64,000 nucleotides of DNA from contig JAGVKQ010000011.1 of assembly GCA_020050435.1 (NCBI GenBank), positions 3,350 to 67,349 on the forward strand, written 5' to 3'. The position numbers were made by a program, and so were the translations under genes. Positions 1 through 64,000 of this stretch are shown here, piece by piece. The notes under the pieces were generated by a model. That model ran no database searches. It was not told the DNA's origin and worked only from the letters and a program-made list of their open reading frames with translations. Each line of letters begins with the position of its first letter. Within the stretch, counting starts at the first letter, position 1. Source of the DNA: Candidatus Caenarcanales bacterium. GTDB taxonomy: Bacteria > Cyanobacteriota > Vampirovibrionia > 2-02-FULL-35-15.

Positions 1-284
<284 letters not shown>

Positions 285-623
285 TTACAAGAACTAAAAA
301 CTCTCTATATACTTATAAGATGAAATTCTTAAAATTCCCTGTCTATTCATGTTGTTTTAATCTTTTAACTTTTTTTTATTACAAAGCATCGTATTTCTTT
401 AAAAATCAATAAAGTCATTACTCTTTCTTAATCTCAATTGAGCAAATTATCTGTAATTCACTTGAAAAAGCATGTATATCAAAAACATATATTTGTAATT
501 GGATGAGAAATAAAACAAGTAACTAAGAATCATTTTCAATAAATAATTTCTAAGCAGCTTTTAGTTTATAGTTTTAAGGTTGGATTTTTTAATTGAAATA
601 AAAAAAGATACGGGAGAATTATA

Positions 624-848
624 ATGTCTTATACAATTGTAAGTGATATATGTGAAGGAAAATCAGATTGCATTCCAGTTTGTCCAGTTGATTGTATACA
701 CTGGGTTGAAGGAAAAACAAATACTAAAGGTACAAAATATCCAGCTATTGATGGTGATACTTGTATTGATTGTGGTGCTTGTTTAGCAGCATGTCCAGTA
801 GAAGGTGCCATTATTGATGAATGGAAACCAGAACTTCAAAAAATGTGA
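624..848 (+). CDS. Small dicluster [4Fe-4S]-type ferredoxin
   Basis: 74 aa with two cysteine clusters, CIDCGACLAACP (CxxCxxCxxxCP) and CEGKSDCIPVCP. A GGGAG Shine-Dalgarno sits 8 nt upstream of the ATG. Confidence 0.8.
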   Translation: MSYTIVSDICEGKSDCIPVCPVDCIHWVEGKTNTKGTKYPAIDGDTCIDCGACLAACPVEGAIIDEWKPELQKM

Positions 849-887
849 AAGCGAGGTTTGCAAACCCCGCTTTCTGAATATGACGAG

Positions 888-926
888 CGGAGGCGAGGTT
901 ATTTAATCTTGCCTCCGTTTTATTTT
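888..926 (+). terminator. Rho-independent terminator-like hairpin between the convergent ferredoxin and aroB genes
   Basis: The stem cggaggc...gcctccg has a 7-bp stem and is followed by ttttatttt. It overlaps the aroB stop codon, so it is plausibly bidirectional. Confidence 0.5.
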
Positions 927-2029
927 AATAACGATCTTACTTCTTTAAGTCCAATATTATTAACTATTTTTACTTGACCGATTGATCCATATGGCAAAAT
1001 AAATTTAAGTTTTCCATTTTCCACTTTTTTATCTAATAGCATAGAGTTTAAGATAGCGTTTAATTTTATTGGTTTTTTTACAGTGGTTGGTAGACCATAT
1101 TCTGAAATTAGATCAATAATAGAGCAAGCTTCTTTCTCGCTTATTAATTTATGTTTTGCCGCTAGTCTTGAGGCTAAACAAGTTCCTATACTTACGGCTT
1201 CTCCATGCGTGTATGCCTTATAGTTATAAGCTTGTTCAATTCCATGTGCAAAGGTATGCCCCAGATTTAATATTGCTCTTAAATTTGATTCTTTTTCATC
1301 TTTGCTGACAATATTTGCTTTTGCTAAAGCTGAGTAATAAATAATATTAGTAACAGCTTTTGTGTCTAAGCTTAAGATCTTTTCTCTGTTTAGTTTTAAG
1401 TATTTAAAGAAGGGTATTTTTGAAAATTTTGTTTTTGAAGTCTTTTCTAAAAGTGCATATTTTATTACTTCTGCCATGCCGATTAGAAATTCTTTTTCAG
1501 GAAGTGTACTTAAAAACGTAGGATCAATGAAAACTGCTTCTGGTTGATAAAATGTCCCGACTAAGTTTTTACCTTCTTTAATGTTTATGGCAGTTTTTCC
1601 ACCGATAGAAGCATCTACCATTCCTAATAGTGTGGTAGGAATGCAAATAAAATTAACACCTCTGTAATAAATGGATGCAGCAAAGCCAGTTAAATCACTA
1701 ACTACTCCGCCACCTAGAGCTATGAAAGAATCTTTTCTTTCAAATTTATTTTTAACAGCAAAATTGACAATTTTAAGAAGCGAGTCAAGATTCTTATACT
1801 GTTCTCCTGAAGGGAGAGTTAGAGTGAAAACTTTAAATCCACTTTTTAGCAAGCTTTGTTTTACCGTTTCTACAAATCTAACAGGAATTCTATTTTGAGT
1901 AACTATGAGAATTTTCTTCCCAATCTTTTTTTCTTTTAAGTGCCTACCAATTTGTGTTTGAATATTTCCTTGAATGAAAATATCACAACTTTTATCTTTT
2001 AAATTAATTTTTATTTTTTTTAAAGACAT
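920..2029 (-). CDS. aroB: 3-dehydroquinate synthase
   Basis: 369 aa with the GGGVVSDLTGFAAS nucleotide-binding motif and the metal-binding HGEAVSIG region typical of AroB. Confidence 0.9.
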   Translation of the reverse strand: MSLKKIKINLKDKSCDIFIQGNIQTQIGRHLKEKKIGKKILIVTQNRIPVRFVETVKQSLLKSGFKVFTLTLPSGEQYKNLDSLLKIVNFAVKNKFERKDSFIALGGGVVSDLTGFAASIYYRGVNFICIPTTLLGMVDASIGGKTAINIKEGKNLVGTFYQPEAVFIDPTFLSTLPEKEFLIGMAEVIKYALLEKTSKTKFSKIPFFKYLKLNREKILSLDTKAVTNIIYYSALAKANIVSKDEKESNLRAILNLGHTFAHGIEQAYNYKAYTHGEAVSIGTCLASRLAAKHKLISEKEACSIIDLISEYGLPTTVKKPIKLNAILNSMLLDKKVENGKLKFILPYGSIGQVKIVNNIGLKEVRSLLK

Positions 2030-2031
2030 TT

Positions 2032-2583
2032 TTAACTCATTCTAAAATGAATTTCTTTATTTGCGTTCAATAAACTAATTACTTCATCAGCGATTTCATT
2101 TATTTCTTTATTTTCTGTATCAACCTGAAAATGTGCCTGGGCATACATGCTTTTTCTTTCATTTGAGATTTCTTCTAGTGCTTTTACTGGGTCGTCATGA
2201 TTTGTTAGAAGCGGTCTTGCTCTTTTTCCTGCAATTCTTTTATAAAGTACTTCAGGAGAAGCATATAAAGCTACTATCCAGCCAGACTCATTTAAACATT
2301 TAAAATTCTCAGGGTCTTTTATCGCTCCACCGCCCGTAGCAATTACGATACCTACGTACTGGGAGATTTTTTTTATTATTTCTTTTTCAAAGGCTCTAAA
2401 TTTTTCTTCTCCATCCTGAGAGAAAATCTCTGGTATTGATTTGCCAGCTTTTCTTTCTATATAATGGTCTGAATCAATAAACCTTCTGCAAAGCTTTTTT
2501 GCAATTGTTCTTCCAACAGCAGATTTTCCTGAGCCCATAAGCCCAATTAATACAATATTTTTTGCTTCGTCAATTATTTCCAT
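2032..2583 (-). CDS. aroK: Shikimate kinase
   Basis: 183 aa with the Walker A motif GLMGSGKS and the expected size. It is immediately upstream of aroB in the same orientation. Confidence 0.85.
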   Translation of the reverse strand: MEIIDEAKNIVLIGLMGSGKSAVGRTIAKKLCRRFIDSDHYIERKAGKSIPEIFSQDGEEKFRAFEKEIIKKISQYVGIVIATGGGAIKDPENFKCLNESGWIVALYASPEVLYKRIAGKRARPLLTNHDDPVKALEEISNERKSMYAQAHFQVDTENKEINEIADEVISLLNANKEIHFRMS

Positions 2584-2599
2584 AAAGAAGTAGAGAGCT

Positions 2600-2661
2600 G
2601 AGGATAGAGGACTGAGGTTGGAGTCTATAATTCTAAGCTCTGTTTTCTGTCCTCTATCCTC
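2600..2661. promoter_or_regulatory. Perfect 13-bp inverted repeat (gaggatagaggac / gtcctctatcctc) with a 36-bp spacer in the divergent aroK-dnaB promoter region
   Basis: Read directly from the sequence. It sits between the divergently transcribed aroK and dnaB genes. Confidence 0.4.
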
Positions 2662-2796
2662 TATTTTCTATTCTTTATAATAGCTCAAATTAGGCTTTTA
2701 ACACAGAGTCTTACTATTTTTATAGTTTTAATAGGTTTTACTAACCTGTATCGGTAAGTTGAATGCATAACCTGATTCGATTAGAATATATAAACT

Positions 2797-4185
2797 ATGG
2801 AAAATGATTTTACTTTAAGAGCTGGCAATAAGACCTTACCTTTGAATACAGGTAATGAAGATAATTATTTGCTTTTACCTCAATCTCAAGAAGCTGAACA
2901 AGCAGTAATTGGTGCAGTGCTCGCACAAAGTGAATGTTTGAATAAGGTTATAGAGGTTCTTAAAAATTCCAGTTCATTTTATAGACCAGCACATAAGATT
3001 ATTTATGATGCTATTTTAAAACTTTATGAGAGAAGTGAGGCAATCGATCCATTAACAGTATCTGAGTATTTGCAAAGTTCTGGAAAGTTAGATGAAGTTG
3101 GGGGTAGATATTATATTGGTCTTTTACTTTCACATGCACCCCTAGCTATAAATGCTGAAAGATATGCAGAAATTGTTAAAGAAAAATCTATTCTAAGAGA
3201 AGTTATTTTTGCGGGAAATCAAATATCTAAAATAGGTTATGAAGAAAATGAGGCTTCATCTGCTCTTGAAAAATCAGAACAACTTATTTTTAACTTGTCT
3301 CAAAATAGAACTAATCAAAACCTCACTGTCATTAGTGAGCTCGTAAATGATACCTGGGAAAGATTAGAACAAAGAGAACAAAATAAAGGTTCATTGCTTG
3401 GCATTGATACGGGATATTATGACTTAAATGCTATGACGTCTGGCCTTCAAAAGTCAGATTTAATAGTTATAGCTGCAAGACCAAGTATGGGGAAAACAGC
3501 CCTTTGTTTGAATATTGCTGAGAATGTTGGCATTGGTCAGAAAAAAGTAGTTGCACTTTTTAGTTTAGAAATGTCCAAAGAACAAGTTGTTCAAAGAATG
3601 GTCTGTAGTAGAGCCAGTGTAGATGCAAATAAAGTAAGGTTTGGACAGCTCCAACAGGAAGATTGGACAAGGCTTGGTGAGGCTTTTGGTGATCTTGGTG
3701 ATGCAAAAATATTTATTGATGACACTCCTGTTATGGGTGTAATGGAAATGAAAGCAAAAGCAAGAAGGCTTAAAGCTGAGCAGGGTGAATTAGGCTTAGT
3801 GATTATAGATTACTTACAACTCATGGAAGGAAGCCGCCCAGATAACAGAGTCCAGGAAATTGCTGATATTTCTAGAGGATTAAAAGGTTTTGCTAGAGAG
3901 CTTGATGTGCCAGTCATTGCATTAAGTCAGCTTTCTCGTGCAGTTGAAGCTAGGCAAAATAAAAGACCAATGCTTTCTGATTTACGTGAAAGTGGTTCTA
4001 TTGAGCAAGATGCAGATATCGTTATGTTTATTTATAGGGATGAATACTATAATCCAGAGACTCAGAATAAAGGTGAAGCTGAATTGCTTATTGCTAAACA
4101 GCGTAACGGCCCGACTGGGAAAGTAACCTTACTCTTCCAACCCAACATTACTAAGTTTAGAAACCCTGCAAGGCAATTTGTTTAA
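2797..4185 (+). CDS. dnaB: Replicative DNA helicase DnaB
   Basis: 462 aa with the N-terminal primase-interaction domain, Walker A ARPSMGKT and the RecA-like C-terminal domain (IIDYLQLM). Confidence 0.95.
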   Translation: MENDFTLRAGNKTLPLNTGNEDNYLLLPQSQEAEQAVIGAVLAQSECLNKVIEVLKNSSSFYRPAHKIIYDAILKLYERSEAIDPLTVSEYLQSSGKLDEVGGRYYIGLLLSHAPLAINAERYAEIVKEKSILREVIFAGNQISKIGYEENEASSALEKSEQLIFNLSQNRTNQNLTVISELVNDTWERLEQREQNKGSLLGIDTGYYDLNAMTSGLQKSDLIVIAARPSMGKTALCLNIAENVGIGQKKVVALFSLEMSKEQVVQRMVCSRASVDANKVRFGQLQQEDWTRLGEAFGDLGDAKIFIDDTPVMGVMEMKAKARRLKAEQGELGLVIIDYLQLMEGSRPDNRVQEIADISRGLKGFARELDVPVIALSQLSRAVEARQNKRPMLSDLRESGSIEQDADIVMFIYRDEYYNPETQNKGEAELLIAKQRNGPTGKVTLLFQPNITKFRNPARQFV

Positions 4186-5145
4186 TTATTTGTGCAGCCT
4201 TGCACTCCTCAAAATGATTTCAACTAAATCATCATATTCAATTCCAATGTTTTTTGCCTGAGCTGGTAAATCGCTAGTATCAGTCATCCCTGGCAATGTG
4301 TTTACTTCTAACATATAAGGAGTTTCATCCTCTGAAAGGATAAAATCTACTCTGCTACATGAAGAACAACCTATCCCTGTGAATATCTTTAATGAATCTT
4401 CTTCAATTCTTTTTCTGGTACTTTCATTTAAGTTTGCTGGAAGAATAAACTCTGTCATCCCTTTTGTGTATTTTGCTTCATAGTCATAAAATTCATTTTT
4501 TGGCTTAAGTTCTAAAATTGGTAGAACTTTAAGTGTTTCATTTATATCAATTATGCTGGAGGTAAATTCCCGACCTTTGATGTATTCTTCAATAATATAA
4601 TCAGTATTATTTAAATCAGTTTCATTTATTTTTTTCGACAACTCTTCAGAAGACTTTATTTTAAAAGTGTTTACGCTAGAGCCATCACTGTTTGGTTTGA
4701 AGAAAATAGCCCCATTTTTCTCAGATAGTTCTTTCCATATTTTACTTATATCAAGATTCTTTTTATTGTTTTTTGTTAGTAAGTATGATTTTGCACAGGA
4801 TAAACCAATGCTGGTCGCTATTTGTTTTGTAATCCATTTATCCATTGAAAGAGCGCTAGCTAAAACTGATGAGCCTGTATAAGGGATCTGTAACCATTCA
4901 AGAGCCCCCTGTATGGCTCCATCTTCGCCATATTTACCATGTGTTGCAAGTAATACTGCTTCTATGTTTTTTGTTTTAAGTGAAAGCAAGTCTTCAAGAG
5001 ATTTAATATCAATTAATTCAGTATTTTCATAATTTTTTCTTTTAAGGGCAGAAAAACAATTCTTACCAGATCTAAGTGAGATTTCTCTTTCATTGGAAAT
5101 CCCCCCACAAAGTACAGCTATTTTTGATTTTTTGTCTAATAACAT
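4186..5145 (-). CDS. ddl: D-alanine--D-alanine ligase
   Basis: 319 aa with an ATP-grasp fold. The start KIAVLCGGISNEREISLRSG and the C-terminal EVNTLPGMT motif match Ddl. Confidence 0.9.
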   Translation of the reverse strand: MLLDKKSKIAVLCGGISNEREISLRSGKNCFSALKRKNYENTELIDIKSLEDLLSLKTKNIEAVLLATHGKYGEDGAIQGALEWLQIPYTGSSVLASALSMDKWITKQIATSIGLSCAKSYLLTKNNKKNLDISKIWKELSEKNGAIFFKPNSDGSSVNTFKIKSSEELSKKINETDLNNTDYIIEEYIKGREFTSSIIDINETLKVLPILELKPKNEFYDYEAKYTKGMTEFILPANLNESTRKRIEEDSLKIFTGIGCSSCSRVDFILSEDETPYMLEVNTLPGMTDTSDLPAQAKNIGIEYDDLVEIILRSARLHK

Positions 5146-5184
5146 ATAATAATTTTAACGTAATTGATAAAATATAAGTAATTT

Positions 5185-6342
5185 ATGCGCACATTTGAAG
5201 AAATTAATGAAAAAATCAAAAATTCTAAGATAAAAGTTCTAACAGCACTGGAAGCAAAAAACTATATTAAAGAAAAGGGAATTAACTCTTTTTCATCTGA
5301 TATTGATGTCGTTACCTGTGCTAGTTTTGAAATGCATACAAATGCGCTTCTCTACTTGAGTTTTGGTCAAACAGATCCAATGATTTATTTTCAGGAAGTT
5401 TCAGTTAATGGTGTTCCTGCTTACCCTACTGGTCCTACTGATATAGCCATATCATGTGTCTCTTCCTCTAAGGATGACATAAATTATAGTGGTGCAAATA
5501 TTTTGGAAGACCTTCTTTTGGGCAAGAATCTACATTTGAAAGCTGTGGGAAAACATTCAGGAGTTTTTCCAAATAGAGAATTTGAGACTTGGTTTAATTT
5601 AAAAGATGTTAATCAAAGTAGATTACTTTTAAATCAATCGCTAAATCAAAACAATATCGTGGCTTGTAATTCCAGTGATAATGACATTAATTCACATATG
5701 GGCACTTTAATAGGTAAATTAGAAAATTCAACTTTTAACTCTTCAACCTTCTTGAATCCATTAATTAATGATCCATTTTGTAAAACAATCGGTGTTGGTA
5801 CAAGTGTATGGATAGCTGGTTCTAGGGGAGTTATTGTAGGACATGGAAGTTCTCATAACCCTAATCAAAAAAGAAATGAATATGGTATCCCTGTTGGTCC
5901 TTCTATTACATTGTCTAGCATTGTAGATATCTCTTCAATGAATCCTAAGTGGGTGAAGCCAGGTCATATCCAGTCATTTGGACCTGTTCTATTTATTAGC
6001 GTTGCTATTGCTATTCCAGTTTTAAATAAAGAAATTGCAGAGTGCCTTTCAATAACTGATGATAAAATCCACACAACGATTGTGGACTTTTCTATCCCTA
6101 GAAGAACAAAACCAACTTTTGGTCAATGTACCTATGCTGAGCTTAGGACAAGTACAGTATCCATTAATAATAAACCTACATTAACAGCGCCGCTTACTAG
6201 TATGGCTTACTCTATAGAGTCATGCAATGAGCTAAAAAATGATATATTGAATAAAAAATTTATTCTATCAAAACCTACATCTGAGATTAATATGGGTGTG
6301 GAATTGAAAAAACTTGATGCAAAGCTTGGAGAGTTAGTCTAA
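5185..6342 (+). CDS. DUF39/COG1900-like protein, homologous to the L-aspartate-semialdehyde sulfurtransferase family used by methanogens for homocysteine biosynthesis. The motifs are divergent.
   Basis: The N-terminus RTFEEINEKIK..KVLTA.E......DVVT resembles the DUF39 start KTIEEINEKI..AVVVTAEE...VDVVTTG recalled from memory. GVGTSVWIAGSRGVIVGHGSSHNP resembles the DUF39 glycine-rich block. The match could not be verified computationally. Confidence 0.45.
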   Translation: MRTFEEINEKIKNSKIKVLTALEAKNYIKEKGINSFSSDIDVVTCASFEMHTNALLYLSFGQTDPMIYFQEVSVNGVPAYPTGPTDIAISCVSSSKDDINYSGANILEDLLLGKNLHLKAVGKHSGVFPNREFETWFNLKDVNQSRLLLNQSLNQNNIVACNSSDNDINSHMGTLIGKLENSTFNSSTFLNPLINDPFCKTIGVGTSVWIAGSRGVIVGHGSSHNPNQKRNEYGIPVGPSITLSSIVDISSMNPKWVKPGHIQSFGPVLFISVAIAIPVLNKEIAECLSITDDKIHTTIVDFSIPRRTKPTFGQCTYAELRTSTVSINNKPTLTAPLTSMAYSIESCNELKNDILNKKFILSKPTSEINMGVELKKLDAKLGELV

Positions 6343-7418
6343 TGCTTCTTAAATTGAAAAAATCCATTTATATGTTTTTGATATTCTGTTTTTTTTACAA
6401 TGTTGCTTATGCACAGGATCAGATTGTGTCTTCTGAAATATTAGGAATTAGAGCTGAAGATGAAATCTTGTTAATTGAGGTAGCTAAAAAATACCCACAA
6501 TTAAAATTTAATCAAGCTCATAATCCTCCTAGATTATTAATTGAAATTCCAAATACTGTTTATCATCGTGACTTTATATATGATGAAAATGTTAAGGGGA
6601 AAATACTTCTAGGACTTAATTTTATTAATAATGTTGAAGTTAAGCTTCTGGGTGATTCTGAGCCAAATAAAACTGAAATTGTTTTATATTTAAATCCTGA
6701 AGTTAGCCTTTCCCCAAAAATTATTTCTACAAAGGATAATGTTGTTAGAATTTCACTCTTGAAACCAGAAGAGAAAAAAGATGTTTTGGATAGAAGTTCG
6801 CAGGAAATTTATAATAAAGCTGTGGAGGAGCAGTCTGCTGGTCATTTAGATTCAGCAATCTCTCTCTATAATGAAGCGATTTCAAAAAATCCTAATTTCT
6901 ATTTGGCTCGTTTTAATATGGCTAAAGCTTATATAGATAAAAATAATTATAATGAGGCTATAAAGCTTCTTTTAGAACTTGTTAAAGAAATGCAAAAACT
7001 TCCTAGTGGAACGGTTGATAAGAATACAGTTTTAGTTGTAACTAATACTTTGGGGACTGCTTATTATCAAACTGGATACTATGATGATGCTAAAAAACAA
7101 TTTTTAAATGTAGTAAAGTTAGATCCTGATTTTTATCAGGCTTATTATAATATTGGCTTAGTAGATGAAAAAAAGAAAGAAATTAAACTGGCAAAGGAAA
7201 GCTTTGTAAAATTTGTATCTTTAAAGTCTGACTTGCCTGAGCCTTACTATCATATTGGTGTTTTAAGTTTAATCTTAGATACTAAAGAAGATAAAGAAGA
7301 AGCAAGAAAAGCATTTGAGAAAGTTGTGGAGCTAGCTCCTGATACTAAGGTCGCCGAACTTAGTAAAAAAGAATTAGAAAAGTTAGAAAAAAAGGGTTTT
7401 TCTTTTAAAAGAAAATAG
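6342..7418 (+). CDS. Secreted tetratricopeptide-repeat (TPR) protein
   Basis: 358 aa with an N-terminal signal peptide (MLLKLKKSIYMFLIFCFFYNVAYA) and repeated AxxxYxxAIxxNPNF-type TPR motifs. Confidence 0.65.
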   Translation: MLLKLKKSIYMFLIFCFFYNVAYAQDQIVSSEILGIRAEDEILLIEVAKKYPQLKFNQAHNPPRLLIEIPNTVYHRDFIYDENVKGKILLGLNFINNVEVKLLGDSEPNKTEIVLYLNPEVSLSPKIISTKDNVVRISLLKPEEKKDVLDRSSQEIYNKAVEEQSAGHLDSAISLYNEAISKNPNFYLARFNMAKAYIDKNNYNEAIKLLLELVKEMQKLPSGTVDKNTVLVVTNTLGTAYYQTGYYDDAKKQFLNVVKLDPDFYQAYYNIGLVDEKKKEIKLAKESFVKFVSLKSDLPEPYYHIGVLSLILDTKEDKEEARKAFEKVVELAPDTKVAELSKKELEKLEKKGFSFKRK

Positions 7419-7421
7419 AAT

Positions 7422-8123
7422 ATGCTTGCTTTTGATAAATTGTATTTTATTGATACAGGCTTGAATTCAGGGTCTTTTAATATGGACTTTGATAATGATC
7501 TATTTGAAAAATTTACTAATGATGAAATTGATTTACCGGTTTTAAGATTTTATTCATGGAACGAACCTACCTTATCTATAGGATTTAACCAGAAGAGTGA
7601 AGATGGACCTTCTAATTTTCCTATTGTAAAAAGAATTACTGGTGGGCAAGCAGTCTTTCATGATGTAAAAGAAAATGAACTTACTTATTCTATTATTCTT
7701 AAATCTTCTCTTGGACCAAAGCAAATATATTTTGAATTAGGAAAAGTCTTTATTAGATTTTTAAATAACTATGGGTTGGATGCAAGAGTTGGATATAAAA
7801 AACAAGGTGAAAAAGATAAATACAGAGATTCATTTGACTGCTTTGAGTCAAAAACAGAGGCTGACATTGTAGTAAATGACATTAAAGTCATAGGTAGTGC
7901 TCAGAGAGTAAAAAGAATATCTAATAAAAATGATAAAAATCAATATATCTTACAGCATGGTTCAATTAAATTAGATAAAATAAGACAGCTATCTGGTAAA
8001 GATATCTCTTATGATGTTTCTAGTGTTGATTTAAGAAATGCTTTTAAGCAAGAGTTTGGTGTTGATTTTATAAGTGTAGAAAATTTAAATGAGGTCTTTA
8101 ATGCAAAAAACAATATTAGATGA
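7422..8123 (+). CDS. Lipoate-protein ligase / octanoyltransferase family protein (BPL/LPL catalytic domain)
   Basis: 233 aa with LRFYSWNEPTLSIGFNQ, which matches the LipB/LplA/LipM catalytic-domain signature. A conserved Lys-containing region (SAQRVKR) lies downstream. Confidence 0.55.
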   Translation: MLAFDKLYFIDTGLNSGSFNMDFDNDLFEKFTNDEIDLPVLRFYSWNEPTLSIGFNQKSEDGPSNFPIVKRITGGQAVFHDVKENELTYSIILKSSLGPKQIYFELGKVFIRFLNNYGLDARVGYKKQGEKDKYRDSFDCFESKTEADIVVNDIKVIGSAQRVKRISNKNDKNQYILQHGSIKLDKIRQLSGKDISYDVSSVDLRNAFKQEFGVDFISVENLNEVFNAKNNIR

Positions 8124-9069
8124 AAATATAAAAAATAAGAAATTCACAAAAGAGTTTGTTTCTGAAATCTATAATCTTCCTTTGCTTGATTTAGTCTATA
8201 AAGCTCAGACTGTTCATAGAGAGTATCAGCCATTAAATAAAGTGCAGCTTTGTACCCTTGGAAATATAAAGAGTGGAAATTGTCCTGAAGATTGTAAGTA
8301 TTGCCCACAAAGTTCTAGGTATAATACTGAAATTGAAAAATATAAATTAATGCCTAAAGAAGATGTCATTAAAGAAGCTACACTTGCTAAAGAAAATGGT
8401 TCTACAAGATTTTGTATGGGAGCTGCATGGAGAAATGCTCCTGAAAATGAAGAGTTTAATCACATTCTTGAATTGGTTAAAGAAGTTAAAAATCTTGGAA
8501 TGGAAGCTTGTTGTACATTGGGTATGCTTACTCAGGAACAGGCAAATAAATTAAAAGATGCAGGGCTTACTGCTTATAATCATAATTTAGATACATCAGA
8601 AGAATTTTATAAAGAAGTGATTACTACAAGAACTTACAAGGATAGATTAGAAACCATCCAGTATGTTGCTGATGCTGGTATTCAGGTTTGTTCAGGTGGA
8701 ATTCTTGGTTTGGGTGAATCTGTTGAAGATAGAATTGAATTATTTAGGACACTTGCTAATCTGGATCCTCAGCCAGAATCAGTTCCTATAAATGTTTTAG
8801 TTAAAGTAGAGGGTACTCCTCTTTTTGGTAATGAAGAAATTGACCCATTTGATATGGTTAGAAGTATAGCTACTGCTAGGATTCTTATGCCAAAGGCTAG
8901 AGTTAGGTTATCTGCAGGCAGATTACAAATGACAGATGAACTTCAGACTCTTTGTTTTATGGGTGGTGCAAACAGTATTTTTACTGGAGAAAAATTACTA
9001 ACTACTGATAATCCATCTTTCAATGCTGATAAAAAATTATTTGAGAAATTGAAGATAGAAGCGATGTAG
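8089..9069 (+). CDS. bioB: Biotin synthase (radical SAM); the more likely start is ATG 8101 (MQKTIL...)
   Basis: GNCPEDCKYCPQSSRY is essentially identical to the E. coli BioB radical-SAM cysteine motif, and the length is about 320 aa. Confidence 0.9.
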   Translation: MRSLMQKTILDENIKNKKFTKEFVSEIYNLPLLDLVYKAQTVHREYQPLNKVQLCTLGNIKSGNCPEDCKYCPQSSRYNTEIEKYKLMPKEDVIKEATLAKENGSTRFCMGAAWRNAPENEEFNHILELVKEVKNLGMEACCTLGMLTQEQANKLKDAGLTAYNHNLDTSEEFYKEVITTRTYKDRLETIQYVADAGIQVCSGGILGLGESVEDRIELFRTLANLDPQPESVPINVLVKVEGTPLFGNEEIDPFDMVRSIATARILMPKARVRLSAGRLQMTDELQTLCFMGGANSIFTGEKLLTTDNPSFNADKKLFEKLKIEAM

Positions 9070-9093
9070 GGGCTGGGTGACCCTGCCCTTACA

Positions 9094-10245
9094 TTAAGCA
9101 ATTTGTTTCTTGAATTGTCTGATAGCAAAGTACATGATAACTATTCCATATAGTAATAGAGGAATAACATCATGAATTACATCATTAAATCCTGCACCAC
9201 GAATAATAATGCCTCTTAAAATATCTAGGAAATAAGTTAAAGGAATAAAATATCCTATAAAACTCATAATAGGTGGCATATTATCTCTGGGGAAAATAAA
9301 TCCGCTTAGTAAAATAGATGGAATAATTACTAGTTGTAATAACTGTGTCGTTTGAGCAAGATTTGCTGATTTTGTAGAGATGAAAAGACCAATAGATAAA
9401 CTGGTAAATAAGAAAAATGTAGAGAGTATTGTTAATAGAAAATAGCTTCCATGGATAGGAACCTTAAATAAAAATACCATTACGAACGTTATTAATAAAT
9501 ATTGAAAAAATCCAATTAGTCCATAAGGAATTAGTTTCCCAATAAGTAATCCTCCCTGACCTACAGGAGATACCATTAATTGTTCTAATGTGCCTTTTTC
9601 TTTTTCCTTAACTATAGCCAGTGCTGTAATAAATGCAGTGATGATTTGCATAAGTACACCTAAGAGTCCTGGAATCATAAAGTTTGCACTTTTTAAATCA
9701 GGGTTAAAAAGAACTCTTGATCTGGTTTCAATTAAATTAGGATTAAATCCAATTGTTTCCGTTAGTATCATGGAGTTGAAATTAAGAAGAATTAGACTCG
9801 CTGTGTTAGATGCTTGTTGTGCTACTGAAGATTCCGAACCATCTACTAATAGCTGAACTTGAGTAGGTCTGCTGTTTAAAATATTTGCCTGAAAATGTTT
9901 AGGTATAATAAAACCTGTTTTAACTTTTCCGCTTACTACACTACTTAGTAACTCTTCTTCACTTTCAGGATAATAATTTACCTTGAAGTATTTAGATGCC
10001 TGTAATTTTTCTATAACTACTCTTGAAGTATTTGTTTTATCAAAATCTAATACTGCTGTCTTAATATTTTTAACATCCATGTCTATGGCATAGCCGTAAA
10101 TAATTAGCTGAACTGCAGGGATTAAAAGGGTGAGGGAAAGAGTGAATCTATCATTTAATATGTGGATGAACTCTTTATATACAATTGCTTTCATTCCCCA
10201 AAAGAAAGAGTTGTTTTTCAAATTATCTATTATTTTATTAAACAT
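9094..10245 (-). CDS. ABC-2 type transporter permease
   Basis: 383 aa with an N-terminal TM helix, a large periplasmic loop and C-terminal TM helices. It is co-operonic with the upstream ABC ATPase. Confidence 0.75.
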   Translation of the reverse strand: MFNKIIDNLKNNSFFWGMKAIVYKEFIHILNDRFTLSLTLLIPAVQLIIYGYAIDMDVKNIKTAVLDFDKTNTSRVVIEKLQASKYFKVNYYPESEEELLSSVVSGKVKTGFIIPKHFQANILNSRPTQVQLLVDGSESSVAQQASNTASLILLNFNSMILTETIGFNPNLIETRSRVLFNPDLKSANFMIPGLLGVLMQIITAFITALAIVKEKEKGTLEQLMVSPVGQGGLLIGKLIPYGLIGFFQYLLITFVMVFLFKVPIHGSYFLLTILSTFFLFTSLSIGLFISTKSANLAQTTQLLQLVIIPSILLSGFIFPRDNMPPIMSFIGYFIPLTYFLDILRGIIIRGAGFNDVIHDVIPLLLYGIVIMYFAIRQFKKQIA

Positions 10246-10984
10246 TATGTGCTAGTAAATTTGTTTGCTCTTTTGTTAGGCGTACAAATAAACCCTCTAA
10301 GTTTTCTTTAGATGATGCTAAATCTGACTTTAAACCATAAGCAATTAACTTTCCATCAAAGATGTAGCCTAATTTTGTACATCTTTCTGCTTCATCCATG
10401 TAGTGAGTGGTGACAAAAAGTGTTAGTCCTTTATTTGCAAGCTCTATGAATAAATCCCATATTTCTTTTCTGGCTACTGGGTCAATACCTGCTGTGGGCT
10501 CATCTAGAAAAATAATTTTGGGATCATGAATTAGTGCACAGGCAAAAGATAGTCTTTGTTTATACCCTCCGGAAAGTTTTGATGCTTGTTTATTTTGTTC
10601 TTTAGTAAGTTGTGTAAGGTCCATAATCTGGTTTAATTTAGATTCTAGAATGTCTTCATTTACTTTATAAAGTTTGCTATAGAAAATAAGATTTTGCTTT
10701 GCAGTTAAATCATCATAAAGGCTAAATCTTTGTGACATGTATCCTATTTCTTTTCTAATTTCTTCGCCATCATTGATTATGCTTAAGTCATGTATCCATG
10801 CATTTCCTGAGGTTGGGGCAATTAGTCCACACAACATTTTAATAGTAGTCGATTTCCCTGATCCATTTGGACCTAGAAACCCAAAAATCTCTCCCTTTTT
10901 AATTTCAATATTTAAATTATTTACTACGGTTACTTCTTTAAACTTTTTAGTAAGATTTTCAGTTTTTATTATTATTTCATTCAT
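10238..10984 (-). CDS. ABC transporter ATP-binding protein
   Basis: Walker A GPNGSGKST, the ABC signature LSGGYKQRLSFA and Walker B IIFLDEP. Confidence 0.9.
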   Translation of the reverse strand: MNEIIIKTENLTKKFKEVTVVNNLNIEIKKGEIFGFLGPNGSGKSTTIKMLCGLIAPTSGNAWIHDLSIINDGEEIRKEIGYMSQRFSLYDDLTAKQNLIFYSKLYKVNEDILESKLNQIMDLTQLTKEQNKQASKLSGGYKQRLSFACALIHDPKIIFLDEPTAGIDPVARKEIWDLFIELANKGLTLFVTTHYMDEAERCTKLGYIFDGKLIAYGLKSDLASSKENLEGLFVRLTKEQTNLLAHNV

Positions 10985-10985
10985 G

Positions 10986-12011
10986 TTACAGTTCTACCGT
11001 AATATACATACCGTCTCTTAATTTATTATCTTTATTCTCGATTTGTACTTTTACTGGATAAACAAGTTTTGTTCTTTCTTCCTGCGTCTGGATATTTCTA
11101 GGAGTAAATTCTGCTTGTGCACCTATGTAACTAATAACACCATCAAAAATATCAATTGGAAAGGCATCTGCTTTTATTTTTACTTTTTCTCTGATTTTAA
11201 TTTTTCCAAGCTGTAAGCTTGAAACGTAAACTCTTACAAAAACATCACTTAAGTCTGTAACGGTAGCTAGTATTTGATTGGCTTTTATTACTTCTCCTTC
11301 TTTTAAATCAAAACTGCTAACCTCACCATCTAGAGGTGAGATGACAGTTAATTCATCAACATAATTTTTAAACTCTTTAGTTTTTGCTTTAGAGAATGAT
11401 ACATTTGCTTGTGATGCTTTTACATGGTCTTTTCGCGGACCTTCTTTTACAAGACTTTCATTTTCAATTGAGTTTATAAGGTTTTTTTCTCTACTAAAGA
11501 CTTCATTCTCGTCAAAGTTTTTTTGCATTTCAGCCTTGTCAAAGGTTTGTTTTGACACAGCACCCTCATGATAAAGCTCTGAAATTCTATTATAGTCAAG
11601 TAAAGAGTTCTTATATTTTGCTTTTGACTGATTTAGAAGTTCTTGAGCTTTTTCTTTTTCTGACTCTGCCTGAATAATCTCTTGGACTCTGGCTCCCATG
11701 ATTAGATCTTTTAATTCCATTTCAGCTTTTATTGAATTTGCAACACTTTGATCATATTGTGCTTTAATTTCTTCCCCATCTAAAATTAGTAACTTTTGTC
11801 CCTTTTTTACAATATCCCCTTCTTTTATGAGGATTGTGGATATTCGCCCACTTACTTTAGAGCTGATTTTTACATCTTTAGCTTCTAAAATGTTTGAAAG
11901 AGTAACTCTACTTGGAGAGCTTTTTAGCCAGATATCTTCAGCTGCCCATGCCACGAACGCTACTGCTATTATTGGCCAGGCTTTTAATATGTTCTTTAAA
12001 GGTTTATACAT
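10986..12011 (-). CDS. HlyD-family membrane fusion / secretion protein
   Basis: 341 aa with an N-terminal TM helix, a coiled-coil middle region and a beta-barrel C-terminus. It heads an operon with the ABC ATPase and ABC-2 permease. Confidence 0.8.
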   Translation of the reverse strand: MYKPLKNILKAWPIIAVAFVAWAAEDIWLKSSPSRVTLSNILEAKDVKISSKVSGRISTILIKEGDIVKKGQKLLILDGEEIKAQYDQSVANSIKAEMELKDLIMGARVQEIIQAESEKEKAQELLNQSKAKYKNSLLDYNRISELYHEGAVSKQTFDKAEMQKNFDENEVFSREKNLINSIENESLVKEGPRKDHVKASQANVSFSKAKTKEFKNYVDELTVISPLDGEVSSFDLKEGEVIKANQILATVTDLSDVFVRVYVSSLQLGKIKIREKVKIKADAFPIDIFDGVISYIGAQAEFTPRNIQTQEERTKLVYPVKVQIENKDNKLRDGMYITVEL

Positions 12012-12079
12012 GTTTGGATATGTTCTGTCTAGTTAATCAAACTTTGAACTTAGTCATTTGAAACTCGTCAAATCTATAG

Positions 12080-13645
12080 ATGCAAGTAAAGAAACAAGGT
12101 TTCATTTATTTATTAGTATTTCTTCTTTTACAAAGTACTACTTTGAACTTATTTTCTTTTGCAAATGAGAATGAGATTGAAAATACAATTTTACTTGATA
12201 AGCCTAAGATAAAACTTGAAGCAAGAATTGATGAACCGCTAGATATAGATCTAGAGAAGGCTCTTTCAATAGCTCTATTACAAAACCTTGATATTACTTC
12301 TGCAAGAATCAACACTGATCTTTATAAATGGAAACTCTATGAAAATTATAGTAATTACTTGCCAGATGTAAAAGGTGGTCTTTCAGGTCAAAGACTTGAT
12401 GGTACTTTTTTAATTGGTGGCGTTTTTCCTATTATGACCTTAACTAGCAGTGTAAGTGCTTTTTTAAGATTTGACTATAGATTTTTAGAAGGTGGAATGG
12501 GTTTTTTTAATACACTTGCAGCCAATAAACTCTATAAATCATCAAAAGAAAATCTTTCTATTAATATGAAAGATGTTTTACTTCAAGTAACCGATACTTA
12601 TTATCAGCTTTTAAAAGAACAAGCCCAAGCAGAAGTAGTTACTATATCTTTGAATGAAGCTAAGTCTGTTTTAGACTTAAATCAAAAATTACAAAAACAA
12701 GGAGTTGGTACAAAGTTTGATGTATTACAGTCAGAAGCACAATATGCAGAGCAAGAGCAAGCATTTATAAATCAACAGGCAAAATCTAGAGATGCATCAA
12801 TTAACCTTGCAAGACTTTTAAATTTAGAACAGGGTACTCACATAAATCCTGATTTGAAAGATTTAAAACCAAGAAAAATATTTGATACAGATAGACCAAT
12901 CCTGGAAATTATCACTTTAGCAAAAGAGAATAGATCAGAATTAAAAAAAGCACGATTAGATTATAATGCTCAAAAAAACTATATTGGAGTTGCATATTCG
13001 GGATTCTTACCAAATGCAAACTTTTATGGTCAATATGGTGGAAATGGAAGAGTCTTTTTTAACAGAACTAAAATTGCAGAAGTTATACCAGATGCAATTG
13101 CTTTAGATGGAAATGGAAATCCTGTAGTTTCAATGACTAGTAGGGTCTTGAATAGAAATGTTTCTGATGTTATTCCAAATAGCGGCAAGCCATATCTAGT
13201 GGCAACGAATGATTCGCTTATGGCAAGTAAATTTATTGGTGTTCAAGTAGACTGGGATTTTGGAAAAGGTTTAGGTACTTCTACTGTTTCACAAATTAAT
13301 CAGGCTAGATATCAGGCAATGCTAGCAAAGAATAACATTGAAATTTCAAATCAAAAAATAGAGCAAGAAGTTAGATCTTCATACTTAAAAGTTCAAACAA
13401 CAGAAAAACTTATAGATGTTTCTAAAAAGCGTTTAATTGCAGCTACTGAAGCTTTAAGATTAGCTAAGCTAAGGTTAGAAAATGGTGTAGGTTTAAACAC
13501 TGAACTTTTAAATGCTCAAAAACAATATTCATCAGCTCTTGCTGCAAGTGCAAATGCAATTATAGATTACAATACTGCTCAGGCTGAACTAGTTCATTCG
13601 CTTGGCATTATTTCTGTGGATGCCCTAATTTCTCCGCACTCTTAA
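12080..13645 (+). CDS. TolC-like outer-membrane efflux protein
   Basis: 521 aa with a signal peptide and two repeats of the outer-membrane efflux protein helical pattern. It is divergent from two efflux operons. Confidence 0.75.
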   Translation: MQVKKQGFIYLLVFLLLQSTTLNLFSFANENEIENTILLDKPKIKLEARIDEPLDIDLEKALSIALLQNLDITSARINTDLYKWKLYENYSNYLPDVKGGLSGQRLDGTFLIGGVFPIMTLTSSVSAFLRFDYRFLEGGMGFFNTLAANKLYKSSKENLSINMKDVLLQVTDTYYQLLKEQAQAEVVTISLNEAKSVLDLNQKLQKQGVGTKFDVLQSEAQYAEQEQAFINQQAKSRDASINLARLLNLEQGTHINPDLKDLKPRKIFDTDRPILEIITLAKENRSELKKARLDYNAQKNYIGVAYSGFLPNANFYGQYGGNGRVFFNRTKIAEVIPDAIALDGNGNPVVSMTSRVLNRNVSDVIPNSGKPYLVATNDSLMASKFIGVQVDWDFGKGLGTSTVSQINQARYQAMLAKNNIEISNQKIEQEVRSSYLKVQTTEKLIDVSKKRLIAATEALRLAKLRLENGVGLNTELLNAQKQYSSALAASANAIIDYNTAQAELVHSLGIISVDALISPHS

Positions 13646-16600
13646 CTATAAAAATATAAACAACAGGAATAACGAATAAAGTAAAAATAGTAGAGAATGC
13701 TAATCCACCTACGATGGCTGTTCCCATTGCAATTCTACTTTCTGCACCTGCTCCATGTGCTAATGCAAGTGGAAGACTTCCTAAAATCATTGCTAAGCTA
13801 GTCATTATGATTGGTCTAAACCTAACTTCAGATGCGTGTAAAACTGCATTTGTTAACTCATCACCATTGGCTCTGGATTGATTTGCCATTTCTACAATTA
13901 ATATTGCATTTTTTGTTACTAATCCAACAAGTAAAATAATTCCAATTGCACTGTAAAGATTTAATGTTTGATTGCAAGCAAGAAGGGTTAACAATGCACC
14001 AAGTAATGCCAATGGCACGCTTAAAAGAATAGTAAGTGGATGTATAAAACTTTCAAACAATCCAGCTAGGACTAAATAAATAAAAATAATAGATAAAATA
14101 AATGTCAATAATAAAGAAGCAGAGGTTTCCGTAAACTCTCTTGAGACTCCAGAATAAGTATATGAAAATCCTTCTTTTAACTCATCTTTTACAATTTTTG
14201 TTACTTTTTCCAGAGCAGGACCAAGTGTAAATCCAGGTAATAAGCTAGCTGTTATGGTTACAGATCTTTGTAAATCATAATGGTTAATTTGAGAAGGGGC
14301 AACTACAGGTTTAATATCTATTAGGCTATCAAGTGAAACTAGAGCACCATTTTTAGATCTCAAATAAATTTCTTTTATGTTGTCTGGAATGCTTTTATAT
14401 TTAGGGTATAGTCCTGTGATTACGTCATATTGTTTACTTCTTAAAATAAAGTCATTTGTTTTTCCCTCTGAAAGTAAGACCTGGAGACTCATTGAAATAT
14501 CTGCTACAGATATTCCTAAGTCGCTGGCTTTTTCTCTGTTGAAAACTATATTTAATTGAGGATTGCTTATTAACAAATCGCTATCTACATTTATTAATCC
14601 AGGAAGTTGTTTAATTTTTGATATAACGGAATTTGTGATTTGCTCAACTTCTTCTATATCTGCACTACTTTTTATTACAACTTCTATGTCTTTTGTAAGG
14701 GCACTTCCACCTAGTGATGGTGGATTTATTGGGAATACAAATGCTCCTGGCAATCGCATAAACTTAGGAAAAAGTTGATTAACTAAATCTTGTTGCTTTA
14801 CTTTTCTTTTATCCCAATCTATAAGTCTAGAAAAGACAAGTCCATTGCTGGGATTTGCTGGTCCACCTGCAGCTAGTCCAATAGCTGAAAAATAAACTTC
14901 TACTTCTTTAATCATTGTTATTTCTTTTTCAACTTCTATTTGTGTTCTGTTTGTATAGGCATTGGTGGATCCTTGTGGGGCTTTTACTATGGTTACAATT
15001 AATCCTCTGTCTTCAATTGGTGTAGAAGTTTTTGGGAAAGTGTAAACTAGTACTCCACTTGCAATAATATTTATAATAAGAAAGATTGAAATAACAGTTT
15101 TGTTTTTTATTGCCCATCTTAAGTTCTTTTGATATCCAATGTTAAGCCAGTTTATTGCTTTGTCAGTAATGTTTACTTTATGATTTTTTTCTTTTTTAAA
15201 CTGAAGAAATTTAGAGCAAAGAGCAGGGATTAATGTAAGTGCTACAATTCCAGAAATTGCTACTGAAGCTGCTACAGTAAGAGCAAATTCTTTAAACTGT
15301 CTTCCTACTGCACCAGTAAGGGTAGAAAGTGGTATAAAAACTGCCACGAGTGAAACAGTTGTTGCTATTACAGGAAATGCTATTTCTTTACTACCATTAA
15401 ATGCAGCTTTTAATTTATCTTCTCCCATTTCTTGCCTTCTGAAAATATTTTCCAGAACTACTATGGCATCATCTACAACAAGCCCAATAGCTAGAACTAA
15501 TCCAAGTAAAGTTAAAACATTTGCGGAGAAATCTAGGGCGTACATTGCTGCAAAGGTTCCAATGATTGAAACAGGAATAGATAGTGAAGCAATGAGAGTG
15601 GCTGTTTTAGATTTTAAGAATATTAATGTAACAAGAATTACTAGCATAAAAGCAAAAGCCAAAGAGTTAGTTACTTCGCGAAGAGATGCTTTAACAAATC
15701 TAGAGTTATCAACAGCAATAACAAGATCAATGTCTTTTGGTATAGAATTACGGATTGAAGGGAGTGATTTCTTTACCTCTTCAGCCACTTTTAATTCATT
15801 TGCTTTTGACTGTTTTATGACACCTACAGCTACTACAGACTCACCATTAAATCTAATAATTGTGTCGTAATTTGTAGAGCCGAGCTCCACACTACCTATA
15901 TCTTTTATTCTGACAATGTTTCCATTTTCTTCTTTAATAATCAAACTTTCAAATATTTTAGGATTAGAAATTTGCCCATCAGCAAGAACGTTAAATTGTC
16001 TTGTTTGACCTTTAATTTGACCTGCTGGGAGTTGAAGGTTATTGTCTAGAATAGTTTTTCTTATTTCATCAGGAGAGACATTTTTTGCTGACATTTTTTT
16101 TGGATCGAGCCAAATCCTCATGGCATATTTTCTTTGCCCACCAATTAAAATGCTCCCTACACCAGGAAGAATTTGAAGTGGAGTTTTTACCTGCCTGTCA
16201 GCAATGTCAGATAAAAGTTCAGGAGTGTATTTCTTTTTTTTATCTACTAGTACTATCCACATTAATGCTTGGGAGTTTGCTGTAGATTTAGCTATTATAG
16301 GTTTGTCTGCTGATTGAGGGATTTTACCTAAAGCACTTTGAATGACATTGTTTACGTCATTTGCAGCATCATCTATCGCTCTAGATGTTTGAAATTCTAC
16401 ATTTATACTGCTGACACCATTTGAACTGATAGATCTAATGGATCTAATATCTCTAATACCATTTAGTGCTTGTTCAAGTGGTTCAGTTATTGTATTTTCT
16501 ATGGTTTCAGGACTTGCTCCTAGGTAGGTAGTAGTTATAGATACGACTGGTGTTTCAATATCTGGATATTCCCTTACTGCTAATTTACTTAATGCTGCAA

Positions 16601-16676
16601 CCCCAATAATTATAATTAACAAATTTATTACTGTTGCTAAGACTGGACGTTTAATTGATAGGTCAGAAATAATCAT
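13608..16676 (-). CDS. RND-family multidrug efflux permease (AcrB/AcrD/AcrF family)
   Basis: 1022 aa with a 12-TM architecture, two large periplasmic loops and conserved blocks such as VVDDAIVVLENI. Confidence 0.95.
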   Translation of the reverse strand: MIISDLSIKRPVLATVINLLIIIIGVAALSKLAVREYPDIETPVVSITTTYLGASPETIENTITEPLEQALNGIRDIRSIRSISSNGVSSINVEFQTSRAIDDAANDVNNVIQSALGKIPQSADKPIIAKSTANSQALMWIVLVDKKKKYTPELLSDIADRQVKTPLQILPGVGSILIGGQRKYAMRIWLDPKKMSAKNVSPDEIRKTILDNNLQLPAGQIKGQTRQFNVLADGQISNPKIFESLIIKEENGNIVRIKDIGSVELGSTNYDTIIRFNGESVVAVGVIKQSKANELKVAEEVKKSLPSIRNSIPKDIDLVIAVDNSRFVKASLREVTNSLAFAFMLVILVTLIFLKSKTATLIASLSIPVSIIGTFAAMYALDFSANVLTLLGLVLAIGLVVDDAIVVLENIFRRQEMGEDKLKAAFNGSKEIAFPVIATTVSLVAVFIPLSTLTGAVGRQFKEFALTVAASVAISGIVALTLIPALCSKFLQFKKEKNHKVNITDKAINWLNIGYQKNLRWAIKNKTVISIFLIINIIASGVLVYTFPKTSTPIEDRGLIVTIVKAPQGSTNAYTNRTQIEVEKEITMIKEVEVYFSAIGLAAGGPANPSNGLVFSRLIDWDKRKVKQQDLVNQLFPKFMRLPGAFVFPINPPSLGGSALTKDIEVVIKSSADIEEVEQITNSVISKIKQLPGLINVDSDLLISNPQLNIVFNREKASDLGISVADISMSLQVLLSEGKTNDFILRSKQYDVITGLYPKYKSIPDNIKEIYLRSKNGALVSLDSLIDIKPVVAPSQINHYDLQRSVTITASLLPGFTLGPALEKVTKIVKDELKEGFSYTYSGVSREFTETSASLLLTFILSIIFIYLVLAGLFESFIHPLTILLSVPLALLGALLTLLACNQTLNLYSAIGIILLVGLVTKNAILIVEMANQSRANGDELTNAVLHASEVRFRPIIMTSLAMILGSLPLALAHGAGAESRIAMGTAIVGGLAFSTIFTLFVIPVVYIFIVKSAEKLGHPQK

Positions 16677-17792
16677 TTATTCTGGGTGTCCATGTTCTAT
16701 AAAGGTATTTTTTATAGGTACGTAATCGCTGGAAATGACCATTGCACCAGGAAATACTTTTTGGTGTCCGGATGTAATAACTTTTTCTCCTATCATAAGA
16801 CCATTAGTAATTTCTACAAGTCCATCTTCCCATTTCCCTAAGGTTACTTTTTTAGGAAGAGCATTATTTTGTGAGGTGACCACATAGACTGACTTTCCTG
16901 ATCCTTCATTTATTATTGCTTCTTCTGGGATTAAAATAGAGTTTCCATTGTTTTTTACTTCTAACTTTACTTTTGCAAAACCCCCTGGAAGAATATCTTG
17001 ACTTGAATTGTTTACTTCTGCTTGTATTTTTATTGCTCTTGTATCAGCATCTATATACGGATCAATAGCAGTAATTCTAGCTTTTTTTACATTATCTTTT
17101 TTATCACTTGATGAAGGGTAGAAATTAACTGTTTGATTTAATTTCAATTCTTGAAGATACTTTTCTGGGATGGAAAATACAAGATTTAAAGGACTTATCT
17201 GAGTGACTCTTACTATTTCATCACCAGGATCTACAAAAGCACCTAAGCTGACTTTCTTTAAACTCAATATTCCTTGAAAAGGTGAAGTGATAATATTTTT
17301 TAATTCAATGGACTCTGCTCTTTCCGTCTGAGCTTTAGCTGTTTCATAATCTTCTAAAGAATCATCGTATGCTTGTCTGGATATGGCTCCTTCTTTGTAT
17401 AAGCCTTCCATTCTTTTAAAGTTCTCTTTAGAGTTTTCTAATTTTGCTTTTTCTGCTTTTAATTCTGCTACGGATACACTATCTTCTATTTTTGCAATGA
17501 TATGACCTTTTTCTACTTCTCTTCCCTCAGGTATATCTAAGTATGAAACTGTACCCATTATTTCTGTAGATAAAATAGTACTTTGTGGGCTGATAAACTC
17601 CCCAATGGTATCAATTGTTTTAGAGCTATTTTGAGCTTTTATTAAATAGGTTTCTACACCAATTTCAAGCGGTCCATGCCCATGTCCACCTTCACGATGA
17701 GAAGAGCAGCCAGTTAAGAACATAATACATATTAAAAAAGGTAAAATGTTTAAATTAATAATTATAGATTTTTTCATAAATGACAACAGCAA
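16677..17792 (-). CDS. RND efflux periplasmic adaptor (AcrA-like membrane fusion protein)
   Basis: 371 aa with a lipoprotein-like signal ending in a Cys (FLTGCSS), a coiled-coil hairpin, and lipoyl and beta-barrel domains. It lies immediately upstream of the RND permease. Confidence 0.85.
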   Translation of the reverse strand: MLLSFMKKSIIINLNILPFLICIMFLTGCSSHREGGHGHGPLEIGVETYLIKAQNSSKTIDTIGEFISPQSTILSTEIMGTVSYLDIPEGREVEKGHIIAKIEDSVSVAELKAEKAKLENSKENFKRMEGLYKEGAISRQAYDDSLEDYETAKAQTERAESIELKNIITSPFQGILSLKKVSLGAFVDPGDEIVRVTQISPLNLVFSIPEKYLQELKLNQTVNFYPSSSDKKDNVKKARITAIDPYIDADTRAIKIQAEVNNSSQDILPGGFAKVKLEVKNNGNSILIPEEAIINEGSGKSVYVVTSQNNALPKKVTLGKWEDGLVEITNGLMIGEKVITSGHQKVFPGAMVISSDYVPIKNTFIEHGHPE

Positions 17793-20449
17793 TAAATTTA
17801 ACTGAGAGCCCTGAAGTAACTAATAAAAGTAATTCTACTGAATTAGGTTGGCCTCAAAACCTAGATAATTTTACACCACTAATGAGGCAATTCCTAGAGA
17901 CTAAATATAAATATGATTTAGATGTATTGCTTTTCTTTAGAGTTGGTGATTTTTATGAAACTTTCTTTGAGGATGCAAAGATAATATCCAAAGAGCTTGA
18001 ATTGACTTTAACAGGAAAAGCAGAGTCCAGTTATCCTGGTGGAAAAATCCCTATGGCTGGAGTTCCAGCTAAATCAATTACAAATTATGTTTCAAGGCTC
18101 TTAGATAAAGGATTTAAGGTCGCTATTTGTGAGCAAATGGAAGATCCTGCTTTAGCTAAAGGGTTAGTAAAAAGAGAAGTAAGTAAACTTTTAACCCCAG
18201 GGACAATTTTAGAAACAGATTGGTTGCCTAAAACTAAAAATAATTATCTGGCATCAGTCTTTAAGGATAAGAAAAAAGAAAAATATGGTTTTTCTTATGC
18301 AGATGTTTCGTGTGGGGAATTTTATTGTACAGAATTAAATTATGATGATCTTTTGTCTGAATTGAGCAGAGTGAACCCTTCAGAACTATTAGTGCCATTT
18401 ACTTTTGAGAAAAAAGAAAACTATATTGTAAAAGAAAAGATTTTAAATATTGATACTTCTATTAAAGAAAACTGGTTTTGTACAGGCTTAGATCTTGAAT
18501 TTTATTCTGATACCTATGCTACAAATAGAATAAAAGATGAGTTGAAAATTAAATCACTTGAAAGTTTAGTTCCTGAAGGAGTAAATTCTAAAGATCTAAA
18601 CCTTGGGCTTATTGCTGCTGGTTCACTTCTGGCTTATCTGGATAAAACACAATTGATAGAAAAGCCTTGTTTTGAAAGAATTACACCTTATTTCATTGGA
18701 TCATATTTAAATCTTGATAAAATCACTAGGAAGAATTTAGAGCTTACGGAGTCTGCAAAAGATAAATCTTATGAAGGATCACTCTTTTGGGCTATTGATT
18801 ATACGAAAACTCAAATGGGGAAAAGAAGACTTAGATCATGGATTGAACAACCTCTTTTAAATATTGATTTTATAAATTCCAGACTTTCCTGTGTAGAAGA
18901 ATTAATTGCAAATAAATCAATTTTTTATGATATTGCTTCTTTGTTGGAAAAAATATTTGATTTGGAAAGAATTAGCACAAGACTTAGTGCTTCAGCGGTG
19001 AATGCTAAAGAACTTATTGCTCTTAAGGATTCATTAAAAGAAATACCCAGCTTAGCTAATAAAATTAGAAACTTTAAAACACCTTTTTTTGGAAAAATCA
19101 TTAACTATCCGAAGGAAATAATTGAGGTTGTTAATCTTATTGAATCTGCTATTTTAGATAGTCCATCAAATACAATTACTGAGGGGAATTTAATTAGACC
19201 TGAATATGATCCTGCAATTAAAGAATTAAAAGAAATAATGGAGAACAGTGACAGTTGGCTTTTGTCATTTGAGGCTATAGAGAGAGAAAAGACTGGTATA
19301 AAAAATCTAAAAGTTGGATTTAATAGAGTTGCTGGATATTTTATAGAAATAAGTAAGGGAAATGCGTCTTTGGCGCCAGCTGAATATGTTTGTCGTCAGA
19401 CGATGGTAAATGCATCAAGATTCATTACTCCTGAGCTGAAAGACTTTGAACATAAAGCACTTCATGCTGAACAAAAAATCAAATCTTTAGAGTATGAAAT
19501 ATTTTGTCAAATAAGGGAAAAGGTAAAAAATTATAGTTCGCTTATAAAAGAACTTGCATTTAATATTTCTAATTTGGATGCATTGTTTTCTCTTTCTCAG
19601 GCAGCAGTTATAAATAATTATAAGAAACCAATAATTGATGATTCTGGAATAGTGGAGTTGAAAGCTTCCAGGCATCCTGTGGTTGAAAAAAAAGTTGGCT
19701 TTAACAATTTTGTATCTAATGATGTTTATCTTTCCTCTAAGTCCTCAAAAAGTCAGCAACTAATAATTCTAACGGGACCAAATATGGCTGGTAAAAGTAC
19801 TTATATGAGGCTAGTTGCATTAAATGTAATCCTGGCTCAGATTGGTTCTTACGTGCCATGTGACTATGCCAGAATAGGTGTTGTAGACCAGATCTTTACT
19901 AGAGTCGGTGCTACTGATGACATAGCTCAAGGTCAATCTACATTTATGGTAGAGATGGTAGAAACGAGCAGTATTTTAAATAGAATGACTGAAAAAAGCT
20001 TGATTCTTTTAGATGAAGTTGGGCGTGGAACGAGTACTTATGATGGTGTTGCTATTGCATGGGCATTAGCTGAATATTTAGTAAGTAACAAGCATCCTAG
20101 AACAGTTTTTGCTACTCACTTTCATGAATTAAATGGCTTAGAAGATTTGTATGAAAATATTATTAACTATCAGGTTACTGTAAAAGAAGAAGATGGACAT
20201 GTGATTTTTCTCCGGAAAGTCATTCCTGGTGGAGCAGATAAAAGCTATGGTATTGAAGTGGCTAAAATGGCTGGACTGCCTAAAGAACTTTTAAGTCGCG
20301 CTCAAACCATCATGAACACTATCTATGATAAAAATAATAAAAAAACCACAAAAGATGGTAGAGATGTTATTCATAACGTCTCAAAGAAAGAAACTATAAA
20401 AGGACAGATTGAATCAGGACAGTTGAGCTTGTTTGAATTAGGCAAATAG
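17780..20449 (+). CDS. mutS: DNA mismatch repair protein MutS; the true start is probably internal, around 17885
   Basis: TPLMRQFLETKYKYDLDVLLFFRVGDFYETFFED is the canonical MutS N-terminus, Walker A GPNMAGKST is present, and the C-terminal HTH region is there. The annotated ORF start overlaps the acrA-like start by 13 bp. Confidence 0.95.
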   Translation: MTTAINLTESPEVTNKSNSTELGWPQNLDNFTPLMRQFLETKYKYDLDVLLFFRVGDFYETFFEDAKIISKELELTLTGKAESSYPGGKIPMAGVPAKSITNYVSRLLDKGFKVAICEQMEDPALAKGLVKREVSKLLTPGTILETDWLPKTKNNYLASVFKDKKKEKYGFSYADVSCGEFYCTELNYDDLLSELSRVNPSELLVPFTFEKKENYIVKEKILNIDTSIKENWFCTGLDLEFYSDTYATNRIKDELKIKSLESLVPEGVNSKDLNLGLIAAGSLLAYLDKTQLIEKPCFERITPYFIGSYLNLDKITRKNLELTESAKDKSYEGSLFWAIDYTKTQMGKRRLRSWIEQPLLNIDFINSRLSCVEELIANKSIFYDIASLLEKIFDLERISTRLSASAVNAKELIALKDSLKEIPSLANKIRNFKTPFFGKIINYPKEIIEVVNLIESAILDSPSNTITEGNLIRPEYDPAIKELKEIMENSDSWLLSFEAIEREKTGIKNLKVGFNRVAGYFIEISKGNASLAPAEYVCRQTMVNASRFITPELKDFEHKALHAEQKIKSLEYEIFCQIREKVKNYSSLIKELAFNISNLDALFSLSQAAVINNYKKPIIDDSGIVELKASRHPVVEKKVGFNNFVSNDVYLSSKSSKSQQLIILTGPNMAGKSTYMRLVALNVILAQIGSYVPCDYARIGVVDQIFTRVGATDDIAQGQSTFMVEMVETSSILNRMTEKSLILLDEVGRGTSTYDGVAIAWALAEYLVSNKHPRTVFATHFHELNGLEDLYENIINYQVTVKEEDGHVIFLRKVIPGGADKSYGIEVAKMAGLPKELLSRAQTIMNTIYDKNNKKTTKDGRDVIHNVSKKETIKGQIESGQLSLFELGK

Positions 20450-20578
20450 TTCACTCTTAGTACGAATGTATTACACTCATACATTAAATAAAATTAATTA
20501 TAATCTTTAGATTATTTTTAGTTTTCATCTATCTTTTATACATATCTTTTATGTATATTCAAAGTATAATATTTAGGT

Positions 20579-21619
20579 TTGTTTTTAAGAAAGGTATTTA
20601 TGGCAATTAGACCCACTCATTTTTTCCCAGCTCAAAGCTACGTAAAAGGAAGACCTAGTTATTCAGTTTCATCTAAACTTAATAGAACCTTGGGTGTAGA
20701 GGTTGCTCCAGAGTTGACTATGAAAGACTTCTTGAAGACCTCTCTTCAATATTTAAATAGAGATGAAATTTTAGGTGGACGTATAGGGGACATTAATCAT
20801 GTAATTGGCTCTATAGAAGGAAAATGTAGAACTGCTGGTTCAGTTCTTTCCCCAGTTGAAGAACAAATTTTATTATCAATGGGAATCTATGAAAGAAGTA
20901 CTTATATGGATAGAGATACGACTGAACTTGTTCATAGAGTAGTACCAAAAGATGTAACTTATGATGAATGGGGAAAATTGATTGATTCAGAAAAGCCTAT
21001 TTTAGCTCATGAAGCTTTTGATTTATTTGGTTCTTATAGTAATGCTGATAAAGCAGCTATGCTAGAAGTTGTTCACCGTGAAATGACACTTACTTCAGAA
21101 GCTAAATCTACATTAGCTGACTTAAAATCAACACCTATTCCAGCACCCATTGAATTGTTAAAAGCCCATACGGTTTTTAGAGCATTACCAAATGAATCTG
21201 AAATTGCTAAATATGAAAAACTTAGTGTTAGTCTGGGTGGGCTAGTAGCAGTTTTATCACATTATGAAAGTAGACATGCTGATCATAAATATGAACACGC
21301 TTTGCAAGATGTAAATGATATTTATAGAGACTTTGAAACAATACTTTCTCATAAGGCTGATGATTTTGGTTCTAGATTTGGTGTTGAAATCCATAATTTT
21401 AGAGCTGCTAAAGTTGAAGCTCACTTTAGTACATTGAAAGAGTTGCAAGCAAATTCTTTAGATAGTAAATCTATTAATAAGGCTGCTTCTGAAGCACTTT
21501 TAGCTTTAGAAGAACTATTTCATGAGTCTAAGACTTTACCGCCAGAAAGAAGACGTTTAAATGATGTATCTTTTGAAAGAATGAGAACTGCATTAACAAA
21601 GCTTACTCTAGTAGCTTAA
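20579..21619 (+). CDS. Hypothetical protein (346 aa) with a His-rich segment and no recognisable domain
   Basis: Long ORF with a plausible start at MAIRPTHFF. It contains HYESRHADHKYEH. It is convergent with the HerA-like ATPase gene. Confidence 0.5.
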   Translation: MFLRKVFMAIRPTHFFPAQSYVKGRPSYSVSSKLNRTLGVEVAPELTMKDFLKTSLQYLNRDEILGGRIGDINHVIGSIEGKCRTAGSVLSPVEEQILLSMGIYERSTYMDRDTTELVHRVVPKDVTYDEWGKLIDSEKPILAHEAFDLFGSYSNADKAAMLEVVHREMTLTSEAKSTLADLKSTPIPAPIELLKAHTVFRALPNESEIAKYEKLSVSLGGLVAVLSHYESRHADHKYEHALQDVNDIYRDFETILSHKADDFGSRFGVEIHNFRAAKVEAHFSTLKELQANSLDSKSINKAASEALLALEELFHESKTLPPERRRLNDVSFERMRTALTKLTLVA

Positions 21620-21630
21620 AGCTCAGCAGC

Positions 21631-21764
21631 TAACTTATAGTGCTAATCCAGAAAATTGTCATTGCGAGGAGGATGAAATCCGACGAAGCAATCTTGCTTG
21701 ACCGATATTGCTTTGTGAGATTGCCACGTCGCCACTTCGTGGCTCCTCGCAATGACACAGTTCA
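21631..21764. mobile_element. MITE-like nested palindromic element (family A: gtcattgcgag...ctcgcaatgac) flanked by a 15-bp direct repeat TTAAAGCTCAGCAGC at 21616-21630 and 21765-21779
   Basis: The outer inverted repeat is tgtcattgcgaggagg / cctcctcgcaatgaca and the inner one is gaagcaatct..agattgc. The perfect 15-bp flanking duplication contains the stop codons of both convergent genes. Confidence 0.6.
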
Positions 21765-23435
21765 TTAAAGCTCAGCAGCAGCTAATTCACCACGTTTAAT
21801 AATTTCTTCTTTAGTTAGCTTTTCTTCACTAGAAACTGATTTGTAAAATTCAGAATCATATCTTCTAGTACGCACTACAATAGGCATTGGCATAGCATAG
21901 CCAAACATTAATACTTCTTGTTTAGGGTTTAGCTGGGAAAGAATAGCTTTTAATTCCTGTCCACCAGACTCCCCTACAAACACGGCATTGATATCATTCT
22001 CATCATTTAAAAGAAGAGTGGCTCTCGTTCCTATCTGAGACATTATTTCATTGTCGATTCCTGATGGTCTTTGATCTACGATTAAAAGGGTGACATTATA
22101 TTTTCTAAGTTCACGAGCTATGATGCCAAAAGTTGAAAATCTGGCTACCTGTGGAGATAAAAACTTATGTGCTTCTTCTATAGTGATAACTAATCTCTTA
22201 GGCGGCTGGTATTTATCTGGTGCTAATAAATACTTTTCAGTCATATCTACATAAGCTGCATGGATGTGTCTGGTAATAATGTTTGCAGCTAGCATATAAC
22301 TTTTTAAATTACTAAGTCTTCCAAACTGTAAAACTACACTTCTGCCACTGGTTAGAAAGCTAAGAATTTTTTTAATGCCATCAAAACTAGTGACTGATTT
22401 TAAGTATTTTACTGAATCTACTAATGTGTTTAATTTTCTTTGAAGAGCTAGTATGGAACCCTGATTAGCACCATACTGAGCACAGAACTCTTCTATGTGT
22501 CCTACTGTCATATTGCAAAGTTTATTAAACCAGTCTCTTTCATATTCTCTTTGAATCATTCGAGCATGATCTATCATAGCCTCAGATAAGCCTAGTTCGC
22601 TTTGAAGTAGTTCTAAGTCTTCTATATCTATCTGGCTAAATGCTATTTCTAATGTCTGTGCATCTTTAAATGTATAAGATTTATTGTCTGGATCTAGTGT
22701 GAAAACTTCTATCTTGTCGTTAAATAATTGCTTTAATCCTTTTGATGAGGCTTGTTTTTCATCTGTACCTTGCCAGCCGTACTCATTGTGCATGTCAAAA
22801 ATTAATACACTGGCAGCATCTTTTTTCAATATTCCTGAAAGAAGTATTCTGCTCAAGAATGATTTTCCTGTTCCAGACTTTCCAAACACAGCATTTGATC
22901 TTTCTACAAACTTTTCAAGATTTATACAAAGTGGAATGTCCATTTCAGCAGGATAGCCAATGTGAAAGTTTTTATTATTCTTTTCATCTTTCCCAAAGAT
23001 TTCTTCTATGTCATTTTCTGTGGCTTCATATACAGAGGAGAAGTGTGGTGGAATGGTTTTTACTTTAGGGACATCTTCTAAAGACTTTTTATTAGTTAAG
23101 TCGACCATTAAGAATGGAGTTAAATGTACTAATCCATATACAGAAGTACCCTTTAAAACCTCTTTAATAAAACTATCGTTAGGTGATGGAATATGATTTA
23201 AGAATTTAGCATTAGAAGATTGAAGTTCTATATCTGTAACCATTGAGAAAAATTTATTTCTTTCTCCTTGTATGACTACGAATTTCCCAATTCTTAATTT
23301 TTCAATATCATAGCTATTGTCTAATTTTAAAAGTAAGCCTTTAGTGAAGGATCCTGAGACCACCTGACCAACGAGGCTTTGTGCTAACGTGCCTACGTTC
23401 CCACGTTCCGACGAATCTGTTTTATAGTCCTTCAT
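21765..23435 (-). CDS. HerA/FtsK-like P-loop ATPase (DUF87-type, HerA-like helicase)
   Basis: 556 aa with an N-terminal beta-barrel-like region, Walker A FGKSGTGKSF, the HerA-typical ITIEEAHKF block, and Walker B/Arg-finger region LLIVDQRPSGID. Confidence 0.75.
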   Translation of the reverse strand: MKDYKTDSSERGNVGTLAQSLVGQVVSGSFTKGLLLKLDNSYDIEKLRIGKFVVIQGERNKFFSMVTDIELQSSNAKFLNHIPSPNDSFIKEVLKGTSVYGLVHLTPFLMVDLTNKKSLEDVPKVKTIPPHFSSVYEATENDIEEIFGKDEKNNKNFHIGYPAEMDIPLCINLEKFVERSNAVFGKSGTGKSFLSRILLSGILKKDAASVLIFDMHNEYGWQGTDEKQASSKGLKQLFNDKIEVFTLDPDNKSYTFKDAQTLEIAFSQIDIEDLELLQSELGLSEAMIDHARMIQREYERDWFNKLCNMTVGHIEEFCAQYGANQGSILALQRKLNTLVDSVKYLKSVTSFDGIKKILSFLTSGRSVVLQFGRLSNLKSYMLAANIITRHIHAAYVDMTEKYLLAPDKYQPPKRLVITIEEAHKFLSPQVARFSTFGIIARELRKYNVTLLIVDQRPSGIDNEIMSQIGTRATLLLNDENDINAVFVGESGGQELKAILSQLNPKQEVLMFGYAMPMPIVVRTRRYDSEFYKSVSSEEKLTKEEIIKRGELAAAEL

Positions 23436-23466
23436 AGTCCTATATTGTCCTTTATAGTCCTATAAC
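23421..23466. promoter_or_regulatory. Four helically phased 10-bp direct repeats (t-w-atagtcc; GGACTAT on the minus strand) spanning the pxpA stop, the 25-bp intergenic gap and the HerA-like start codon
   Basis: Read directly: tttatagtcc ttcatagtcc tatattgtcc tttatagtcc. The core is related to the GGACTAT cores of repeat family B. Confidence 0.3.
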
Positions 23467-24365
23467 AGAGCTGCTAAACCAGCTGCAAATTTTTCATATT
23501 TGTCAGTGTTTAGTGGTTTTGGGTTAGGGACCATAGCTTTTACCATCTGAGCAAGCTCTACTGAGTCTGAATTATCGGATGGAACGTGAATTGTTTCTAC
23601 GTTTGCTTTTATTTTACTTTTATCTTCGCATGTTATTGAACCAGTTTGAATAAGATCTCTTACTCTTTTTCCAGCTTCAACAACGAAATTTTTCCCATCA
23701 ATGCTTTGGCTAAATGGAAGGATTGTTCCATCTCTTCTATATCTTCTGGCTACTTGTACTTCTTGTGCACATTTAATATTTGCATTTGTAGTAGCAGCCT
23801 GAATAATTGGTCCACTAAGACCCACAAGAGTAATCCATTTACTATATTCGCCTATTGCTTTAGCTACAGTTTCTGCAATTAAAAGATCTGTGTAAAGTTG
23901 TTTGTATAAGAATCCATGAGCTCTTACGTGACTTATTTCAAGCCCTTTAGCATGAACTAAACCATTTAATGCTCCCAGCTGATATAAAACCAATGCTCTG
24001 ATTTCATCTACGCCTAGGTACATTTCTCTTTCCCCATTACCAGCTATGTCATTGTAACCAATGAGAGCTCCTACACTAATCTGGTGATTTTTTGCTGTAT
24101 CAATAGATCTTGCCATGGTAAGTGGATCACCAGCATGTGCTCCACATGCAATGTTTATAGATGTTACATGTGGAATTATTTTTTCTTCAAATTGATTTTG
24201 ATAAATCCCAAAGCCTTGACCGACGTTACAATTTATATCCAATGTGCGTTTTGGTGAAATTAAATCCTTGTCAGCTTGCTGAGTTGATGATGTTGGTCTG
24301 GTGCCAGGTCTACCATATTTTTTTGGACCAAATTTACCTCTATTATTGTTAAATCTTCTTTGCAT
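23460..24365 (-). CDS. pxpA: 5-oxoprolinase subunit A / LamB-YcsF family lactam utilisation protein with a ~40-aa basic N-terminal extension
   Basis: INIACGAHAGDP together with the HVRAHG and LVGLSGP blocks match PxpA (YbgL). The N-terminus MQRRFNNNRGKFGPKKYGRPGTRP is low-complexity and basic. Confidence 0.75.
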   Translation of the reverse strand: MQRRFNNNRGKFGPKKYGRPGTRPTSSTQQADKDLISPKRTLDINCNVGQGFGIYQNQFEEKIIPHVTSINIACGAHAGDPLTMARSIDTAKNHQISVGALIGYNDIAGNGEREMYLGVDEIRALVLYQLGALNGLVHAKGLEISHVRAHGFLYKQLYTDLLIAETVAKAIGEYSKWITLVGLSGPIIQAATTNANIKCAQEVQVARRYRRDGTILPFSQSIDGKNFVVEAGKRVRDLIQTGSITCEDKSKIKANVETIHVPSDNSDSVELAQMVKAMVPNPKPLNTDKYEKFAAGLAALL

Positions 24366-24379
24366 ACAATTTCCTTTTT

Positions 24380-25333
24380 TTAATGTACCGCTACTTTATC
24401 ATGTAAAGTCTCTAAATAACCTAGTGCCATTGTAGCAGCTAGTGAACCATCAGCAGCAGCAGTAACTGCTTGTTTCAATGGGGTTTCTCTAACGTCACCT
24501 GCAGCATAAACTCCAGGAACATTAGTTTCCATCTTTTCATTTGTAATGATTCTGCCACCACTGTCTAAATTAACTAGATCTTTAAAAAACACAGTATTTG
24601 GTACAAGCCCAACATAAATAAAAACACCATCACATTTGAAATCTTTCTCTTCACCAGATTTAGTATTTTTCAATGTTACTGAGGTGACACCTAAAACATC
24701 ACCGTTGATTTTAGGTACAGTAGTATCCCAAACAATATTTATTTTAGGGTTTTTAAATGCTCTGTCTTGAATAATTTTTTCTGCTCTAAATTCATTTCTT
24801 CTATGAACAATGGTGACTTTAGAAGCATATCTGGTTAGATATGTACCTTCTTCTACGGCTGCGTCTCCACCACCTATGACGACTAATTCTTTTTCTTTAA
24901 AAAATGCACCATCACAAACTGCACAGTAACTAACTCCTTTTCCTGAATATTCTATTTCTCCAGGTGCGCCAAGTTTTTTATATTCTGAACCAGTTGCAAC
25001 AATTAGTACCTTTGCTTTAAAGGTCCCTTTATCAGTTTCAATAATTTTGTAATCACTAGTAAAACTAACGGTTTTAGTTTCTACATTGTTTATAATTTCA
25101 CAACCAAACCTTTTTGTTTGTGTTTCCATTGCTTGAGCTATTTGTGGACCAGTTACATGATCCATGCCAGGATAATTTTCTACTTCAAGAGTGTTGTTTA
25201 GCTGTCCGCCTGGAATTAATTTTTCTAAAATAACAGTTTTTACATTTCCTCTAGCTGCATAAAGACCTGCTGAAAGTCCAGCTGGGCCTCCACCTAAGAT
25301 GATAATGTCGTACTCTTTTATGTCTGTTGTCAT
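24380..25333 (-). CDS. trxB: Thioredoxin-disulfide reductase
   Basis: FAD motif IILGGGPAGLSAG, the redox-active CAVCDGAFF, and the NADPH motif VIGGGDAAVEE. Confidence 0.9.
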   Translation of the reverse strand: MTTDIKEYDIIILGGGPAGLSAGLYAARGNVKTVILEKLIPGGQLNNTLEVENYPGMDHVTGPQIAQAMETQTKRFGCEIINNVETKTVSFTSDYKIIETDKGTFKAKVLIVATGSEYKKLGAPGEIEYSGKGVSYCAVCDGAFFKEKELVVIGGGDAAVEEGTYLTRYASKVTIVHRRNEFRAEKIIQDRAFKNPKINIVWDTTVPKINGDVLGVTSVTLKNTKSGEEKDFKCDGVFIYVGLVPNTVFFKDLVNLDSGGRIITNEKMETNVPGVYAAGDVRETPLKQAVTAAADGSLAATMALGYLETLHDKVAVH

Positions 25334-25376
25334 ACAATCTCTTTTCTCTGTTTATTATACTTGATGAAGATTTTTA

Positions 25377-26264
25377 TTATATATCTGAGCTTCTAATAGT
25401 AAAATGATGCGCCCCAGATAAATTAATTAATTTATCTAATTTTTCTTGTCTTTCTTTTGTCGCTTTGGCGTATGCTGCATGGATATCTTTGCTATCAGTA
25501 TTAACAGTACAATGCTCTTTTGTCTCTGGGTCAAAAATAGTTATATATCCTGCTTTTGGCAATTCATAATCAATTTCATCATAGATTTGAAATAGATAAG
25601 TGTTTTGTTTTGAAGCAGTTTCAAAAAATATTTTTTCAAAATTATACAGATTAATAAAGTCACTAATTATAAAAATAATTCCTTTCTTTGAAAAATATTG
25701 CCTGGTGAAATCAATTGCTTTAAAAATGTTTGTAGTTTCTCTTTCTCCTGTAACTTTTTGATCTAAATTAAAATAGTAATCAAGCAATGTTTCAAAGATT
25801 ATATTTGTCTGAGCACTTGAGTGAGAAAGAGGGAAATGATACTTAATATCATCCTTGAAAAATATAGCTCCTACTTTCTCGCTAAATTTCGATGTTAGGT
25901 TTAAAACAAAAGCCACCGTTTTTATAAATGTCTCAAACTTTTCTCCACAAAACATTGAATTAGAAATATCTATGAGTAAAAGAGACTTAAATTCTTTTTC
26001 ACTGAAGTATTCTTTTGTGTGTAGTTTGCCAGTTTTAGCTGTAGTGGACCAGCTTATATGCCTTAAATCATCTCCAATTTTATATTCTCTAATTTCATTA
26101 AAATCAAAACCAGGACCTGAAAGCGTGCTTTGGAAGTGTCCAGCTATAGAAGATTCAATCTTCTTTAATTTGTTTTTATTCAGATCGACTTGCCTTAAAA
26201 AATCCTTTAAGCTCAGATTTGGGTTAGAGGATTTCTCTTGCAATAACGAGCTGTTGTATTTCAT
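25377..26264 (-). CDS. DUF58 domain protein; the start is uncertain (26264-26297) and overlaps the 3' end of the upstream acyl-CoA dehydrogenase gene
   Basis: GDDLRHISWSTTAKTGKLHTKEY matches the DUF58 signature D.R.I.W...AR...L.V.E. Confidence 0.55.
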   Translation of the reverse strand: MKYNSSLLQEKSSNPNLSLKDFLRQVDLNKNKLKKIESSIAGHFQSTLSGPGFDFNEIREYKIGDDLRHISWSTTAKTGKLHTKEYFSEKEFKSLLLIDISNSMFCGEKFETFIKTVAFVLNLTSKFSEKVGAIFFKDDIKYHFPLSHSSAQTNIIFETLLDYYFNLDQKVTGERETTNIFKAIDFTRQYFSKKGIIFIISDFINLYNFEKIFFETASKQNTYLFQIYDEIDYELPKAGYITIFDPETKEHCTVNTDSKDIHAAYAKATKERQEKLDKLINLSGAHHFTIRSSDI

Positions 26265-27315
26265 TCGTTCCTTCATAAATTTCAAGAACCTTTGCATCTT
26301 TATATGCTTTTGCTACATAAGAATCTTCTATTAATCCTTTCCCTCCCAGGATTTGGACAGCATTTGATGAGTGTCTTTGTGCTGCTTTTGTACTGAAGGA
26401 TTTACTCATGCTGGAAAGTTTATTTAATTCACTGCTGTTAGTGTCTTTTGCCCATGCTGTTTTATAAAGTAAAAGTCTGGCTCCATCTAGATCTTTACTC
26501 ATATCAGCTATGTACCATTGAATAGCTTGAAAATCAGAAATTGATTTCCCAAATTGATTTCTTTTTACACTATGTTTTACAGCTTCTTCTAATACACCAT
26601 TTAAAAGCCCGATGGCTTGTGCCGAACAGAAAATTCTTCCATTGGTAATAGTAGAAAGAGCAATTTTTACCCCATCTCCAGTAGTTCCTATAATATTTTT
26701 CTCGTCAACCTCTACGTCTTTTAAAATTATTTCATTTGAAGGTGTAGTTTTTATCCCTAGTTTTGGTGTACTTTCTTTTATTTCAATTCCTTTTTGTTTT
26801 GAGTCTATTAAAAAAGCGGTAATTCCAGACTTGTCACCTTTTTCTTTAGTTTGTGCAAATAAAATAATTAAGTCACATATTGATCCGTTGCTAGCCCAGA
26901 TTTTTTTACCATTTATGAGCCACTTGTTTCCATTTCTTACTGCATTTGTTTCAATCTGGCTAATGTCAGATCCTGCATTTTCTTCTGTAAGGGAAAAGCA
27001 TGAAATCTCTTTTCCGCTAATTAGATTTTCTAAGTGCTTATTTTTTATATCTTCACTTCCAAAACTCTTAATAATTTCAATGTTTGCAAAATGTGTAAGT
27101 AAAAACAATCCTATTCCTGGATCAAGTTTGCAAATTGTCTCAGTAAGTAAAATGTTCTTTAAGAAAGAGTTAGTGTTTGCTATGTAGTTATTTTTATATA
27201 ATTCTTGCCAGAGAGATCTTAGGTTTAGTTCACCTTTCAAGCTCTTTTTTAAAAAATCTTCTAAATCTTTTTTAAAGTCAACGTTTTCTTTGGACAATTG
27301 AGTTTGCATAAGCAA
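26224..27315 (-). CDS. Acyl-CoA dehydrogenase family protein
   Basis: 363 aa with the C-terminus LEIYEGTNEIQQLVIAREIL, the canonical ACAD ending, and an FAD-binding middle domain. Confidence 0.85.
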   Translation of the reverse strand: MLMQTQLSKENVDFKKDLEDFLKKSLKGELNLRSLWQELYKNNYIANTNSFLKNILLTETICKLDPGIGLFLLTHFANIEIIKSFGSEDIKNKHLENLISGKEISCFSLTEENAGSDISQIETNAVRNGNKWLINGKKIWASNGSICDLIILFAQTKEKGDKSGITAFLIDSKQKGIEIKESTPKLGIKTTPSNEIILKDVEVDEKNIIGTTGDGVKIALSTITNGRIFCSAQAIGLLNGVLEEAVKHSVKRNQFGKSISDFQAIQWYIADMSKDLDGARLLLYKTAWAKDTNSSELNKLSSMSKSFSTKAAQRHSSNAVQILGGKGLIEDSYVAKAYKDAKVLEIYEGTNEIQQLVIAREIL

Positions 27316-27367
27316 ATTATAACTTGTCCTATAGGTATAAACTCCTATACTAAATTGTTGATGAATC

Positions 27368-27568
27368 TTATGAGAGTAATAATCTTTTTTCTAATTCTTC
27401 AGAAATCTCATATAAATCAATAAGAAGGTTTCCAGTCAATGCAAAGTCTTCTGTTTCAGGGTCTAATCTTGTAATTTTTTCTTTAACTAAAATTAATCCA
27501 CCAAGTAAAGTCTTAGTTTCTACTTCTTGCCAGCTTTGATATGTCTTTTTTTGATGATTTCTTTCCAT
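27368..27568 (-). CDS. Small hypothetical protein (66 aa)
   Basis: It is the only ORF in a 375-bp gap, and support is weak. Confidence 0.25.
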   Translation of the reverse strand: MERNHQKKTYQSWQEVETKTLLGGLILVKEKITRLDPETEDFALTGNLLIDLYEISEELEKRLLLS

Positions 27569-27690
27569 TTTTTCCTTAAAAATCCTTATTTATATTGAAA
27601 CTATTAGGGGTAATTATCTTCGTATAAGTTATCTACCCACTATTTGTTAAAAAGTGGTATATATATAATTAAATAGTCTGAAAAACTTAG

Positions 27691-28761
27691 TTGTTTAAAG
27701 GATATCCCTCAATGTCATCACTAATATATTTATCTGGTCCACAATCAAAAGTAAGTGATCCTTCTTTTCCTATTTCTACTGATTGGAAAACTTATGCAGC
27801 AAGTACTTTTATGAAATCAGGAATTAATGTTTCAAACCCAATTGAGCTCGATCTTTCAGGGTTTGTTAGTACTACTGATGATTCTGGCAATGCAATTAAA
27901 TACTCATTGAACTTAATAGATAAATCAGATTCTCTTCTAGCTAATCTTTCTCAGGTTGCAGAGTCTACTACTATGGAAATGTTTTACGCTCATAATCAAG
28001 GTAAGAGAGTTGTAGTAGTAGGTAGTGAACCATTTAGTCCTTGGGTAATGTTTCATTCTGAAGCTAGATTTCAAAGATTGAGAGATGCTCTGGATTACTT
28101 AGTAAGCAATTCTCATGGTGTAGATAATGTTATGTGGGCAAGTCAATTTGAATCTCAGTTAGTAAAAAGATCTGAACAGTTTCCACCTCATGGCGAAGCA
28201 GATTTTGAGTATTATGGGGGTGACATTCCTGTTTTAGTAATTGCTCCTCATTCCACTAGTTATTTTAGAGGTGGGAATTTATACTCTCAGGAATCATTTA
28301 CGGGCTCACTTTCAGTTTTACTTCATCGGTTGTCTGGTTGCCATAGTTTAATTAGTTCTTATTGTATGGCTGCAGACCCAGTTCTATACTTGAATTCCCC
28401 TTTTTCAAATTTCACATCTCAATTGATTAAAAAATCAAATGTAAAACTTGTTCTTGTTCTTAGAGGGCTTGAATGGTCAAATCACAACGACTTGATTTTA
28501 AATAACAGAAATAAAAACTCATTGATAAATAAAACTGAATATTTAAATCTTTTAACAAGTATGCTCAAAGTTAAAGAATTTAAAGATATTGGATTTGATT
28601 CACCAGACGTGGCTATTCATCCGTTTTTTGAAGATCTTCCTGTTCCAGTTTTAGAGATTCATGTAAATAAAAGGTATAGATTGCCTAGTTTACACCCCAC
28701 TCAATTTTCTAATCTTTATACAGCTCTTGCACAGTATTTAATGCTTGTTGGTATTGGTTAG
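27691..28761 (+). CDS. Fusion protein: an N-terminal nucleoside 2-deoxyribosyltransferase-like (NDT/Rcl-fold) domain plus a ~230-aa C-terminal domain of unknown function
   Basis: LIYLSGPQ at the N-terminus and ESTTMEMFYAHNQGKRVVVV resemble the NDT-family YLAGP and GTAFELGYAYALGKPV blocks. The C-terminal half has no recognisable motif. Confidence 0.45.
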   Translation: MFKGYPSMSSLIYLSGPQSKVSDPSFPISTDWKTYAASTFMKSGINVSNPIELDLSGFVSTTDDSGNAIKYSLNLIDKSDSLLANLSQVAESTTMEMFYAHNQGKRVVVVGSEPFSPWVMFHSEARFQRLRDALDYLVSNSHGVDNVMWASQFESQLVKRSEQFPPHGEADFEYYGGDIPVLVIAPHSTSYFRGGNLYSQESFTGSLSVLLHRLSGCHSLISSYCMAADPVLYLNSPFSNFTSQLIKKSNVKLVLVLRGLEWSNHNDLILNNRNKNSLINKTEYLNLLTSMLKVKEFKDIGFDSPDVAIHPFFEDLPVPVLEIHVNKRYRLPSLHPTQFSNLYTALAQYLMLVGIG

Positions 28762-28796
28762 AACAGTTGATGGTTTGATAGTTGATGGTTTGATGG

Positions 28797-29321
28797 TTAT
28801 TTGAACCTTCGCTTGAATTTAAATGCACTCTTGTAAATTGTTTTTAAATCTTTTTTTAAGACTGGATGAATCAATTTTTTTTCTAGTTCTAATAATGGAA
28901 TTAAAACAAAATATCTTTTTTCAATTTTTGGATGAGGAATGATCAAGTTCTTAGTTTTAACAATTTTATTTCCATAAAAAAGAATGTCTAGGTCAATTGT
29001 CCTGGAGAAATACTGACGAGATGGCGAAACGCCCCATCTTTTTTCTCTCCCCAGCTTCCTCTCAACCCCCTTGCAAACTTTTAGCAATTGCAATGGTGTC
29101 AGCGAGGTCTCTATTTTAATTGCCCCATTTAAAAAATAACCAGACTTAATCCCTTCTTGTGGTGGGTTTTTAAGCATTTTTGAAATTTGTATAATTTTTA
29201 TCTTTTTATTTTTGCTTAGTAGATCAAGAGCATTGTTAAGATTTTTCTTTCTATTGCCTTTATTTGTACCTATGCCAAGGAGGACGGTTGATGGTTTATG
29301 GTTTTTGGTTGATGATTTCAT
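28797..29321 (-). CDS. folK: 2-amino-4-hydroxy-6-hydroxymethyldihydropteridine pyrophosphokinase (HPPK)
   Basis: 174 aa. The IDLDILFYG motif and the GPRTIDLDIL-like region are typical of FolK. Confidence 0.85.
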   Translation of the reverse strand: MKSSTKNHKPSTVLLGIGTNKGNRKKNLNNALDLLSKNKKIKIIQISKMLKNPPQEGIKSGYFLNGAIKIETSLTPLQLLKVCKGVERKLGREKRWGVSPSRQYFSRTIDLDILFYGNKIVKTKNLIIPHPKIEKRYFVLIPLLELEKKLIHPVLKKDLKTIYKSAFKFKRRFK

Positions 29322-29606
29322 GATCTTATGGTTTGATAGTCTTATGGTCTCATAGCTTCATGGTTTTCTTAACCATTTAACCAAATTATGAATAATGAAC
29401 TCCATTCTTTTAACAAACAGATAAAACGTACTACGTTTTACCAAACCTTAAGTAAATTTTAATGATCTTATAAAAAATGGCCTTGACTTTAAAAGTTAAG
29501 ATTTAGTAAAGTGTAAGTATATAGTCAATGACTATAGTTCTAAAGTTCATATCTGATCTATATAAAATAAGCATATAAGATAACAATATTTAAGGAAGGC
29601 ATACAA

Positions 29607-30599
29607 ATGACAGCTATCAAAGTAGGTAATTACGACGCAAAAGTAAATATTACAGAACTTGCAAAGTTAACAAGTAAACCTTTTACTGACCAAACCCCAG
29701 TTCAAGAAGTTACCGCTGCAGTTGTTGGGTTAAGTGATGCTCAATTACAAACCCAAGGATTACTTACTAATCCTGATGATTCACAAGTAAATTTTCAAGC
29801 TTTTATTGCTCAAGTTACTAATGTTAGGCAGGCTATGGCTAAAGTCGCAGCTGCACAAAAAACGCTTGGTGCAACATTTAATATTCCAAAAGAAGGTGGA
29901 AGTCTTGATATTCCTGATGGAGTAAAACTAGAAGCTGCTTCATTAAAAGTTGATGATAGTAAAGGTTTCACATTGACGGAAACAGAAGGTAAATTAAATA
30001 TTCAAATCACAGATGCAATTAAGTTAGCTAAGGGTCAAAATCATGAGATATCTTACACCATTGATGGTGTACCGCAAAAGGCTACTATTGGAGTGACTCT
30101 TAAAGCTGAAAATGCACCAGCAGCAACAAAATTAAATGCTAATTTAGAGAAGGATGTTGAAACGCCACTAGACAAGGTCCTTCCTGGATTTTCAAATGTA
30201 ACTTTTGAAGGTTCACAAATTACTCAATCTACTAAAAAAGTAGGAGAGAAAGATGTTCCTCATATTAAGCATAGTTCTGATAAGGACTTTACCGTTAAAG
30301 GAAAAGGAACTAAGGATGGTAAACCTGATGTACCGTTTGAACTAACTATTAAAGCAAAAGCCGCAGAAACATCAAAGACTTGGTCACTTTGGGTTGGTGG
30401 AATTGCAGCAGTTCTTGGACTTGTAGGTGTAGGAGCAGCAGCTACTAGTGATGGTAGTGCTAAACCATGGGTAACATTGATAACTGGAGCATTGGCTGCA
30501 CTAGGACTTAAATGGGCTGTTGATAGCTATTTAGATAAACCAGGAGATACTAAACCAGGAACTACTCCAGCAACAAAACCAGTAACAAATCCAACATAA
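29607..30599 (+). CDS. Hypothetical membrane-anchored protein (330 aa) with two C-terminal Gly/Ala-rich TM helices and a Pro/Thr-rich tail
   Basis: There is a strong Shine-Dalgarno (AAGGAAGG). The protein has no signal peptide. C-terminal WSLWVGGIAAVLGLVGVGAAA and WVTLITGALAALGLKWAV helices are followed by KPGDTKPGTTPATKPVTNPT. Confidence 0.5.
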   Translation: MTAIKVGNYDAKVNITELAKLTSKPFTDQTPVQEVTAAVVGLSDAQLQTQGLLTNPDDSQVNFQAFIAQVTNVRQAMAKVAAAQKTLGATFNIPKEGGSLDIPDGVKLEAASLKVDDSKGFTLTETEGKLNIQITDAIKLAKGQNHEISYTIDGVPQKATIGVTLKAENAPAATKLNANLEKDVETPLDKVLPGFSNVTFEGSQITQSTKKVGEKDVPHIKHSSDKDFTVKGKGTKDGKPDVPFELTIKAKAAETSKTWSLWVGGIAAVLGLVGVGAAATSDGSAKPWVTLITGALAALGLKWAVDSYLDKPGDTKPGTTPATKPVTNPT

Positions 30600-30721
30600 A
30601 CTTTTTAAAGGAGGAAAGTCCGGGCAATTCATGAATTGCCTCTTCAGGTTAGGAAATAAATCATCGATCATTTTTTTAATTAATAATATATTTTAAGTTC
30701 TTTTTTTTATAATTTTATTTT

Positions 30722-31981
30722 ATGATTTTAATAACACTATCACCAATGCCAGCTATGTATACTACGACTAGTGGTCGTAGTAAATTAGCGACTCCACGTC
30801 AAAGCTATGTAGGAAAAGCTAATGATTTAATGGGTGATATGGCTACCCAAGGTAAAAAATTTGCTGGATATGGCTGGGGACTTTTTAATATTGTTGTTGC
30901 TACCTTAATGGGTGTAAGTAGCTCAATTAGTGCTACTTTTATGAAAGACAATACTGCCGGTGATGTAGTTGCTAAAGGTGGAATTGTCGGAGCTGTACTT
31001 TTTGCAATTGCTGGGCTTTGGAAAATTATTAAAGTAAGTTCAGAAAATACGAAAGCTGAAAAGAAACATGTAAAAACGACTCCTTGTGATGCTGAAGAGA
31101 GATTAAAAAAAGAAGCTTGGCATGCACTTGTAGAACTCAATAAAGAGGATGGGTCAGATTTACTTAAGCCTGCTTCTTCAGAAAACGATGTATTTGCTAA
31201 GACTCTATCTGGTCGAGAACTACCAAGTTCTTTACATTCTTTACACTGTGCAAGGTTTGATGTTTTACAAGACTTATGTCAAAAAGATATTTTAAGAATG
31301 GATAGAGATTATAGGAGTAATTATATTGTAAAAGGTCTTTTACCTACTGAAGAAGAGTTTATAGAGGTGTCAAAACTCAGTGATCAATATGCTTTTTCTA
31401 GAGCTATTCAGGTTGCTGTTAATAGTAGTGTTGGAACAATAAATTCTAGTGAAAGGGAATGTCTTCCTGCTGAGTTTGTACATGTTTATGAATCGATTGA
31501 ATGCTATAAAGACTATGAAAGTCAACTTGAGCAAAGAATTAAAGTGACTCAGGCTGAATTAAAAACTTTTTCTGATGCTGGTAATCATGTTAATAGTGAA
31601 AATTTAACCAAATATATAGAACAGATTACTACTATTCATAATCGTTTGAAAATACTACAACAAGCAATGGTGTTTGCTTCTAATACCACAGATCCTGCTA
31701 GTAATGAAGCAGATTTAAGAAAAGCAAGTTTATATAGATCTGCAATTGTTTCAGGCTTTGAAATTAGAGGAAATTCATTAGTTGATATTACTAATAAAAT
31801 AAATGAAGAATTAGTTAAGCCTGATGGTGTAAATGCTCGAGTAGAAGAATTAGATAAATTATTCAAATGTCTTGTAACGGATATTGCTGCTGTAAAAGAA
31901 TTTCCATATGAAATTAAACAAAGTGAAAACCCTGATTATCTAGGATTGATTTATTTTGAGAAAAAACCTATTTCTGTTTAG
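30722..31981 (+). CDS. Hypothetical membrane protein (419 aa) with two N-terminal TM helices and a large soluble domain
   Basis: [21 protein letters not shown] and [20 protein letters not shown] are TM helices. The remainder is helical and unannotatable. Confidence 0.5.
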
Positions 31982-32378
31982 ACTTTTTATAATCGACAGT
32001 AACTGAAGTGCTTATTCCACCACGAGCAGTAAAATCACCTTTTACAGTAAGCTCTCTAGGTTTTAAAACTTTTACTAAGTCATCTGAAATCTTATTTGTA
32101 ATAAATTCGTAAAAAATACCCTTATTTCTATAGTCTAAAAGATAATACTTTAAAGATTTTAATTCAATGCATAATTTATCGGGTATATAGTTAATTGTAA
32201 TTGTCCCAAAGTCTGGAAGCCCTGTTTTTGGGCATACTGATGTAAACTCAGGGCAATTAATAGAAATGCTGTAATTCCTTTTTGGATTTGGATTATTGAA
32301 TGTTTCTAAGATGTTTTTCTCTCTTTTATTCATATGATTTCTATTATATAGTGAATTATCGTATAGCGGATAGCGCAT
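31968..32378 (-). CDS. queF: NADPH-dependent 7-cyano-7-deazaguanine (preQ0) reductase
   Basis: 136 aa. [17 protein letters not shown] is the QueF catalytic-Cys motif, and the size fits the unimodular type. Confidence 0.9.
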
Positions 32379-32432
32379 ACTTTATAGAGGTGGTATCATA
32401 GAATGTTCAAGGTTTAGCATATAAAAGGTAAT

Positions 32433-33131
32433 TTGAAGTACATGTCAGACAAAGATAAAAATAAAAGTGTTGAAGATGAAAATATCACTATTAAGGATTC
32501 TGCAAATAAGCTAGATCTTTCAGAAGCGACTGTAAAAAAATATTTAAAGGATTTTGAACTCCCATTTGGTAAAGGTCCAGCAAATAAAGCATTGATTTCT
32601 AATGATACTTTTCAGGCTTTAACTGAAATTGCAAAACTTAGAGCTAATGGTTTATCTATCCAGGAAATTAAAGAATTAAAAACAGAAGAGCCATCTAAGC
32701 ACATTGCTGATGAAATTGAAGAAGTCCCAGTATTAGAACAAATTAAACCAAAAGAAGAAACAGAACTAGTAGAATCTTTAATTGCAGAAGAACTTACTGA
32801 AGTGTTAGATATTCCATCTTTAGAAGATTTATCAGCTTCTGAAAGTTCATCTGAAACAGCAGCAGATGCTGAAGAAGATGCGGCTGAAGGTACTCAAGAT
32901 GAATCTGAAGGTGAAGAAGACGAGTCTACTCAAAGACGTAGAAGAGGCTTTAACTATAGATATGTAGAAAGACAAATATCTGCAGATTCAAAAAGAGTTT
33001 CATCTATTAGAATACGATTAAAAAATCCAAATCTCTCTGTTCAAGACAGAATGTTTTTTGATGAAGCGCTTGAGAGAAGAATCTTATTTTTAAACGGTTG
33101 GAAACATATCCTTAAATGGATTGCAAAGTAA
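32433..33131 (+). CDS. Hypothetical protein with an N-terminal MerR-like helix-turn-helix and a long acidic (E/D/S-rich) linker
   Basis: The HTH-like segment is KLDLSEATVKKYLKDFELPF...GLSIQEIKEL. The acidic tract is AADAEEDAAEGTQDESEGEEDE. Confidence 0.35.
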   Translation: MKYMSDKDKNKSVEDENITIKDSANKLDLSEATVKKYLKDFELPFGKGPANKALISNDTFQALTEIAKLRANGLSIQEIKELKTEEPSKHIADEIEEVPVLEQIKPKEETELVESLIAEELTEVLDIPSLEDLSASESSSETAADAEEDAAEGTQDESEGEEDESTQRRRRGFNYRYVERQISADSKRVSSIRIRLKNPNLSVQDRMFFDEALERRILFLNGWKHILKWIAK

Positions 33132-34344
33132 ATCAATGCCTATTCGCTTTCTTACAGCAGGGGAATCGCACGGACCAGAATTAAACATTATTGTAGACGG
33201 TCTTCCTTCTAACTTGGAAATATTACCAGAGGATTTTGACATAGACCTTAAACGCAGACAAGGTGGCTATGGGCGTGGCGGAAGAATGAAGATTGAGAAA
33301 GATAAAGCTATCTTTACTGGAGGTCTTCGTCTTGGTAAAACCATGGGTGGACCAGTTTCCATCAGAATTACTAATAATGATTTTAAAAATTGGGATGTTT
33401 CAATGTCTCCTACTCCACAGGATTTAAATGATCCTTCTGTAAGAGAAAAAATTGATGCTAAGTTCATCTCTAAAGCAAGACCAGGGCATGCTGATTTAAC
33501 TGGTGCTATAAAGTACGGGCATGAAGATATAAGAAATGTGCTGGAAAGATCCAGTGCTAGAGAAACTACCAGTAGAGTGGTGGCTGGAGCTATTTGTAGA
33601 AAGCTTTTAAAGGTCATTGGAATCGATATTATTAGCTATGTTACTAGAATTGGATCAGTGTCTATTGAAGATGATGTTTTAGGACATGATTATCTAAGTC
33701 TTTATAAAAAAGCAGAATTGTCAGAGGTTAGATGCCCAGATGAAAAGACTTCAGAATTGATGAAAAAAGCAGTTGATGATGCCAGGTCTAAGGGCGACAC
33801 TATAGGCGGTGTTACTAAAATCATTGCTTTAAATCTACCCATAGGATTAGGCTCTTTTACTCACTGGGATAAGAGATTAAACGGTAGAATTGCTGGAGCT
33901 TTAATGTCAGTTCACACTGTTAAGTCAGTTGAAATTGGAATGGGAAAGAAAGTGGGAGAACTTTTTGGTTCTCAAGTACATGATCAAATTCAGATAAACC
34001 CTGAGTGGAAAAATGATAGATCTAGATATAAAAGAAAATCTAACAATGCTGGTGGCATAGAAGCTGGAATGACTAATGGTGAACCTATCGTTTGTACCGT
34101 AGCTACAAAACCTATTCCTACTCTTATTAAGCCCCTTGATTCCGTGGATATTAAAACTAAAACAAATACTCAGGCTCACTTTGAAAGATCTGATGTATGT
34201 GTTGTTCCAGCTGCTGGAGTTGTACTGGAAGCTATGCTTTCATATGTTTTAGCTGATGTTGTTTTAGAAAAATTCGGTGGTGATAGTGTAAAAGATCTTG
34301 TGGATAATTTTAAGAGATATCAGGAATATACTTGGGATAGGTAA
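33121..34344 (+). CDS. aroC: Chorismate synthase; the likely start is 33136 (MPIRFLTAGESHG)
   Basis: FLTAGESHGPEL together with the RPGHADLTG and SARETTSRV blocks are canonical AroC signatures. Confidence 0.9.
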   Translation: MQSKSMPIRFLTAGESHGPELNIIVDGLPSNLEILPEDFDIDLKRRQGGYGRGGRMKIEKDKAIFTGGLRLGKTMGGPVSIRITNNDFKNWDVSMSPTPQDLNDPSVREKIDAKFISKARPGHADLTGAIKYGHEDIRNVLERSSARETTSRVVAGAICRKLLKVIGIDIISYVTRIGSVSIEDDVLGHDYLSLYKKAELSEVRCPDEKTSELMKKAVDDARSKGDTIGGVTKIIALNLPIGLGSFTHWDKRLNGRIAGALMSVHTVKSVEIGMGKKVGELFGSQVHDQIQINPEWKNDRSRYKRKSNNAGGIEAGMTNGEPIVCTVATKPIPTLIKPLDSVDIKTKTNTQAHFERSDVCVVPAAGVVLEAMLSYVLADVVLEKFGGDSVKDLVDNFKRYQEYTWDR

Positions 34345-34463
34345 TAATTAAATTCATTTCAATTAAAGGCGAACAGACCAATTTTTTGTGCAGCCGGACA
34401 CTCGGATTGGAGGGCAAGCAAAAAATTTCGGTCTGTGAGCCAATTGAAATGATTAAAAACCGC

Positions 34464-35192
34464 CTATTTCTTTGCGATATGAATAGCCACAACACCACCA
34501 AAAATATTTTTATAAAAGCATTTAGTGAATCCTTTTTTTAATAATATTTCTTTTAATTCTTCTTGTGTATACCAGGTCTTTAATGACTCTGGTAGATAGG
34601 TGTAAGCATCTTTATCTCTAGCAAACAACTCTCCCATTTTTGGTACTAAGTTATAGAAGTATGTAAAAAATATTTTTCTCCATATGGGATTTACTGGATG
34701 ACCTAGATCTATGCACATAAAAACACCATCTTTTTTTAAGACTGAATAAATACTTTCTATGCATTTTTCTTTATTTACTAGGTTTCTTAACCCAAAACCA
34801 ATAGTTACTAAGTTAAAAGTACTTTTTGGGAAATCAATACTTTCCGAATCAATTTTTTTTACATTAATGTTTTTTAAATCATGATTGATTATCTTCTTTT
34901 CTAGGATTTGAAGCATTTCATCACAGTAGTCAGATGCAATAATTTCAGTTTTTGGGGATAATTTATTTAGTATTATGGACAGATCGCCAGTTCCAGTGCA
35001 TAAATCTAAAGCTTTATTACAATCTTTTACTTCTTTTAAGGCTAACTTTATTCCATCTTCTTTCCACTTCAAATGTCTGCCAAACGTCATTAAATTGTTT
35101 AAAAGATCATATTTTTTAGCTATTTTAGAAAATAGGTTATTTACATATGTTGATTTGCCGCTAGTATTTGATTTTTGTATTGTATCTTGCAT
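34464..35192 (-). CDS. ubiE: Demethylmenaquinone / ubiquinone C-methyltransferase (UbiE/MenG family)
   Basis: YDLLNNLMTFGRHLKWK matches the UbiE signature, and the SAM motif DLCTGTGDL is present. Confidence 0.85.
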   Translation of the reverse strand: MQDTIQKSNTSGKSTYVNNLFSKIAKKYDLLNNLMTFGRHLKWKEDGIKLALKEVKDCNKALDLCTGTGDLSIILNKLSPKTEIIASDYCDEMLQILEKKIINHDLKNINVKKIDSESIDFPKSTFNLVTIGFGLRNLVNKEKCIESIYSVLKKDGVFMCIDLGHPVNPIWRKIFFTYFYNLVPKMGELFARDKDAYTYLPESLKTWYTQEELKEILLKKGFTKCFYKNIFGGVVAIHIAKK

Positions 35193-35229
35193 TATTATCT
35201 TTTAATATGATCTGCTTTAATAATATCTT

Positions 35230-35979
35230 ATGGATGTAAACGCTGAAGTTAACAATTTAATTTCTAAAGCATTTTCTCTAGTTAATGAGGATAAAAATAA
35301 TGAAGCTTTTGAAATTGTAAATGCCATTTCTTCTGATAAATATGTAAATAACTTAAATAAAGATCATTTCCAGGCAATTGGAGATATTTGCTTGTCTTTA
35401 GGCAAGTTTGAATTAGCTAAAGATTTTTACCTGAAAGCTGAAAATCCAGAAGCAGCAAGCCTGGCTCTAATTGCTCTTGATGACTTAGATGAAGCTAGCA
35501 AGTTGCTTCTAAAGTGTCCAAAGTCCCCACCATCAACATGGTGTAATTTTCTAATTGATGTATTTAATGAAAAAGCAATTAAACAATGGCCTTCTTTTTT
35601 AGAAATCAGACACTTTATGGAATTAACTGTTTATAGTCTTTTACTGGGAAAGAGGCATTATTTTATATCACTTCTTCTGAAAAGGTTAAATCGATTATTA
35701 GATATAAATATAGATTCTGAAAAGTTAATAGGCTATGCATATTTTCATTATGGTGACTTAGACAATGCAATTAAATTTTTAAAGTCTTCTATTCGTAAGA
35801 ACCGTACGGATGGAGAAATATATTTTGTTCTTGGGCAGATAAGCTTAGAAAAAGGAGATTTAAAAGAGTCACTTTCAATGCTTGAAAATGCAAAAACATT
35901 ATTGGCTAACCATTACCCTAGTAAGAAATTATATGAAGAGGTGAAGGCTGCTTTGTCATTGCGAACCCTGAAAGGGTGA
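35230..35979 (+). CDS. Hypothetical helical, TPR-like protein (249 aa). Its last 9 codons and the stop lie inside a family A palindromic repeat.
   Basis: It is an ORF only. The C-terminal ALSLRTLKG* is encoded by the repeat gctttgtcattgcgaaccctgaaagggtga. Confidence 0.4.
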   Translation: MDVNAEVNNLISKAFSLVNEDKNNEAFEIVNAISSDKYVNNLNKDHFQAIGDICLSLGKFELAKDFYLKAENPEAASLALIALDDLDEASKLLLKCPKSPPSTWCNFLIDVFNEKAIKQWPSFLEIRHFMELTVYSLLLGKRHYFISLLLKRLNRLLDINIDSEKLIGYAYFHYGDLDNAIKFLKSSIRKNRTDGEIYFVLGQISLEKGDLKESLSMLENAKTLLANHYPSKKLYEEVKAALSLRTLKG

Positions 35980-36038
35980 AGCAATCTCACAAGCAAAATC
36001 GGTCAAGTAAGATTGCTTCGCCTTTGGCTCGCAATGAC
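35955..36038. repeat. Family A nested palindromic repeat, copy 2 (gtcattgcgaaccc...gggctcgcaatgac with inner gcaatctcac...agattgc)
   Basis: Read directly from the sequence, between convergent genes. Confidence 0.6.
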
Positions 36039-36056
36039 ATTTGCATGTTGAATCCC

Positions 36057-36641
36057 CTATCTGGTTTCACCTTTAATCTGTACCTTGTAATTTACTCTAT
36101 TATAATATTCAAGAATGTCATTCATTTTTGACTTTTGTTCTTCTAAATCAGAATAAATATACCTTGTCATTTTTATCATATGTGAAAAGCCCATAGCTAT
36201 TGTATTTGCTAAAACAGTACCGATAGTAACTGCTGCAAAAACCAATAAACTGTTTCCTAGGGCATAATTCCCATTGTATAAGCTAGTGCCTATCATGATT
36301 AATTGTAGAAGCCCAAGTACACTGCCTAATGCAACTATAAAAATACCAGCGACTTTAAATGATGTATCCAGTGAGTCTATGCTTTTTTCATTTATAATCT
36401 CTTTTGAAAGACCGCTTGATAATTCTTTTTGATTATAATTTTGATTAAATAATGTTGTTTCAATGGTTTTATCAATCTCATTATGATTATTTTGTTCTTG
36501 TGGCATTCTGTTGCCATTGGTTGGTTTATAAATTTGTTTTTTCTCTTTTAAAGAGGTTTTTAAATTTTCTGTTTTAATGTATCCATCTAATAGAGGGCTA
36601 TGTAACCTTTTAGGGTTCTGATTTTGATAATTTTGACTCAT
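36057..36641 (-). CDS. Hypothetical membrane protein (194 aa) with an N/Q-rich N-terminus and two C-terminal TM helices
   Basis: The ORF has the TM helices FIVALGSVLGLLQLIMIG and LLVFAAVTIGTVLANTIAMGF. Its start overlaps the fabD 3' end by 32 bp. Confidence 0.4.
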   Translation of the reverse strand: MSQNYQNQNPKRLHSPLLDGYIKTENLKTSLKEKKQIYKPTNGNRMPQEQNNHNEIDKTIETTLFNQNYNQKELSSGLSKEIINEKSIDSLDTSFKVAGIFIVALGSVLGLLQLIMIGTSLYNGNYALGNSLLVFAAVTIGTVLANTIAMGFSHMIKMTRYIYSDLEEQKSKMNDILEYYNRVNYKVQIKGETR

Positions 36642-37572
36642 AAATTGAAATAAATTCCTCTAATGATTGATAATCAAAAATGTTATAGCAATGTAAATCT
36701 GGATTTATTTTTTTAACCAAGCCAGTTAAAACTTTGCCCGGTCCAACTTCAATAACTGCATCAACTCTTTGTTTGACGAGGTTCGTAATAGTTTGTGTCC
36801 AAAAAACTGAAGATGTCATTTGTTTTTTTAACTTGTCCAAGATAATATTCGAGTCAGTTGATGCTTGACCATCTAGATTTTGAAAAATGGGAATAGTTGC
36901 ATTGTTTACATTGGATATCTTAGAAAGTGCTTCAGTAAAGGATTTTGAAGACTCATTCATGAGTGGTGAATGAAATGCTCCACTAACAGGCAAGATAATT
37001 GCTTTCCCGCCAAGTGCTTTTACTCTTTCTGGAATTGTTTCAAATGCAGACTTTTCACCTGATATTACAAATTGATTAGGACTGTTGTAATTAGCAATTA
37101 TTATTTTCCCTTTGAAAATCTCCTCATTTAAAAGACTTTCTATTTGGTTTAAGTCTAAATTTAATATTGCTGCCATTGCTCCACTAGGGGCATTTTGCAT
37201 AAGTTCGCCACGAAGTAATACTAAATTAATTGTATCTCCAAGACTTAAAACGTTTGAATACCATAGAGCTGTTAATTCTCCTAAGCTATGACCACAAGTG
37301 CCTACTATATCTAAAGATAATTTCTTTTCTTTTAACTTCTCATCTAATAACTGTGAAAGAGCAATTGAAACTGTAATTATAGAAGGTTGAGTATTTTTTG
37401 TTTGATTTAACTCATCTTGAGGACCATTTAAGAAAATATTAGAGAGATCTCTTTTTGCTAAATTGTCTAATATCTTAAATAGCTCTTTTGCTTTGGGTGA
37501 TTTTTCAATTAAATCTAAACCCATACCTACTTTTTGTGACCCTTGTCCAGGAAATAAAATAGCAAACTTCAT
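36610..37572 (-). CDS. fabD: Malonyl CoA-acyl carrier protein transacylase
   Basis: The active-site motif is GHSLGE, the N-terminus FPGQGSQ is present, and the size is 320 aa. Confidence 0.9.
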   Translation of the reverse strand: MKFAILFPGQGSQKVGMGLDLIEKSPKAKELFKILDNLAKRDLSNIFLNGPQDELNQTKNTQPSIITVSIALSQLLDEKLKEKKLSLDIVGTCGHSLGELTALWYSNVLSLGDTINLVLLRGELMQNAPSGAMAAILNLDLNQIESLLNEEIFKGKIIIANYNSPNQFVISGEKSAFETIPERVKALGGKAIILPVSGAFHSPLMNESSKSFTEALSKISNVNNATIPIFQNLDGQASTDSNIILDKLKKQMTSSVFWTQTITNLVKQRVDAVIEVGPGKVLTGLVKKINPDLHCYNIFDYQSLEEFISIYESKLSKSEP

Positions 37573-37597
37573 TCACGATCTCCTTTGTACGGACAAT

Positions 37598-39427
37598 TCA
37601 TGAATTGTCCCTCACTAAATCCATAATCTTTTGTAAGATGTCATTCTCTTCATCTACAGTTTTTGAGTCTTTTAATTGCTCTGTTAAAAATTTCATTTTT
37701 TGTTTGTTCTGTACCCACCACTGTATCCACTCTTTTGCTTCTTTAATAGCTCGTATTTTAAAGGATTTATCGTAATGCCCCTCATTCATTTCTAATTTTA
37801 ATGCAATATCTGAAATTATGGACATTATATTTTTAAATTCATTAAATTCTAAAATCAGTAAATCGACTATTCCTTGAGCTGAATAATCTCTTTTTTCCAT
37901 GTTGTCCAGATAATCTTTTATAAGTTTATGTTTTTCATCTACAAACTCTAAAGCTGAAAGCTCAATTTTTATCTCATCACTATAAGGAAAAGAGTTTATA
38001 TATAACGTTAATAACTCTAGCTCTGCATGTTTAAATCTTTCTATCGTATGCATTTTAAACATAGTATCTTCTGATTCTTTGCGAGGCTGTTTATATGTTC
38101 TTTTAGGTCTTGTTTTATCCCTGAGCTTCATTGATATTAGTTCTTCATCTATCTTTAAGAGATGAGATGCATAATTTACATTTTCTTTCTGCTCAATAGG
38201 ATCAGCTGTAGAGGTTATGACATCCATCAACTCTTCAAGAATTTCTTTTTTTTCAATTTCACTACCTGAATCTTTGTATTGGGTGGTGACCTTTTCGATA
38301 ACAAATTTAGAAATAGGCTTACTGTTTTCTATTTTAGTCTTAACTTTTTCATATCCCTCTGTGTTAAGAGATTCGTCTAGATCTTTTGAAATTAAATCAC
38401 TTACTACTCTTAAATCAAGAGTTACAAATTTAGATATTTCTTGTGAAATCTTAAATGTTCTTTCAGCTGCTTTCTGCCCTGCTGCATCTGTATCCAGACA
38501 CAAACATATTTTTTTTGAGTTAGTGTATTTAGCGAGTAATCTGGCTTGTTCTTTTGTAAGAGCTGTTCCCAGAGTCGCCACCGTATTTGTAAGCCCATGT
38601 TGGTGAGCTGTTATAACATCTAAATACCCCTCAGTTAAAATTACATAATCTAAATTTTTAATGGCGTCTTTTGCATAATTCAATGCATAGAGGTTGAATC
38701 CTTTGCTAAAAATTAACGTTTCTGGAGAATTAATATACTTTGCATCTTCATTCGTAAGTGTTCTGCCACCAAAACCTATAACATTATTTTTTTCATTATA
38801 AATAGGAAATATTACTCTATTTCTAAATCTGTCATAGTAAGAATTTTGATTCTCTCTTGGTATAAAAAGTCCTGAAGCTACAATTAATTCCTGTTGATAA
38901 TTTTTTTCTTTCGTTAGGTGGTGATATAGAGATTCCCAAGTGTTTTGAGCATACCCCACTTCAAATTTCTCAATGGTTTCTTTTGATAATTTTCTTTTAT
39001 TTTGAACATAGTCAAGAGCAATTTTGGCATCAGAATTATTTGAATATAAGTTTTCTTTAAAAAAATTAAGTGCAACTCTATTCAAATCATATAGTTTTGT
39101 CTTTATTTCAATTTCAGCTTTATTTTCATCGCCATATTCTACTTTTAGTCCATATTTTGTAGCTAATTCTGGAATAGCTTCTGCCCATTTTTTCTTATTA
39201 ATAAGAGCGTAAAACGTTATTAAGTCTCCACCTGTACCGCAGGAAAAGCATTTAAAAATTCCTTTTTGTGGATGTATCTGTAACGAAGGCTTATGATCAT
39301 CATGAAATGGACAGATGGATACATATCCTCTACCTGATTTCTTCACAGGTACGTATTCTGCAATCAATTCCTGTATAGGGACTTGTGTTTTTATTTGTTC
39401 AACAAGCTCTTTAAAGTTCTTTATCAT
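37598..39427 (-). CDS. dnaG: DNA primase
   Basis: The zinc finger CPFHDDHKPSLQI...CFSCGTGGD, the Toprim domain (EGYLDV, DTD) and the C-terminal helicase-interaction domain are all present. Confidence 0.9.
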   Translation of the reverse strand: MIKNFKELVEQIKTQVPIQELIAEYVPVKKSGRGYVSICPFHDDHKPSLQIHPQKGIFKCFSCGTGGDLITFYALINKKKWAEAIPELATKYGLKVEYGDENKAEIEIKTKLYDLNRVALNFFKENLYSNNSDAKIALDYVQNKRKLSKETIEKFEVGYAQNTWESLYHHLTKEKNYQQELIVASGLFIPRENQNSYYDRFRNRVIFPIYNEKNNVIGFGGRTLTNEDAKYINSPETLIFSKGFNLYALNYAKDAIKNLDYVILTEGYLDVITAHQHGLTNTVATLGTALTKEQARLLAKYTNSKKICLCLDTDAAGQKAAERTFKISQEISKFVTLDLRVVSDLISKDLDESLNTEGYEKVKTKIENSKPISKFVIEKVTTQYKDSGSEIEKKEILEELMDVITSTADPIEQKENVNYASHLLKIDEELISMKLRDKTRPKRTYKQPRKESEDTMFKMHTIERFKHAELELLTLYINSFPYSDEIKIELSALEFVDEKHKLIKDYLDNMEKRDYSAQGIVDLLILEFNEFKNIMSIISDIALKLEMNEGHYDKSFKIRAIKEAKEWIQWWVQNKQKMKFLTEQLKDSKTVDEENDILQKIMDLVRDNS

Positions 39428-39548
39428 TTTCTTAGCTCAAGACAAGCTTGAGCTTCCTATGGTCAACCTGTTCCAACTGCTCGCATTTGCCGAGTAAATC
39501 GGACAAATGCTTTCCTCGTCAATTTGGATATTTATCCCGGCTTTTATA

Positions 39549-40580
39549 TTATGGTATTTGACCGACGGTATCAAGCCCCATCTTTTCATTAAATCCAAGC
39601 ATTAAATTCATATTTTGAATAGCTTGACCAGATGCGCCCTTAACCATGTTATCAATGGAGCTTACTAGGATTAATCTATTTGTTTTTTCATCTTTCAGAG
39701 GAGTTAAATGGCAGAAATTTGTATATCTGACATTTTTAGTATTAGCATACATGTTTTCAGGTAAAACTTTAACAAAGTACTCATTTTTATAAAAAGCTTT
39801 ATATAAAGCATGAATTTCTTTTTGATTAATTTTAACTTTCAAGTCTGCATAAATTGTGCTCAATATTCCTCTGTTTATTGGTAAAAGATGTGGGGAGAAA
39901 GTAGCATTTATATTTTTTCCTGCTAATTTTGATAGCTCATTTTCAATTTCTGGTAGGTGTCTATGTTTTCCAGCTAATGCATAAGGTGAAAAAGATTCAT
40001 TTACTTCACAAAAATGTGTCTCTGGTTTTGCTTGTTTGCCGGCGCCGCTAGTACCTGACTTAGAATCAATAATAATAGAATTAAGTTTAATTAATCCACT
40101 CTTTAATGCAGGAGCTAATGCAAGGATCGCTGAAGTCGGATAGCAGCCTGGGTTTGCTATAAATTGAGATTTTTTAATTTGACTTCTGTATAGTTCTGGT
40201 AAGCCATATGTAACTTTTATTTTTTTCTTGAAAGTTGTTTCTAGTCTGAAGTCAGCACTTAAATCCACTATTTTTAATTTACTGTTTTCACTTAAAAGCT
40301 TAGGAATGTAATCTTTTGAAAAGCCATGTGGAGTAGCCATAAATACAACATCACATTCATTTGCAATTTTTTTTGCATCTGTTTTTTTACATTTGTCTTC
40401 TAGAACTCCATAAAAAGTCGGATATATATCAGAGAATTTTTTATCAGCATGTTGCTCAGATGCTAAGTATATGATTTCTATATTAGGATGATTTAATAAT
40501 AATTTTACAAGCACTACACCTGTATAACCAGTAGATCCTAAAATACCTATTTTTGTCTTTGTCCTTACCATTTGTTTCAT
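39549..40580 (-). CDS. argC: N-acetyl-gamma-glutamyl-phosphate reductase
   Basis: The N-terminal NAD motif is ILGSTGYTG. The active-site block NPGCYPTS is diagnostic for ArgC. Confidence 0.9.
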   Translation of the reverse strand: MKQMVRTKTKIGILGSTGYTGVVLVKLLLNHPNIEIIYLASEQHADKKFSDIYPTFYGVLEDKCKKTDAKKIANECDVVFMATPHGFSKDYIPKLLSENSKLKIVDLSADFRLETTFKKKIKVTYGLPELYRSQIKKSQFIANPGCYPTSAILALAPALKSGLIKLNSIIIDSKSGTSGAGKQAKPETHFCEVNESFSPYALAGKHRHLPEIENELSKLAGKNINATFSPHLLPINRGILSTIYADLKVKINQKEIHALYKAFYKNEYFVKVLPENMYANTKNVRYTNFCHLTPLKDEKTNRLILVSSIDNMVKGASGQAIQNMNLMLGFNEKMGLDTVGQIP

Positions 40581-40592
40581 TATATACCAAGC

Positions 40593-40617
40593 AGAGACGC
40601 CCCATCGGGGCGTCTCT
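40593..40617. promoter_or_regulatory. Perfect GC-rich 11-bp-stem hairpin (agagacgcccc atc ggggcgtctct) in the divergent argC/queE intergenic region
   Basis: Read directly. It is strikingly GC-rich for this genome and is not positioned as a terminator, since both flanking genes point away from it. Confidence 0.5.
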
Positions 40618-40660
40618 CCAACTTGATTTAATATACTTTTTATATTGCTACAATACTGCT

Positions 40661-41425
40661 ATGGATAATAAAAACCTCTACTTATCTGAAATTTTTTCTG
40701 CTATACAAGGGGAAGGCCCAATAGTAGGGGTAAGGCAAATATTTCTAAGATTTAGTGGTTGTGATATTCGGTGTGTTTGGTGCGATACGCCTGAAAGCCT
40801 TGTAAAAGTTAAAGGTTGTAATTGTGAAACCAAAGCAGGATCTAGAAAATTTGAAGTAGAAACAAATCCCATTTCAAATTTAAAGCTTATAAATTTAATT
40901 TCTAAACTGCAGCCAGAAATTCATCATAGTTTTTCTTTAACAGGAGGTGAGCCCCTTTTACAGAATAAAGCAATGCTTGAAATCATTCCAATTTTAAAAG
41001 AAAAATTTCTGCTTCCTATTTACCTTGAAACGGGTGGGCATAGAGATGATAAGCTTGCTAAAGTTATCCATTTGATTGATTATGTTTCAATGGATTTTAA
41101 ACTCCCTACATCAGCTAGAACAGTCTCATTCTGGGATAAGCATAAAAGATTTTTGTCCATTGCACTAAAATCAAAAAATGTAAAAAAAATATGGGTTAAG
41201 GTCGTTATTACCAGTACTACTTCAATGGTTGAACTTCAAAAAGCAGTAAATCTTGTTAAAAGTTTCAAATCAGATATTGATATTTTTATGCAGCCAGTTA
41301 GCCCTATAAATGGAATAAAACCACCTGATGAACTTTCTATACTTTCTATTCAGTCTAAGCTTTTAAAAGTTTATCCACATATTAGAGTTCTTCCACAGGT
41401 ACATAGATTGATGGGACAGAAGTAA
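40661..41425 (+). CDS. queE: 7-carboxy-7-deazaguanine synthase-like radical SAM protein
   Basis: LYLSEIFSAIQGEGPIVGVRQIFLRFSGCDIRCVWCDTPES matches the QueE N-terminal cluster motif. The ORF-track start at 40553 runs through the GC hairpin and is unlikely. Confidence 0.8.
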   Translation: MDNKNLYLSEIFSAIQGEGPIVGVRQIFLRFSGCDIRCVWCDTPESLVKVKGCNCETKAGSRKFEVETNPISNLKLINLISKLQPEIHHSFSLTGGEPLLQNKAMLEIIPILKEKFLLPIYLETGGHRDDKLAKVIHLIDYVSMDFKLPTSARTVSFWDKHKRFLSIALKSKNVKKIWVKVVITSTTSMVELQKAVNLVKSFKSDIDIFMQPVSPINGIKPPDELSILSIQSKLLKVYPHIRVLPQVHRLMGQK

Positions 41426-41433
41426 ATTAGTAA

Positions 41434-41694
41434 TTAATTCCTCGGTGTTACACTAACTTCGAATTCTGTCATTGCTCCCATTAAACCTAATAAATATGGG
41501 GACTCTTGGATTTGGACTTTTATGGTTATTGGTTTGTCATTTTTATAGTCGTCTATAAACGTAATTTTTGCTTCTTTGTTTGAAAAAGGATCAGTTAATG
41601 ATGTGGAAGAAAAATTTCCACTTATGGGAATATTCCTACTATCTTTTTTTAAAAGTGACTTTGGATCTATGTATATATTTTCTTCTTCATCCAA
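41434..41694 (-). CDS. Hypothetical 86-aa ORF with a TTG start, possibly a frameshifted C-terminal continuation of the upstream pilin-like gene
   Basis: It overlaps the 3' end of the pilin-like ORF by 28 bp in a different frame at an A-rich tract (gaagaagaaaatatata). Confidence 0.3.
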   Translation of the reverse strand: MDEEENIYIDPKSLLKKDSRNIPISGNFSSTSLTDPFSNKEAKITFIDDYKNDKPITIKVQIQESPYLLGLMGAMTEFEVSVTPRN

Positions 41695-42353
41695 GATGTT
41701 AGGTGTTGGCTCAGCTGTAGCTTCATTAGACTCTCCAGTTTCAGAACCTTCGCCAGCATATTTTTTTGAATAAATAATAGATATTCTTTATCTTCTCGAA
41801 GTGTTGATTTCTTTAATTCTAAAATTGGCGGAGGGAAAGGCCATTTCTTTTCCCCATCTTCTGTATATGATTTACTTTGATCAAGGTATTTAATACATTT
41901 TAAAATATAGTAGATTTCTTCGTTTTTAGGTTTTCTTTTCCAGTTGATTTTGTATAAGTCTTCAGTTCTTTGTTTTGGCTTAGCAAAGTAATAAAGTATG
42001 TAGTCATATCCAATAACATCTCCAGTCGGTTCATAAATCTTAGGTTTTGTGAAATAAATATATGGTGAACTTTGAATAGCATCATCTGGAAATGGTACTC
42101 CATACACAGCAGACTCATTTGTTGATATTCTGTTTTTATTTGCATCTCTTAAATCCTCTGAAATCGATCTTATTGCTAGTTTTGCCTTAACCTGAGATAG
42201 TCCTCTGCTATAACTTTGGTAAAATAGTTTCCAGCCCTGATCAGAATAACCGTATAATAGACTAGTTACAATTGCTAAAACAGCAATTACTGTCATTGTT
42301 TCAAGAAGACTATATCCTTTATTATTTCTAAATTTTATAAATGAAAGACTCAT
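41667..42353 (-). CDS. Type IV pilin / pseudopilin-like protein with a class III (prepilin) signal
   Basis: The leader MSLSFIKFRNNKG is followed by YSLLETMTVIAVLAIVTSLL. This gives a G(-1) and E(+5) prepilin peptidase motif plus a hydrophobic helix. The ORF-track start at 42431 is probably too far upstream. Confidence 0.6.
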   Translation of the reverse strand: MSLSFIKFRNNKGYSLLETMTVIAVLAIVTSLLYGYSDQGWKLFYQSYSRGLSQVKAKLAIRSISEDLRDANKNRISTNESAVYGVPFPDDAIQSSPYIYFTKPKIYEPTGDVIGYDYILYYFAKPKQRTEDLYKINWKRKPKNEEIYYILKCIKYLDQSKSYTEDGEKKWPFPPPILELKKSTLREDKEYLLFIQKNMLAKVLKLESLMKLQLSQHLTSWMKKKIYT

Positions 42354-42946
42354 TAAGAAAAAATCTAACTCCCTTGAGAAAAAGTATACTAGTTTTTTCT
42401 TTTTTAACTTTAATATATATACTTCTGCCAATTTTATCTATTAACGCTTCTACCAGTCTTGATTATCCTATTGTGCCCCAAAGACCTACACTTAGACAGC
42501 TTTATTTATCCTTGTTAAACATTCCTATATATAAGTATGAAAAATCAAAAACTATGATTAAAAAAGATGTCTCTCTTTTTGATTTAGATAAAAAAAACAA
42601 TGATAATTTTGAAGTTAATGAAATATTGATAGATAAAAACTATTTAAGTGGCTTTTTAGTAGATTCATATGAGAAAAGTTATATGTTAGGATCAGAAACT
42701 TTATTAATGAATTCGTTGGACTCTGCTTTAGAATTAAAGCTTGCTCTAAAATACCTAGATGTTGATGAAAAGAAAATTATTGTGGTAGATAATATGCAAA
42801 ACGCCCTTTTAATTAATATATTAAATGACAATAATGACACTTCATTGGTTAAAATTTTAGGTTACTCTCCTAAATCTGATAATATTTCTGTAAATGGAGT
42901 TGTAGAAAAATTGGCTACATTAATAAGTGAAAAAACGAAAAAATAA
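42341..42946 (+). CDS. Hypothetical exported protein (201 aa)
   Basis: The N-terminal hydrophobic segment is LVFSFLTLIYILLPILSINAS. There is no recognisable domain. Confidence 0.4.
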   Translation: MKDSLRKNLTPLRKSILVFSFLTLIYILLPILSINASTSLDYPIVPQRPTLRQLYLSLLNIPIYKYEKSKTMIKKDVSLFDLDKKNNDNFEVNEILIDKNYLSGFLVDSYEKSYMLGSETLLMNSLDSALELKLALKYLDVDEKKIIVVDNMQNALLINILNDNNDTSLVKILGYSPKSDNISVNGVVEKLATLISEKTKK

Positions 42947-43547
42947 AGACTTTAAACCATATTTGGTGGCTATTACCGGAAACTTTGGATCTGGTAAAAG
43001 TGCTGTAGGGAGTCTACTAAAAAATGATGGGTTCTTACTCGTTGACACAGATGAAATAGTAAATGAAATATTAAAAAATATAAATCCTGTTACGGAGAAG
43101 ATACTTGCTGAATTTGGAAGTGATATTAAAAATCTAAATAGTGACTATTTGATAAACAAAAAAAAATTAGCTTCAATTGTTTTTATTGATGAAACTAAAC
43201 GGAAAAAACTAGAGTTTATTATTCATCCTGCTGTTGAGCAAACCTTATCTACTATATTTTCTTTAAGCCAATTGGAAAAAGTCATTTTTGTTTTAGTCCC
43301 ATTACTGTTTGAATGTAATTTAGAAGGAAATTACCATGAAGTCTGGTGTGTGAAATGTGATAAGAATGTCCAGTTGTCTCGACTTGAAGGTAGAGGCTTT
43401 TCTATTGAAGAAGCTGAAAAAAGAATATCTTCTCAAATGTCTCAAGATGAAAAAGAAAGTCTTTCTGACTTTGTTATTGATAACTCAGCCCAAATAGAAA
43501 ATACTAAATCTCAAATTGATAAAAGATTAAAGAACGGGTTCAATTAA
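42927..43547 (+). CDS. coaE: Dephospho-CoA kinase
   Basis: The Walker A motif is VAITGNFGSGKS and the size is 206 aa. Confidence 0.85.
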   Translation: MKKRKNKDFKPYLVAITGNFGSGKSAVGSLLKNDGFLLVDTDEIVNEILKNINPVTEKILAEFGSDIKNLNSDYLINKKKLASIVFIDETKRKKLEFIIHPAVEQTLSTIFSLSQLEKVIFVLVPLLFECNLEGNYHEVWCVKCDKNVQLSRLEGRGFSIEEAEKRISSQMSQDEKESLSDFVIDNSAQIENTKSQIDKRLKNGFN

Positions 43548-44105
43548 CCCATAATTCCCATCTTTTCTTAGATAGAGAGTGTTTATTTGAGTTGTGCTTG
43601 CATTAATGAAAACATAAAAGTCATGATCAATCATATCTAGGTGATGTAAAGCTTCTTCAGGGGTCATAGGATGAAGTTTGAATTTTTTAGATTTGATTAT
43701 CTTGCCTTCTGAGTGATCTTTTCCATTTGAATTACCATTGACTAACGATGGACTCACTAAGTCCGTAGGTAGGTCTGGTCTGTCTGCATGTTGTAAGCTT
43801 CTATAATGTTTGGCTTTGTATCTTTGTATTTGCCTGTCTAATTTATCTACTACAGTGTCAATGCTTGCATACATATCGTCAGTAGCTTGTTCGGATCGAA
43901 TAATCTTTCCATCTAAAGATATAGTTACTTCTGTAATGTTGTTTTTTGTGATTCTAGGATTTTTTTCTACACTTAACTTCACTCTGACTTCATGGTCTTT
44001 GATTATCACATCATAATGATTTTGTAATCTTGTAAGTTTTTCTGTTATATAGTCTTTGAGTGCTTCAGTCAGTTCTATATTTTTTCCTTCAATTATTATT
44101 TTCAT
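43527..44105 (-). CDS. hpf: Ribosome hibernation promoting factor (long HPF, sigma-54 modulation protein family)
   Basis: MKIIIEGKNIELTEALKDYITEKL is the canonical HPF/YfiA N-terminus. The long form has a C-terminal dimerisation domain. The true start is probably the internal ATG at 44105. Confidence 0.85.
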   Translation of the reverse strand: MKIIIEGKNIELTEALKDYITEKLTRLQNHYDVIIKDHEVRVKLSVEKNPRITKNNITEVTISLDGKIIRSEQATDDMYASIDTVVDKLDRQIQRYKAKHYRSLQHADRPDLPTDLVSPSLVNGNSNGKDHSEGKIIKSKKFKLHPMTPEEALHHLDMIDHDFYVFINASTTQINTLYLRKDGNYGLIEPVL

Positions 44106-44228
44106 ATTTGCTCCTAATAAGATTAAACCATAAATAATTATAGTTTGCTTGCTGTTTTTAGACCATATAAGTTCATCCTTTAGCATGAATTACTTGTAAG
44201 CAAATGATTCCCACTGTAGAATTATGTT

Positions 44229-45131
44229 ATGAAAAATGAAGTCTTTATAGGTTTGACATATGGTGATCCTGCTGGTATAGGCCCTGAAATATTACTTAAA
44301 ACTTTAAGTAACTGGCGATTTAAATTTCTACCTTTAATATTTGGTAGTAATGAATTATCAATGAAAAACATTAAGCAAGGCTCCCCAAACAAAGCTTCAG
44401 GGCTTGACTCTTATAATGCATTGCTCCAAGCAGTTTCTTCTGCTAAAGAAAAGAAGATTATTGCATTAGTTACCGGACCAGTTTCCAAGTATGCTGTAAA
44501 TCTCGCTGGGAAAAAATTCGAAGGTCAGACTGATGAAATAGCAAAACAGTGTAAATTATCTAGTAGTAGTGTGATTATGCTTTTTGCTGCAGCTGATTTT
44601 AGAGTTGCATTATTCACAAGACATATTCCACTGAGAAGCGTATTTAAACATTTAACTAAATCCAAATTAGAAGATTTCATTATTTTATTAAATAAAGAAC
44701 TAAAACAAAAATTAAAAATTAAAAAGCCAAAGATAGCAATTCTTGGCTTGAATCCACATGCCAGTGAGAATGGATTATTTGGTGATGAGGAAGAGAAGAT
44801 TATAATTCCAGTTCTGAAAAAACTTAAAAAGAAAGGAATTAATGTTTTTGGTCCTCTTTCTCCTGATGCTGCATTGGCAGATGCAGGGAAGTTATATCTT
44901 TCTGAAAAATCACAGCCCTATGATGTTTATGTTTCTTTTTATCATGATCAGGCTCTTCCTGTGTTTAAAGCAGTAGCTGGATTTAAAGGTGTTAATGTAA
45001 CTTTAGGGTTGCCATTTTTAAGGGTTTCCGTAGATCATGGTACTGCTTTTGATATTGCTGGAAAAGGAATTGCTTCTAATGAAGGATTGTTGTCTGCTAT
45101 TAGGTTTGTGGAAGATATCGTAAAGCCGTAG
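44229..45131 (+). CDS. pdxA: 4-hydroxythreonine-4-phosphate dehydrogenase
   Basis: GDPAGIGPE at the N-terminus, the metal-binding region NPHASENG and the HDQ/GLPF blocks match PdxA. Confidence 0.9.
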   Translation: MKNEVFIGLTYGDPAGIGPEILLKTLSNWRFKFLPLIFGSNELSMKNIKQGSPNKASGLDSYNALLQAVSSAKEKKIIALVTGPVSKYAVNLAGKKFEGQTDEIAKQCKLSSSSVIMLFAAADFRVALFTRHIPLRSVFKHLTKSKLEDFIILLNKELKQKLKIKKPKIAILGLNPHASENGLFGDEEEKIIIPVLKKLKKKGINVFGPLSPDAALADAGKLYLSEKSQPYDVYVSFYHDQALPVFKAVAGFKGVNVTLGLPFLRVSVDHGTAFDIAGKGIASNEGLLSAIRFVEDIVKP

Positions 45132-45153
45132 AGACGTTGTATACAATGTAAAA

Positions 45154-45229
45154 TGTCATTCTGAAGGAGTGAAACGAACAAGAATCTATTTTCGTTGATG
45201 GATTCTTCGCTAACGCTCAGAATGACACT
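45154..45229. repeat. Family A-variant nested palindromic repeat (gtcattctgaagg...gctcagaatgac with inner cgaacaagaatc...gattcttcgc), abutting the folE stop codon
   Basis: Read directly. Confidence 0.5.
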
Positions 45230-45827
45230 AGCCCCTAATCAGCGATAGTACTTCTGCTCTTGTAGCCTGGTTAGTTTCAAAAATACCTTTTAAAACAGAT
45301 GTAGTTGTTTTAGCTCCTGGTTTTTTAATTCCACGCATAGTCATGCACATATGTTCAGCTTCTATGACTACGGCTACTCCCATGGGATTTAGTTTTTCAA
45401 TTATTGCATTAGCAATTTGCATTGTTAGTCTTTCTTGTACTTGTGGTCTTTTGGAAGCGGTTTCTACCACTCGGGCTAATTTGCTAAGTCCTGTAATAAT
45501 TCCATTTTTTGGTATGTATCCTACATGTGCTACTCCGAAAAATGGTACTAAATGATGCTCACACATACTATAAAAAGGAATATCTTTAACTAGAATTACT
45601 TCAGAGTGATCTTCTTTAAAGGTAATTGAGATTTCATCTTTAGGATCTTTATCTATTCCTGAAAATAATTCAAAATACATTCTGGCTACTCTGTTAGGAG
45701 TATGTAATAAACCATTTCTTTCTGGGTTTTCACCTACTGCTAGTAGGATTTGTTTCACAGCATTTTCTATGACTTCAATTTTCTCTTTTCCTGCTTTGTT
45801 TAAAATATGTTCAATATCGTTATTCAT
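45228..45827 (-). CDS. folE: GTP cyclohydrolase I
   Basis: [10 protein letters not shown] and the HVGYIP block are FolE signatures, and the size is 199 aa. Confidence 0.9.
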
Positions 45828-45885
45828 TGTTTAATTTTAACCCACTTGTATTTTTAGGTTTTCTTTAGAATTTAACCTTACTATT

Positions 45886-45984
45886 GTCATTGCGAGCCCT
45901 GAATGAAATGAAGGGCGTGGCAATCTCAGTTGACCAATATTGTATTGTGAGATTGCTTCACTCATTTCATGGGTTCGCAATGAC
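45886..45984. repeat. Family A nested palindromic repeat, copy 4 (gtcattgcgagccc...gggttcgcaatgac with inner ggcaatctca...tgagattgc)
   Basis: Read directly, in the folE-ilvH intergenic region. Confidence 0.6.
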
Positions 45985-46054
45985 TTTTATCCTTGATTTC
46001 TTCGCACATCTTTGCAAATAATGATAAACTGTAAAACACTAATTTAGAGGTCAC

Positions 46055-46588
46055 ATGCAAAGAGTATTATCAGTTTTAGTAGAAAATGAATCAGGTGTTT
46101 TAACTAGAATCGCTGGTCTTTTTTCCAGAAGAGGTTTTAACATTGAATCCTTAACGGTGGGACCTACTGAAAATCCTTCTTACGCAAGAATTACAATATC
46201 AGTTGCTGGTAGTAATCGCGCTGTTGAACAAATAACTAAACAGCTTCATAAATTAATCAACGTAATTAAAATTACAGATTTAACTGAATTAAGTTTTGTT
46301 GATAGAGAACTTGCTTTGATAAAAGTATCTTCTAATGCCACAACAAGGGCAGAAATTATTCAAATTGCAGATTTATTTAGAGGACATATTGTAGACGTTG
46401 CTGAAGATGTTTTTATTATAGAAGTTACAGGCGATCAAGGAAAAATAAATGCCATTGTTCATTTGTTAGGAAAGTTTGGAATTAAAGAAATAGCCAGAAC
46501 TGGTAGGGTAGCCCTATCTAGAGGCGTGAAGATCGACCAACAATTAGCACCTAACAGGATACCCCTGAGAATGGTTACTAGCACTTAG
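46055..46588 (+). CDS. ilvH: Acetolactate synthase small (regulatory) subunit, ACT domain protein
   Basis: MQRVLSVLVENESGVLTRIAGLFSRRGFNIESLTV is the canonical IlvH/IlvN ACT domain, and the protein is 177 aa. No large-subunit gene is adjacent. Confidence 0.8.
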   Translation: MQRVLSVLVENESGVLTRIAGLFSRRGFNIESLTVGPTENPSYARITISVAGSNRAVEQITKQLHKLINVIKITDLTELSFVDRELALIKVSSNATTRAEIIQIADLFRGHIVDVAEDVFIIEVTGDQGKINAIVHLLGKFGIKEIARTGRVALSRGVKIDQQLAPNRIPLRMVTST

Positions 46589-46690
46589 GGAAGACCATTT
46601 AAACCATAGGACTATTGAGACTATAACGTTTTAAAGTATGGTCTTATCGTCTCCATAGTCTTTATTGTCTTTCCCTTAGTCTTCCCATAA
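46589..46690. repeat. Family B palindromic repeat, copy 1 (agaccattt...ataggactattgagac...atggtcttatcgtctccatagtcttt)
   Basis: It shares about 90 bp with 50054-50140 and carries the GGACTAT / ATAGTCC inverted cores. Confidence 0.5.
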
Positions 46691-46764
46691 CAATCATTTG
46701 CTTTACTACAGATGTACAGATGTCCTACTGGGATACTATTTATTCTTTCTAAGGAATATTTTTT

Positions 46765-47289
46765 ATGGCAGTTCCTACTGCAACAACTTCAGCACCAACA
46801 CCATCATCAACTGGATCAGCTCCTGCTGTTCAACCAGTTGATCCAAATAATCCTCCAAAGCCAGCAGCACCGACTACTGGAACAGGTGTAGCCGCACCTG
46901 GAGATAAATTTGTTAAAGCTGATAATGCTGAGACTAATGACACAGGAAAAGAAGAAGAAGCAAAAGGTGCAATGGCTTCAGTAAAAGCAATTTTAAGTAG
47001 AATACATTTATTAATAACATCTACAGTAAGGATTGTTAATTCTATGGCAAGGTTTGCCATATTTGGTACTGTTGTAGGTTTATCTAGACAAGGTGTTGAT
47101 TTACTTCAAGGATTACTAGGATCTGGTGATTTTAAGAATTCTGCTTTAAAAGGTAATCTCACAGGACTCTTGAGCTTAATTAATACTGTTTTAGGATCAG
47201 CTAAGGACTCTGCTAGTTTTTGGCAAGATGACATTAAAATTGTTAGAGATTTGAAAAAAGGATTTGATGATAACTCTAAACTTGCATAA
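46765..47289 (+). CDS. Hypothetical protein (174 aa) with a Pro/Thr/Ala-rich N-terminus and a hydrophobic middle
   Basis: There is a Shine-Dalgarno (AAGGA). The N-terminus is AVPTATTSAPTPSSTGSAPAVQP. It is the first gene of the co-oriented hypothetical cluster. Confidence 0.45.
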   Translation: MAVPTATTSAPTPSSTGSAPAVQPVDPNNPPKPAAPTTGTGVAAPGDKFVKADNAETNDTGKEEEAKGAMASVKAILSRIHLLITSTVRIVNSMARFAIFGTVVGLSRQGVDLLQGLLGSGDFKNSALKGNLTGLLSLINTVLGSAKDSASFWQDDIKIVRDLKKGFDDNSKLA

Positions 47290-47300
47290 ATTCTAGGTAA

Positions 47301-47331
47301 GGGTCTTGCATTCAAGACCCTCTGTTTATCT
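47301..47331 (+). terminator. Terminator hairpin gggtcttgcattcaagaccc followed by a T-rich tract
   Basis: It has a 7-bp GC-rich stem. The loop carries the gcattca motif shared with two other terminators in this cluster. Confidence 0.5.
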
Positions 47332-47445
47332 CCATCGAATAGTTTTACGACACCCCTTTTTTCATAACTTTCCTTTAATAATCCTCTGCTTAACTACATC
47401 CACGTAGGAGAGAAGTCTCAAATTGTATTTAGAAAAGGGTGATTT

Positions 47446-48090
47446 ATGTCAGATGGATTAAATATAGTAAGTCAAAATAATAAGAACTTAAGCACAGTTC
47501 TTGCGGCCGATAGTGTTAAATCAGACTTTCAAGGTAGTGACCAAAGAAAGCTTGGTGAAGACCTTATAAAAGAAAGCCTTAAGCATGCAGGTGATTCACA
47601 AGCACAAGCAGAAAAAGCAAGAGACTATTTAAATGCAGCAGATAATTTAGAAAGAATGGCTAAGGCTGTAAGATCTCAAGCAAAAAGAATTAAAGAAAAT
47701 GATGTTAAGCCTGAAGATGCAGTAAAACAAATATCAGAAGTTTTTGGTAACCAAGTTCAAATGCCTCTTCCTAAAGATGCTACACCTGAACAATTAGAAA
47801 GTATTGCAGATGATTTAGAAGCAAAAGCAAAAGAAAATAGAAGAATTGCTGATGATCTTTTAAAAGACTCTGAACATAAAGAAGCATTATCACTTAAATT
47901 AAAAGAACAAGCTATGTTAATGGTAAAAAAAGAAACAGGAGCAGATTCTCTTAGGATGAAGTCTGTAACTGCTCACAATGAAGGACTAAGTATGGTCTTT
48001 AAAAAGTTAGGAATTTACAACGTAGATATGCAGTACAAAGAACAGGTTGCATATGCTAGTAGAAAGGCTTCAGAGAAAGGTTTAATGTAA
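47446..48090 (+). CDS. Hypothetical charged alpha-helical protein (214 aa)
   Basis: There is a Shine-Dalgarno (AAAGGGTGA). The protein is K/E/A/D-rich and predicted helical, with no motif. Confidence 0.45.
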   Translation: MSDGLNIVSQNNKNLSTVLAADSVKSDFQGSDQRKLGEDLIKESLKHAGDSQAQAEKARDYLNAADNLERMAKAVRSQAKRIKENDVKPEDAVKQISEVFGNQVQMPLPKDATPEQLESIADDLEAKAKENRRIADDLLKDSEHKEALSLKLKEQAMLMVKKETGADSLRMKSVTAHNEGLSMVFKKLGIYNVDMQYKEQVAYASRKASEKGLM

Positions 48091-48129
48091 TTTCACTTAA
48101 AGGTGGAATTTAAATAAAGGAGAAAAGTT

Positions 48130-49980
48130 ATGTTTATATTACAGATAAATAATCCAGCACAAGTACAAAAAACAGGCAAAGGAAATGGAATTACAGATTT
48201 TCCTAATGGACAGGCAGCATGGAATGGAACAACCTATGGTTCACGTAAAGAAGCTGAAGCTGCTTGGAACGCCAGCTTTAACTCTAGGGGTGGTATGAGG
48301 GCTCCCCAAAACAATGGTGGTGGTAATGCTAAGGCACAACAAAAAGTAGCTCGTGGAAACGATATGATGCAAGGTGGTCATGCAAAAATTCAAGTAGGTA
48401 ATGATGATGTCCAAGGTGGAGGAGCTAAAGTAGAAAAAGGAAATGGAAATGTTAAGTCTGGTGGAGAGAAAGTTAAAACAGGAAATGAAAAAGTTAATGG
48501 AGGAAATACTAAACTCAAGTCAGGAAATGAAAAGATTGCAACAGGAAAAGGAAAGGTAGAAACTGGTAATACTAAAATAGAAGAAGGTAGTGCAAAAATT
48601 AAAGAAGGTCAAGAGAAACTAAATGGATCTCCTGCTAATGCAGATGCTCAAACTGGAATTAAAGAAGGAGAAGCTAAAATAAACTCCGGTAATGAAAAAA
48701 TTACAGGTGGTCAAACAAAACTTACAGATGGTCAAGCAAAACTTACAGATGGTCAAGGTAAGGTAACCGCTGGACAAGGAAAAGTTACTACTGGACAAGG
48801 ACTTGTTCAAACAGGTCAAGGAAACATACAGGCTGGAGGTGCAAAAGTTCAGGCAGGTCAAGCTACCGTTGCAGCAGGACAAGCTTTAGCTGGTCAAGCT
48901 CAGGCATTAATGGCAGATCCTAAAACTGCTGCTCAAGGTCAGGCAATGATGCAGCAAGCACAAGGTCAAATTCAAAAAGGACAAGCTGAAATCCAGGAAG
49001 GTCAACAAAAAATTCAACAAGGACAAAAAGAAGTTGCTGATGGTCAGTCTCAAATTCAAACTGGTCAAGCTGAAGTAAGTCAAGGGAATGCTGATGTTCA
49101 GAAAGGTCAAGCAGATATACAAGCTGGACAAGCAGATATTCAACAAGGACAGCAAGAAGTACAAGAAGGGCAACAAAAAGTAACTGAAGGTCAAGCAAAA
49201 ACAGATGGTAGTGCTGAAGCTGGTGAAGCAAATGAACTTATTAATGCAGGTAAAGCATTACTTGATGCAGGAAAAACTGAAGTCAAAGCTGGCAATGATG
49301 ATGTCAAAGCAGGAAGTGATGAAGTTGAAGCCGGAAAGAAAGATGTAGATGTTGGAAGTAAAGAGGTTGGAGAAGGAAATAAACTTGTAGAATTAGGAAA
49401 TAAAGATGTGGGCGATGGAAATAAAGATGTAGATAAAGGTCAAAAGAATATTGGTGATGGAAATAAAGATGTCCAGGCTGGACAAGATTTGGTAAAAGAA
49501 GGTGACGCTGCAGGCGGTGGTGGTGGTCCTGGCGGAGCTGGTGCTGGTGGTGCTCAACCACAAACCCCAGATGCATCAGGTGGAGCAAGTCCTGGTGGTG
49601 GTGATGGAGGCGGTGGTGATGGTAAAGAAGCAAAATCCGGTGATGGAACTGCTAATGGATACCTTCAGGCTGCAAAAGCTTTATTAAAACAAATTGGACA
49701 AATCTCGCAAGCAATGTCTGGAAATGCAAATCCTATTATTCAGATAGCTAAAAATCTTACGAATAAAGGACTTGCTGAACAAGCAGTTGCATATCTTGAA
49801 GCTGCACAGGTAGATTCTACCATTGGTGGTCAGTCTATAAATCAAGATATTATTCTTACAAAGGCTATGGCATCTACTTGTAAAGGTGATGCAGATACAA
49901 ACATAAACTTCTGGAAAGAAACTCTTGCAGACAACAAATCTCTTGGTAAGGCCACTCATGACTTAGCGAAGATGGCGTAG
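48130..49980 (+). CDS. 616-aa repeat protein made of more than 100 tandem heptads of the form G-[QN]-x-[KD]-[VI]-x-x, a poly-Gly linker and a conserved ~110-aa C-terminal module
   Basis: There is a strong Shine-Dalgarno (AAGGAGAAAAG). Examples of the heptads are GNEKVNG, GNTKLKS, GQADIQA and GQQEVQE. The C-terminal ANGYLQAAKALLKQIGQISQAM...DLAKMA module is shared with two downstream paralogs. Confidence 0.6.
   Translation: MFILQINNPAQVQKTGKGNGITDFPNGQAAWNGTTYGSRKEAEAAWNASFNSRGGMRAPQNNGGGNAKAQQKVARGNDMMQGGHAKIQVGNDDVQGGGAKVEKGNGNVKSGGEKVKTGNEKVNGGNTKLKSGNEKIATGKGKVETGNTKIEEGSAKIKEGQEKLNGSPANADAQTGIKEGEAKINSGNEKITGGQTKLTDGQAKLTDGQGKVTAGQGKVTTGQGLVQTGQGNIQAGGAKVQAGQATVAAGQALAGQAQALMADPKTAAQGQAMMQQAQGQIQKGQAEIQEGQQKIQQGQKEVADGQSQIQTGQAEVSQGNADVQKGQADIQAGQADIQQGQQEVQEGQQKVTEGQAKTDGSAEAGEANELINAGKALLDAGKTEVKAGNDDVKAGSDEVEAGKKDVDVGSKEVGEGNKLVELGNKDVGDGNKDVDKGQKNIGDGNKDVQAGQDLVKEGDAAGGGGGPGGAGAGGAQPQTPDASGGASPGGGDGGGGDGKEAKSGDGTANGYLQAAKALLKQIGQISQAMSGNANPIIQIAKNLTNKGLAEQAVAYLEAAQVDSTIGGQSINQDIILTKAMASTCKGDADTNINFWKETLADNKSLGKATHDLAKMA
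48340..49500 (+). repeat. Coding 21-bp tandem repeat array, the heptad repeats of the 616-aa protein
   Basis: There is a clear 21-nt periodicity, for example ggtcaagcagatatacaagct / ggacaagcagatattcaacaa. Confidence 0.7.
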
Positions 49981-50006
49981 TCTAGCGATTAGATTATTAG
50001 AAATTG

Positions 50007-50040
50007 AAAAGAGAAGGCATTCATGGTCTTCTCTTTTTGT
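50007..50040 (+). terminator. Terminator-like hairpin aaagagaaggcattcatggtcttctcttt followed by ttgtttgttt
   Basis: The stem is about 9 bp with one mismatch. The loop contains gcattca. Confidence 0.45.
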
Positions 50041-50053
50041 TTGTTTATCTTTT

Positions 50054-50140
50054 AAGACCATTTGACAATAGGACTATGGAGACCATGTCGTCTCACAAAA
50101 ATGGTCTTATGGTCTCCATAGTCTTTATAGTCTACCCCTA
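50054..50140. repeat. Family B palindromic repeat, copy 2 (taggactatggagaccat ... atggtctccatagtcttta)
   Basis: Its arms form an approximately 18-bp inverted repeat, and it is a near-copy of 46589-46690. Confidence 0.5.
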
Positions 50141-50217
50141 GATAACGTTCTCTTAAATATGTCCCTGTTAAATGTCCTGTAACTAGTTCAAAACTAGTAT
50201 AGGAATTTTACATTGTT

Positions 50218-51129
50218 ATGAGACATATAAATTCAACAAACAATATTAATAAAAAACCTGATGTAAATAAGTCAGATAATGCTTCTCAGGAGTCTCCTGC
50301 CCTAAAAGCAGCTAATGCAAAACTCTTACAATCAATGCAATCACAAGCTCAATCAATAAGAAATTTGTCACAAGCCCCATCACAAAATAATCAGGATTTA
50401 AATGTAATTAAAGATAGAAATCAATCTTTATTAGACTTTGATAAAGCTAAAGTTGAATCATTAAAAGAAGATTCTACTAATACAAATAATCAATCAATAG
50501 AAACAGAGGATGCTTCTGGTGGTAGTGCTTATAGTGGTGGATTTTTATTAGGCAAAGATGATTCTACTGGATATAAGGGATATGACCAGTCTCGTGCAAA
50601 TGATTGGAAAGAAGGTAAAGGAATATATTCTACTGGTGGAGCATATTCAACATATACAGGAAATGGTGCAGAAAATCTTAGTGGTTCTGGAGGAGCTGGT
50701 TCTGGTAATGCTGGAAATCAAAATGTAGGAGCTAGTTCTGGTAATGCAAATTCTGGTGGAGGAGTTTCTACTTCTGATAGCGGAAGTGCTGCTGGAAGTG
50801 CAAACGGATACTTGCAGGCTGCAAAAGCATTATTAAAACAAATCGGACAAATCTCACAAGCAATGGCTGGAAATGCAAATCCTATTATTCAGATAGCTAA
50901 AAACCTTACTAATAAAGGGCTTTCAGAGCAGGCAGTAGCATATTTAGAAGCAGCTCAGGTAGATACTACTCTCGGTGGTCAGGCTATAAATCAAGAAATT
51001 ATTTTAACGAAAGCTCAGGCAAGTACTATTAAAGGTGATTCAGATACTAATATTAATTATTGGAAAGAAACTCTTGCAGACAATAAATCTATGGGCAAGG
51101 CTACTCATGACTTAGCTAAGATGGCGTAA
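50218..51129 (+). CDS. Hypothetical protein (303 aa), paralog family member with an MxHINS N-terminus, a G/S/N-rich middle and the conserved C-terminal module
   Basis: The N-terminus MRHINSTNNINKKPD...KAANAKLLQSMQSQAQS is shared with the 51366 gene. The C-terminal 110 aa are about 85% nucleotide-identical to the 3' end of the 616-aa gene. Confidence 0.6.
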   Translation: MRHINSTNNINKKPDVNKSDNASQESPALKAANAKLLQSMQSQAQSIRNLSQAPSQNNQDLNVIKDRNQSLLDFDKAKVESLKEDSTNTNNQSIETEDASGGSAYSGGFLLGKDDSTGYKGYDQSRANDWKEGKGIYSTGGAYSTYTGNGAENLSGSGGAGSGNAGNQNVGASSGNANSGGGVSTSDSGSAAGSANGYLQAAKALLKQIGQISQAMAGNANPIIQIAKNLTNKGLSEQAVAYLEAAQVDTTLGGQAINQEIILTKAQASTIKGDSDTNINYWKETLADNKSMGKATHDLAKMA

Positions 51130-51159
51130 CGTAGCATAAATCGTTTTGTTAATTACCCT

Positions 51160-51187
51160 GTAGGGGCATTGCATTCAATGCCCCTAC
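51160..51187 (+). terminator. Strong terminator hairpin gtaggggcattg catt caatgcccctac followed by ctcttttac
   Basis: The 12-bp stem is perfect, and it contains gcattca as well. Confidence 0.6.
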
Positions 51188-51365
51188 TCTCTTTTACACC
51201 AACATTTTTATTGGACATTGTTCTCCTTGTTCTGTTCTCCCCTAAAAGTCCTTTTTGCCTTTATTCTCCTTTGTTCTCCTTTGTTCTCCATAACTTTCCC
51301 TTAAATATTCCCCTGTTAAATACCCTTTAACTAGCTCAAAACTAGTATAGGGATATTACATTGTT

Positions 51366-52643
51366 ATGAAGCATATAAATTCAATAAATGGAATTAACCA
51401 ACAGGCCGATTTAAGTAAGCCAGGTAATAACGTTGAGGATGTTTCATCACAAAAAGCTGCTAACAGTAAATTGCTTTCTTCTCTTCAATCACAATCTCAA
51501 TCAATGCGAGCTGCAGCACAAGATAATTCACAATTAAGTTCTAGTAAAATAAATGAAAGAGCAGAGTACTCTAAAGATTTTAATAACTCAAATAAAACAT
51601 CACAAGAGTCTAGCGAAACATCAGTAAATAAAATTAAAGAATCTATTGATTTAATGAGTAGTTCATTTTTCAAAAAGACTGAATCAAGATTACTTAAAGA
51701 ACAAGCAAAAACTGAACCTGGTGAAGTTGCTCAGGAATTAAAAAGACAATCTAAAGAAAAACTAAAAGAGGCAATAGCAGATTTTAGAGGTTCATTTAAG
51801 GCTTACAATAAATCACAAGAAGAGGATATGAATGCATTTCAAGCAAGCATGGACGCTTCTAATTCTCAAGACTTAGCTTCTGGTGCACAATCTCAATCTA
51901 ATCAAGCTCAAGTTAAAGCGGTGACTTATAATAATCAGGCAAATAGAACATCAGCAGAAGCTACAACTGTACAAACCCAACAAACACAAAGTCAGTCAGT
52001 GCAACCTCAGTCATCACAAACTCAGTCAGGAGAAACTAAGGATGCTTCTGGTGGGAGTTTATTTGGACCTAATGCAGGATTATTTTCAAATCCTTCCCCT
52101 ACTGCATACAATGGGATGGATCAATCTCGTGCTAATGATTCTCGTAATAGTAAAGGAATCTTTGCTACTGGAGGCGGAGTCTCAGAAATTACAGGAAATG
52201 GTGCAGTAAATTCTAACAATAATGCTAATGCTAATGCTAATGCTAGTGCTGGTGCTTCAAATGGTGCAGATCCTTCCGTTGACACTAATGGTGCTGATGG
52301 ACTTAGCGCTGCAGGTAATGCATATTTAGATGCAGCACGTATGATGCTTAGAGTAGTTATGCAAGTAACGATTGGTGCGAGAAGTTCAAATCCAATTGTT
52401 CAAATATCAAAAAACCTAACTAATAAATCTTTGTCCGACCAAGCTATAGCATATTTAGAAGCAGCAAACGTTGACACTGCTCTTAATGGTACAGCAGTAA
52501 ATCAACAAATAATTCTTACTAAAGCTCAAGCAAGTACTATTAGTGGTGAAGCACAAACAGGTATTAATTACTGGAAACAAGTTCTTGAAGGTAACAAACA
52601 ACTTCAAAAAGAAACACATGATATGTCTAAGGCTGCAGGGTAA
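51366..52643 (+). CDS. Hypothetical protein (425 aa), the third paralog, with an MKHINS N-terminus, a Q/S/N-rich middle and a more divergent copy of the C-terminal module
   Basis: MKHINSINGINQQAD...KAANSKLLSSLQSQSQS at the N-terminus and C-terminal GNAYLDAAR...NPIVQISKNLTNKSLSDQAIAYLEAANVD...ILTKAQAST...NYWK are shared with the other paralogs. The 5' leader is near-identical to that of the 50218 gene. Confidence 0.6.
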   Translation: MKHINSINGINQQADLSKPGNNVEDVSSQKAANSKLLSSLQSQSQSMRAAAQDNSQLSSSKINERAEYSKDFNNSNKTSQESSETSVNKIKESIDLMSSSFFKKTESRLLKEQAKTEPGEVAQELKRQSKEKLKEAIADFRGSFKAYNKSQEEDMNAFQASMDASNSQDLASGAQSQSNQAQVKAVTYNNQANRTSAEATTVQTQQTQSQSVQPQSSQTQSGETKDASGGSLFGPNAGLFSNPSPTAYNGMDQSRANDSRNSKGIFATGGGVSEITGNGAVNSNNNANANANASAGASNGADPSVDTNGADGLSAAGNAYLDAARMMLRVVMQVTIGARSSNPIVQISKNLTNKSLSDQAIAYLEAANVDTALNGTAVNQQIILTKAQASTISGEAQTGINYWKQVLEGNKQLQKETHDMSKAAG

Positions 52644-52692
52644 TAGTAGATAGTATTTTTTTTGTCAAAAAATATGTTGTATACTATGAAAC

Positions 52693-53496
52693 GTGCAATC
52701 AATATCTAAGTTTGGCAAGAACCCTTTTATATGGCTAGTAGAGCTGGGTGATTCATTTAGAATTTTCACCTTTGCCATTTATTACATTCTTCGTGGGAAA
52801 TTCCCAAAAAAAGAATTTATTGAACAAGCCAGTAGATTAGGATTTGATACTTTGCCTGTGGTTGCTGTTGTTACATTTTTTATTGGATTAGCTTTAACTC
52901 TTCAGATTTCTAAACAGCTTATGGGTGTTGGAAACACTAGTACTCTTGGAACTTCAGTTGCAGTATCTATAGTCCGTGAAATTGGTCCTGTTATTGCTGG
53001 TGTAATGATAGCTGCTCGTGTAGGTGGAGCTATGGCCGCAGAGATTGCTACGATGAGTGTTACAGAACAGATTGATGCTCTCAAAATTATGAAAATTGAT
53101 CCCATTAGTTTTCTTGTTGCGCCTAGAATATTAGCTTCAATGATAATGGCTCCTTTGCTAACCGTTTATGCTATTTATATTGGTAGTCTTGGTGGAATGC
53201 TTATCGCTATTATTTATGTGCAGCTTGACCCTTATATGTTTTTTGACTCATTTAGATCTGTTGTTGGAGATAGAGATATTCTTATTGCGCTTGCAAAAGC
53301 ACTTGTTAATGGCTCTTTAGTTGCTACATTTAGCTGTGCATTTGGAATGCAAACTTCTGGTGGTGCTGCAGGTGTGGGTCAAACTACTACTAAAGCAGTT
53401 GTGTGGGCTATGCTTTGTATCTTCTTATTTAATTTCTTAATTACAAACGCTGTGTATTCTGTTGGAAAAGTTTTAGACCCATCTTTTATAAAGTAA
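52693..53496 (+). CDS. mlaE: Phospholipid ABC transporter permease MlaE family (GTG start)
   Basis: 267 aa with 5 TM helices. The conserved region LPVVAVVTFFIGLALTLQ and the MlaE-type C-terminus are present. Confidence 0.8.
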   Translation: MQSISKFGKNPFIWLVELGDSFRIFTFAIYYILRGKFPKKEFIEQASRLGFDTLPVVAVVTFFIGLALTLQISKQLMGVGNTSTLGTSVAVSIVREIGPVIAGVMIAARVGGAMAAEIATMSVTEQIDALKIMKIDPISFLVAPRILASMIMAPLLTVYAIYIGSLGGMLIAIIYVQLDPYMFFDSFRSVVGDRDILIALAKALVNGSLVATFSCAFGMQTSGGAAGVGQTTTKAVVWAMLCIFLFNFLITNAVYSVGKVLDPSFIK

Positions 53497-53506
53497 ATGA
53501 GAAGAC

Positions 53507-54220
53507 ATGAAATTAATAGAAGTAAATAATGTATTTAAAGCCTATGAAGATTTGAAAGTCTTAGAGGGTGTTTCTTTGTCCGTTAACTCTGGAGAAAGTC
53601 TTGCAGTTGTTGGTCCATCTGGAGTCGGTAAATCTACATTGTTAAAGCTGATTTGTGGGTTAGAAACTCCTGACAGTGGTGATGTGAAAGTTTTTACAGA
53701 AAAAGTTGGTATGGTGTTTCAGAGTGCAGCACTTCTAAATTCATATACAGTTTATGAAAACATTGCTCTGGCTTTGCATAATACAAAGCTAACTAACAAA
53801 GAAAAAAGAGAAAAAATTGAAGATAAACTTTCAATTGTCGGACTTGAGAAATATATTGATTATATGCCTGATCAACTATCTGGTGGACAAAGAAAACGTG
53901 TAGGATTTGCTAGGGCAATCGCTAATGATCCAGAAGTTATTTTATATGATGAGCCCACTGCAGGACTGGATCCTATTCTATGTACATTGATTGAAGATTA
54001 CATAACTAACTTAGCTAAGAAATTTAAGGTTGCAAGTATTGTAATTACTCATCAACTTACAACTATTTCAAGAACATCTGAGCATGTTTTATTGCTTTAC
54101 GCTGGTAAGGTTGTCTATGAGGGGAAACCTTCTGATTTCATGGTATCGAAAAATCCTTATGCATATCAGTTTGTAAATTCAAAAGTTGAGGGACCGATTC
54201 ATATAGGCTTGGTAGAATAG
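53507..54220 (+). CDS. mlaF: ABC transporter ATP-binding protein, MlaF-like
   Basis: Walker A GPSGVGKST, the signature LSGGQRKRVGFA and Walker B ILYDEPTAGLD. Confidence 0.85.
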   Translation: MKLIEVNNVFKAYEDLKVLEGVSLSVNSGESLAVVGPSGVGKSTLLKLICGLETPDSGDVKVFTEKVGMVFQSAALLNSYTVYENIALALHNTKLTNKEKREKIEDKLSIVGLEKYIDYMPDQLSGGQRKRVGFARAIANDPEVILYDEPTAGLDPILCTLIEDYITNLAKKFKVASIVITHQLTTISRTSEHVLLLYAGKVVYEGKPSDFMVSKNPYAYQFVNSKVEGPIHIGLVE

Positions 54221-54270
54221 ATATCTCGAGATTACTAATCCGAGATCATGGTGGAAGCAAGATATAAAAT

Positions 54271-54945
54271 ATGAAGAATGAGAATGAAATAAAAATAGGA
54301 ATCTTTGCAATGTCAGCTTTATTTCTATTGATAATTGGATGGGCCTTTTTAAGAGAATTAGCTCTTCATAAACAGACTACATTTTATGTTTCTTTTAAAG
54401 ATACAGTGGGTTTAAGTAAAGGTTCTTTTATTAAGATCAATGGTGTAAGGGTAGGTAGAGTTGATAGTTTAACCTTAGATCTAAAAACCAATAAAGTTCT
54501 TGTTAAAACTAGGATTCAATTGCCAGACATTCGTATTCCTGATGACTCGAAATTTATTATTCGAACAAGTGGATATGTAGGTGATAAGTTTTTAGATATT
54601 GCGCTTGGCATGGCATCTAGCTTTATTAAGGATGATCAGGAAATTGCTGGAGAACCTGCTGTTGATGCATTTGCTTCTTTGGAAAAAATTAGTAAAGTTT
54701 TAGATCACATAGATCCTGAACTATTAGCTATGGATATTCAGAATACAGCCTCTAGTGCTGCAACTCTTACAAAAAATGCAGATAAAGCTGTATTAGTAGC
54801 CAGCCGAGAATTCTCATCAACTAACCAAGAGTTTTCATCAGCTTTAAATCAAAGATTTTTACTTCCAAAGTTGTTATTTGGAAAAGTATTACCAAATAGT
54901 AAAATTGATAAGAAGAAAAAAAATGCTAAGGATGATAAAAATTAA
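54271..54945 (+). CDS. mlaD: MCE-domain periplasmic substrate-binding protein, MlaD-like
   Basis: An N-terminal TM anchor is followed by an MCE domain (VSFKDTVGLSKGSFIKINGVRVGRV). Confidence 0.75.
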   Translation: MKNENEIKIGIFAMSALFLLIIGWAFLRELALHKQTTFYVSFKDTVGLSKGSFIKINGVRVGRVDSLTLDLKTNKVLVKTRIQLPDIRIPDDSKFIIRTSGYVGDKFLDIALGMASSFIKDDQEIAGEPAVDAFASLEKISKVLDHIDPELLAMDIQNTASSAATLTKNADKAVLVASREFSSTNQEFSSALNQRFLLPKLLFGKVLPNSKIDKKKKNAKDDKN

Positions 54946-55018
54946 GTAAAAAATGATACTATTGAGAACTGGTAATTCTGGATTCTGATTCTATAAAATT
55001 AATTATTTCTAGTGCTGT

Positions 55019-55105
55019 GGACAGGTGTTCGAGTGGTTTATGAAGATAGTCTTGAAAACTATTGATGCCGTAAGGTATCCGGGGGTTCGAATCCCTCCCT
55101 GTCCT
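55019..55105 (+). tRNA. tRNA-Ser (anticodon UGA), class II with a long variable arm
   Basis: Manual fold: acceptor ggacagg/cctgtcc, D-arm ttc/gaa, anticodon stem atagt/actat with loop cttgaaa (anticodon TGA), a long variable arm, and T-arm ggggg-ttcgaat-ccctc. CCA is not encoded. Confidence 0.8.
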
Positions 55106-55162
55106 AATTTTAGTTTCAAGTTGTCAGTTACAAGTTGCAAGGAAAACTCAGAAAAAAATTTA

Positions 55163-55192
55163 GGTTACAAGGTTCTCCTTGTAACTTAAAAC
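55163..55192 (+). terminator. Hairpin ggttacaagg ttctc cttgtaac followed by ttaaaactt, downstream of tRNA-Ser
   Basis: It has a 9-bp stem, read directly. Additional inverted repeats (agtttcaag / cttgaaact) flank it. Confidence 0.4.
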
Positions 55193-55349
55193 TTAAGTCT
55201 TGAAACTGTCGTCATACATAATTAAAAGTTTTCTATGTAAAACACAATCTTATAAGAGTATAAAATTTAGATTTATTTATTGTATTAACGTGTAATATCT
55301 TACTGATAAAATTTATATATTTATTGCACCTATCTAAGGATATTATTTT

Positions 55350-56672
55350 GTGTTTTTATTGTTTTCATCATCACTAGCTATTGATCCAACTATTAGTCTG
55401 AGCCCAAGACTTACTGACTTGTCTAAAAAAGCAAGTGAGCTGAAATCTAAGCTTACATATAAAGCTATAAAAAAAGGGGAGCAAAATCATTTAGCTCAAA
55501 GAGTTGGGATTGAAGCCATAGGTGTAGATTTGCCTACTATTGTTTGTGAGTTTTTTCTTAGAGGGTATAAATCTGCTTTAGGTTCTGGTATAAGAATTAG
55601 TTTATTTATTCTTAACTCATTGATAATTCCTACTTTAATTGTTCCAGTGTTAAGTTTCTTTGCTAAAAGTAAATTTGACTTACCTAAACACTTTAAAAAT
55701 TCTTTTTTAAATCAATTTGAAGATTTAACTCCTGAGAAGAAAACTGATGAATCAAATGTTGAGTTTGTGGAAAGTGTTAAAAAAATAGAGAGTGAAGAAG
55801 CTGTTAAGAAAGAGTTCTATAAAAGTGATGGCAGTGTTGATCATGCTTCTGTATTAGGCTTTAAAGATAAGATATTAAAAGCTAAGTCATTTGTAATGAG
55901 GTGGGATGTTCAAGTTTCAGGACTTTTAACTTATTTAGTTCCATGGTGTCAAAATTGGTTTGAGCAAAAAACTCTAGGCTTAATAGGTTTCTCTGGAGAG
56001 GATAAATTTTTAGAAGATTCACAGAAAGATGAAAGTATGGAATTCCATAATAAATATAAAAATTGGAAGCTTGCTGCAGGTGTATTACCTACAGTTTTAG
56101 GTAGTCATTACTTTTCAAAAACAGTTCAGGATTCTGTAGGAAGTACTGATGAGGAAGTTAAGAATAAAAGTATAAAGGGGTTTGTAAAAAAACATATTAA
56201 ACAATTTGATTATCATGAAGGTATTTATGCAAACAAATTAAATCTTGCCGGAATTATATTTTTTGGTGGTGATGCTGGTATGATTCTGGCTGCCAGAACC
56301 ATTGGTGAGGCTTGTGAAAGAGTCGTAAGACTTAGTGCATTTTGGCCATCATTTGTCTATGGTATTGAATGGATGCATTCTAAATTTGCTTTAAGTAGCG
56401 ATAAAAAACAAGATACTCAGTTGATTGATCATAATGAGCATGAAGAGTTTGGTATAAAGAAAGTAAAAACTTTAGATAAGTTAGAATTAGAATTTGATAC
56501 AGCTGTTAAAGAAAATGATGAAAAGAAAGCAGGAGTTGCATTAAAGGGGATGGAAAATGGGGTGGGTGCTTTTGGGAAAGCATTCTTAGGAAACAGTGCA
56601 TTTCTTGGAGTAATACTAAATCTAATTAGTTATGTGTTTATGAGAGTAAGAATTGCAAAGGGTATTTATTAA
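55350..56672 (+). CDS. Hypothetical membrane-associated protein (440 aa, GTG start)
   Basis: Long ORF with hydrophobic segments (LFILNSLIIPTLIVPVLSFF, GIIFFGGDAGMILAA) and no recognisable domain. Confidence 0.4.
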   Translation: MFLLFSSSLAIDPTISLSPRLTDLSKKASELKSKLTYKAIKKGEQNHLAQRVGIEAIGVDLPTIVCEFFLRGYKSALGSGIRISLFILNSLIIPTLIVPVLSFFAKSKFDLPKHFKNSFLNQFEDLTPEKKTDESNVEFVESVKKIESEEAVKKEFYKSDGSVDHASVLGFKDKILKAKSFVMRWDVQVSGLLTYLVPWCQNWFEQKTLGLIGFSGEDKFLEDSQKDESMEFHNKYKNWKLAAGVLPTVLGSHYFSKTVQDSVGSTDEEVKNKSIKGFVKKHIKQFDYHEGIYANKLNLAGIIFFGGDAGMILAARTIGEACERVVRLSAFWPSFVYGIEWMHSKFALSSDKKQDTQLIDHNEHEEFGIKKVKTLDKLELEFDTAVKENDEKKAGVALKGMENGVGAFGKAFLGNSAFLGVILNLISYVFMRVRIAKGIY

Positions 56673-56750
56673 TATTATTTTTATTTGATCAATAAAACTG
56701 TTAATTCATAGTAAAATTATTTCGTTTCTTTCTAATTTAAGGAAAAATTT

Positions 56751-57485
56751 ATGTCAACAACTATAGAAAAAATACCAGCAAAATTTGGTGAAACAAAAAG
56801 AAAAGATTTATGGTGGTTAGAACCTCTTTTGTATTTTATTGGATTGGGTGGCTTTGTCGTCTATGCTACATGGGCAGCATTTCAAGGAAATCATTACGAA
56901 TATGGTCCTTATCTTTCTCCATTTTATTCTCCAGAGCTAGTTTTTGACTGGTGGAAATTTTCGCCTGCATTTTTAATTCTTTGGATTCCAGCAGGCTTTA
57001 GAACCACATGCTATTACTATAGAAAAGCATATTACCGCTCATTCTTTATGGATCCACCTGCATGTGCAGTTAGTGAGGGATGTAAAAAATATACTGGTGA
57101 AACTGGCTTCCCATTAATTTTTCAAAATATTCATAGATATTTTTTCTACTTGGCAGCTATATTTATTGTTTTTCTTTGGATAGATGCATATAAAGCATTT
57201 TTCTTTGATGGAGTCTTTGGTATAGGTATAGGATCTATTGTTTTAACTGCAAATGTATTTTTACTTTCATGTTATACCTTTTCATGCCATTCATTTAGGC
57301 ATTTAATAGGTGGTTTTAAAGATAGCTTTAAGTGTGGTATTCAGCATAAAGTCTATGAAAAAGTTAGTTGTGCTAATGAGCATCATATGCTCTGGGCATG
57401 GCTTAGTTTATTCTCAGTAGGCTTTGCAGATATTTATGTGAGACTTTGTTCGATGGGGATTTGGACAGATCTAAGGTTAATGTAA
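56751..57485 (+). CDS. sdhC: Putative succinate dehydrogenase membrane anchor / cytochrome b subunit (5 TM, Cys/His-rich)
   Basis: 244 aa with 5 predicted TM helices. It is immediately upstream of sdhA and sdhB in the same orientation. It is assigned by context and architecture only. Confidence 0.5.
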   Translation: MSTTIEKIPAKFGETKRKDLWWLEPLLYFIGLGGFVVYATWAAFQGNHYEYGPYLSPFYSPELVFDWWKFSPAFLILWIPAGFRTTCYYYRKAYYRSFFMDPPACAVSEGCKKYTGETGFPLIFQNIHRYFFYLAAIFIVFLWIDAYKAFFFDGVFGIGIGSIVLTANVFLLSCYTFSCHSFRHLIGGFKDSFKCGIQHKVYEKVSCANEHHMLWAWLSLFSVGFADIYVRLCSMGIWTDLRLM

Positions 57486-57503
57486 AGGCGTTGAGGGCGA
57501 GGT

Positions 57504-59312
57504 TTGCAAACCTCGCATTCTGAGAAACAGGAGAAAACATTGAATATACTAGATAGATTTGAAACGCATGAGCATGACGTTATTGTTATTGGTGCTGGTG
57601 GTGCTGGTTTGAGAGCTGCTATTGAAGCCTCAGCTCAGGGTGCTAAGGTTGCATTGGTTTGTAAATCACTTTTAGGAAAAGCACATACTGTTATGGCTGA
57701 AGGTGGTATTGCTGCAGCACTTGCAAATGTAGATAAAGATGATAATTGGCAAACACATTTCACCGATACTATGTTTGGTGGTAAATATGTAAACAATAAT
57801 AAAATGGCAGAACTTCATGCTAAAGAAGCGCCTGAAAGAGTTCATGAGCTTGAGCATTGGGGAGCTGTTTTTGATAGAACCCAAGAAGGCAAAATCATTC
57901 AAAGAGCATTTGGTGGACATAAATATAAAAGACTTTCACATGTAGGAGATAGAACTGGACTTGAAATGATTAGAACACTTCAGGACAAAGGTGTTCATAT
58001 GGGCATTGATGTCTACATGGAATGTACTGTAACTAAACTTTTAAAAGATGAAGGTAGAATCTCTGGAGCATTTGGTTATTGGAGAGAGACTGGAAAGTTT
58101 GTTATTTTTAAAGCTAAGTCTGTAGTTTTAGCTACAGGTGGGGTTTGTAAAATTTTTAAAATCAATTCTAATTCATGGGAATATACAGCAGATGGTCAGG
58201 CTCTTGCTTATGAAGCTGGTGCGGAAATTATTGATAGTGAGTTTATTCAGTTCCATCCTACAGGAATGATATGGCCACCAGGAGTTATTGGAATTCTTGT
58301 CACTGAAGCAGTCCGTGGGGAAGGTGGAATCCTTACAAATAGTAAGGGTGAGCGCTTTATGGAAAAGTACGATCCTAAATTAATGGAATTGTCTACTCGT
58401 GATGTGGTTGCTAGAGCGATTTATACAGAGAATAGAGAAGGCAGAGGATCTAAGCATGGTGGAGCATATTTAGATATTAGCCATAAAGGTGCTGAATATG
58501 TGAAGAAAAAGCTTCCTAGCATGTACCATCAATTTAAAGATCTTGCAGATGTAGACATTACAGCTGGTCCAATGGAAGTAGGTCCTACTGGGCACTATTC
58601 TATGGGTGGAGTAAGAGTAGAGGCTGAAACAGCTATGTCTTGTGTCCCTGGTCTTTTTGCCTGCGGAGAAGTTGCAGGTGGAATGCATGGCGCGAATAGA
58701 TTAGGTGGAAATTCACTTTCTGATTTAGTAGTATTTGGAAGAAGAGCTGGCTTGGCTGCTGCTGAGTTTGCAAAGAAAAATCCTCCAGCAAAAATTGATG
58801 AAAAAGAAATTCAAGGTGCTGAAAAAGAGATGACTACTTATTTTGAAAATACCGGTGATAATCCTTATACAGTGCATATGGAGCTTCAAGAATTAATGCA
58901 AGCAAATGTAGGAATATTTAGACTTGAAGAAGATATTCAAAAAGCAATTTCTGGACTTAATAAAATAAAAGAAAAAGCAAAAAATCTTCGTATAGAAGGA
59001 TCAAGAATGTATAATCCTGGCTGGCATATGGCTAATGATTTACAAAACATGATTATGTACGCTGAAGCTATTGCTAAGTGTGCCAGCATGAGAAAAGAAA
59101 GTAGAGGAGCTCATTCTAGATTAGATTTCCCTAATCCAAATCCAGAAGATGCTACTTGGAATAGTTTAGTTAAAAAAGGACCTAATGGTGAAATGATTGT
59201 TGAGAAAATTCCTACAATGCAAATGCCATCAGATTTAATGGGTGTATTGAAGAATGATCAAGAGAGGGTTTCAAAATATAGTAATTTATTAAACAGTTCT
59301 GTAGGGGCGTAA
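57504..59312 (+). CDS. sdhA: Succinate dehydrogenase / fumarate reductase flavoprotein subunit; the likely start is TTG at about 57540, after a GGAG Shine-Dalgarno
   Basis: The FAD motif is [17 protein letters not shown]. The FAD-attachment His sits in the RSHTVAAEGG-like block ([14 protein letters not shown]). The HYSMGG and RLGGNSL blocks are present. Confidence 0.95.
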
Positions 59313-59344
59313 TTATTACATCTCTAATTCCAAAGGAAAAATAC

Positions 59345-60079
59345 ATGAAAGAAGCAAAATTTAAGGTATATCGCGGTGATGACAAATCTGGAGAAGAAAT
59401 TGCATATACCGTTCCTGTAGAAGAAGGCATGGTTGTTCTTGATGCTATGCATCATATTCAGAGAAATGCATGTTCTGACTTGGCTGTTCGTTGGAATTGT
59501 AAGGCTGCTAAATGTGGATCATGTAGTGCTGAGGTAAATGGAAAACCTAAGCTTATGTGTAAATCTAGGCTTGATGATTATGATCTCAGTCAAGAAATTA
59601 CAGTTCGTCCTATGAAATCTTTTCCTGTAATTAAAGACCTTGTTTGTGATGTTTCCTGGAATTATGAAGTAAATAAAAAAATTGTCCCATTTACTCCTAA
59701 AGAAGGTACTGATTGGACTATGTCCCAAAGGGATGTAGAAAGATCACAAGAATTTAGAAAATGTATTGAATGTTTTGCCTGTCAAAATGTTTGTCACGTA
59801 CTTCGTGATCATGATTTAAAACCAAAATTTGCAGGACCAAGATTTTTTGTACGTGTAGCTGGATTAGAAATGCATCCTTTAGATGTAGCTAATAGACTAG
59901 AGTATATTAAAGATGATATGGGAATTGGTTTTTGTAATATAACTAAGTGTTGTACAGAGGTTTGTCCTGAAGATATCCATATCACTGATAATGCCATTAT
60001 CCCTTTGAAAGAAAGAGTAGTTGATGAATATTATGAACCAGTAAAAATGGTTTTAAAAGGGATTTTTGGAAAGAAGTAA
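59345..60079 (+). CDS. sdhB: Succinate dehydrogenase iron-sulfur subunit
   Basis: The [2Fe-2S] block CSDLAVRWNCKAAKCGSCSAEVNG and the [4Fe-4S]/[3Fe-4S] blocks CIECFACQNVC and CTEVCP are present. Confidence 0.9.
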   Translation: MKEAKFKVYRGDDKSGEEIAYTVPVEEGMVVLDAMHHIQRNACSDLAVRWNCKAAKCGSCSAEVNGKPKLMCKSRLDDYDLSQEITVRPMKSFPVIKDLVCDVSWNYEVNKKIVPFTPKEGTDWTMSQRDVERSQEFRKCIECFACQNVCHVLRDHDLKPKFAGPRFFVRVAGLEMHPLDVANRLEYIKDDMGIGFCNITKCCTEVCPEDIHITDNAIIPLKERVVDEYYEPVKMVLKGIFGKK

Positions 60080-60080
60080 A

Positions 60081-60446
60081 TTAGTTATATTTACCTAGTT
60101 CTTTAGAAGTCTCATTAAAATCATTTTGCGCAGCTCTTTGAATCTTTTGCATCTCAAAAAAGTTTTTTATATAACCAAATGGTCCAGTACTATTTGAAAT
60201 CATTGCACCATATAGATGTCCGTCTGAAGGTTGAACGTTTGGATCTACTTTCCCAAGCCTTTCATTGCTGGATATGATCGTTGATACTCTAATCATTTGA
60301 AACCCACCGTAAAGAAATAGACCGATTGCCATGATTAATCCAGCTAGTCTAATGTATGACTCCAGATCTTTTACAATATCTTGAATTGTTTTTTCTTTAT
60401 ATGGTTGAGATTGAGGTTGATCTTGATTTTCTTTTTGTTCAAACAT
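60081..60446 (-). CDS. Hypothetical small membrane protein (121 aa)
   Basis: ORF with one TM helix (LAGLIMAIGLFLYGGF). Confidence 0.35.
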   Translation of the reverse strand: MFEQKENQDQPQSQPYKEKTIQDIVKDLESYIRLAGLIMAIGLFLYGGFQMIRVSTIISSNERLGKVDPNVQPSDGHLYGAMISNSTGPFGYIKNFFEMQKIQRAAQNDFNETSKELGKYN

Positions 60447-60470
60447 AATTAATAATCCAATTGGGATTTA

Positions 60471-60647
60471 CTAAAATGCATTGGTTGCATCTTTAATTGA
60501 GTTTTGAGTATTTTGAATATTTTTTTCTACTTCTTGTTTCACAACTTCTGGATTAATATTAGGCTTGAATATTGCATATGCTCCAAGAGCAATTAATATT
60601 GATAACCCTCCGCAACCCAATCCAATAAATATACTTTTGTTTCCCAT
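60471..60647 (-). CDS. Possible 58-aa small membrane protein (below the ORF-track length cutoff)
   Basis: Manual translation gives MGNKSIFIGLGCGGLSILIALGAYAIFKPNINPEVVKQEVEKNIQNTQNSIKDATNAF. A Shine-Dalgarno AAGGAGAAAA sits upstream of the ATG. Confidence 0.3.
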   Translation of the reverse strand: MGNKSIFIGLGCGGLSILIALGAYAIFKPNINPEVVKQEVEKNIQNTQNSIKDATNAF

Positions 60648-60832
60648 AATTTTCTCCTTAACAAAATATTTTCCCTAATATGTTATTAAGTAAACTCTTA
60701 TTTTTTATAAGATTTAACTTTGTAACAATTTAAAATAATAAAAAAGCAAGTGATTAAGCTTAATACTTCTAAATACTGCTTTATGAAAATAATTTATTTG
60801 TAGGTATTTCCCGGATATTAATTAGAAAAGCT

Positions 60833-63061
60833 TTATGCTCCAAGTGCTTTACTTTTTTCATCTTCAGTAAGACCACGCATTGTGAGACTAATTCTATTCT
60901 TTTCATCAATTTCTCTGACACGAACTGCGACGATATCGCCTACTTTGACTACATCTTCTACTTTCTCAGTTCTCTTATCTTGAAGTTGTGAAATATGAAC
61001 CATGCCTTCTTTATTAGGAAGGATCTCTACAAATGCACCTATTTGAGCCACTCTAACCACACGTCCTGAGTAGACTGCACCTGGTTGAACTTTTTCTACA
61101 AGTCCTTGAACCATTTTCTTTGCTTTATAAGCTTTTTCATTGTCTGGAGATGCTATTAAAACTGTGCCATCTTCTTCAATGTCGATTTTAGCTCCAGTTT
61201 CTTCAGTAATTCTTCTAATCATCTTTCCACCAGGACCAATGATAGTTCCTATATCAGACATATCAACTTTCATTGTCAATATTCTTGGTGCCCAAGGTGA
61301 CATTTCAGTTCTTGGTTTTGGAATTGTTTCAAGCATTTTTTCAAGAATGAAAAGTCTTCCTACTCTTGCTTGTTCAAGAGCAATTTTCATTATTTCAAGT
61401 GTAATTCCTTGAATCTTAATGTCCATTTGAAGTGCTGAAATTCCTTTTTTGGAACCAGTTACTTTAAAGTCCATATCACCAAGAGAATCTTCTAATCCTT
61501 GGATGTCAGGTAGAATTGCAAACTTATCGCCTTCTTTAATTAATCCCATTGCAACACCAGCGATCGGTGCTTTTATTGGAACTCCCGCATCCATGAGTGA
61601 AAGTGTGCTTCCACATGTACTTGCCATACTGCTAGAACCATTTGATTCAAGCACTTCAGAGATAACTCTTATGGTGTAAGGAAATGCTGCTTGGTCAGGG
61701 AGTACTGGTAATAATGCACGTTCTGCAAGAGCACCATGCCCTATTTCTCTTCTGCCTGGTGTTCTGCTAGGTTTTACTTCACCTACAGAGTATCCAGGAA
61801 AATTATAATGATGTATATATCTTTTTTCTGTAGCCGGATCAATGGTGTCTAATTTCTGAGCATCACCAGTGGTTCCTAATGTACATGTAGAGAGAGCTTG
61901 AGTACCTCCTCTAGTAAAGAGTCCTGTACCGTGAGTTCTTGGAAGTAATCCTACATCACAGGTGATTAATCTTATTTCATTACATTTTCTTCCATCACCT
62001 CTAACACCCTCTTCTAAAATTTTCTTTCTCATTAATTTTTCCTCAAGAATGTTTACTTGAGTAGAAATTGCTTTATTTGGTGCTTTAAGAAGTTCTTTTA
62101 ATGGGTTCTCATCTTTTAAGGCTTCAATTACTTTTTTTACTTTTTCAATTGCAGCTTTGATGAATTTCTTATGTGTGCCTTTATCTTTTACATTGTCCAT
62201 GGATTTTAAAACATCTTCTTTAGCATGTTTTTCAACAATGGTATTTAACTCTTTGTTTGTTTCTGGCGGAGTAAATTCTTTTTTCTTTTTACCATACAGC
62301 TTTGCAAATTCAAGTTGAGCTTCTACTTGTTCTTTGATTATTGTTTGAGCAAAAGCTAGTGCATTCAATATCACTTCTTCTGTGACTAAGTCAGCTCCAG
62401 CTTCTACCATCATAATTGAATTAGCAGTCCCTGAAACAATTAAATCCAATTCACTTTTTTCACTTTCTTCAAAAGTTGGATTTGCTACAAATTTATTATG
62501 AATGTAACCTACTCTAACTGCACCGATTGGACCTTCAAATGGAATGTCAGATAAAGTTAATGCAAATGATGCACCTAGCATTGCAAGAGTGTCAGGTTGG
62601 TTTACTTGATCAACACTTAAAGTTGTTGCTACCACTTGAACATCATTGCGATAATTTTCTGGGAATAATGGGCGGAGTGGTCTATCCATTAAACGAGCTG
62701 TTAATGTAGATTTGTCAGCAGCTTTCCCTTCTCTTCTATTGTAGCTTCCAGGGACTTTCCCTACTGCACACATTCTCTCTTCAAAATCACAAAGGAGTGG
62801 AAAGAAATCTATACCATCTCTAGGTGCATCTGATGCCACAGCGACAGCTAATAAAACAGTGTCACCACATCTAATAGTTACTGAACCGCTAGCACCTTTT
62901 GCTAGTTTCCCGGTTTGAATAATAATATCTTTCCCTGAAGATTTTATTATTATTTCTTTTTCATTTTTATTTTTTTCTTTTTCTTTTTCTTTTTCTTGTG
63001 ACTTTTCTAAACTTTCTGAACCTTCTTCTTTAACTTCAACTTCGTTATTTGTAATAGACAT
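60833..63061 (-). CDS. pnp: Polyribonucleotide nucleotidyltransferase (PNPase) with an unusual ~35-aa K/E-rich N-terminal extension
   Basis: It has two RNase PH domains, a KH domain (GPGGKMIRRITEETGAKI) and a C-terminal S1 domain (GAVYSGRVVRVAQIGAFVEI). The N-terminus is MSITNNEVEVKEEGSESLEKSQEKEKEKEKNKNEKE. Confidence 0.95.
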   Translation of the reverse strand: MSITNNEVEVKEEGSESLEKSQEKEKEKEKNKNEKEIIIKSSGKDIIIQTGKLAKGASGSVTIRCGDTVLLAVAVASDAPRDGIDFFPLLCDFEERMCAVGKVPGSYNRREGKAADKSTLTARLMDRPLRPLFPENYRNDVQVVATTLSVDQVNQPDTLAMLGASFALTLSDIPFEGPIGAVRVGYIHNKFVANPTFEESEKSELDLIVSGTANSIMMVEAGADLVTEEVILNALAFAQTIIKEQVEAQLEFAKLYGKKKKEFTPPETNKELNTIVEKHAKEDVLKSMDNVKDKGTHKKFIKAAIEKVKKVIEALKDENPLKELLKAPNKAISTQVNILEEKLMRKKILEEGVRGDGRKCNEIRLITCDVGLLPRTHGTGLFTRGGTQALSTCTLGTTGDAQKLDTIDPATEKRYIHHYNFPGYSVGEVKPSRTPGRREIGHGALAERALLPVLPDQAAFPYTIRVISEVLESNGSSSMASTCGSTLSLMDAGVPIKAPIAGVAMGLIKEGDKFAILPDIQGLEDSLGDMDFKVTGSKKGISALQMDIKIQGITLEIMKIALEQARVGRLFILEKMLETIPKPRTEMSPWAPRILTMKVDMSDIGTIIGPGGKMIRRITEETGAKIDIEEDGTVLIASPDNEKAYKAKKMVQGLVEKVQPGAVYSGRVVRVAQIGAFVEILPNKEGMVHISQLQDKRTEKVEDVVKVGDIVAVRVREIDEKNRISLTMRGLTEDEKSKALGA

Positions 63062-63140
63062 TTAGGCCTCATTTCTTTGTATTGAAAACGACAGAGGTTT
63101 ATTTCTTTTTCAAGTTTCTAGACTAAATTCTTAAAGCTTC

Positions 63141-63410
63141 TTATCCTCTAATAGACAATTGGTCAATTAATTTTCTGTAAGAATCCTTATCACTTCTTTT
63201 TAAATAATTTAAGTGATTTCTTCTCTTTCCAACCATCATTACTAATCCTCTTTGACATTGATAGTCTTTAGGATTTGTACCCAAGTGACCTGTTAATAGA
63301 TTTATTTTCTCTGTAAGAATTGATACTTGTACTTCCGGTGATCCAGTATCTTTTTTGTTAACTTGAAATTGAGAAATTAACTCCTTTTTCTTTTCTTTTG
63401 TTAGTGACAT
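63141..63410 (-). CDS. rpsO: 30S ribosomal protein S15
   Basis: 89 aa. The TGSPEVQVA and HLKRHKKDHHSRRGL-like region (GHLGTNPKDYQCQRGLVMMVGKRRNHLNYL) matches S15. It is upstream of pnp as in the canonical rpsO-pnp operon. Confidence 0.95.
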   Translation of the reverse strand: MSLTKEKKKELISQFQVNKKDTGSPEVQVSILTEKINLLTGHLGTNPKDYQCQRGLVMMVGKRRNHLNYLKRSDKDSYRKLIDQLSIRG

Positions 63411-63790
63411 ATATTTTTTACCCTTTTTTCGTACTTTAATTTACCATAAATATGCATAAACTTAACATGAGTTTACGAATTTTAAATTGGATTTATACTC
63501 TTATCACCTATATTCAGTGGTATTTCCATGCAAAGCAATTATCTTACAATTTAAAAATTATTTTTTATGAGTATACGTAATCACAAATGATGTAAAAACT
63601 ATTGTTATGTAAGACCTTGCTATTATTAACCCTCCCTGTTATTATAGTTGTCCGCCAATTTTATAAACGGCAAACGGATCCTGAAAAATAAAAAAGTCAA
63701 TTACAGTAAACAAGAAAAAGGTTAATAACGGTAGAGGACTTTTCTCTACCGAAATGTAAACCTGTCAATAAATTGAGAGTTTGTTTTGAT

Positions 63791-64000
63791 AGCCATGGAG
63801 AGTTTGATCCTGGCTCAGGACGAACGCTGGCGGCATGCCTCATACATGCAAGTCGAACGCCCCGCAAGGGGAGTGGCGTAAGGGTGAGTAACGCGTAGGA
63901 ATCTGCCTTAGACTGGGGGATAACCTGGGGAAACCCGGGCTAATACCGCATATTGCCGAGAGGTGAAAGATTTATCGGTCTAAGATGAGCCTGCGTATGA
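63791..64000 (+). rRNA. rrs: 16S ribosomal RNA, 5' end only; the gene continues beyond the window
   Basis: AGAGTTTGATCCTGGCTCAG at 63799, then GACGAACGCTGGCGGCATGCCTCATACATGCAAGTCGAACG, then GAGTAACGCGTAGGAATCTGCC. Confidence 0.9.

Follow-up and report, generated by a model that had tools for sequence, protein, structure and literature searches.

Why do two adjacent genes, one twice the length of the other, end in nearly the same DNA? The question is raised by A616 and B303, which lie in the window, a 64,000-nucleotide stretch of contig JAGVKQ010000011.1 from Candidatus Caenarcanales bacterium. The initial annotation of this stretch proposed either a very recent segmental duplication or concerted evolution by gene conversion. 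Our analysis points to a composite answer: the genes are probably old chimeric paralogs with a constrained core and conversion-patched ends, and their common C-terminal part may be a docking or targeting domain.

Gene cluster and shared C-terminal module

The cluster D174-E214-A616-B303-C425 sits between ilvN and mlaE. Four of its five genes (all but E214) terminate in a common domain of ~110 residues, here called the module. The following features were delineated:

46765-47289, + strand: D174, short member, Pro/Thr-rich at the N-terminus, ending in a divergent module at ~46960-47286 (HMM positions 4-115)
47446-48090, + strand: E214, conserved helical-hairpin protein without the module, directly 5' of the A-type gene
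48130-49980, + strand: A616, A-type member with N-terminus MFIL..., heptad repeats, Gly-rich linker and module
49651-49977, + strand: module of A616, 109 codons
49651-49761, + strand: 5' third of the A module (partner 50800-50910 in B303), without orthology signal
49762-49917, + strand: core of the A module (partner 50911-51066 in B303), with old divergence and orthology signal
49918-49977, + strand: putative 3'-terminal conversion tract of A616 (partner 51067-51126 in B303)
50005-50039, + strand: terminator-like hairpin 3' of A616
50148-50217, + strand: promoter-like motif and 5' leader of B303, with hairpin AACTAG-N7-CTAGT at 50182-50198
50218-51129, + strand: B303, judged chimeric, with C-type promoter, leader, N-terminus and center and an A-type module
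50800-51126, + strand: module of B303, 109 codons, predicted three-helix bundle
51296-51365, + strand: promoter-like motif and leader of C425, with hairpin at 51330-51346
51366-52643, + strand: C425, B/C-type member that retains its own, older module type (52314-52640)

The near-identity of the A616 and B303 3' ends was correctly placed by the initial annotation. Over 109 shared codons, the two modules are 85.0% identical in nucleotides and 89.9% in amino acids. In the 616-aa gene the module opens with the GCT codon at 49651, and its counterpart in the 303-aa gene opens with the one at 50800; a repeat search of the window recovered the same pair (49641-49940 versus 50790-51089, 85% identity). 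When the proteins were compared by BLASTP, the match was far above chance (E = 1e-68) and restricted to the C-terminus. The modules differ at 49 of 327 positions, mainly synonymously, as had been noted (30.5 synonymous and 18.5 nonsynonymous differences, counted codon-wise); over the whole length, dS is 0.63, dN is 0.076 and dN/dS is 0.12. It is also true that the third copy is far more diverged: the C425 module is only 62% identical in DNA to the A module and 65% to the B module, with a B-C dS of 1.28. A fourth, divergent module forms the C-terminus of D174 (E = 1e-9 with the family HMM, covering the whole module; E = 1e-4 with hhalign). The dN/dS ratio is 0.12 to 0.17 in the module versus 0.28 to 0.69 in the remainder of the genes. 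The sequence comparison indicates that the module is under strong purifying selection and that the regions N-terminal of it evolve fast or get swapped outright.

Relatives of the locus were located by a GTDB scan with the neighboring MlaE; module peptide patterns, which were too narrow, matched nothing. MlaE relatives (78 to 88% identity) are present in nine Melainabacteria MAGs and in L002, a MAG deposited as "uncultured Gammaproteobacteria," and 8 of these 10 MAGs carry ilvN together with E214 and/or module genes 5' of mlaE. The sister-species locus L082 has the identical gene order, D-E-A-B-C. Orthologs of B303 (P0002 in the sister species) and C425 occur, with their order kept, on three independently assembled sister-species metagenome contigs, of which L082 is the longest. 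At the matching position, D-type orthologs are found in L082, L087, L088, L089, L011, and L090. D174 evolves very fast (29% amino acid identity to its L082 ortholog, dN/dS of ~0.95), and E214 is the constant component of the locus.

A family profile scan of 1.84 billion cluster representatives yielded 45 true matches, with the module at the C-terminus in all of them. The family was counted from this full scan because a 5.8-billion-protein index evidently misses most members: a first module-profile search of the index gave one relative, and a 43-sequence profile gave D-type proteins only. A protein 100% identical to E214 (P0047) is among the NCBI and JGI entries of the index. All located module copies belong to the ilvN-mlaE locus of a single Melainabacteria clade. 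By these comparisons, the cluster is clade-specific and syntenic, and its host is a groundwater-type member of the Melainabacteria (Vampirovibrionia), which are relatives of cyanobacteria that are uncultured and non-photosynthetic. Nothing on the module family emerged from a literature search covering Melainabacteria and secretion systems. The locus flags an unannotated, clade-restricted protein family with its own domain, a conserved candidate helper gene and a putative promoter/leader.

Age of the module core and probable recombination at the module ends

The A/B site patterns were compared between the window and L082, the sole sister genome with both A and B. Along the module, the informative sites of the four sequences read OCOOOOOOOOOOCOOOOOOOOOOOOOOOCCCCCCCCCCC, that is, 26 sites of orthology (O), 13 concerted sites (C) and no site of type X. 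In the core (module nt 112 to 267), 25 of 26 informative sites group the orthologs, which are 95 to 97% identical, versus 79 to 82% for the paralogs. The paralog dS in the core (0.81 to 0.91) is five-fold the ortholog dS (0.16). Including the rest of the module, paralog dS is 0.63 overall, and ortholog dS spans 0.16 to 0.43.

In contrast, all 11 informative sites in the last 60 nt put A with B inside each genome. Here, A and B are 90% identical in the window and 97% in L082, versus 72 to 78% for the orthologs. Ortholog divergence is 22 to 28% in this tail and 3 to 5% in the core, a five- to seven-fold difference. The maximum chi-square at the core/tail breakpoint is 30.6, a value as high as which was found in 0 of 100,000 permutations (p<1e-5). 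The sister genome thus lets conversion patches be told apart base by base. In the 5' third, the B module of the window is 91% identical to the A module of the window and only 83% to its own ortholog; this third holds 2 informative sites, and only 3 of 10 sister-species B singletons are common to C. Exchange between A and B has probably also reached these first ~110 nt. The longest identical A/B run (37 nt, 49718-49754 and 50867-50903) is a putative recombination substrate. On this evidence, gene conversion between the tandem copies appears real but local, being limited to the two ends of the module (in the case of the 5' end, probably). Concerted evolution, as initially suggested, therefore holds for the last 60 nt and fails for the core.

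In the more distant genomes L003 and L011, A-type modules group with the B/C-type modules of their own genome (100% and 78 to 89% bootstrap, respectively), but in L087 and L089 the modules group by type. The modules of L090, whose E214 is 70% identical, are too divergent to polarize conversions. Concerted evolution is also seen in Helicobacter pylori, where conversion between babA/babB, sabA/sabB, and hopM/hopN keeps the 3' DNA alike within a genome. The present family resembles these outer membrane protein paralogs in its variable N-terminal and central parts, conserved C-terminal domain, chimeric genes and by-genome clustering. However, the H. pylori C-terminus is a beta-barrel membrane anchor in proteins with Sec signal peptides encoded at dispersed loci, whereas here a predicted soluble three-helix bundle, without a signal peptide, is encoded by tandem genes with short conversion tracts. 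Since gene conversion among paralogs is a textbook mechanism, the value of this case is descriptive rather than conceptual.

A mosaic could also result from homologous recombination with alleles of foreign strains instead of intragenomic conversion, which we regard as unlikely. The center of the A gene has clearly been replaced: the Gly/Gln heptads of A616 resemble an A-type gene of L092 (E = 1e-10), and the A-type gene of the sister locus L082 has an unrelated Ala-rich center, although L092 is more distant. Moreover, ortholog dS varies six-fold along the region. For the tails, however, A and B of each genome would have had to receive the same foreign sequence in separate imports, and a donor within the genome, 1.15 kb away, is simpler.

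It is quite improbable that purifying selection, perhaps together with codon or RNA constraints, kept an old duplication or chimera alike with no recombination after the initial event. The low dN/dS across the module fits such selection, and the core behaves exactly as it predicts. Yet it is beyond selection to have 11 sites within 60 nt track the genome while the adjacent 156 nt track the gene. Several of these 11 sites are synonymous (AAG/AAA, TTA/TTG, GCG/GCT), and the excess ortholog divergence of the tail over the core also argues against selection alone.

The very recent segmental duplication of the initial annotation would suit the 85% DNA identity, the mostly synonymous differences and the tandem layout with a spacing of 1,149 nt, but we consider it extremely unlikely. 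The module dS of 0.63 is on par with that of housekeeping orthologs between the two species (0.2 to 1.2), A, B, and C all have syntenic orthologs in L082, and the core sites group orthologs. The ancient, stable synteny speaks against a recent event, and the module dN/dS, being below that of the gene remainder, speaks for a constrained module. An assembly artifact (repeat collapse or chimeric join) deserves hardly any credence: the lineage of the window is known from metagenome assemblies only, but the copies differ at 49 positions with both reading frames intact, the architecture is repeated in outline across the clade, and an artifact is unlikely because three independent sister-species contigs hold the B and C orthologs in order.

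Origin of B303 and its putative expression signals

Outside the module, the genes had been described as unrelated or low-complexity, and "unrelated" is incorrect for B303 and C425. These two share an N-terminus (39% amino acid identity), a central segment (~50% amino acid identity) and the upstream 76 nt (87% nucleotide identity). The B303 module groups with the A modules (100% bootstrap), and that of C425 groups with the sister-species C and a B/C-type gene of L002 (96 to 99%). Judged by these affinities, B303 is a chimera of a C-type promoter, leader and N-terminus and an A-type module. The repeat formed by the modules is colinear with the one formed by the leaders and N-termini, with a spacing of 1,148 to 1,149 nt. 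The two halves of B303 are similarly old, because dS is 0.73 between the N-terminal parts of B and C and 0.81 to 0.91 between the module cores of A and B.

We propose a history in three layers. First, the chimera would have arisen before the split between the window species and the sister species, most likely through one unequal crossover between the A module and that of an ancestral C-type gene. This would duplicate a unit of ~1.15 kb (module, intergenic region, promoter/leader and C-type N-terminus) and create a new gene with an A-type module. Chimeric genes are known to arise by unequal crossover (non-allelic homologous recombination) between tandem paralogs. B303 is like these in its colinear ~1.15-kb tandem unit, in the joining of the downstream gene's 5' part to the upstream gene's 3' part, and in the similar age of both halves. 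It differs in that the junction falls in a Gly-rich low-complexity linker, where the exact site is not locatable, and in that the distal intergenic DNA is past alignment. Alternatively, C was duplicated and then received a full-module conversion from A. Because the intergenic DNA at the distal side of the unit is only 35 to 40% identical, the two routes are inseparable; we call unequal crossover the likeliest.

Following the proposed crossover, the core has diverged to its present 79 to 82% DNA identity under purifying selection (dN/dS of 0.12 to 0.17). In the last layer, short-tract conversion between the tandem copies would have rehomogenized the final ~60 nt. The two species seemingly fixed different tail versions, which would require at least two conversion events. 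A pair of tails that is "85% identical" can thus combine three separate histories, and the locus offers a small, clean example of how a tandem family may pass from chimeric birth through purifying selection to short conversion patches.

The B303 leader is 87% identical to that of C425 and 89% to that of B in L082, and the promoter-like motif and leader are conserved in 10 loci. The leader hairpin, AACTAG-N7-CTAGT, is 100% paired, with three compensatory double changes. The C425 leader is 97% identical to the sister-species copy, despite a housekeeping dS of ~0.5. In our model, transcription would start just 3' of CTGTTAAAT, so that the hairpin would lie at the mRNA 5' terminus. Terminator-like hairpins also lie 3' of D174 (47300-47321) and B303 (51160-51187), and no such site was found 3' of C425. 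The hairpins after D174, A616, and B303 would delimit three predicted units: D, E+A, and B.

Predicted fold and possible function of the module

A616 contains ~55 heptad (21-nt) repeats of the form G-x-x-K-[VIL]-x-x at ~48340-49500. Its residues 374 to 453 match PF21300 (LbR_Ice_bind, a beta-roll family) with 36.9 bits (cutoff, 30; E = 3.8e-9) in a low-complexity array of 7-residue periodicity, and its coiled-coil matches in NCBIfam (SMC, HmpF) are far under the cutoff. In general, the regions ahead of the module are cysteine-free, rich in Gly/Ser/Asn/Gln, and repetitive or coiled; the family composition includes 0.06% Cys. Sequence searches against Pfam, NCBIfam, PHROGs, and PDB gave no function-informative match for D174, E214, B303, and C425, and repeat or coiled-coil matches only for A616.

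The B303 module was modeled with AF2 from a 47-sequence alignment (pLDDT, 88.9; pTM, 0.76), with helices at residues 4 to 29, 35 to 66, and 70 to 115 of the 116-aa query. A folded three-helix bundle is thereby predicted with high confidence. Helix 2 corresponds to NPIxQIAKNLTNKxLSEQAxAYLEAA. In the model, helix 3 exceeds helices 1 and 2 in length, and the converted tail (last 20 residues) forms its C-terminal end. No relative of the module was found in Pfam or PDB, and structure searches with the model returned generic helical bundles only. The resemblance to spectrin-repeat and MIT-like three-helix bundles is at the fold level only (5 to 16% sequence identity), the best matches being de novo designed bundles. 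Using a Kyte-Doolittle heuristic rather than a dedicated predictor, no signal peptide or transmembrane helix was detected: 49 family proteins are without a 19-residue window at a mean of ≥2.0. The N-termini are polar (MRHINSTNN..., MFILQINNPAQ...).

Our best guess, made with low confidence, is that variable passenger proteins, which are cysteine-free and disordered or repetitive, share the module as a docking, targeting or export domain. The roles floated in the initial annotation (secretion or anchoring signal, interaction domain) are likewise no more than possible. It may tie the variable passenger regions to one common partner or export route, with E214 as a candidate partner or chaperone; the cluster genes appear to have one promoter/leader type in common. 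Secreted effectors are known to carry C-terminal targeting domains; examples are the BID domain in Bartonella substrates of type IV secretion and the C-terminal signals found in type I (RTX) substrates. Like these, the module is a conserved unit of ~100 residues that follows a Gly-rich stretch and forms the very C-terminus of paralogous proteins that are poor in cysteine and unrelated in their other parts. In contrast to these, it shows no sequence or specific fold match, has three helices, lacks GGxGxD and has no type I or type IV genes nearby.

Several specific labels were considered and rejected. Pfam searches detected no GGxGxD (HemolysinCabind) repeats of RTX/type I substrates in the four module proteins, E214, and 47 family members; one family member gave a weak RTX_C match (E = 0.0013). 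No secretion system genes were found near the cluster, including a dedicated ABC exporter with a membrane-fusion protein for type I secretion; next to the cluster is MlaEFD, an ABC system for lipid transport. The HlyD-family fusion protein of the window pairs with an AcrB-type RND pump and a TolC-like protein 30 kb away. A BID/type IV label does not fit, as the model has three helices rather than four, and neither the module nor the family members gave a BID match in Pfam at E <= 0.01. For WXG100/type VII, there is no WxG, and the single conserved Trp (...NYWKE...) lies inside helix 3 of the model; the only type VII-related Pfam match is EspB_PPE (E = 0.89). The N-terminal MRHINS... presumably recalls flagellin, and no flagellin N/C or FlgM Pfam domains were found. 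A harpin label was dropped, with no defining test passed.

More speculatively, and with clear reservations as to its likelihood, the locus might encode an undescribed system of cell-surface or secreted variation. Its passengers would be beta-roll-like heptad arrays, Ala/Gln coiled coils and Gly/Ser/Asn-rich segments, interchangeable on a three-helix module that serves as a common export or anchoring handle, with E214 as a dedicated helper. One conserved promoter and 5'-leader hairpin would drive all genes. Crossover and conversion in the handles would act as the recombination engine, shuffling passengers while keeping handles compatible with a partner that coevolves in each lineage. The fast turnover of the passengers fits the expectation for proteins facing the environment, prey or phages.

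Genomic setting of the module genes

The window carries five neighbouring genes (D174, E214, A616, B303 and C425, named by protein length), of which all but E214 end in a module of about 110 residues, predicted to form a three-helix bundle. The ORFs of A616, B303 and C425 match the initial annotation, which had ascribed the near-identical 3′ ends of A616 and B303 to recent duplication or gene conversion.

Features of the module gene cluster (window positions)
46765-47289: D174, 174-aa gene ending in a fourth, divergent module (family HMM E = 1e-9; hhalign E = 1e-4)
47446-48090: E214, conserved 214-aa gene
48130-49980: A616, ORF of 616 aa
~48340-49500: heptad array in A616, ~55 tandem 21-nt (7-aa) repeats, G-x-x-K-[VIL]-x-x
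49651-49977: module of A616, 109 codons in the codon alignment
49918-49977: tail of the A616 module (module nt 268-327)
50218-51129: B303, ORF of 303 aa
50800-51126: module of B303, 109 codons in the codon alignment
51067-51126: tail of the B303 module (module nt 268-327)
51366-52643: C425, ORF of 425 aa

The likeness of the A616 and B303 3′ ends was confirmed and lies far beyond chance. A repeat search of the window returned 85% identity between 49641-49940 and 50790-51089, and ~75% for the third module copy over its best 218 nt. Codon alignment of the A and B modules gives 85.0% DNA and 89.9% protein identity, with 30.5 synonymous and 18.5 non-synonymous differences over 109 codons (dS 0.63, dN 0.076, dN/dS 0.12). 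In BLASTP (E = 1e-68), the likeness is limited to the C-terminus. Module DNA identity is 62% for A-C and 65% for B-C. The accompanying claim that the N-terminal and central regions are unrelated or low-complexity does not hold for B303 and C425, which are related along their whole length and have a common N-terminus (MRHINS.../MKHINS...), a common central segment (ETxDASGGS...TGNGA) and similar upstream DNA.

The window is bacterial chromosome (G+C ~33%) and includes a tRNA and the beginning of a 16S gene. Housekeeping genes flank the cluster, with hpf, pdxA, folE and ilvN upstream and mlaE, mlaF, mlaD and then sdhCAB downstream. Relatives were sought with the adjacent MlaE as query, using one genome per GTDB species, which gave ten loci at 78-88% identity before matches dropped to ~40%. 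Nine of the ten are Melainabacteria MAGs, many labelled as groundwater assemblies; the closest relative (L002, 88%) was deposited as "uncultured Gammaproteobacteria", yet has the same family and flanking genes. The frame of ilvN, a short D-type gene, the 214-aa E gene, a long A-type gene, one or two B/C-type genes and mlaE recurs in 8/10 GTDB relatives and in further metagenome contigs. At the L002 locus one module gene is seen, with neither ilvN nor E214, and the locus of another relative, L006, shows no E214 and no module.

Ancient, stable synteny, which speaks against the recent origin initially proposed, was found: the D-E-A-B-C order is exactly that of a close sister species, L082 (JGI metagenome 3300009777), and the B-C-mlaE part of this species also occurs in two further independent assemblies. 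The locus is old and syntenic, and its gene content is hypervariable. Protein identity between the window and L082 copies is 95% for E and only 29% for D (dN/dS ~0.95), A shows no relationship over its central ~380 residues, and housekeeping genes have a dS of 0.26-1.2.

Orthologue dS between the window and L082 is very uneven across 43527-60079 (E, 0.19; ilvN, 0.26; sdhA, 0.36; mlaE, 0.87; mlaF and mlaD, ~1.2), which points to mosaic recombination with other strains around the locus. In L082, two small reverse-strand genes at 5404-6084, between ilvN and D, look like a toxin-antitoxin module, one having a weak PIN-domain match. Two more small reverse ORFs lie between A and B, and all four are missing from the window. 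A 440-aa protein (55350-56672) between the tRNA (55019-55105) and sdhC matches no family above threshold; homologues with 61-81% identity occur in L002, L003 and L082, and none was detected at the corresponding position in the relatives L004, L009 and L089.

Mosaic history of the A and B modules

The A and B modules of the window and L082 were aligned, and informative sites were typed as O (orthologues agree), C (the two copies within a genome agree) or X (the third possible grouping). Along the module, the sites read OCOOOOOOOOOOCOOOOOOOOOOOOOOOCCCCCCCCCCC (26 O, 13 C, 0 X), with the best breakpoint after module nt 261 (maximum chi-square 30.6, reached by 0/100,000 permutations). In the core (nt 112-267), orthologues are 95-97% identical (dS 0.16) and paralogues 79-82% (dS 0.81-0.91). 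Because the core paralogues are more diverged than the orthologues, the two modules were separate and well diverged before the species split, and these dS values exclude the very recent segmental duplication that had been suggested.

In the tail, A and B are 90% identical within the window and 97% within L082, orthologues just 72-78%, and synonymous sites are among the by-genome sites. Orthologues diverge five to seven times as much in the tail as in the core, about as much as paralogues do in the core. Most simply, each lineage would have taken a different one of two old tail versions and copied it onto both genes, which would require at least two short-tract conversions. The head (nt 1-111) carries almost no informative signal. 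The head of the window's B is 91% identical to A and 83% to its own orthologue, and that of L082 B has 10 singletons, which suggests further exchange. The two window copies share identical runs of up to 37 nt, long enough for homologous recombination. The proposed concerted evolution or gene conversion therefore stands for a sharp 3′ patch and probably a 5′ patch, but not for the diverged core with its orthology signal. These patches overlie an old chimeric origin and strong purifying selection, and the gene-conversion mechanism is of a well-known kind.

In a bootstrapped neighbour-joining tree of 27 modules, the window and L082 copies pair for A (97-99%) and for B (74-79%), A and B join at 100%, C groups with the B/C-type gene of L002 (96-99%), and D-type modules remain apart. 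A-type and B/C-type modules group by genome in the relatives L003 (100%) and L011 (78-89%) and by type in L087 and L089, so homogenisation between the two types has been episodic and recurrent in the clade.

B303 combines the leader, N-terminus and central segment of C425 with the module of A616; its leader is 87% identical to that of C425 over 76 nt. Only one B/C-type gene is present in relatives other than the window and L082. Spacing is the same, 1,148-1,149 nt, for the module repeat and for the leader/N-terminus repeat, and the two halves of B look equally old, with a dS of 0.73 for the B-C N-terminal part and 0.81-0.91 for the A-B core, against 1.28 for the B-C module. Our preferred model is a single unequal crossover between the A module and an ancestral C-type module, which would have produced A, a chimera with a C-type front and an A-type module, and C. 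Duplication of C followed by whole-module conversion from A is a less favoured but credible origin, since the distal intergenic sequence has become too diverged to align (35-40% identity).

The module family and its candidate function

The dN/dS comparison initially proposed places the module (0.14-0.17 between orthologues) below the N-terminal and central parts (C, 0.28; B, 0.50; A, ~0.69, poorly alignable), which marks the module as the constrained part and the remainder as turning over fast. The heptad array of A616, a periodic low-complexity sequence, scores above the Pfam threshold for LbR_Ice_bind, the grass antifreeze beta-roll (36.9 bits, E = 3.8e-9), and its matches to SMC/HmpF models are far below cut-offs. 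A616 is the only searched cluster protein with matches, all of them repeat or coiled-coil. Because the centre of A in L082 is unrelated (Ala/Gln-rich) while the Gly/Gln heptads resemble an A-type gene of the more distant L092 (E = 1e-10), the variable part before the module, or passenger, seems to have been swapped as a cassette. The L092 gene also has EF-hand-like loops, below Pfam thresholds.

A module profile searched against 1.84 billion cluster representatives matched 46 proteins, one of them a TPR-like false positive. The module ends ≤ ~20 residues from the C-terminus in 45/45 true matches, and ≤3 residues in all but two. Family proteins span 72-822 aa and fall into three recurrent N-terminal classes: A-type (MFIL[DQN]...), B/C-type (M..H[LI][GN][PS]I...) and D-type (Pro-rich). 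They are nearly cysteine-free (0.06%), contain 28-49% Gly/Ser/Asn/Gln/Thr, and have neither a signal-peptide-like N-terminus nor a 19-residue window reaching a mean hydrophobicity of 2.0. Pfam, NCBIfam, PHROGs and PDB sequence searches yielded no informative match for any of D, E, B, C and the module; the family, its fold-level domain, candidate helper gene (E214) and leader are undescribed. E214 has 39 homologues, none usefully annotated, and is predicted with moderate confidence as a long helical hairpin with generic structure matches only.

Identities as RTX, BID, WXG100 or flagellar-substrate proteins failed all defining tests. Our tentative reading, somewhat less likely than not, is that the module serves as a common docking or targeting domain for variable passengers, which it may carry to the cell surface or out of the cell; the specific surface or secreted version is rather unlikely. 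The docking or targeting reading fits the invariably C-terminal position, strongly conserved helix 2 (NPIxQIAKNLTNKxLSEQAxAYLEAA), preceding Gly-rich linker and lack of cysteine, as well as the fast or swapped passengers, the beta-roll-like array of A, the EF-hand-like loops of L092 and the conserved companion E. Against it count the missing signal peptide and the absence of secretion genes near the cluster; HlyD-family and TolC-like genes occur in the window only as parts of an AcrB-type efflux pump, 30 kb away.

At 12080-17792 and 21765-23435, the window encodes this RND efflux set, with a TolC-like gene (+) adjoining the AcrB-type pump and HlyD-family fusion protein (-), and a HerA-type (DUF87 + HAS-barrel) ATPase; neither showed a link to the module family. 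A protein identical to E214 (P0047, NCBI and JGI) carries the JGI name "ribosomal protein L17", which looks spurious (Pfam L17 match sub-threshold, E = 0.15). In L001 (GCA_021733385.1, a 1-kb contig and the only NCBI relative from the first search), an in-frame TAA at 537-539 parts the Gly-rich linker from the module, which is called as a separate 106-aa TTG-start ORF; the split may reflect a pseudogene, a sequencing error or a module that stands alone.

Upstream motifs, leader hairpin and inverted repeats

A common promoter-like motif, ...ATAAC-N~14-CTG(T/A)TTAA(A/C)T, also written ATAAC-N~14-CTGTTAAAT, lies upstream of each of D, E, B and C. In B/C-type genes, a hairpin (AACTAG-N7-CTAGT) comes next, and then a conserved 18-nt box, (A/G)TAGRGGAWANTACATTT.

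Promoter-like motifs and leaders (window positions)
~46690-46720: motif upstream of D174
~47365-47400: motif upstream of E214
50148-50217: motif and leader of B303
51296-51365: motif and leader of C425

Across L002, L003, L011, L082, L087, L089 and L090, the motif is kept from the window to the majority of the distant relatives examined, and the hairpin is present in 10/10 B/C-type leaders. The window and L082 share 97% identity in the C leader, against a neutral-site dS of ~0.5. The 5-bp stem is paired in 10/10 sequences, with three compensatory double changes (L003, ATTGG/CCAAT; L089, GCTAG/CTAGC). The hairpin could be a stem-loop in the 5′-UTR or a palindromic operator that serves a clade-specific regulon. 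Terminator-like hairpins downstream of D, A and B predict the units D, E+A and B; no such site follows C, whose unit may extend into mlaE.

Pairs of 15-nt inverted repeats (ATGGTCTCCATAGTC), with arms 21-22 nt apart, occur at 46610-46660 upstream of D174 (1-2 mismatches) and at 50072-50123 upstream of B303 (perfect), with five matches observed against ~1 expected by chance. They lie inside a similar element of ~90 nt, which BLAST did not find in relatives and which may be an operator or a small mobile/REP-like element.
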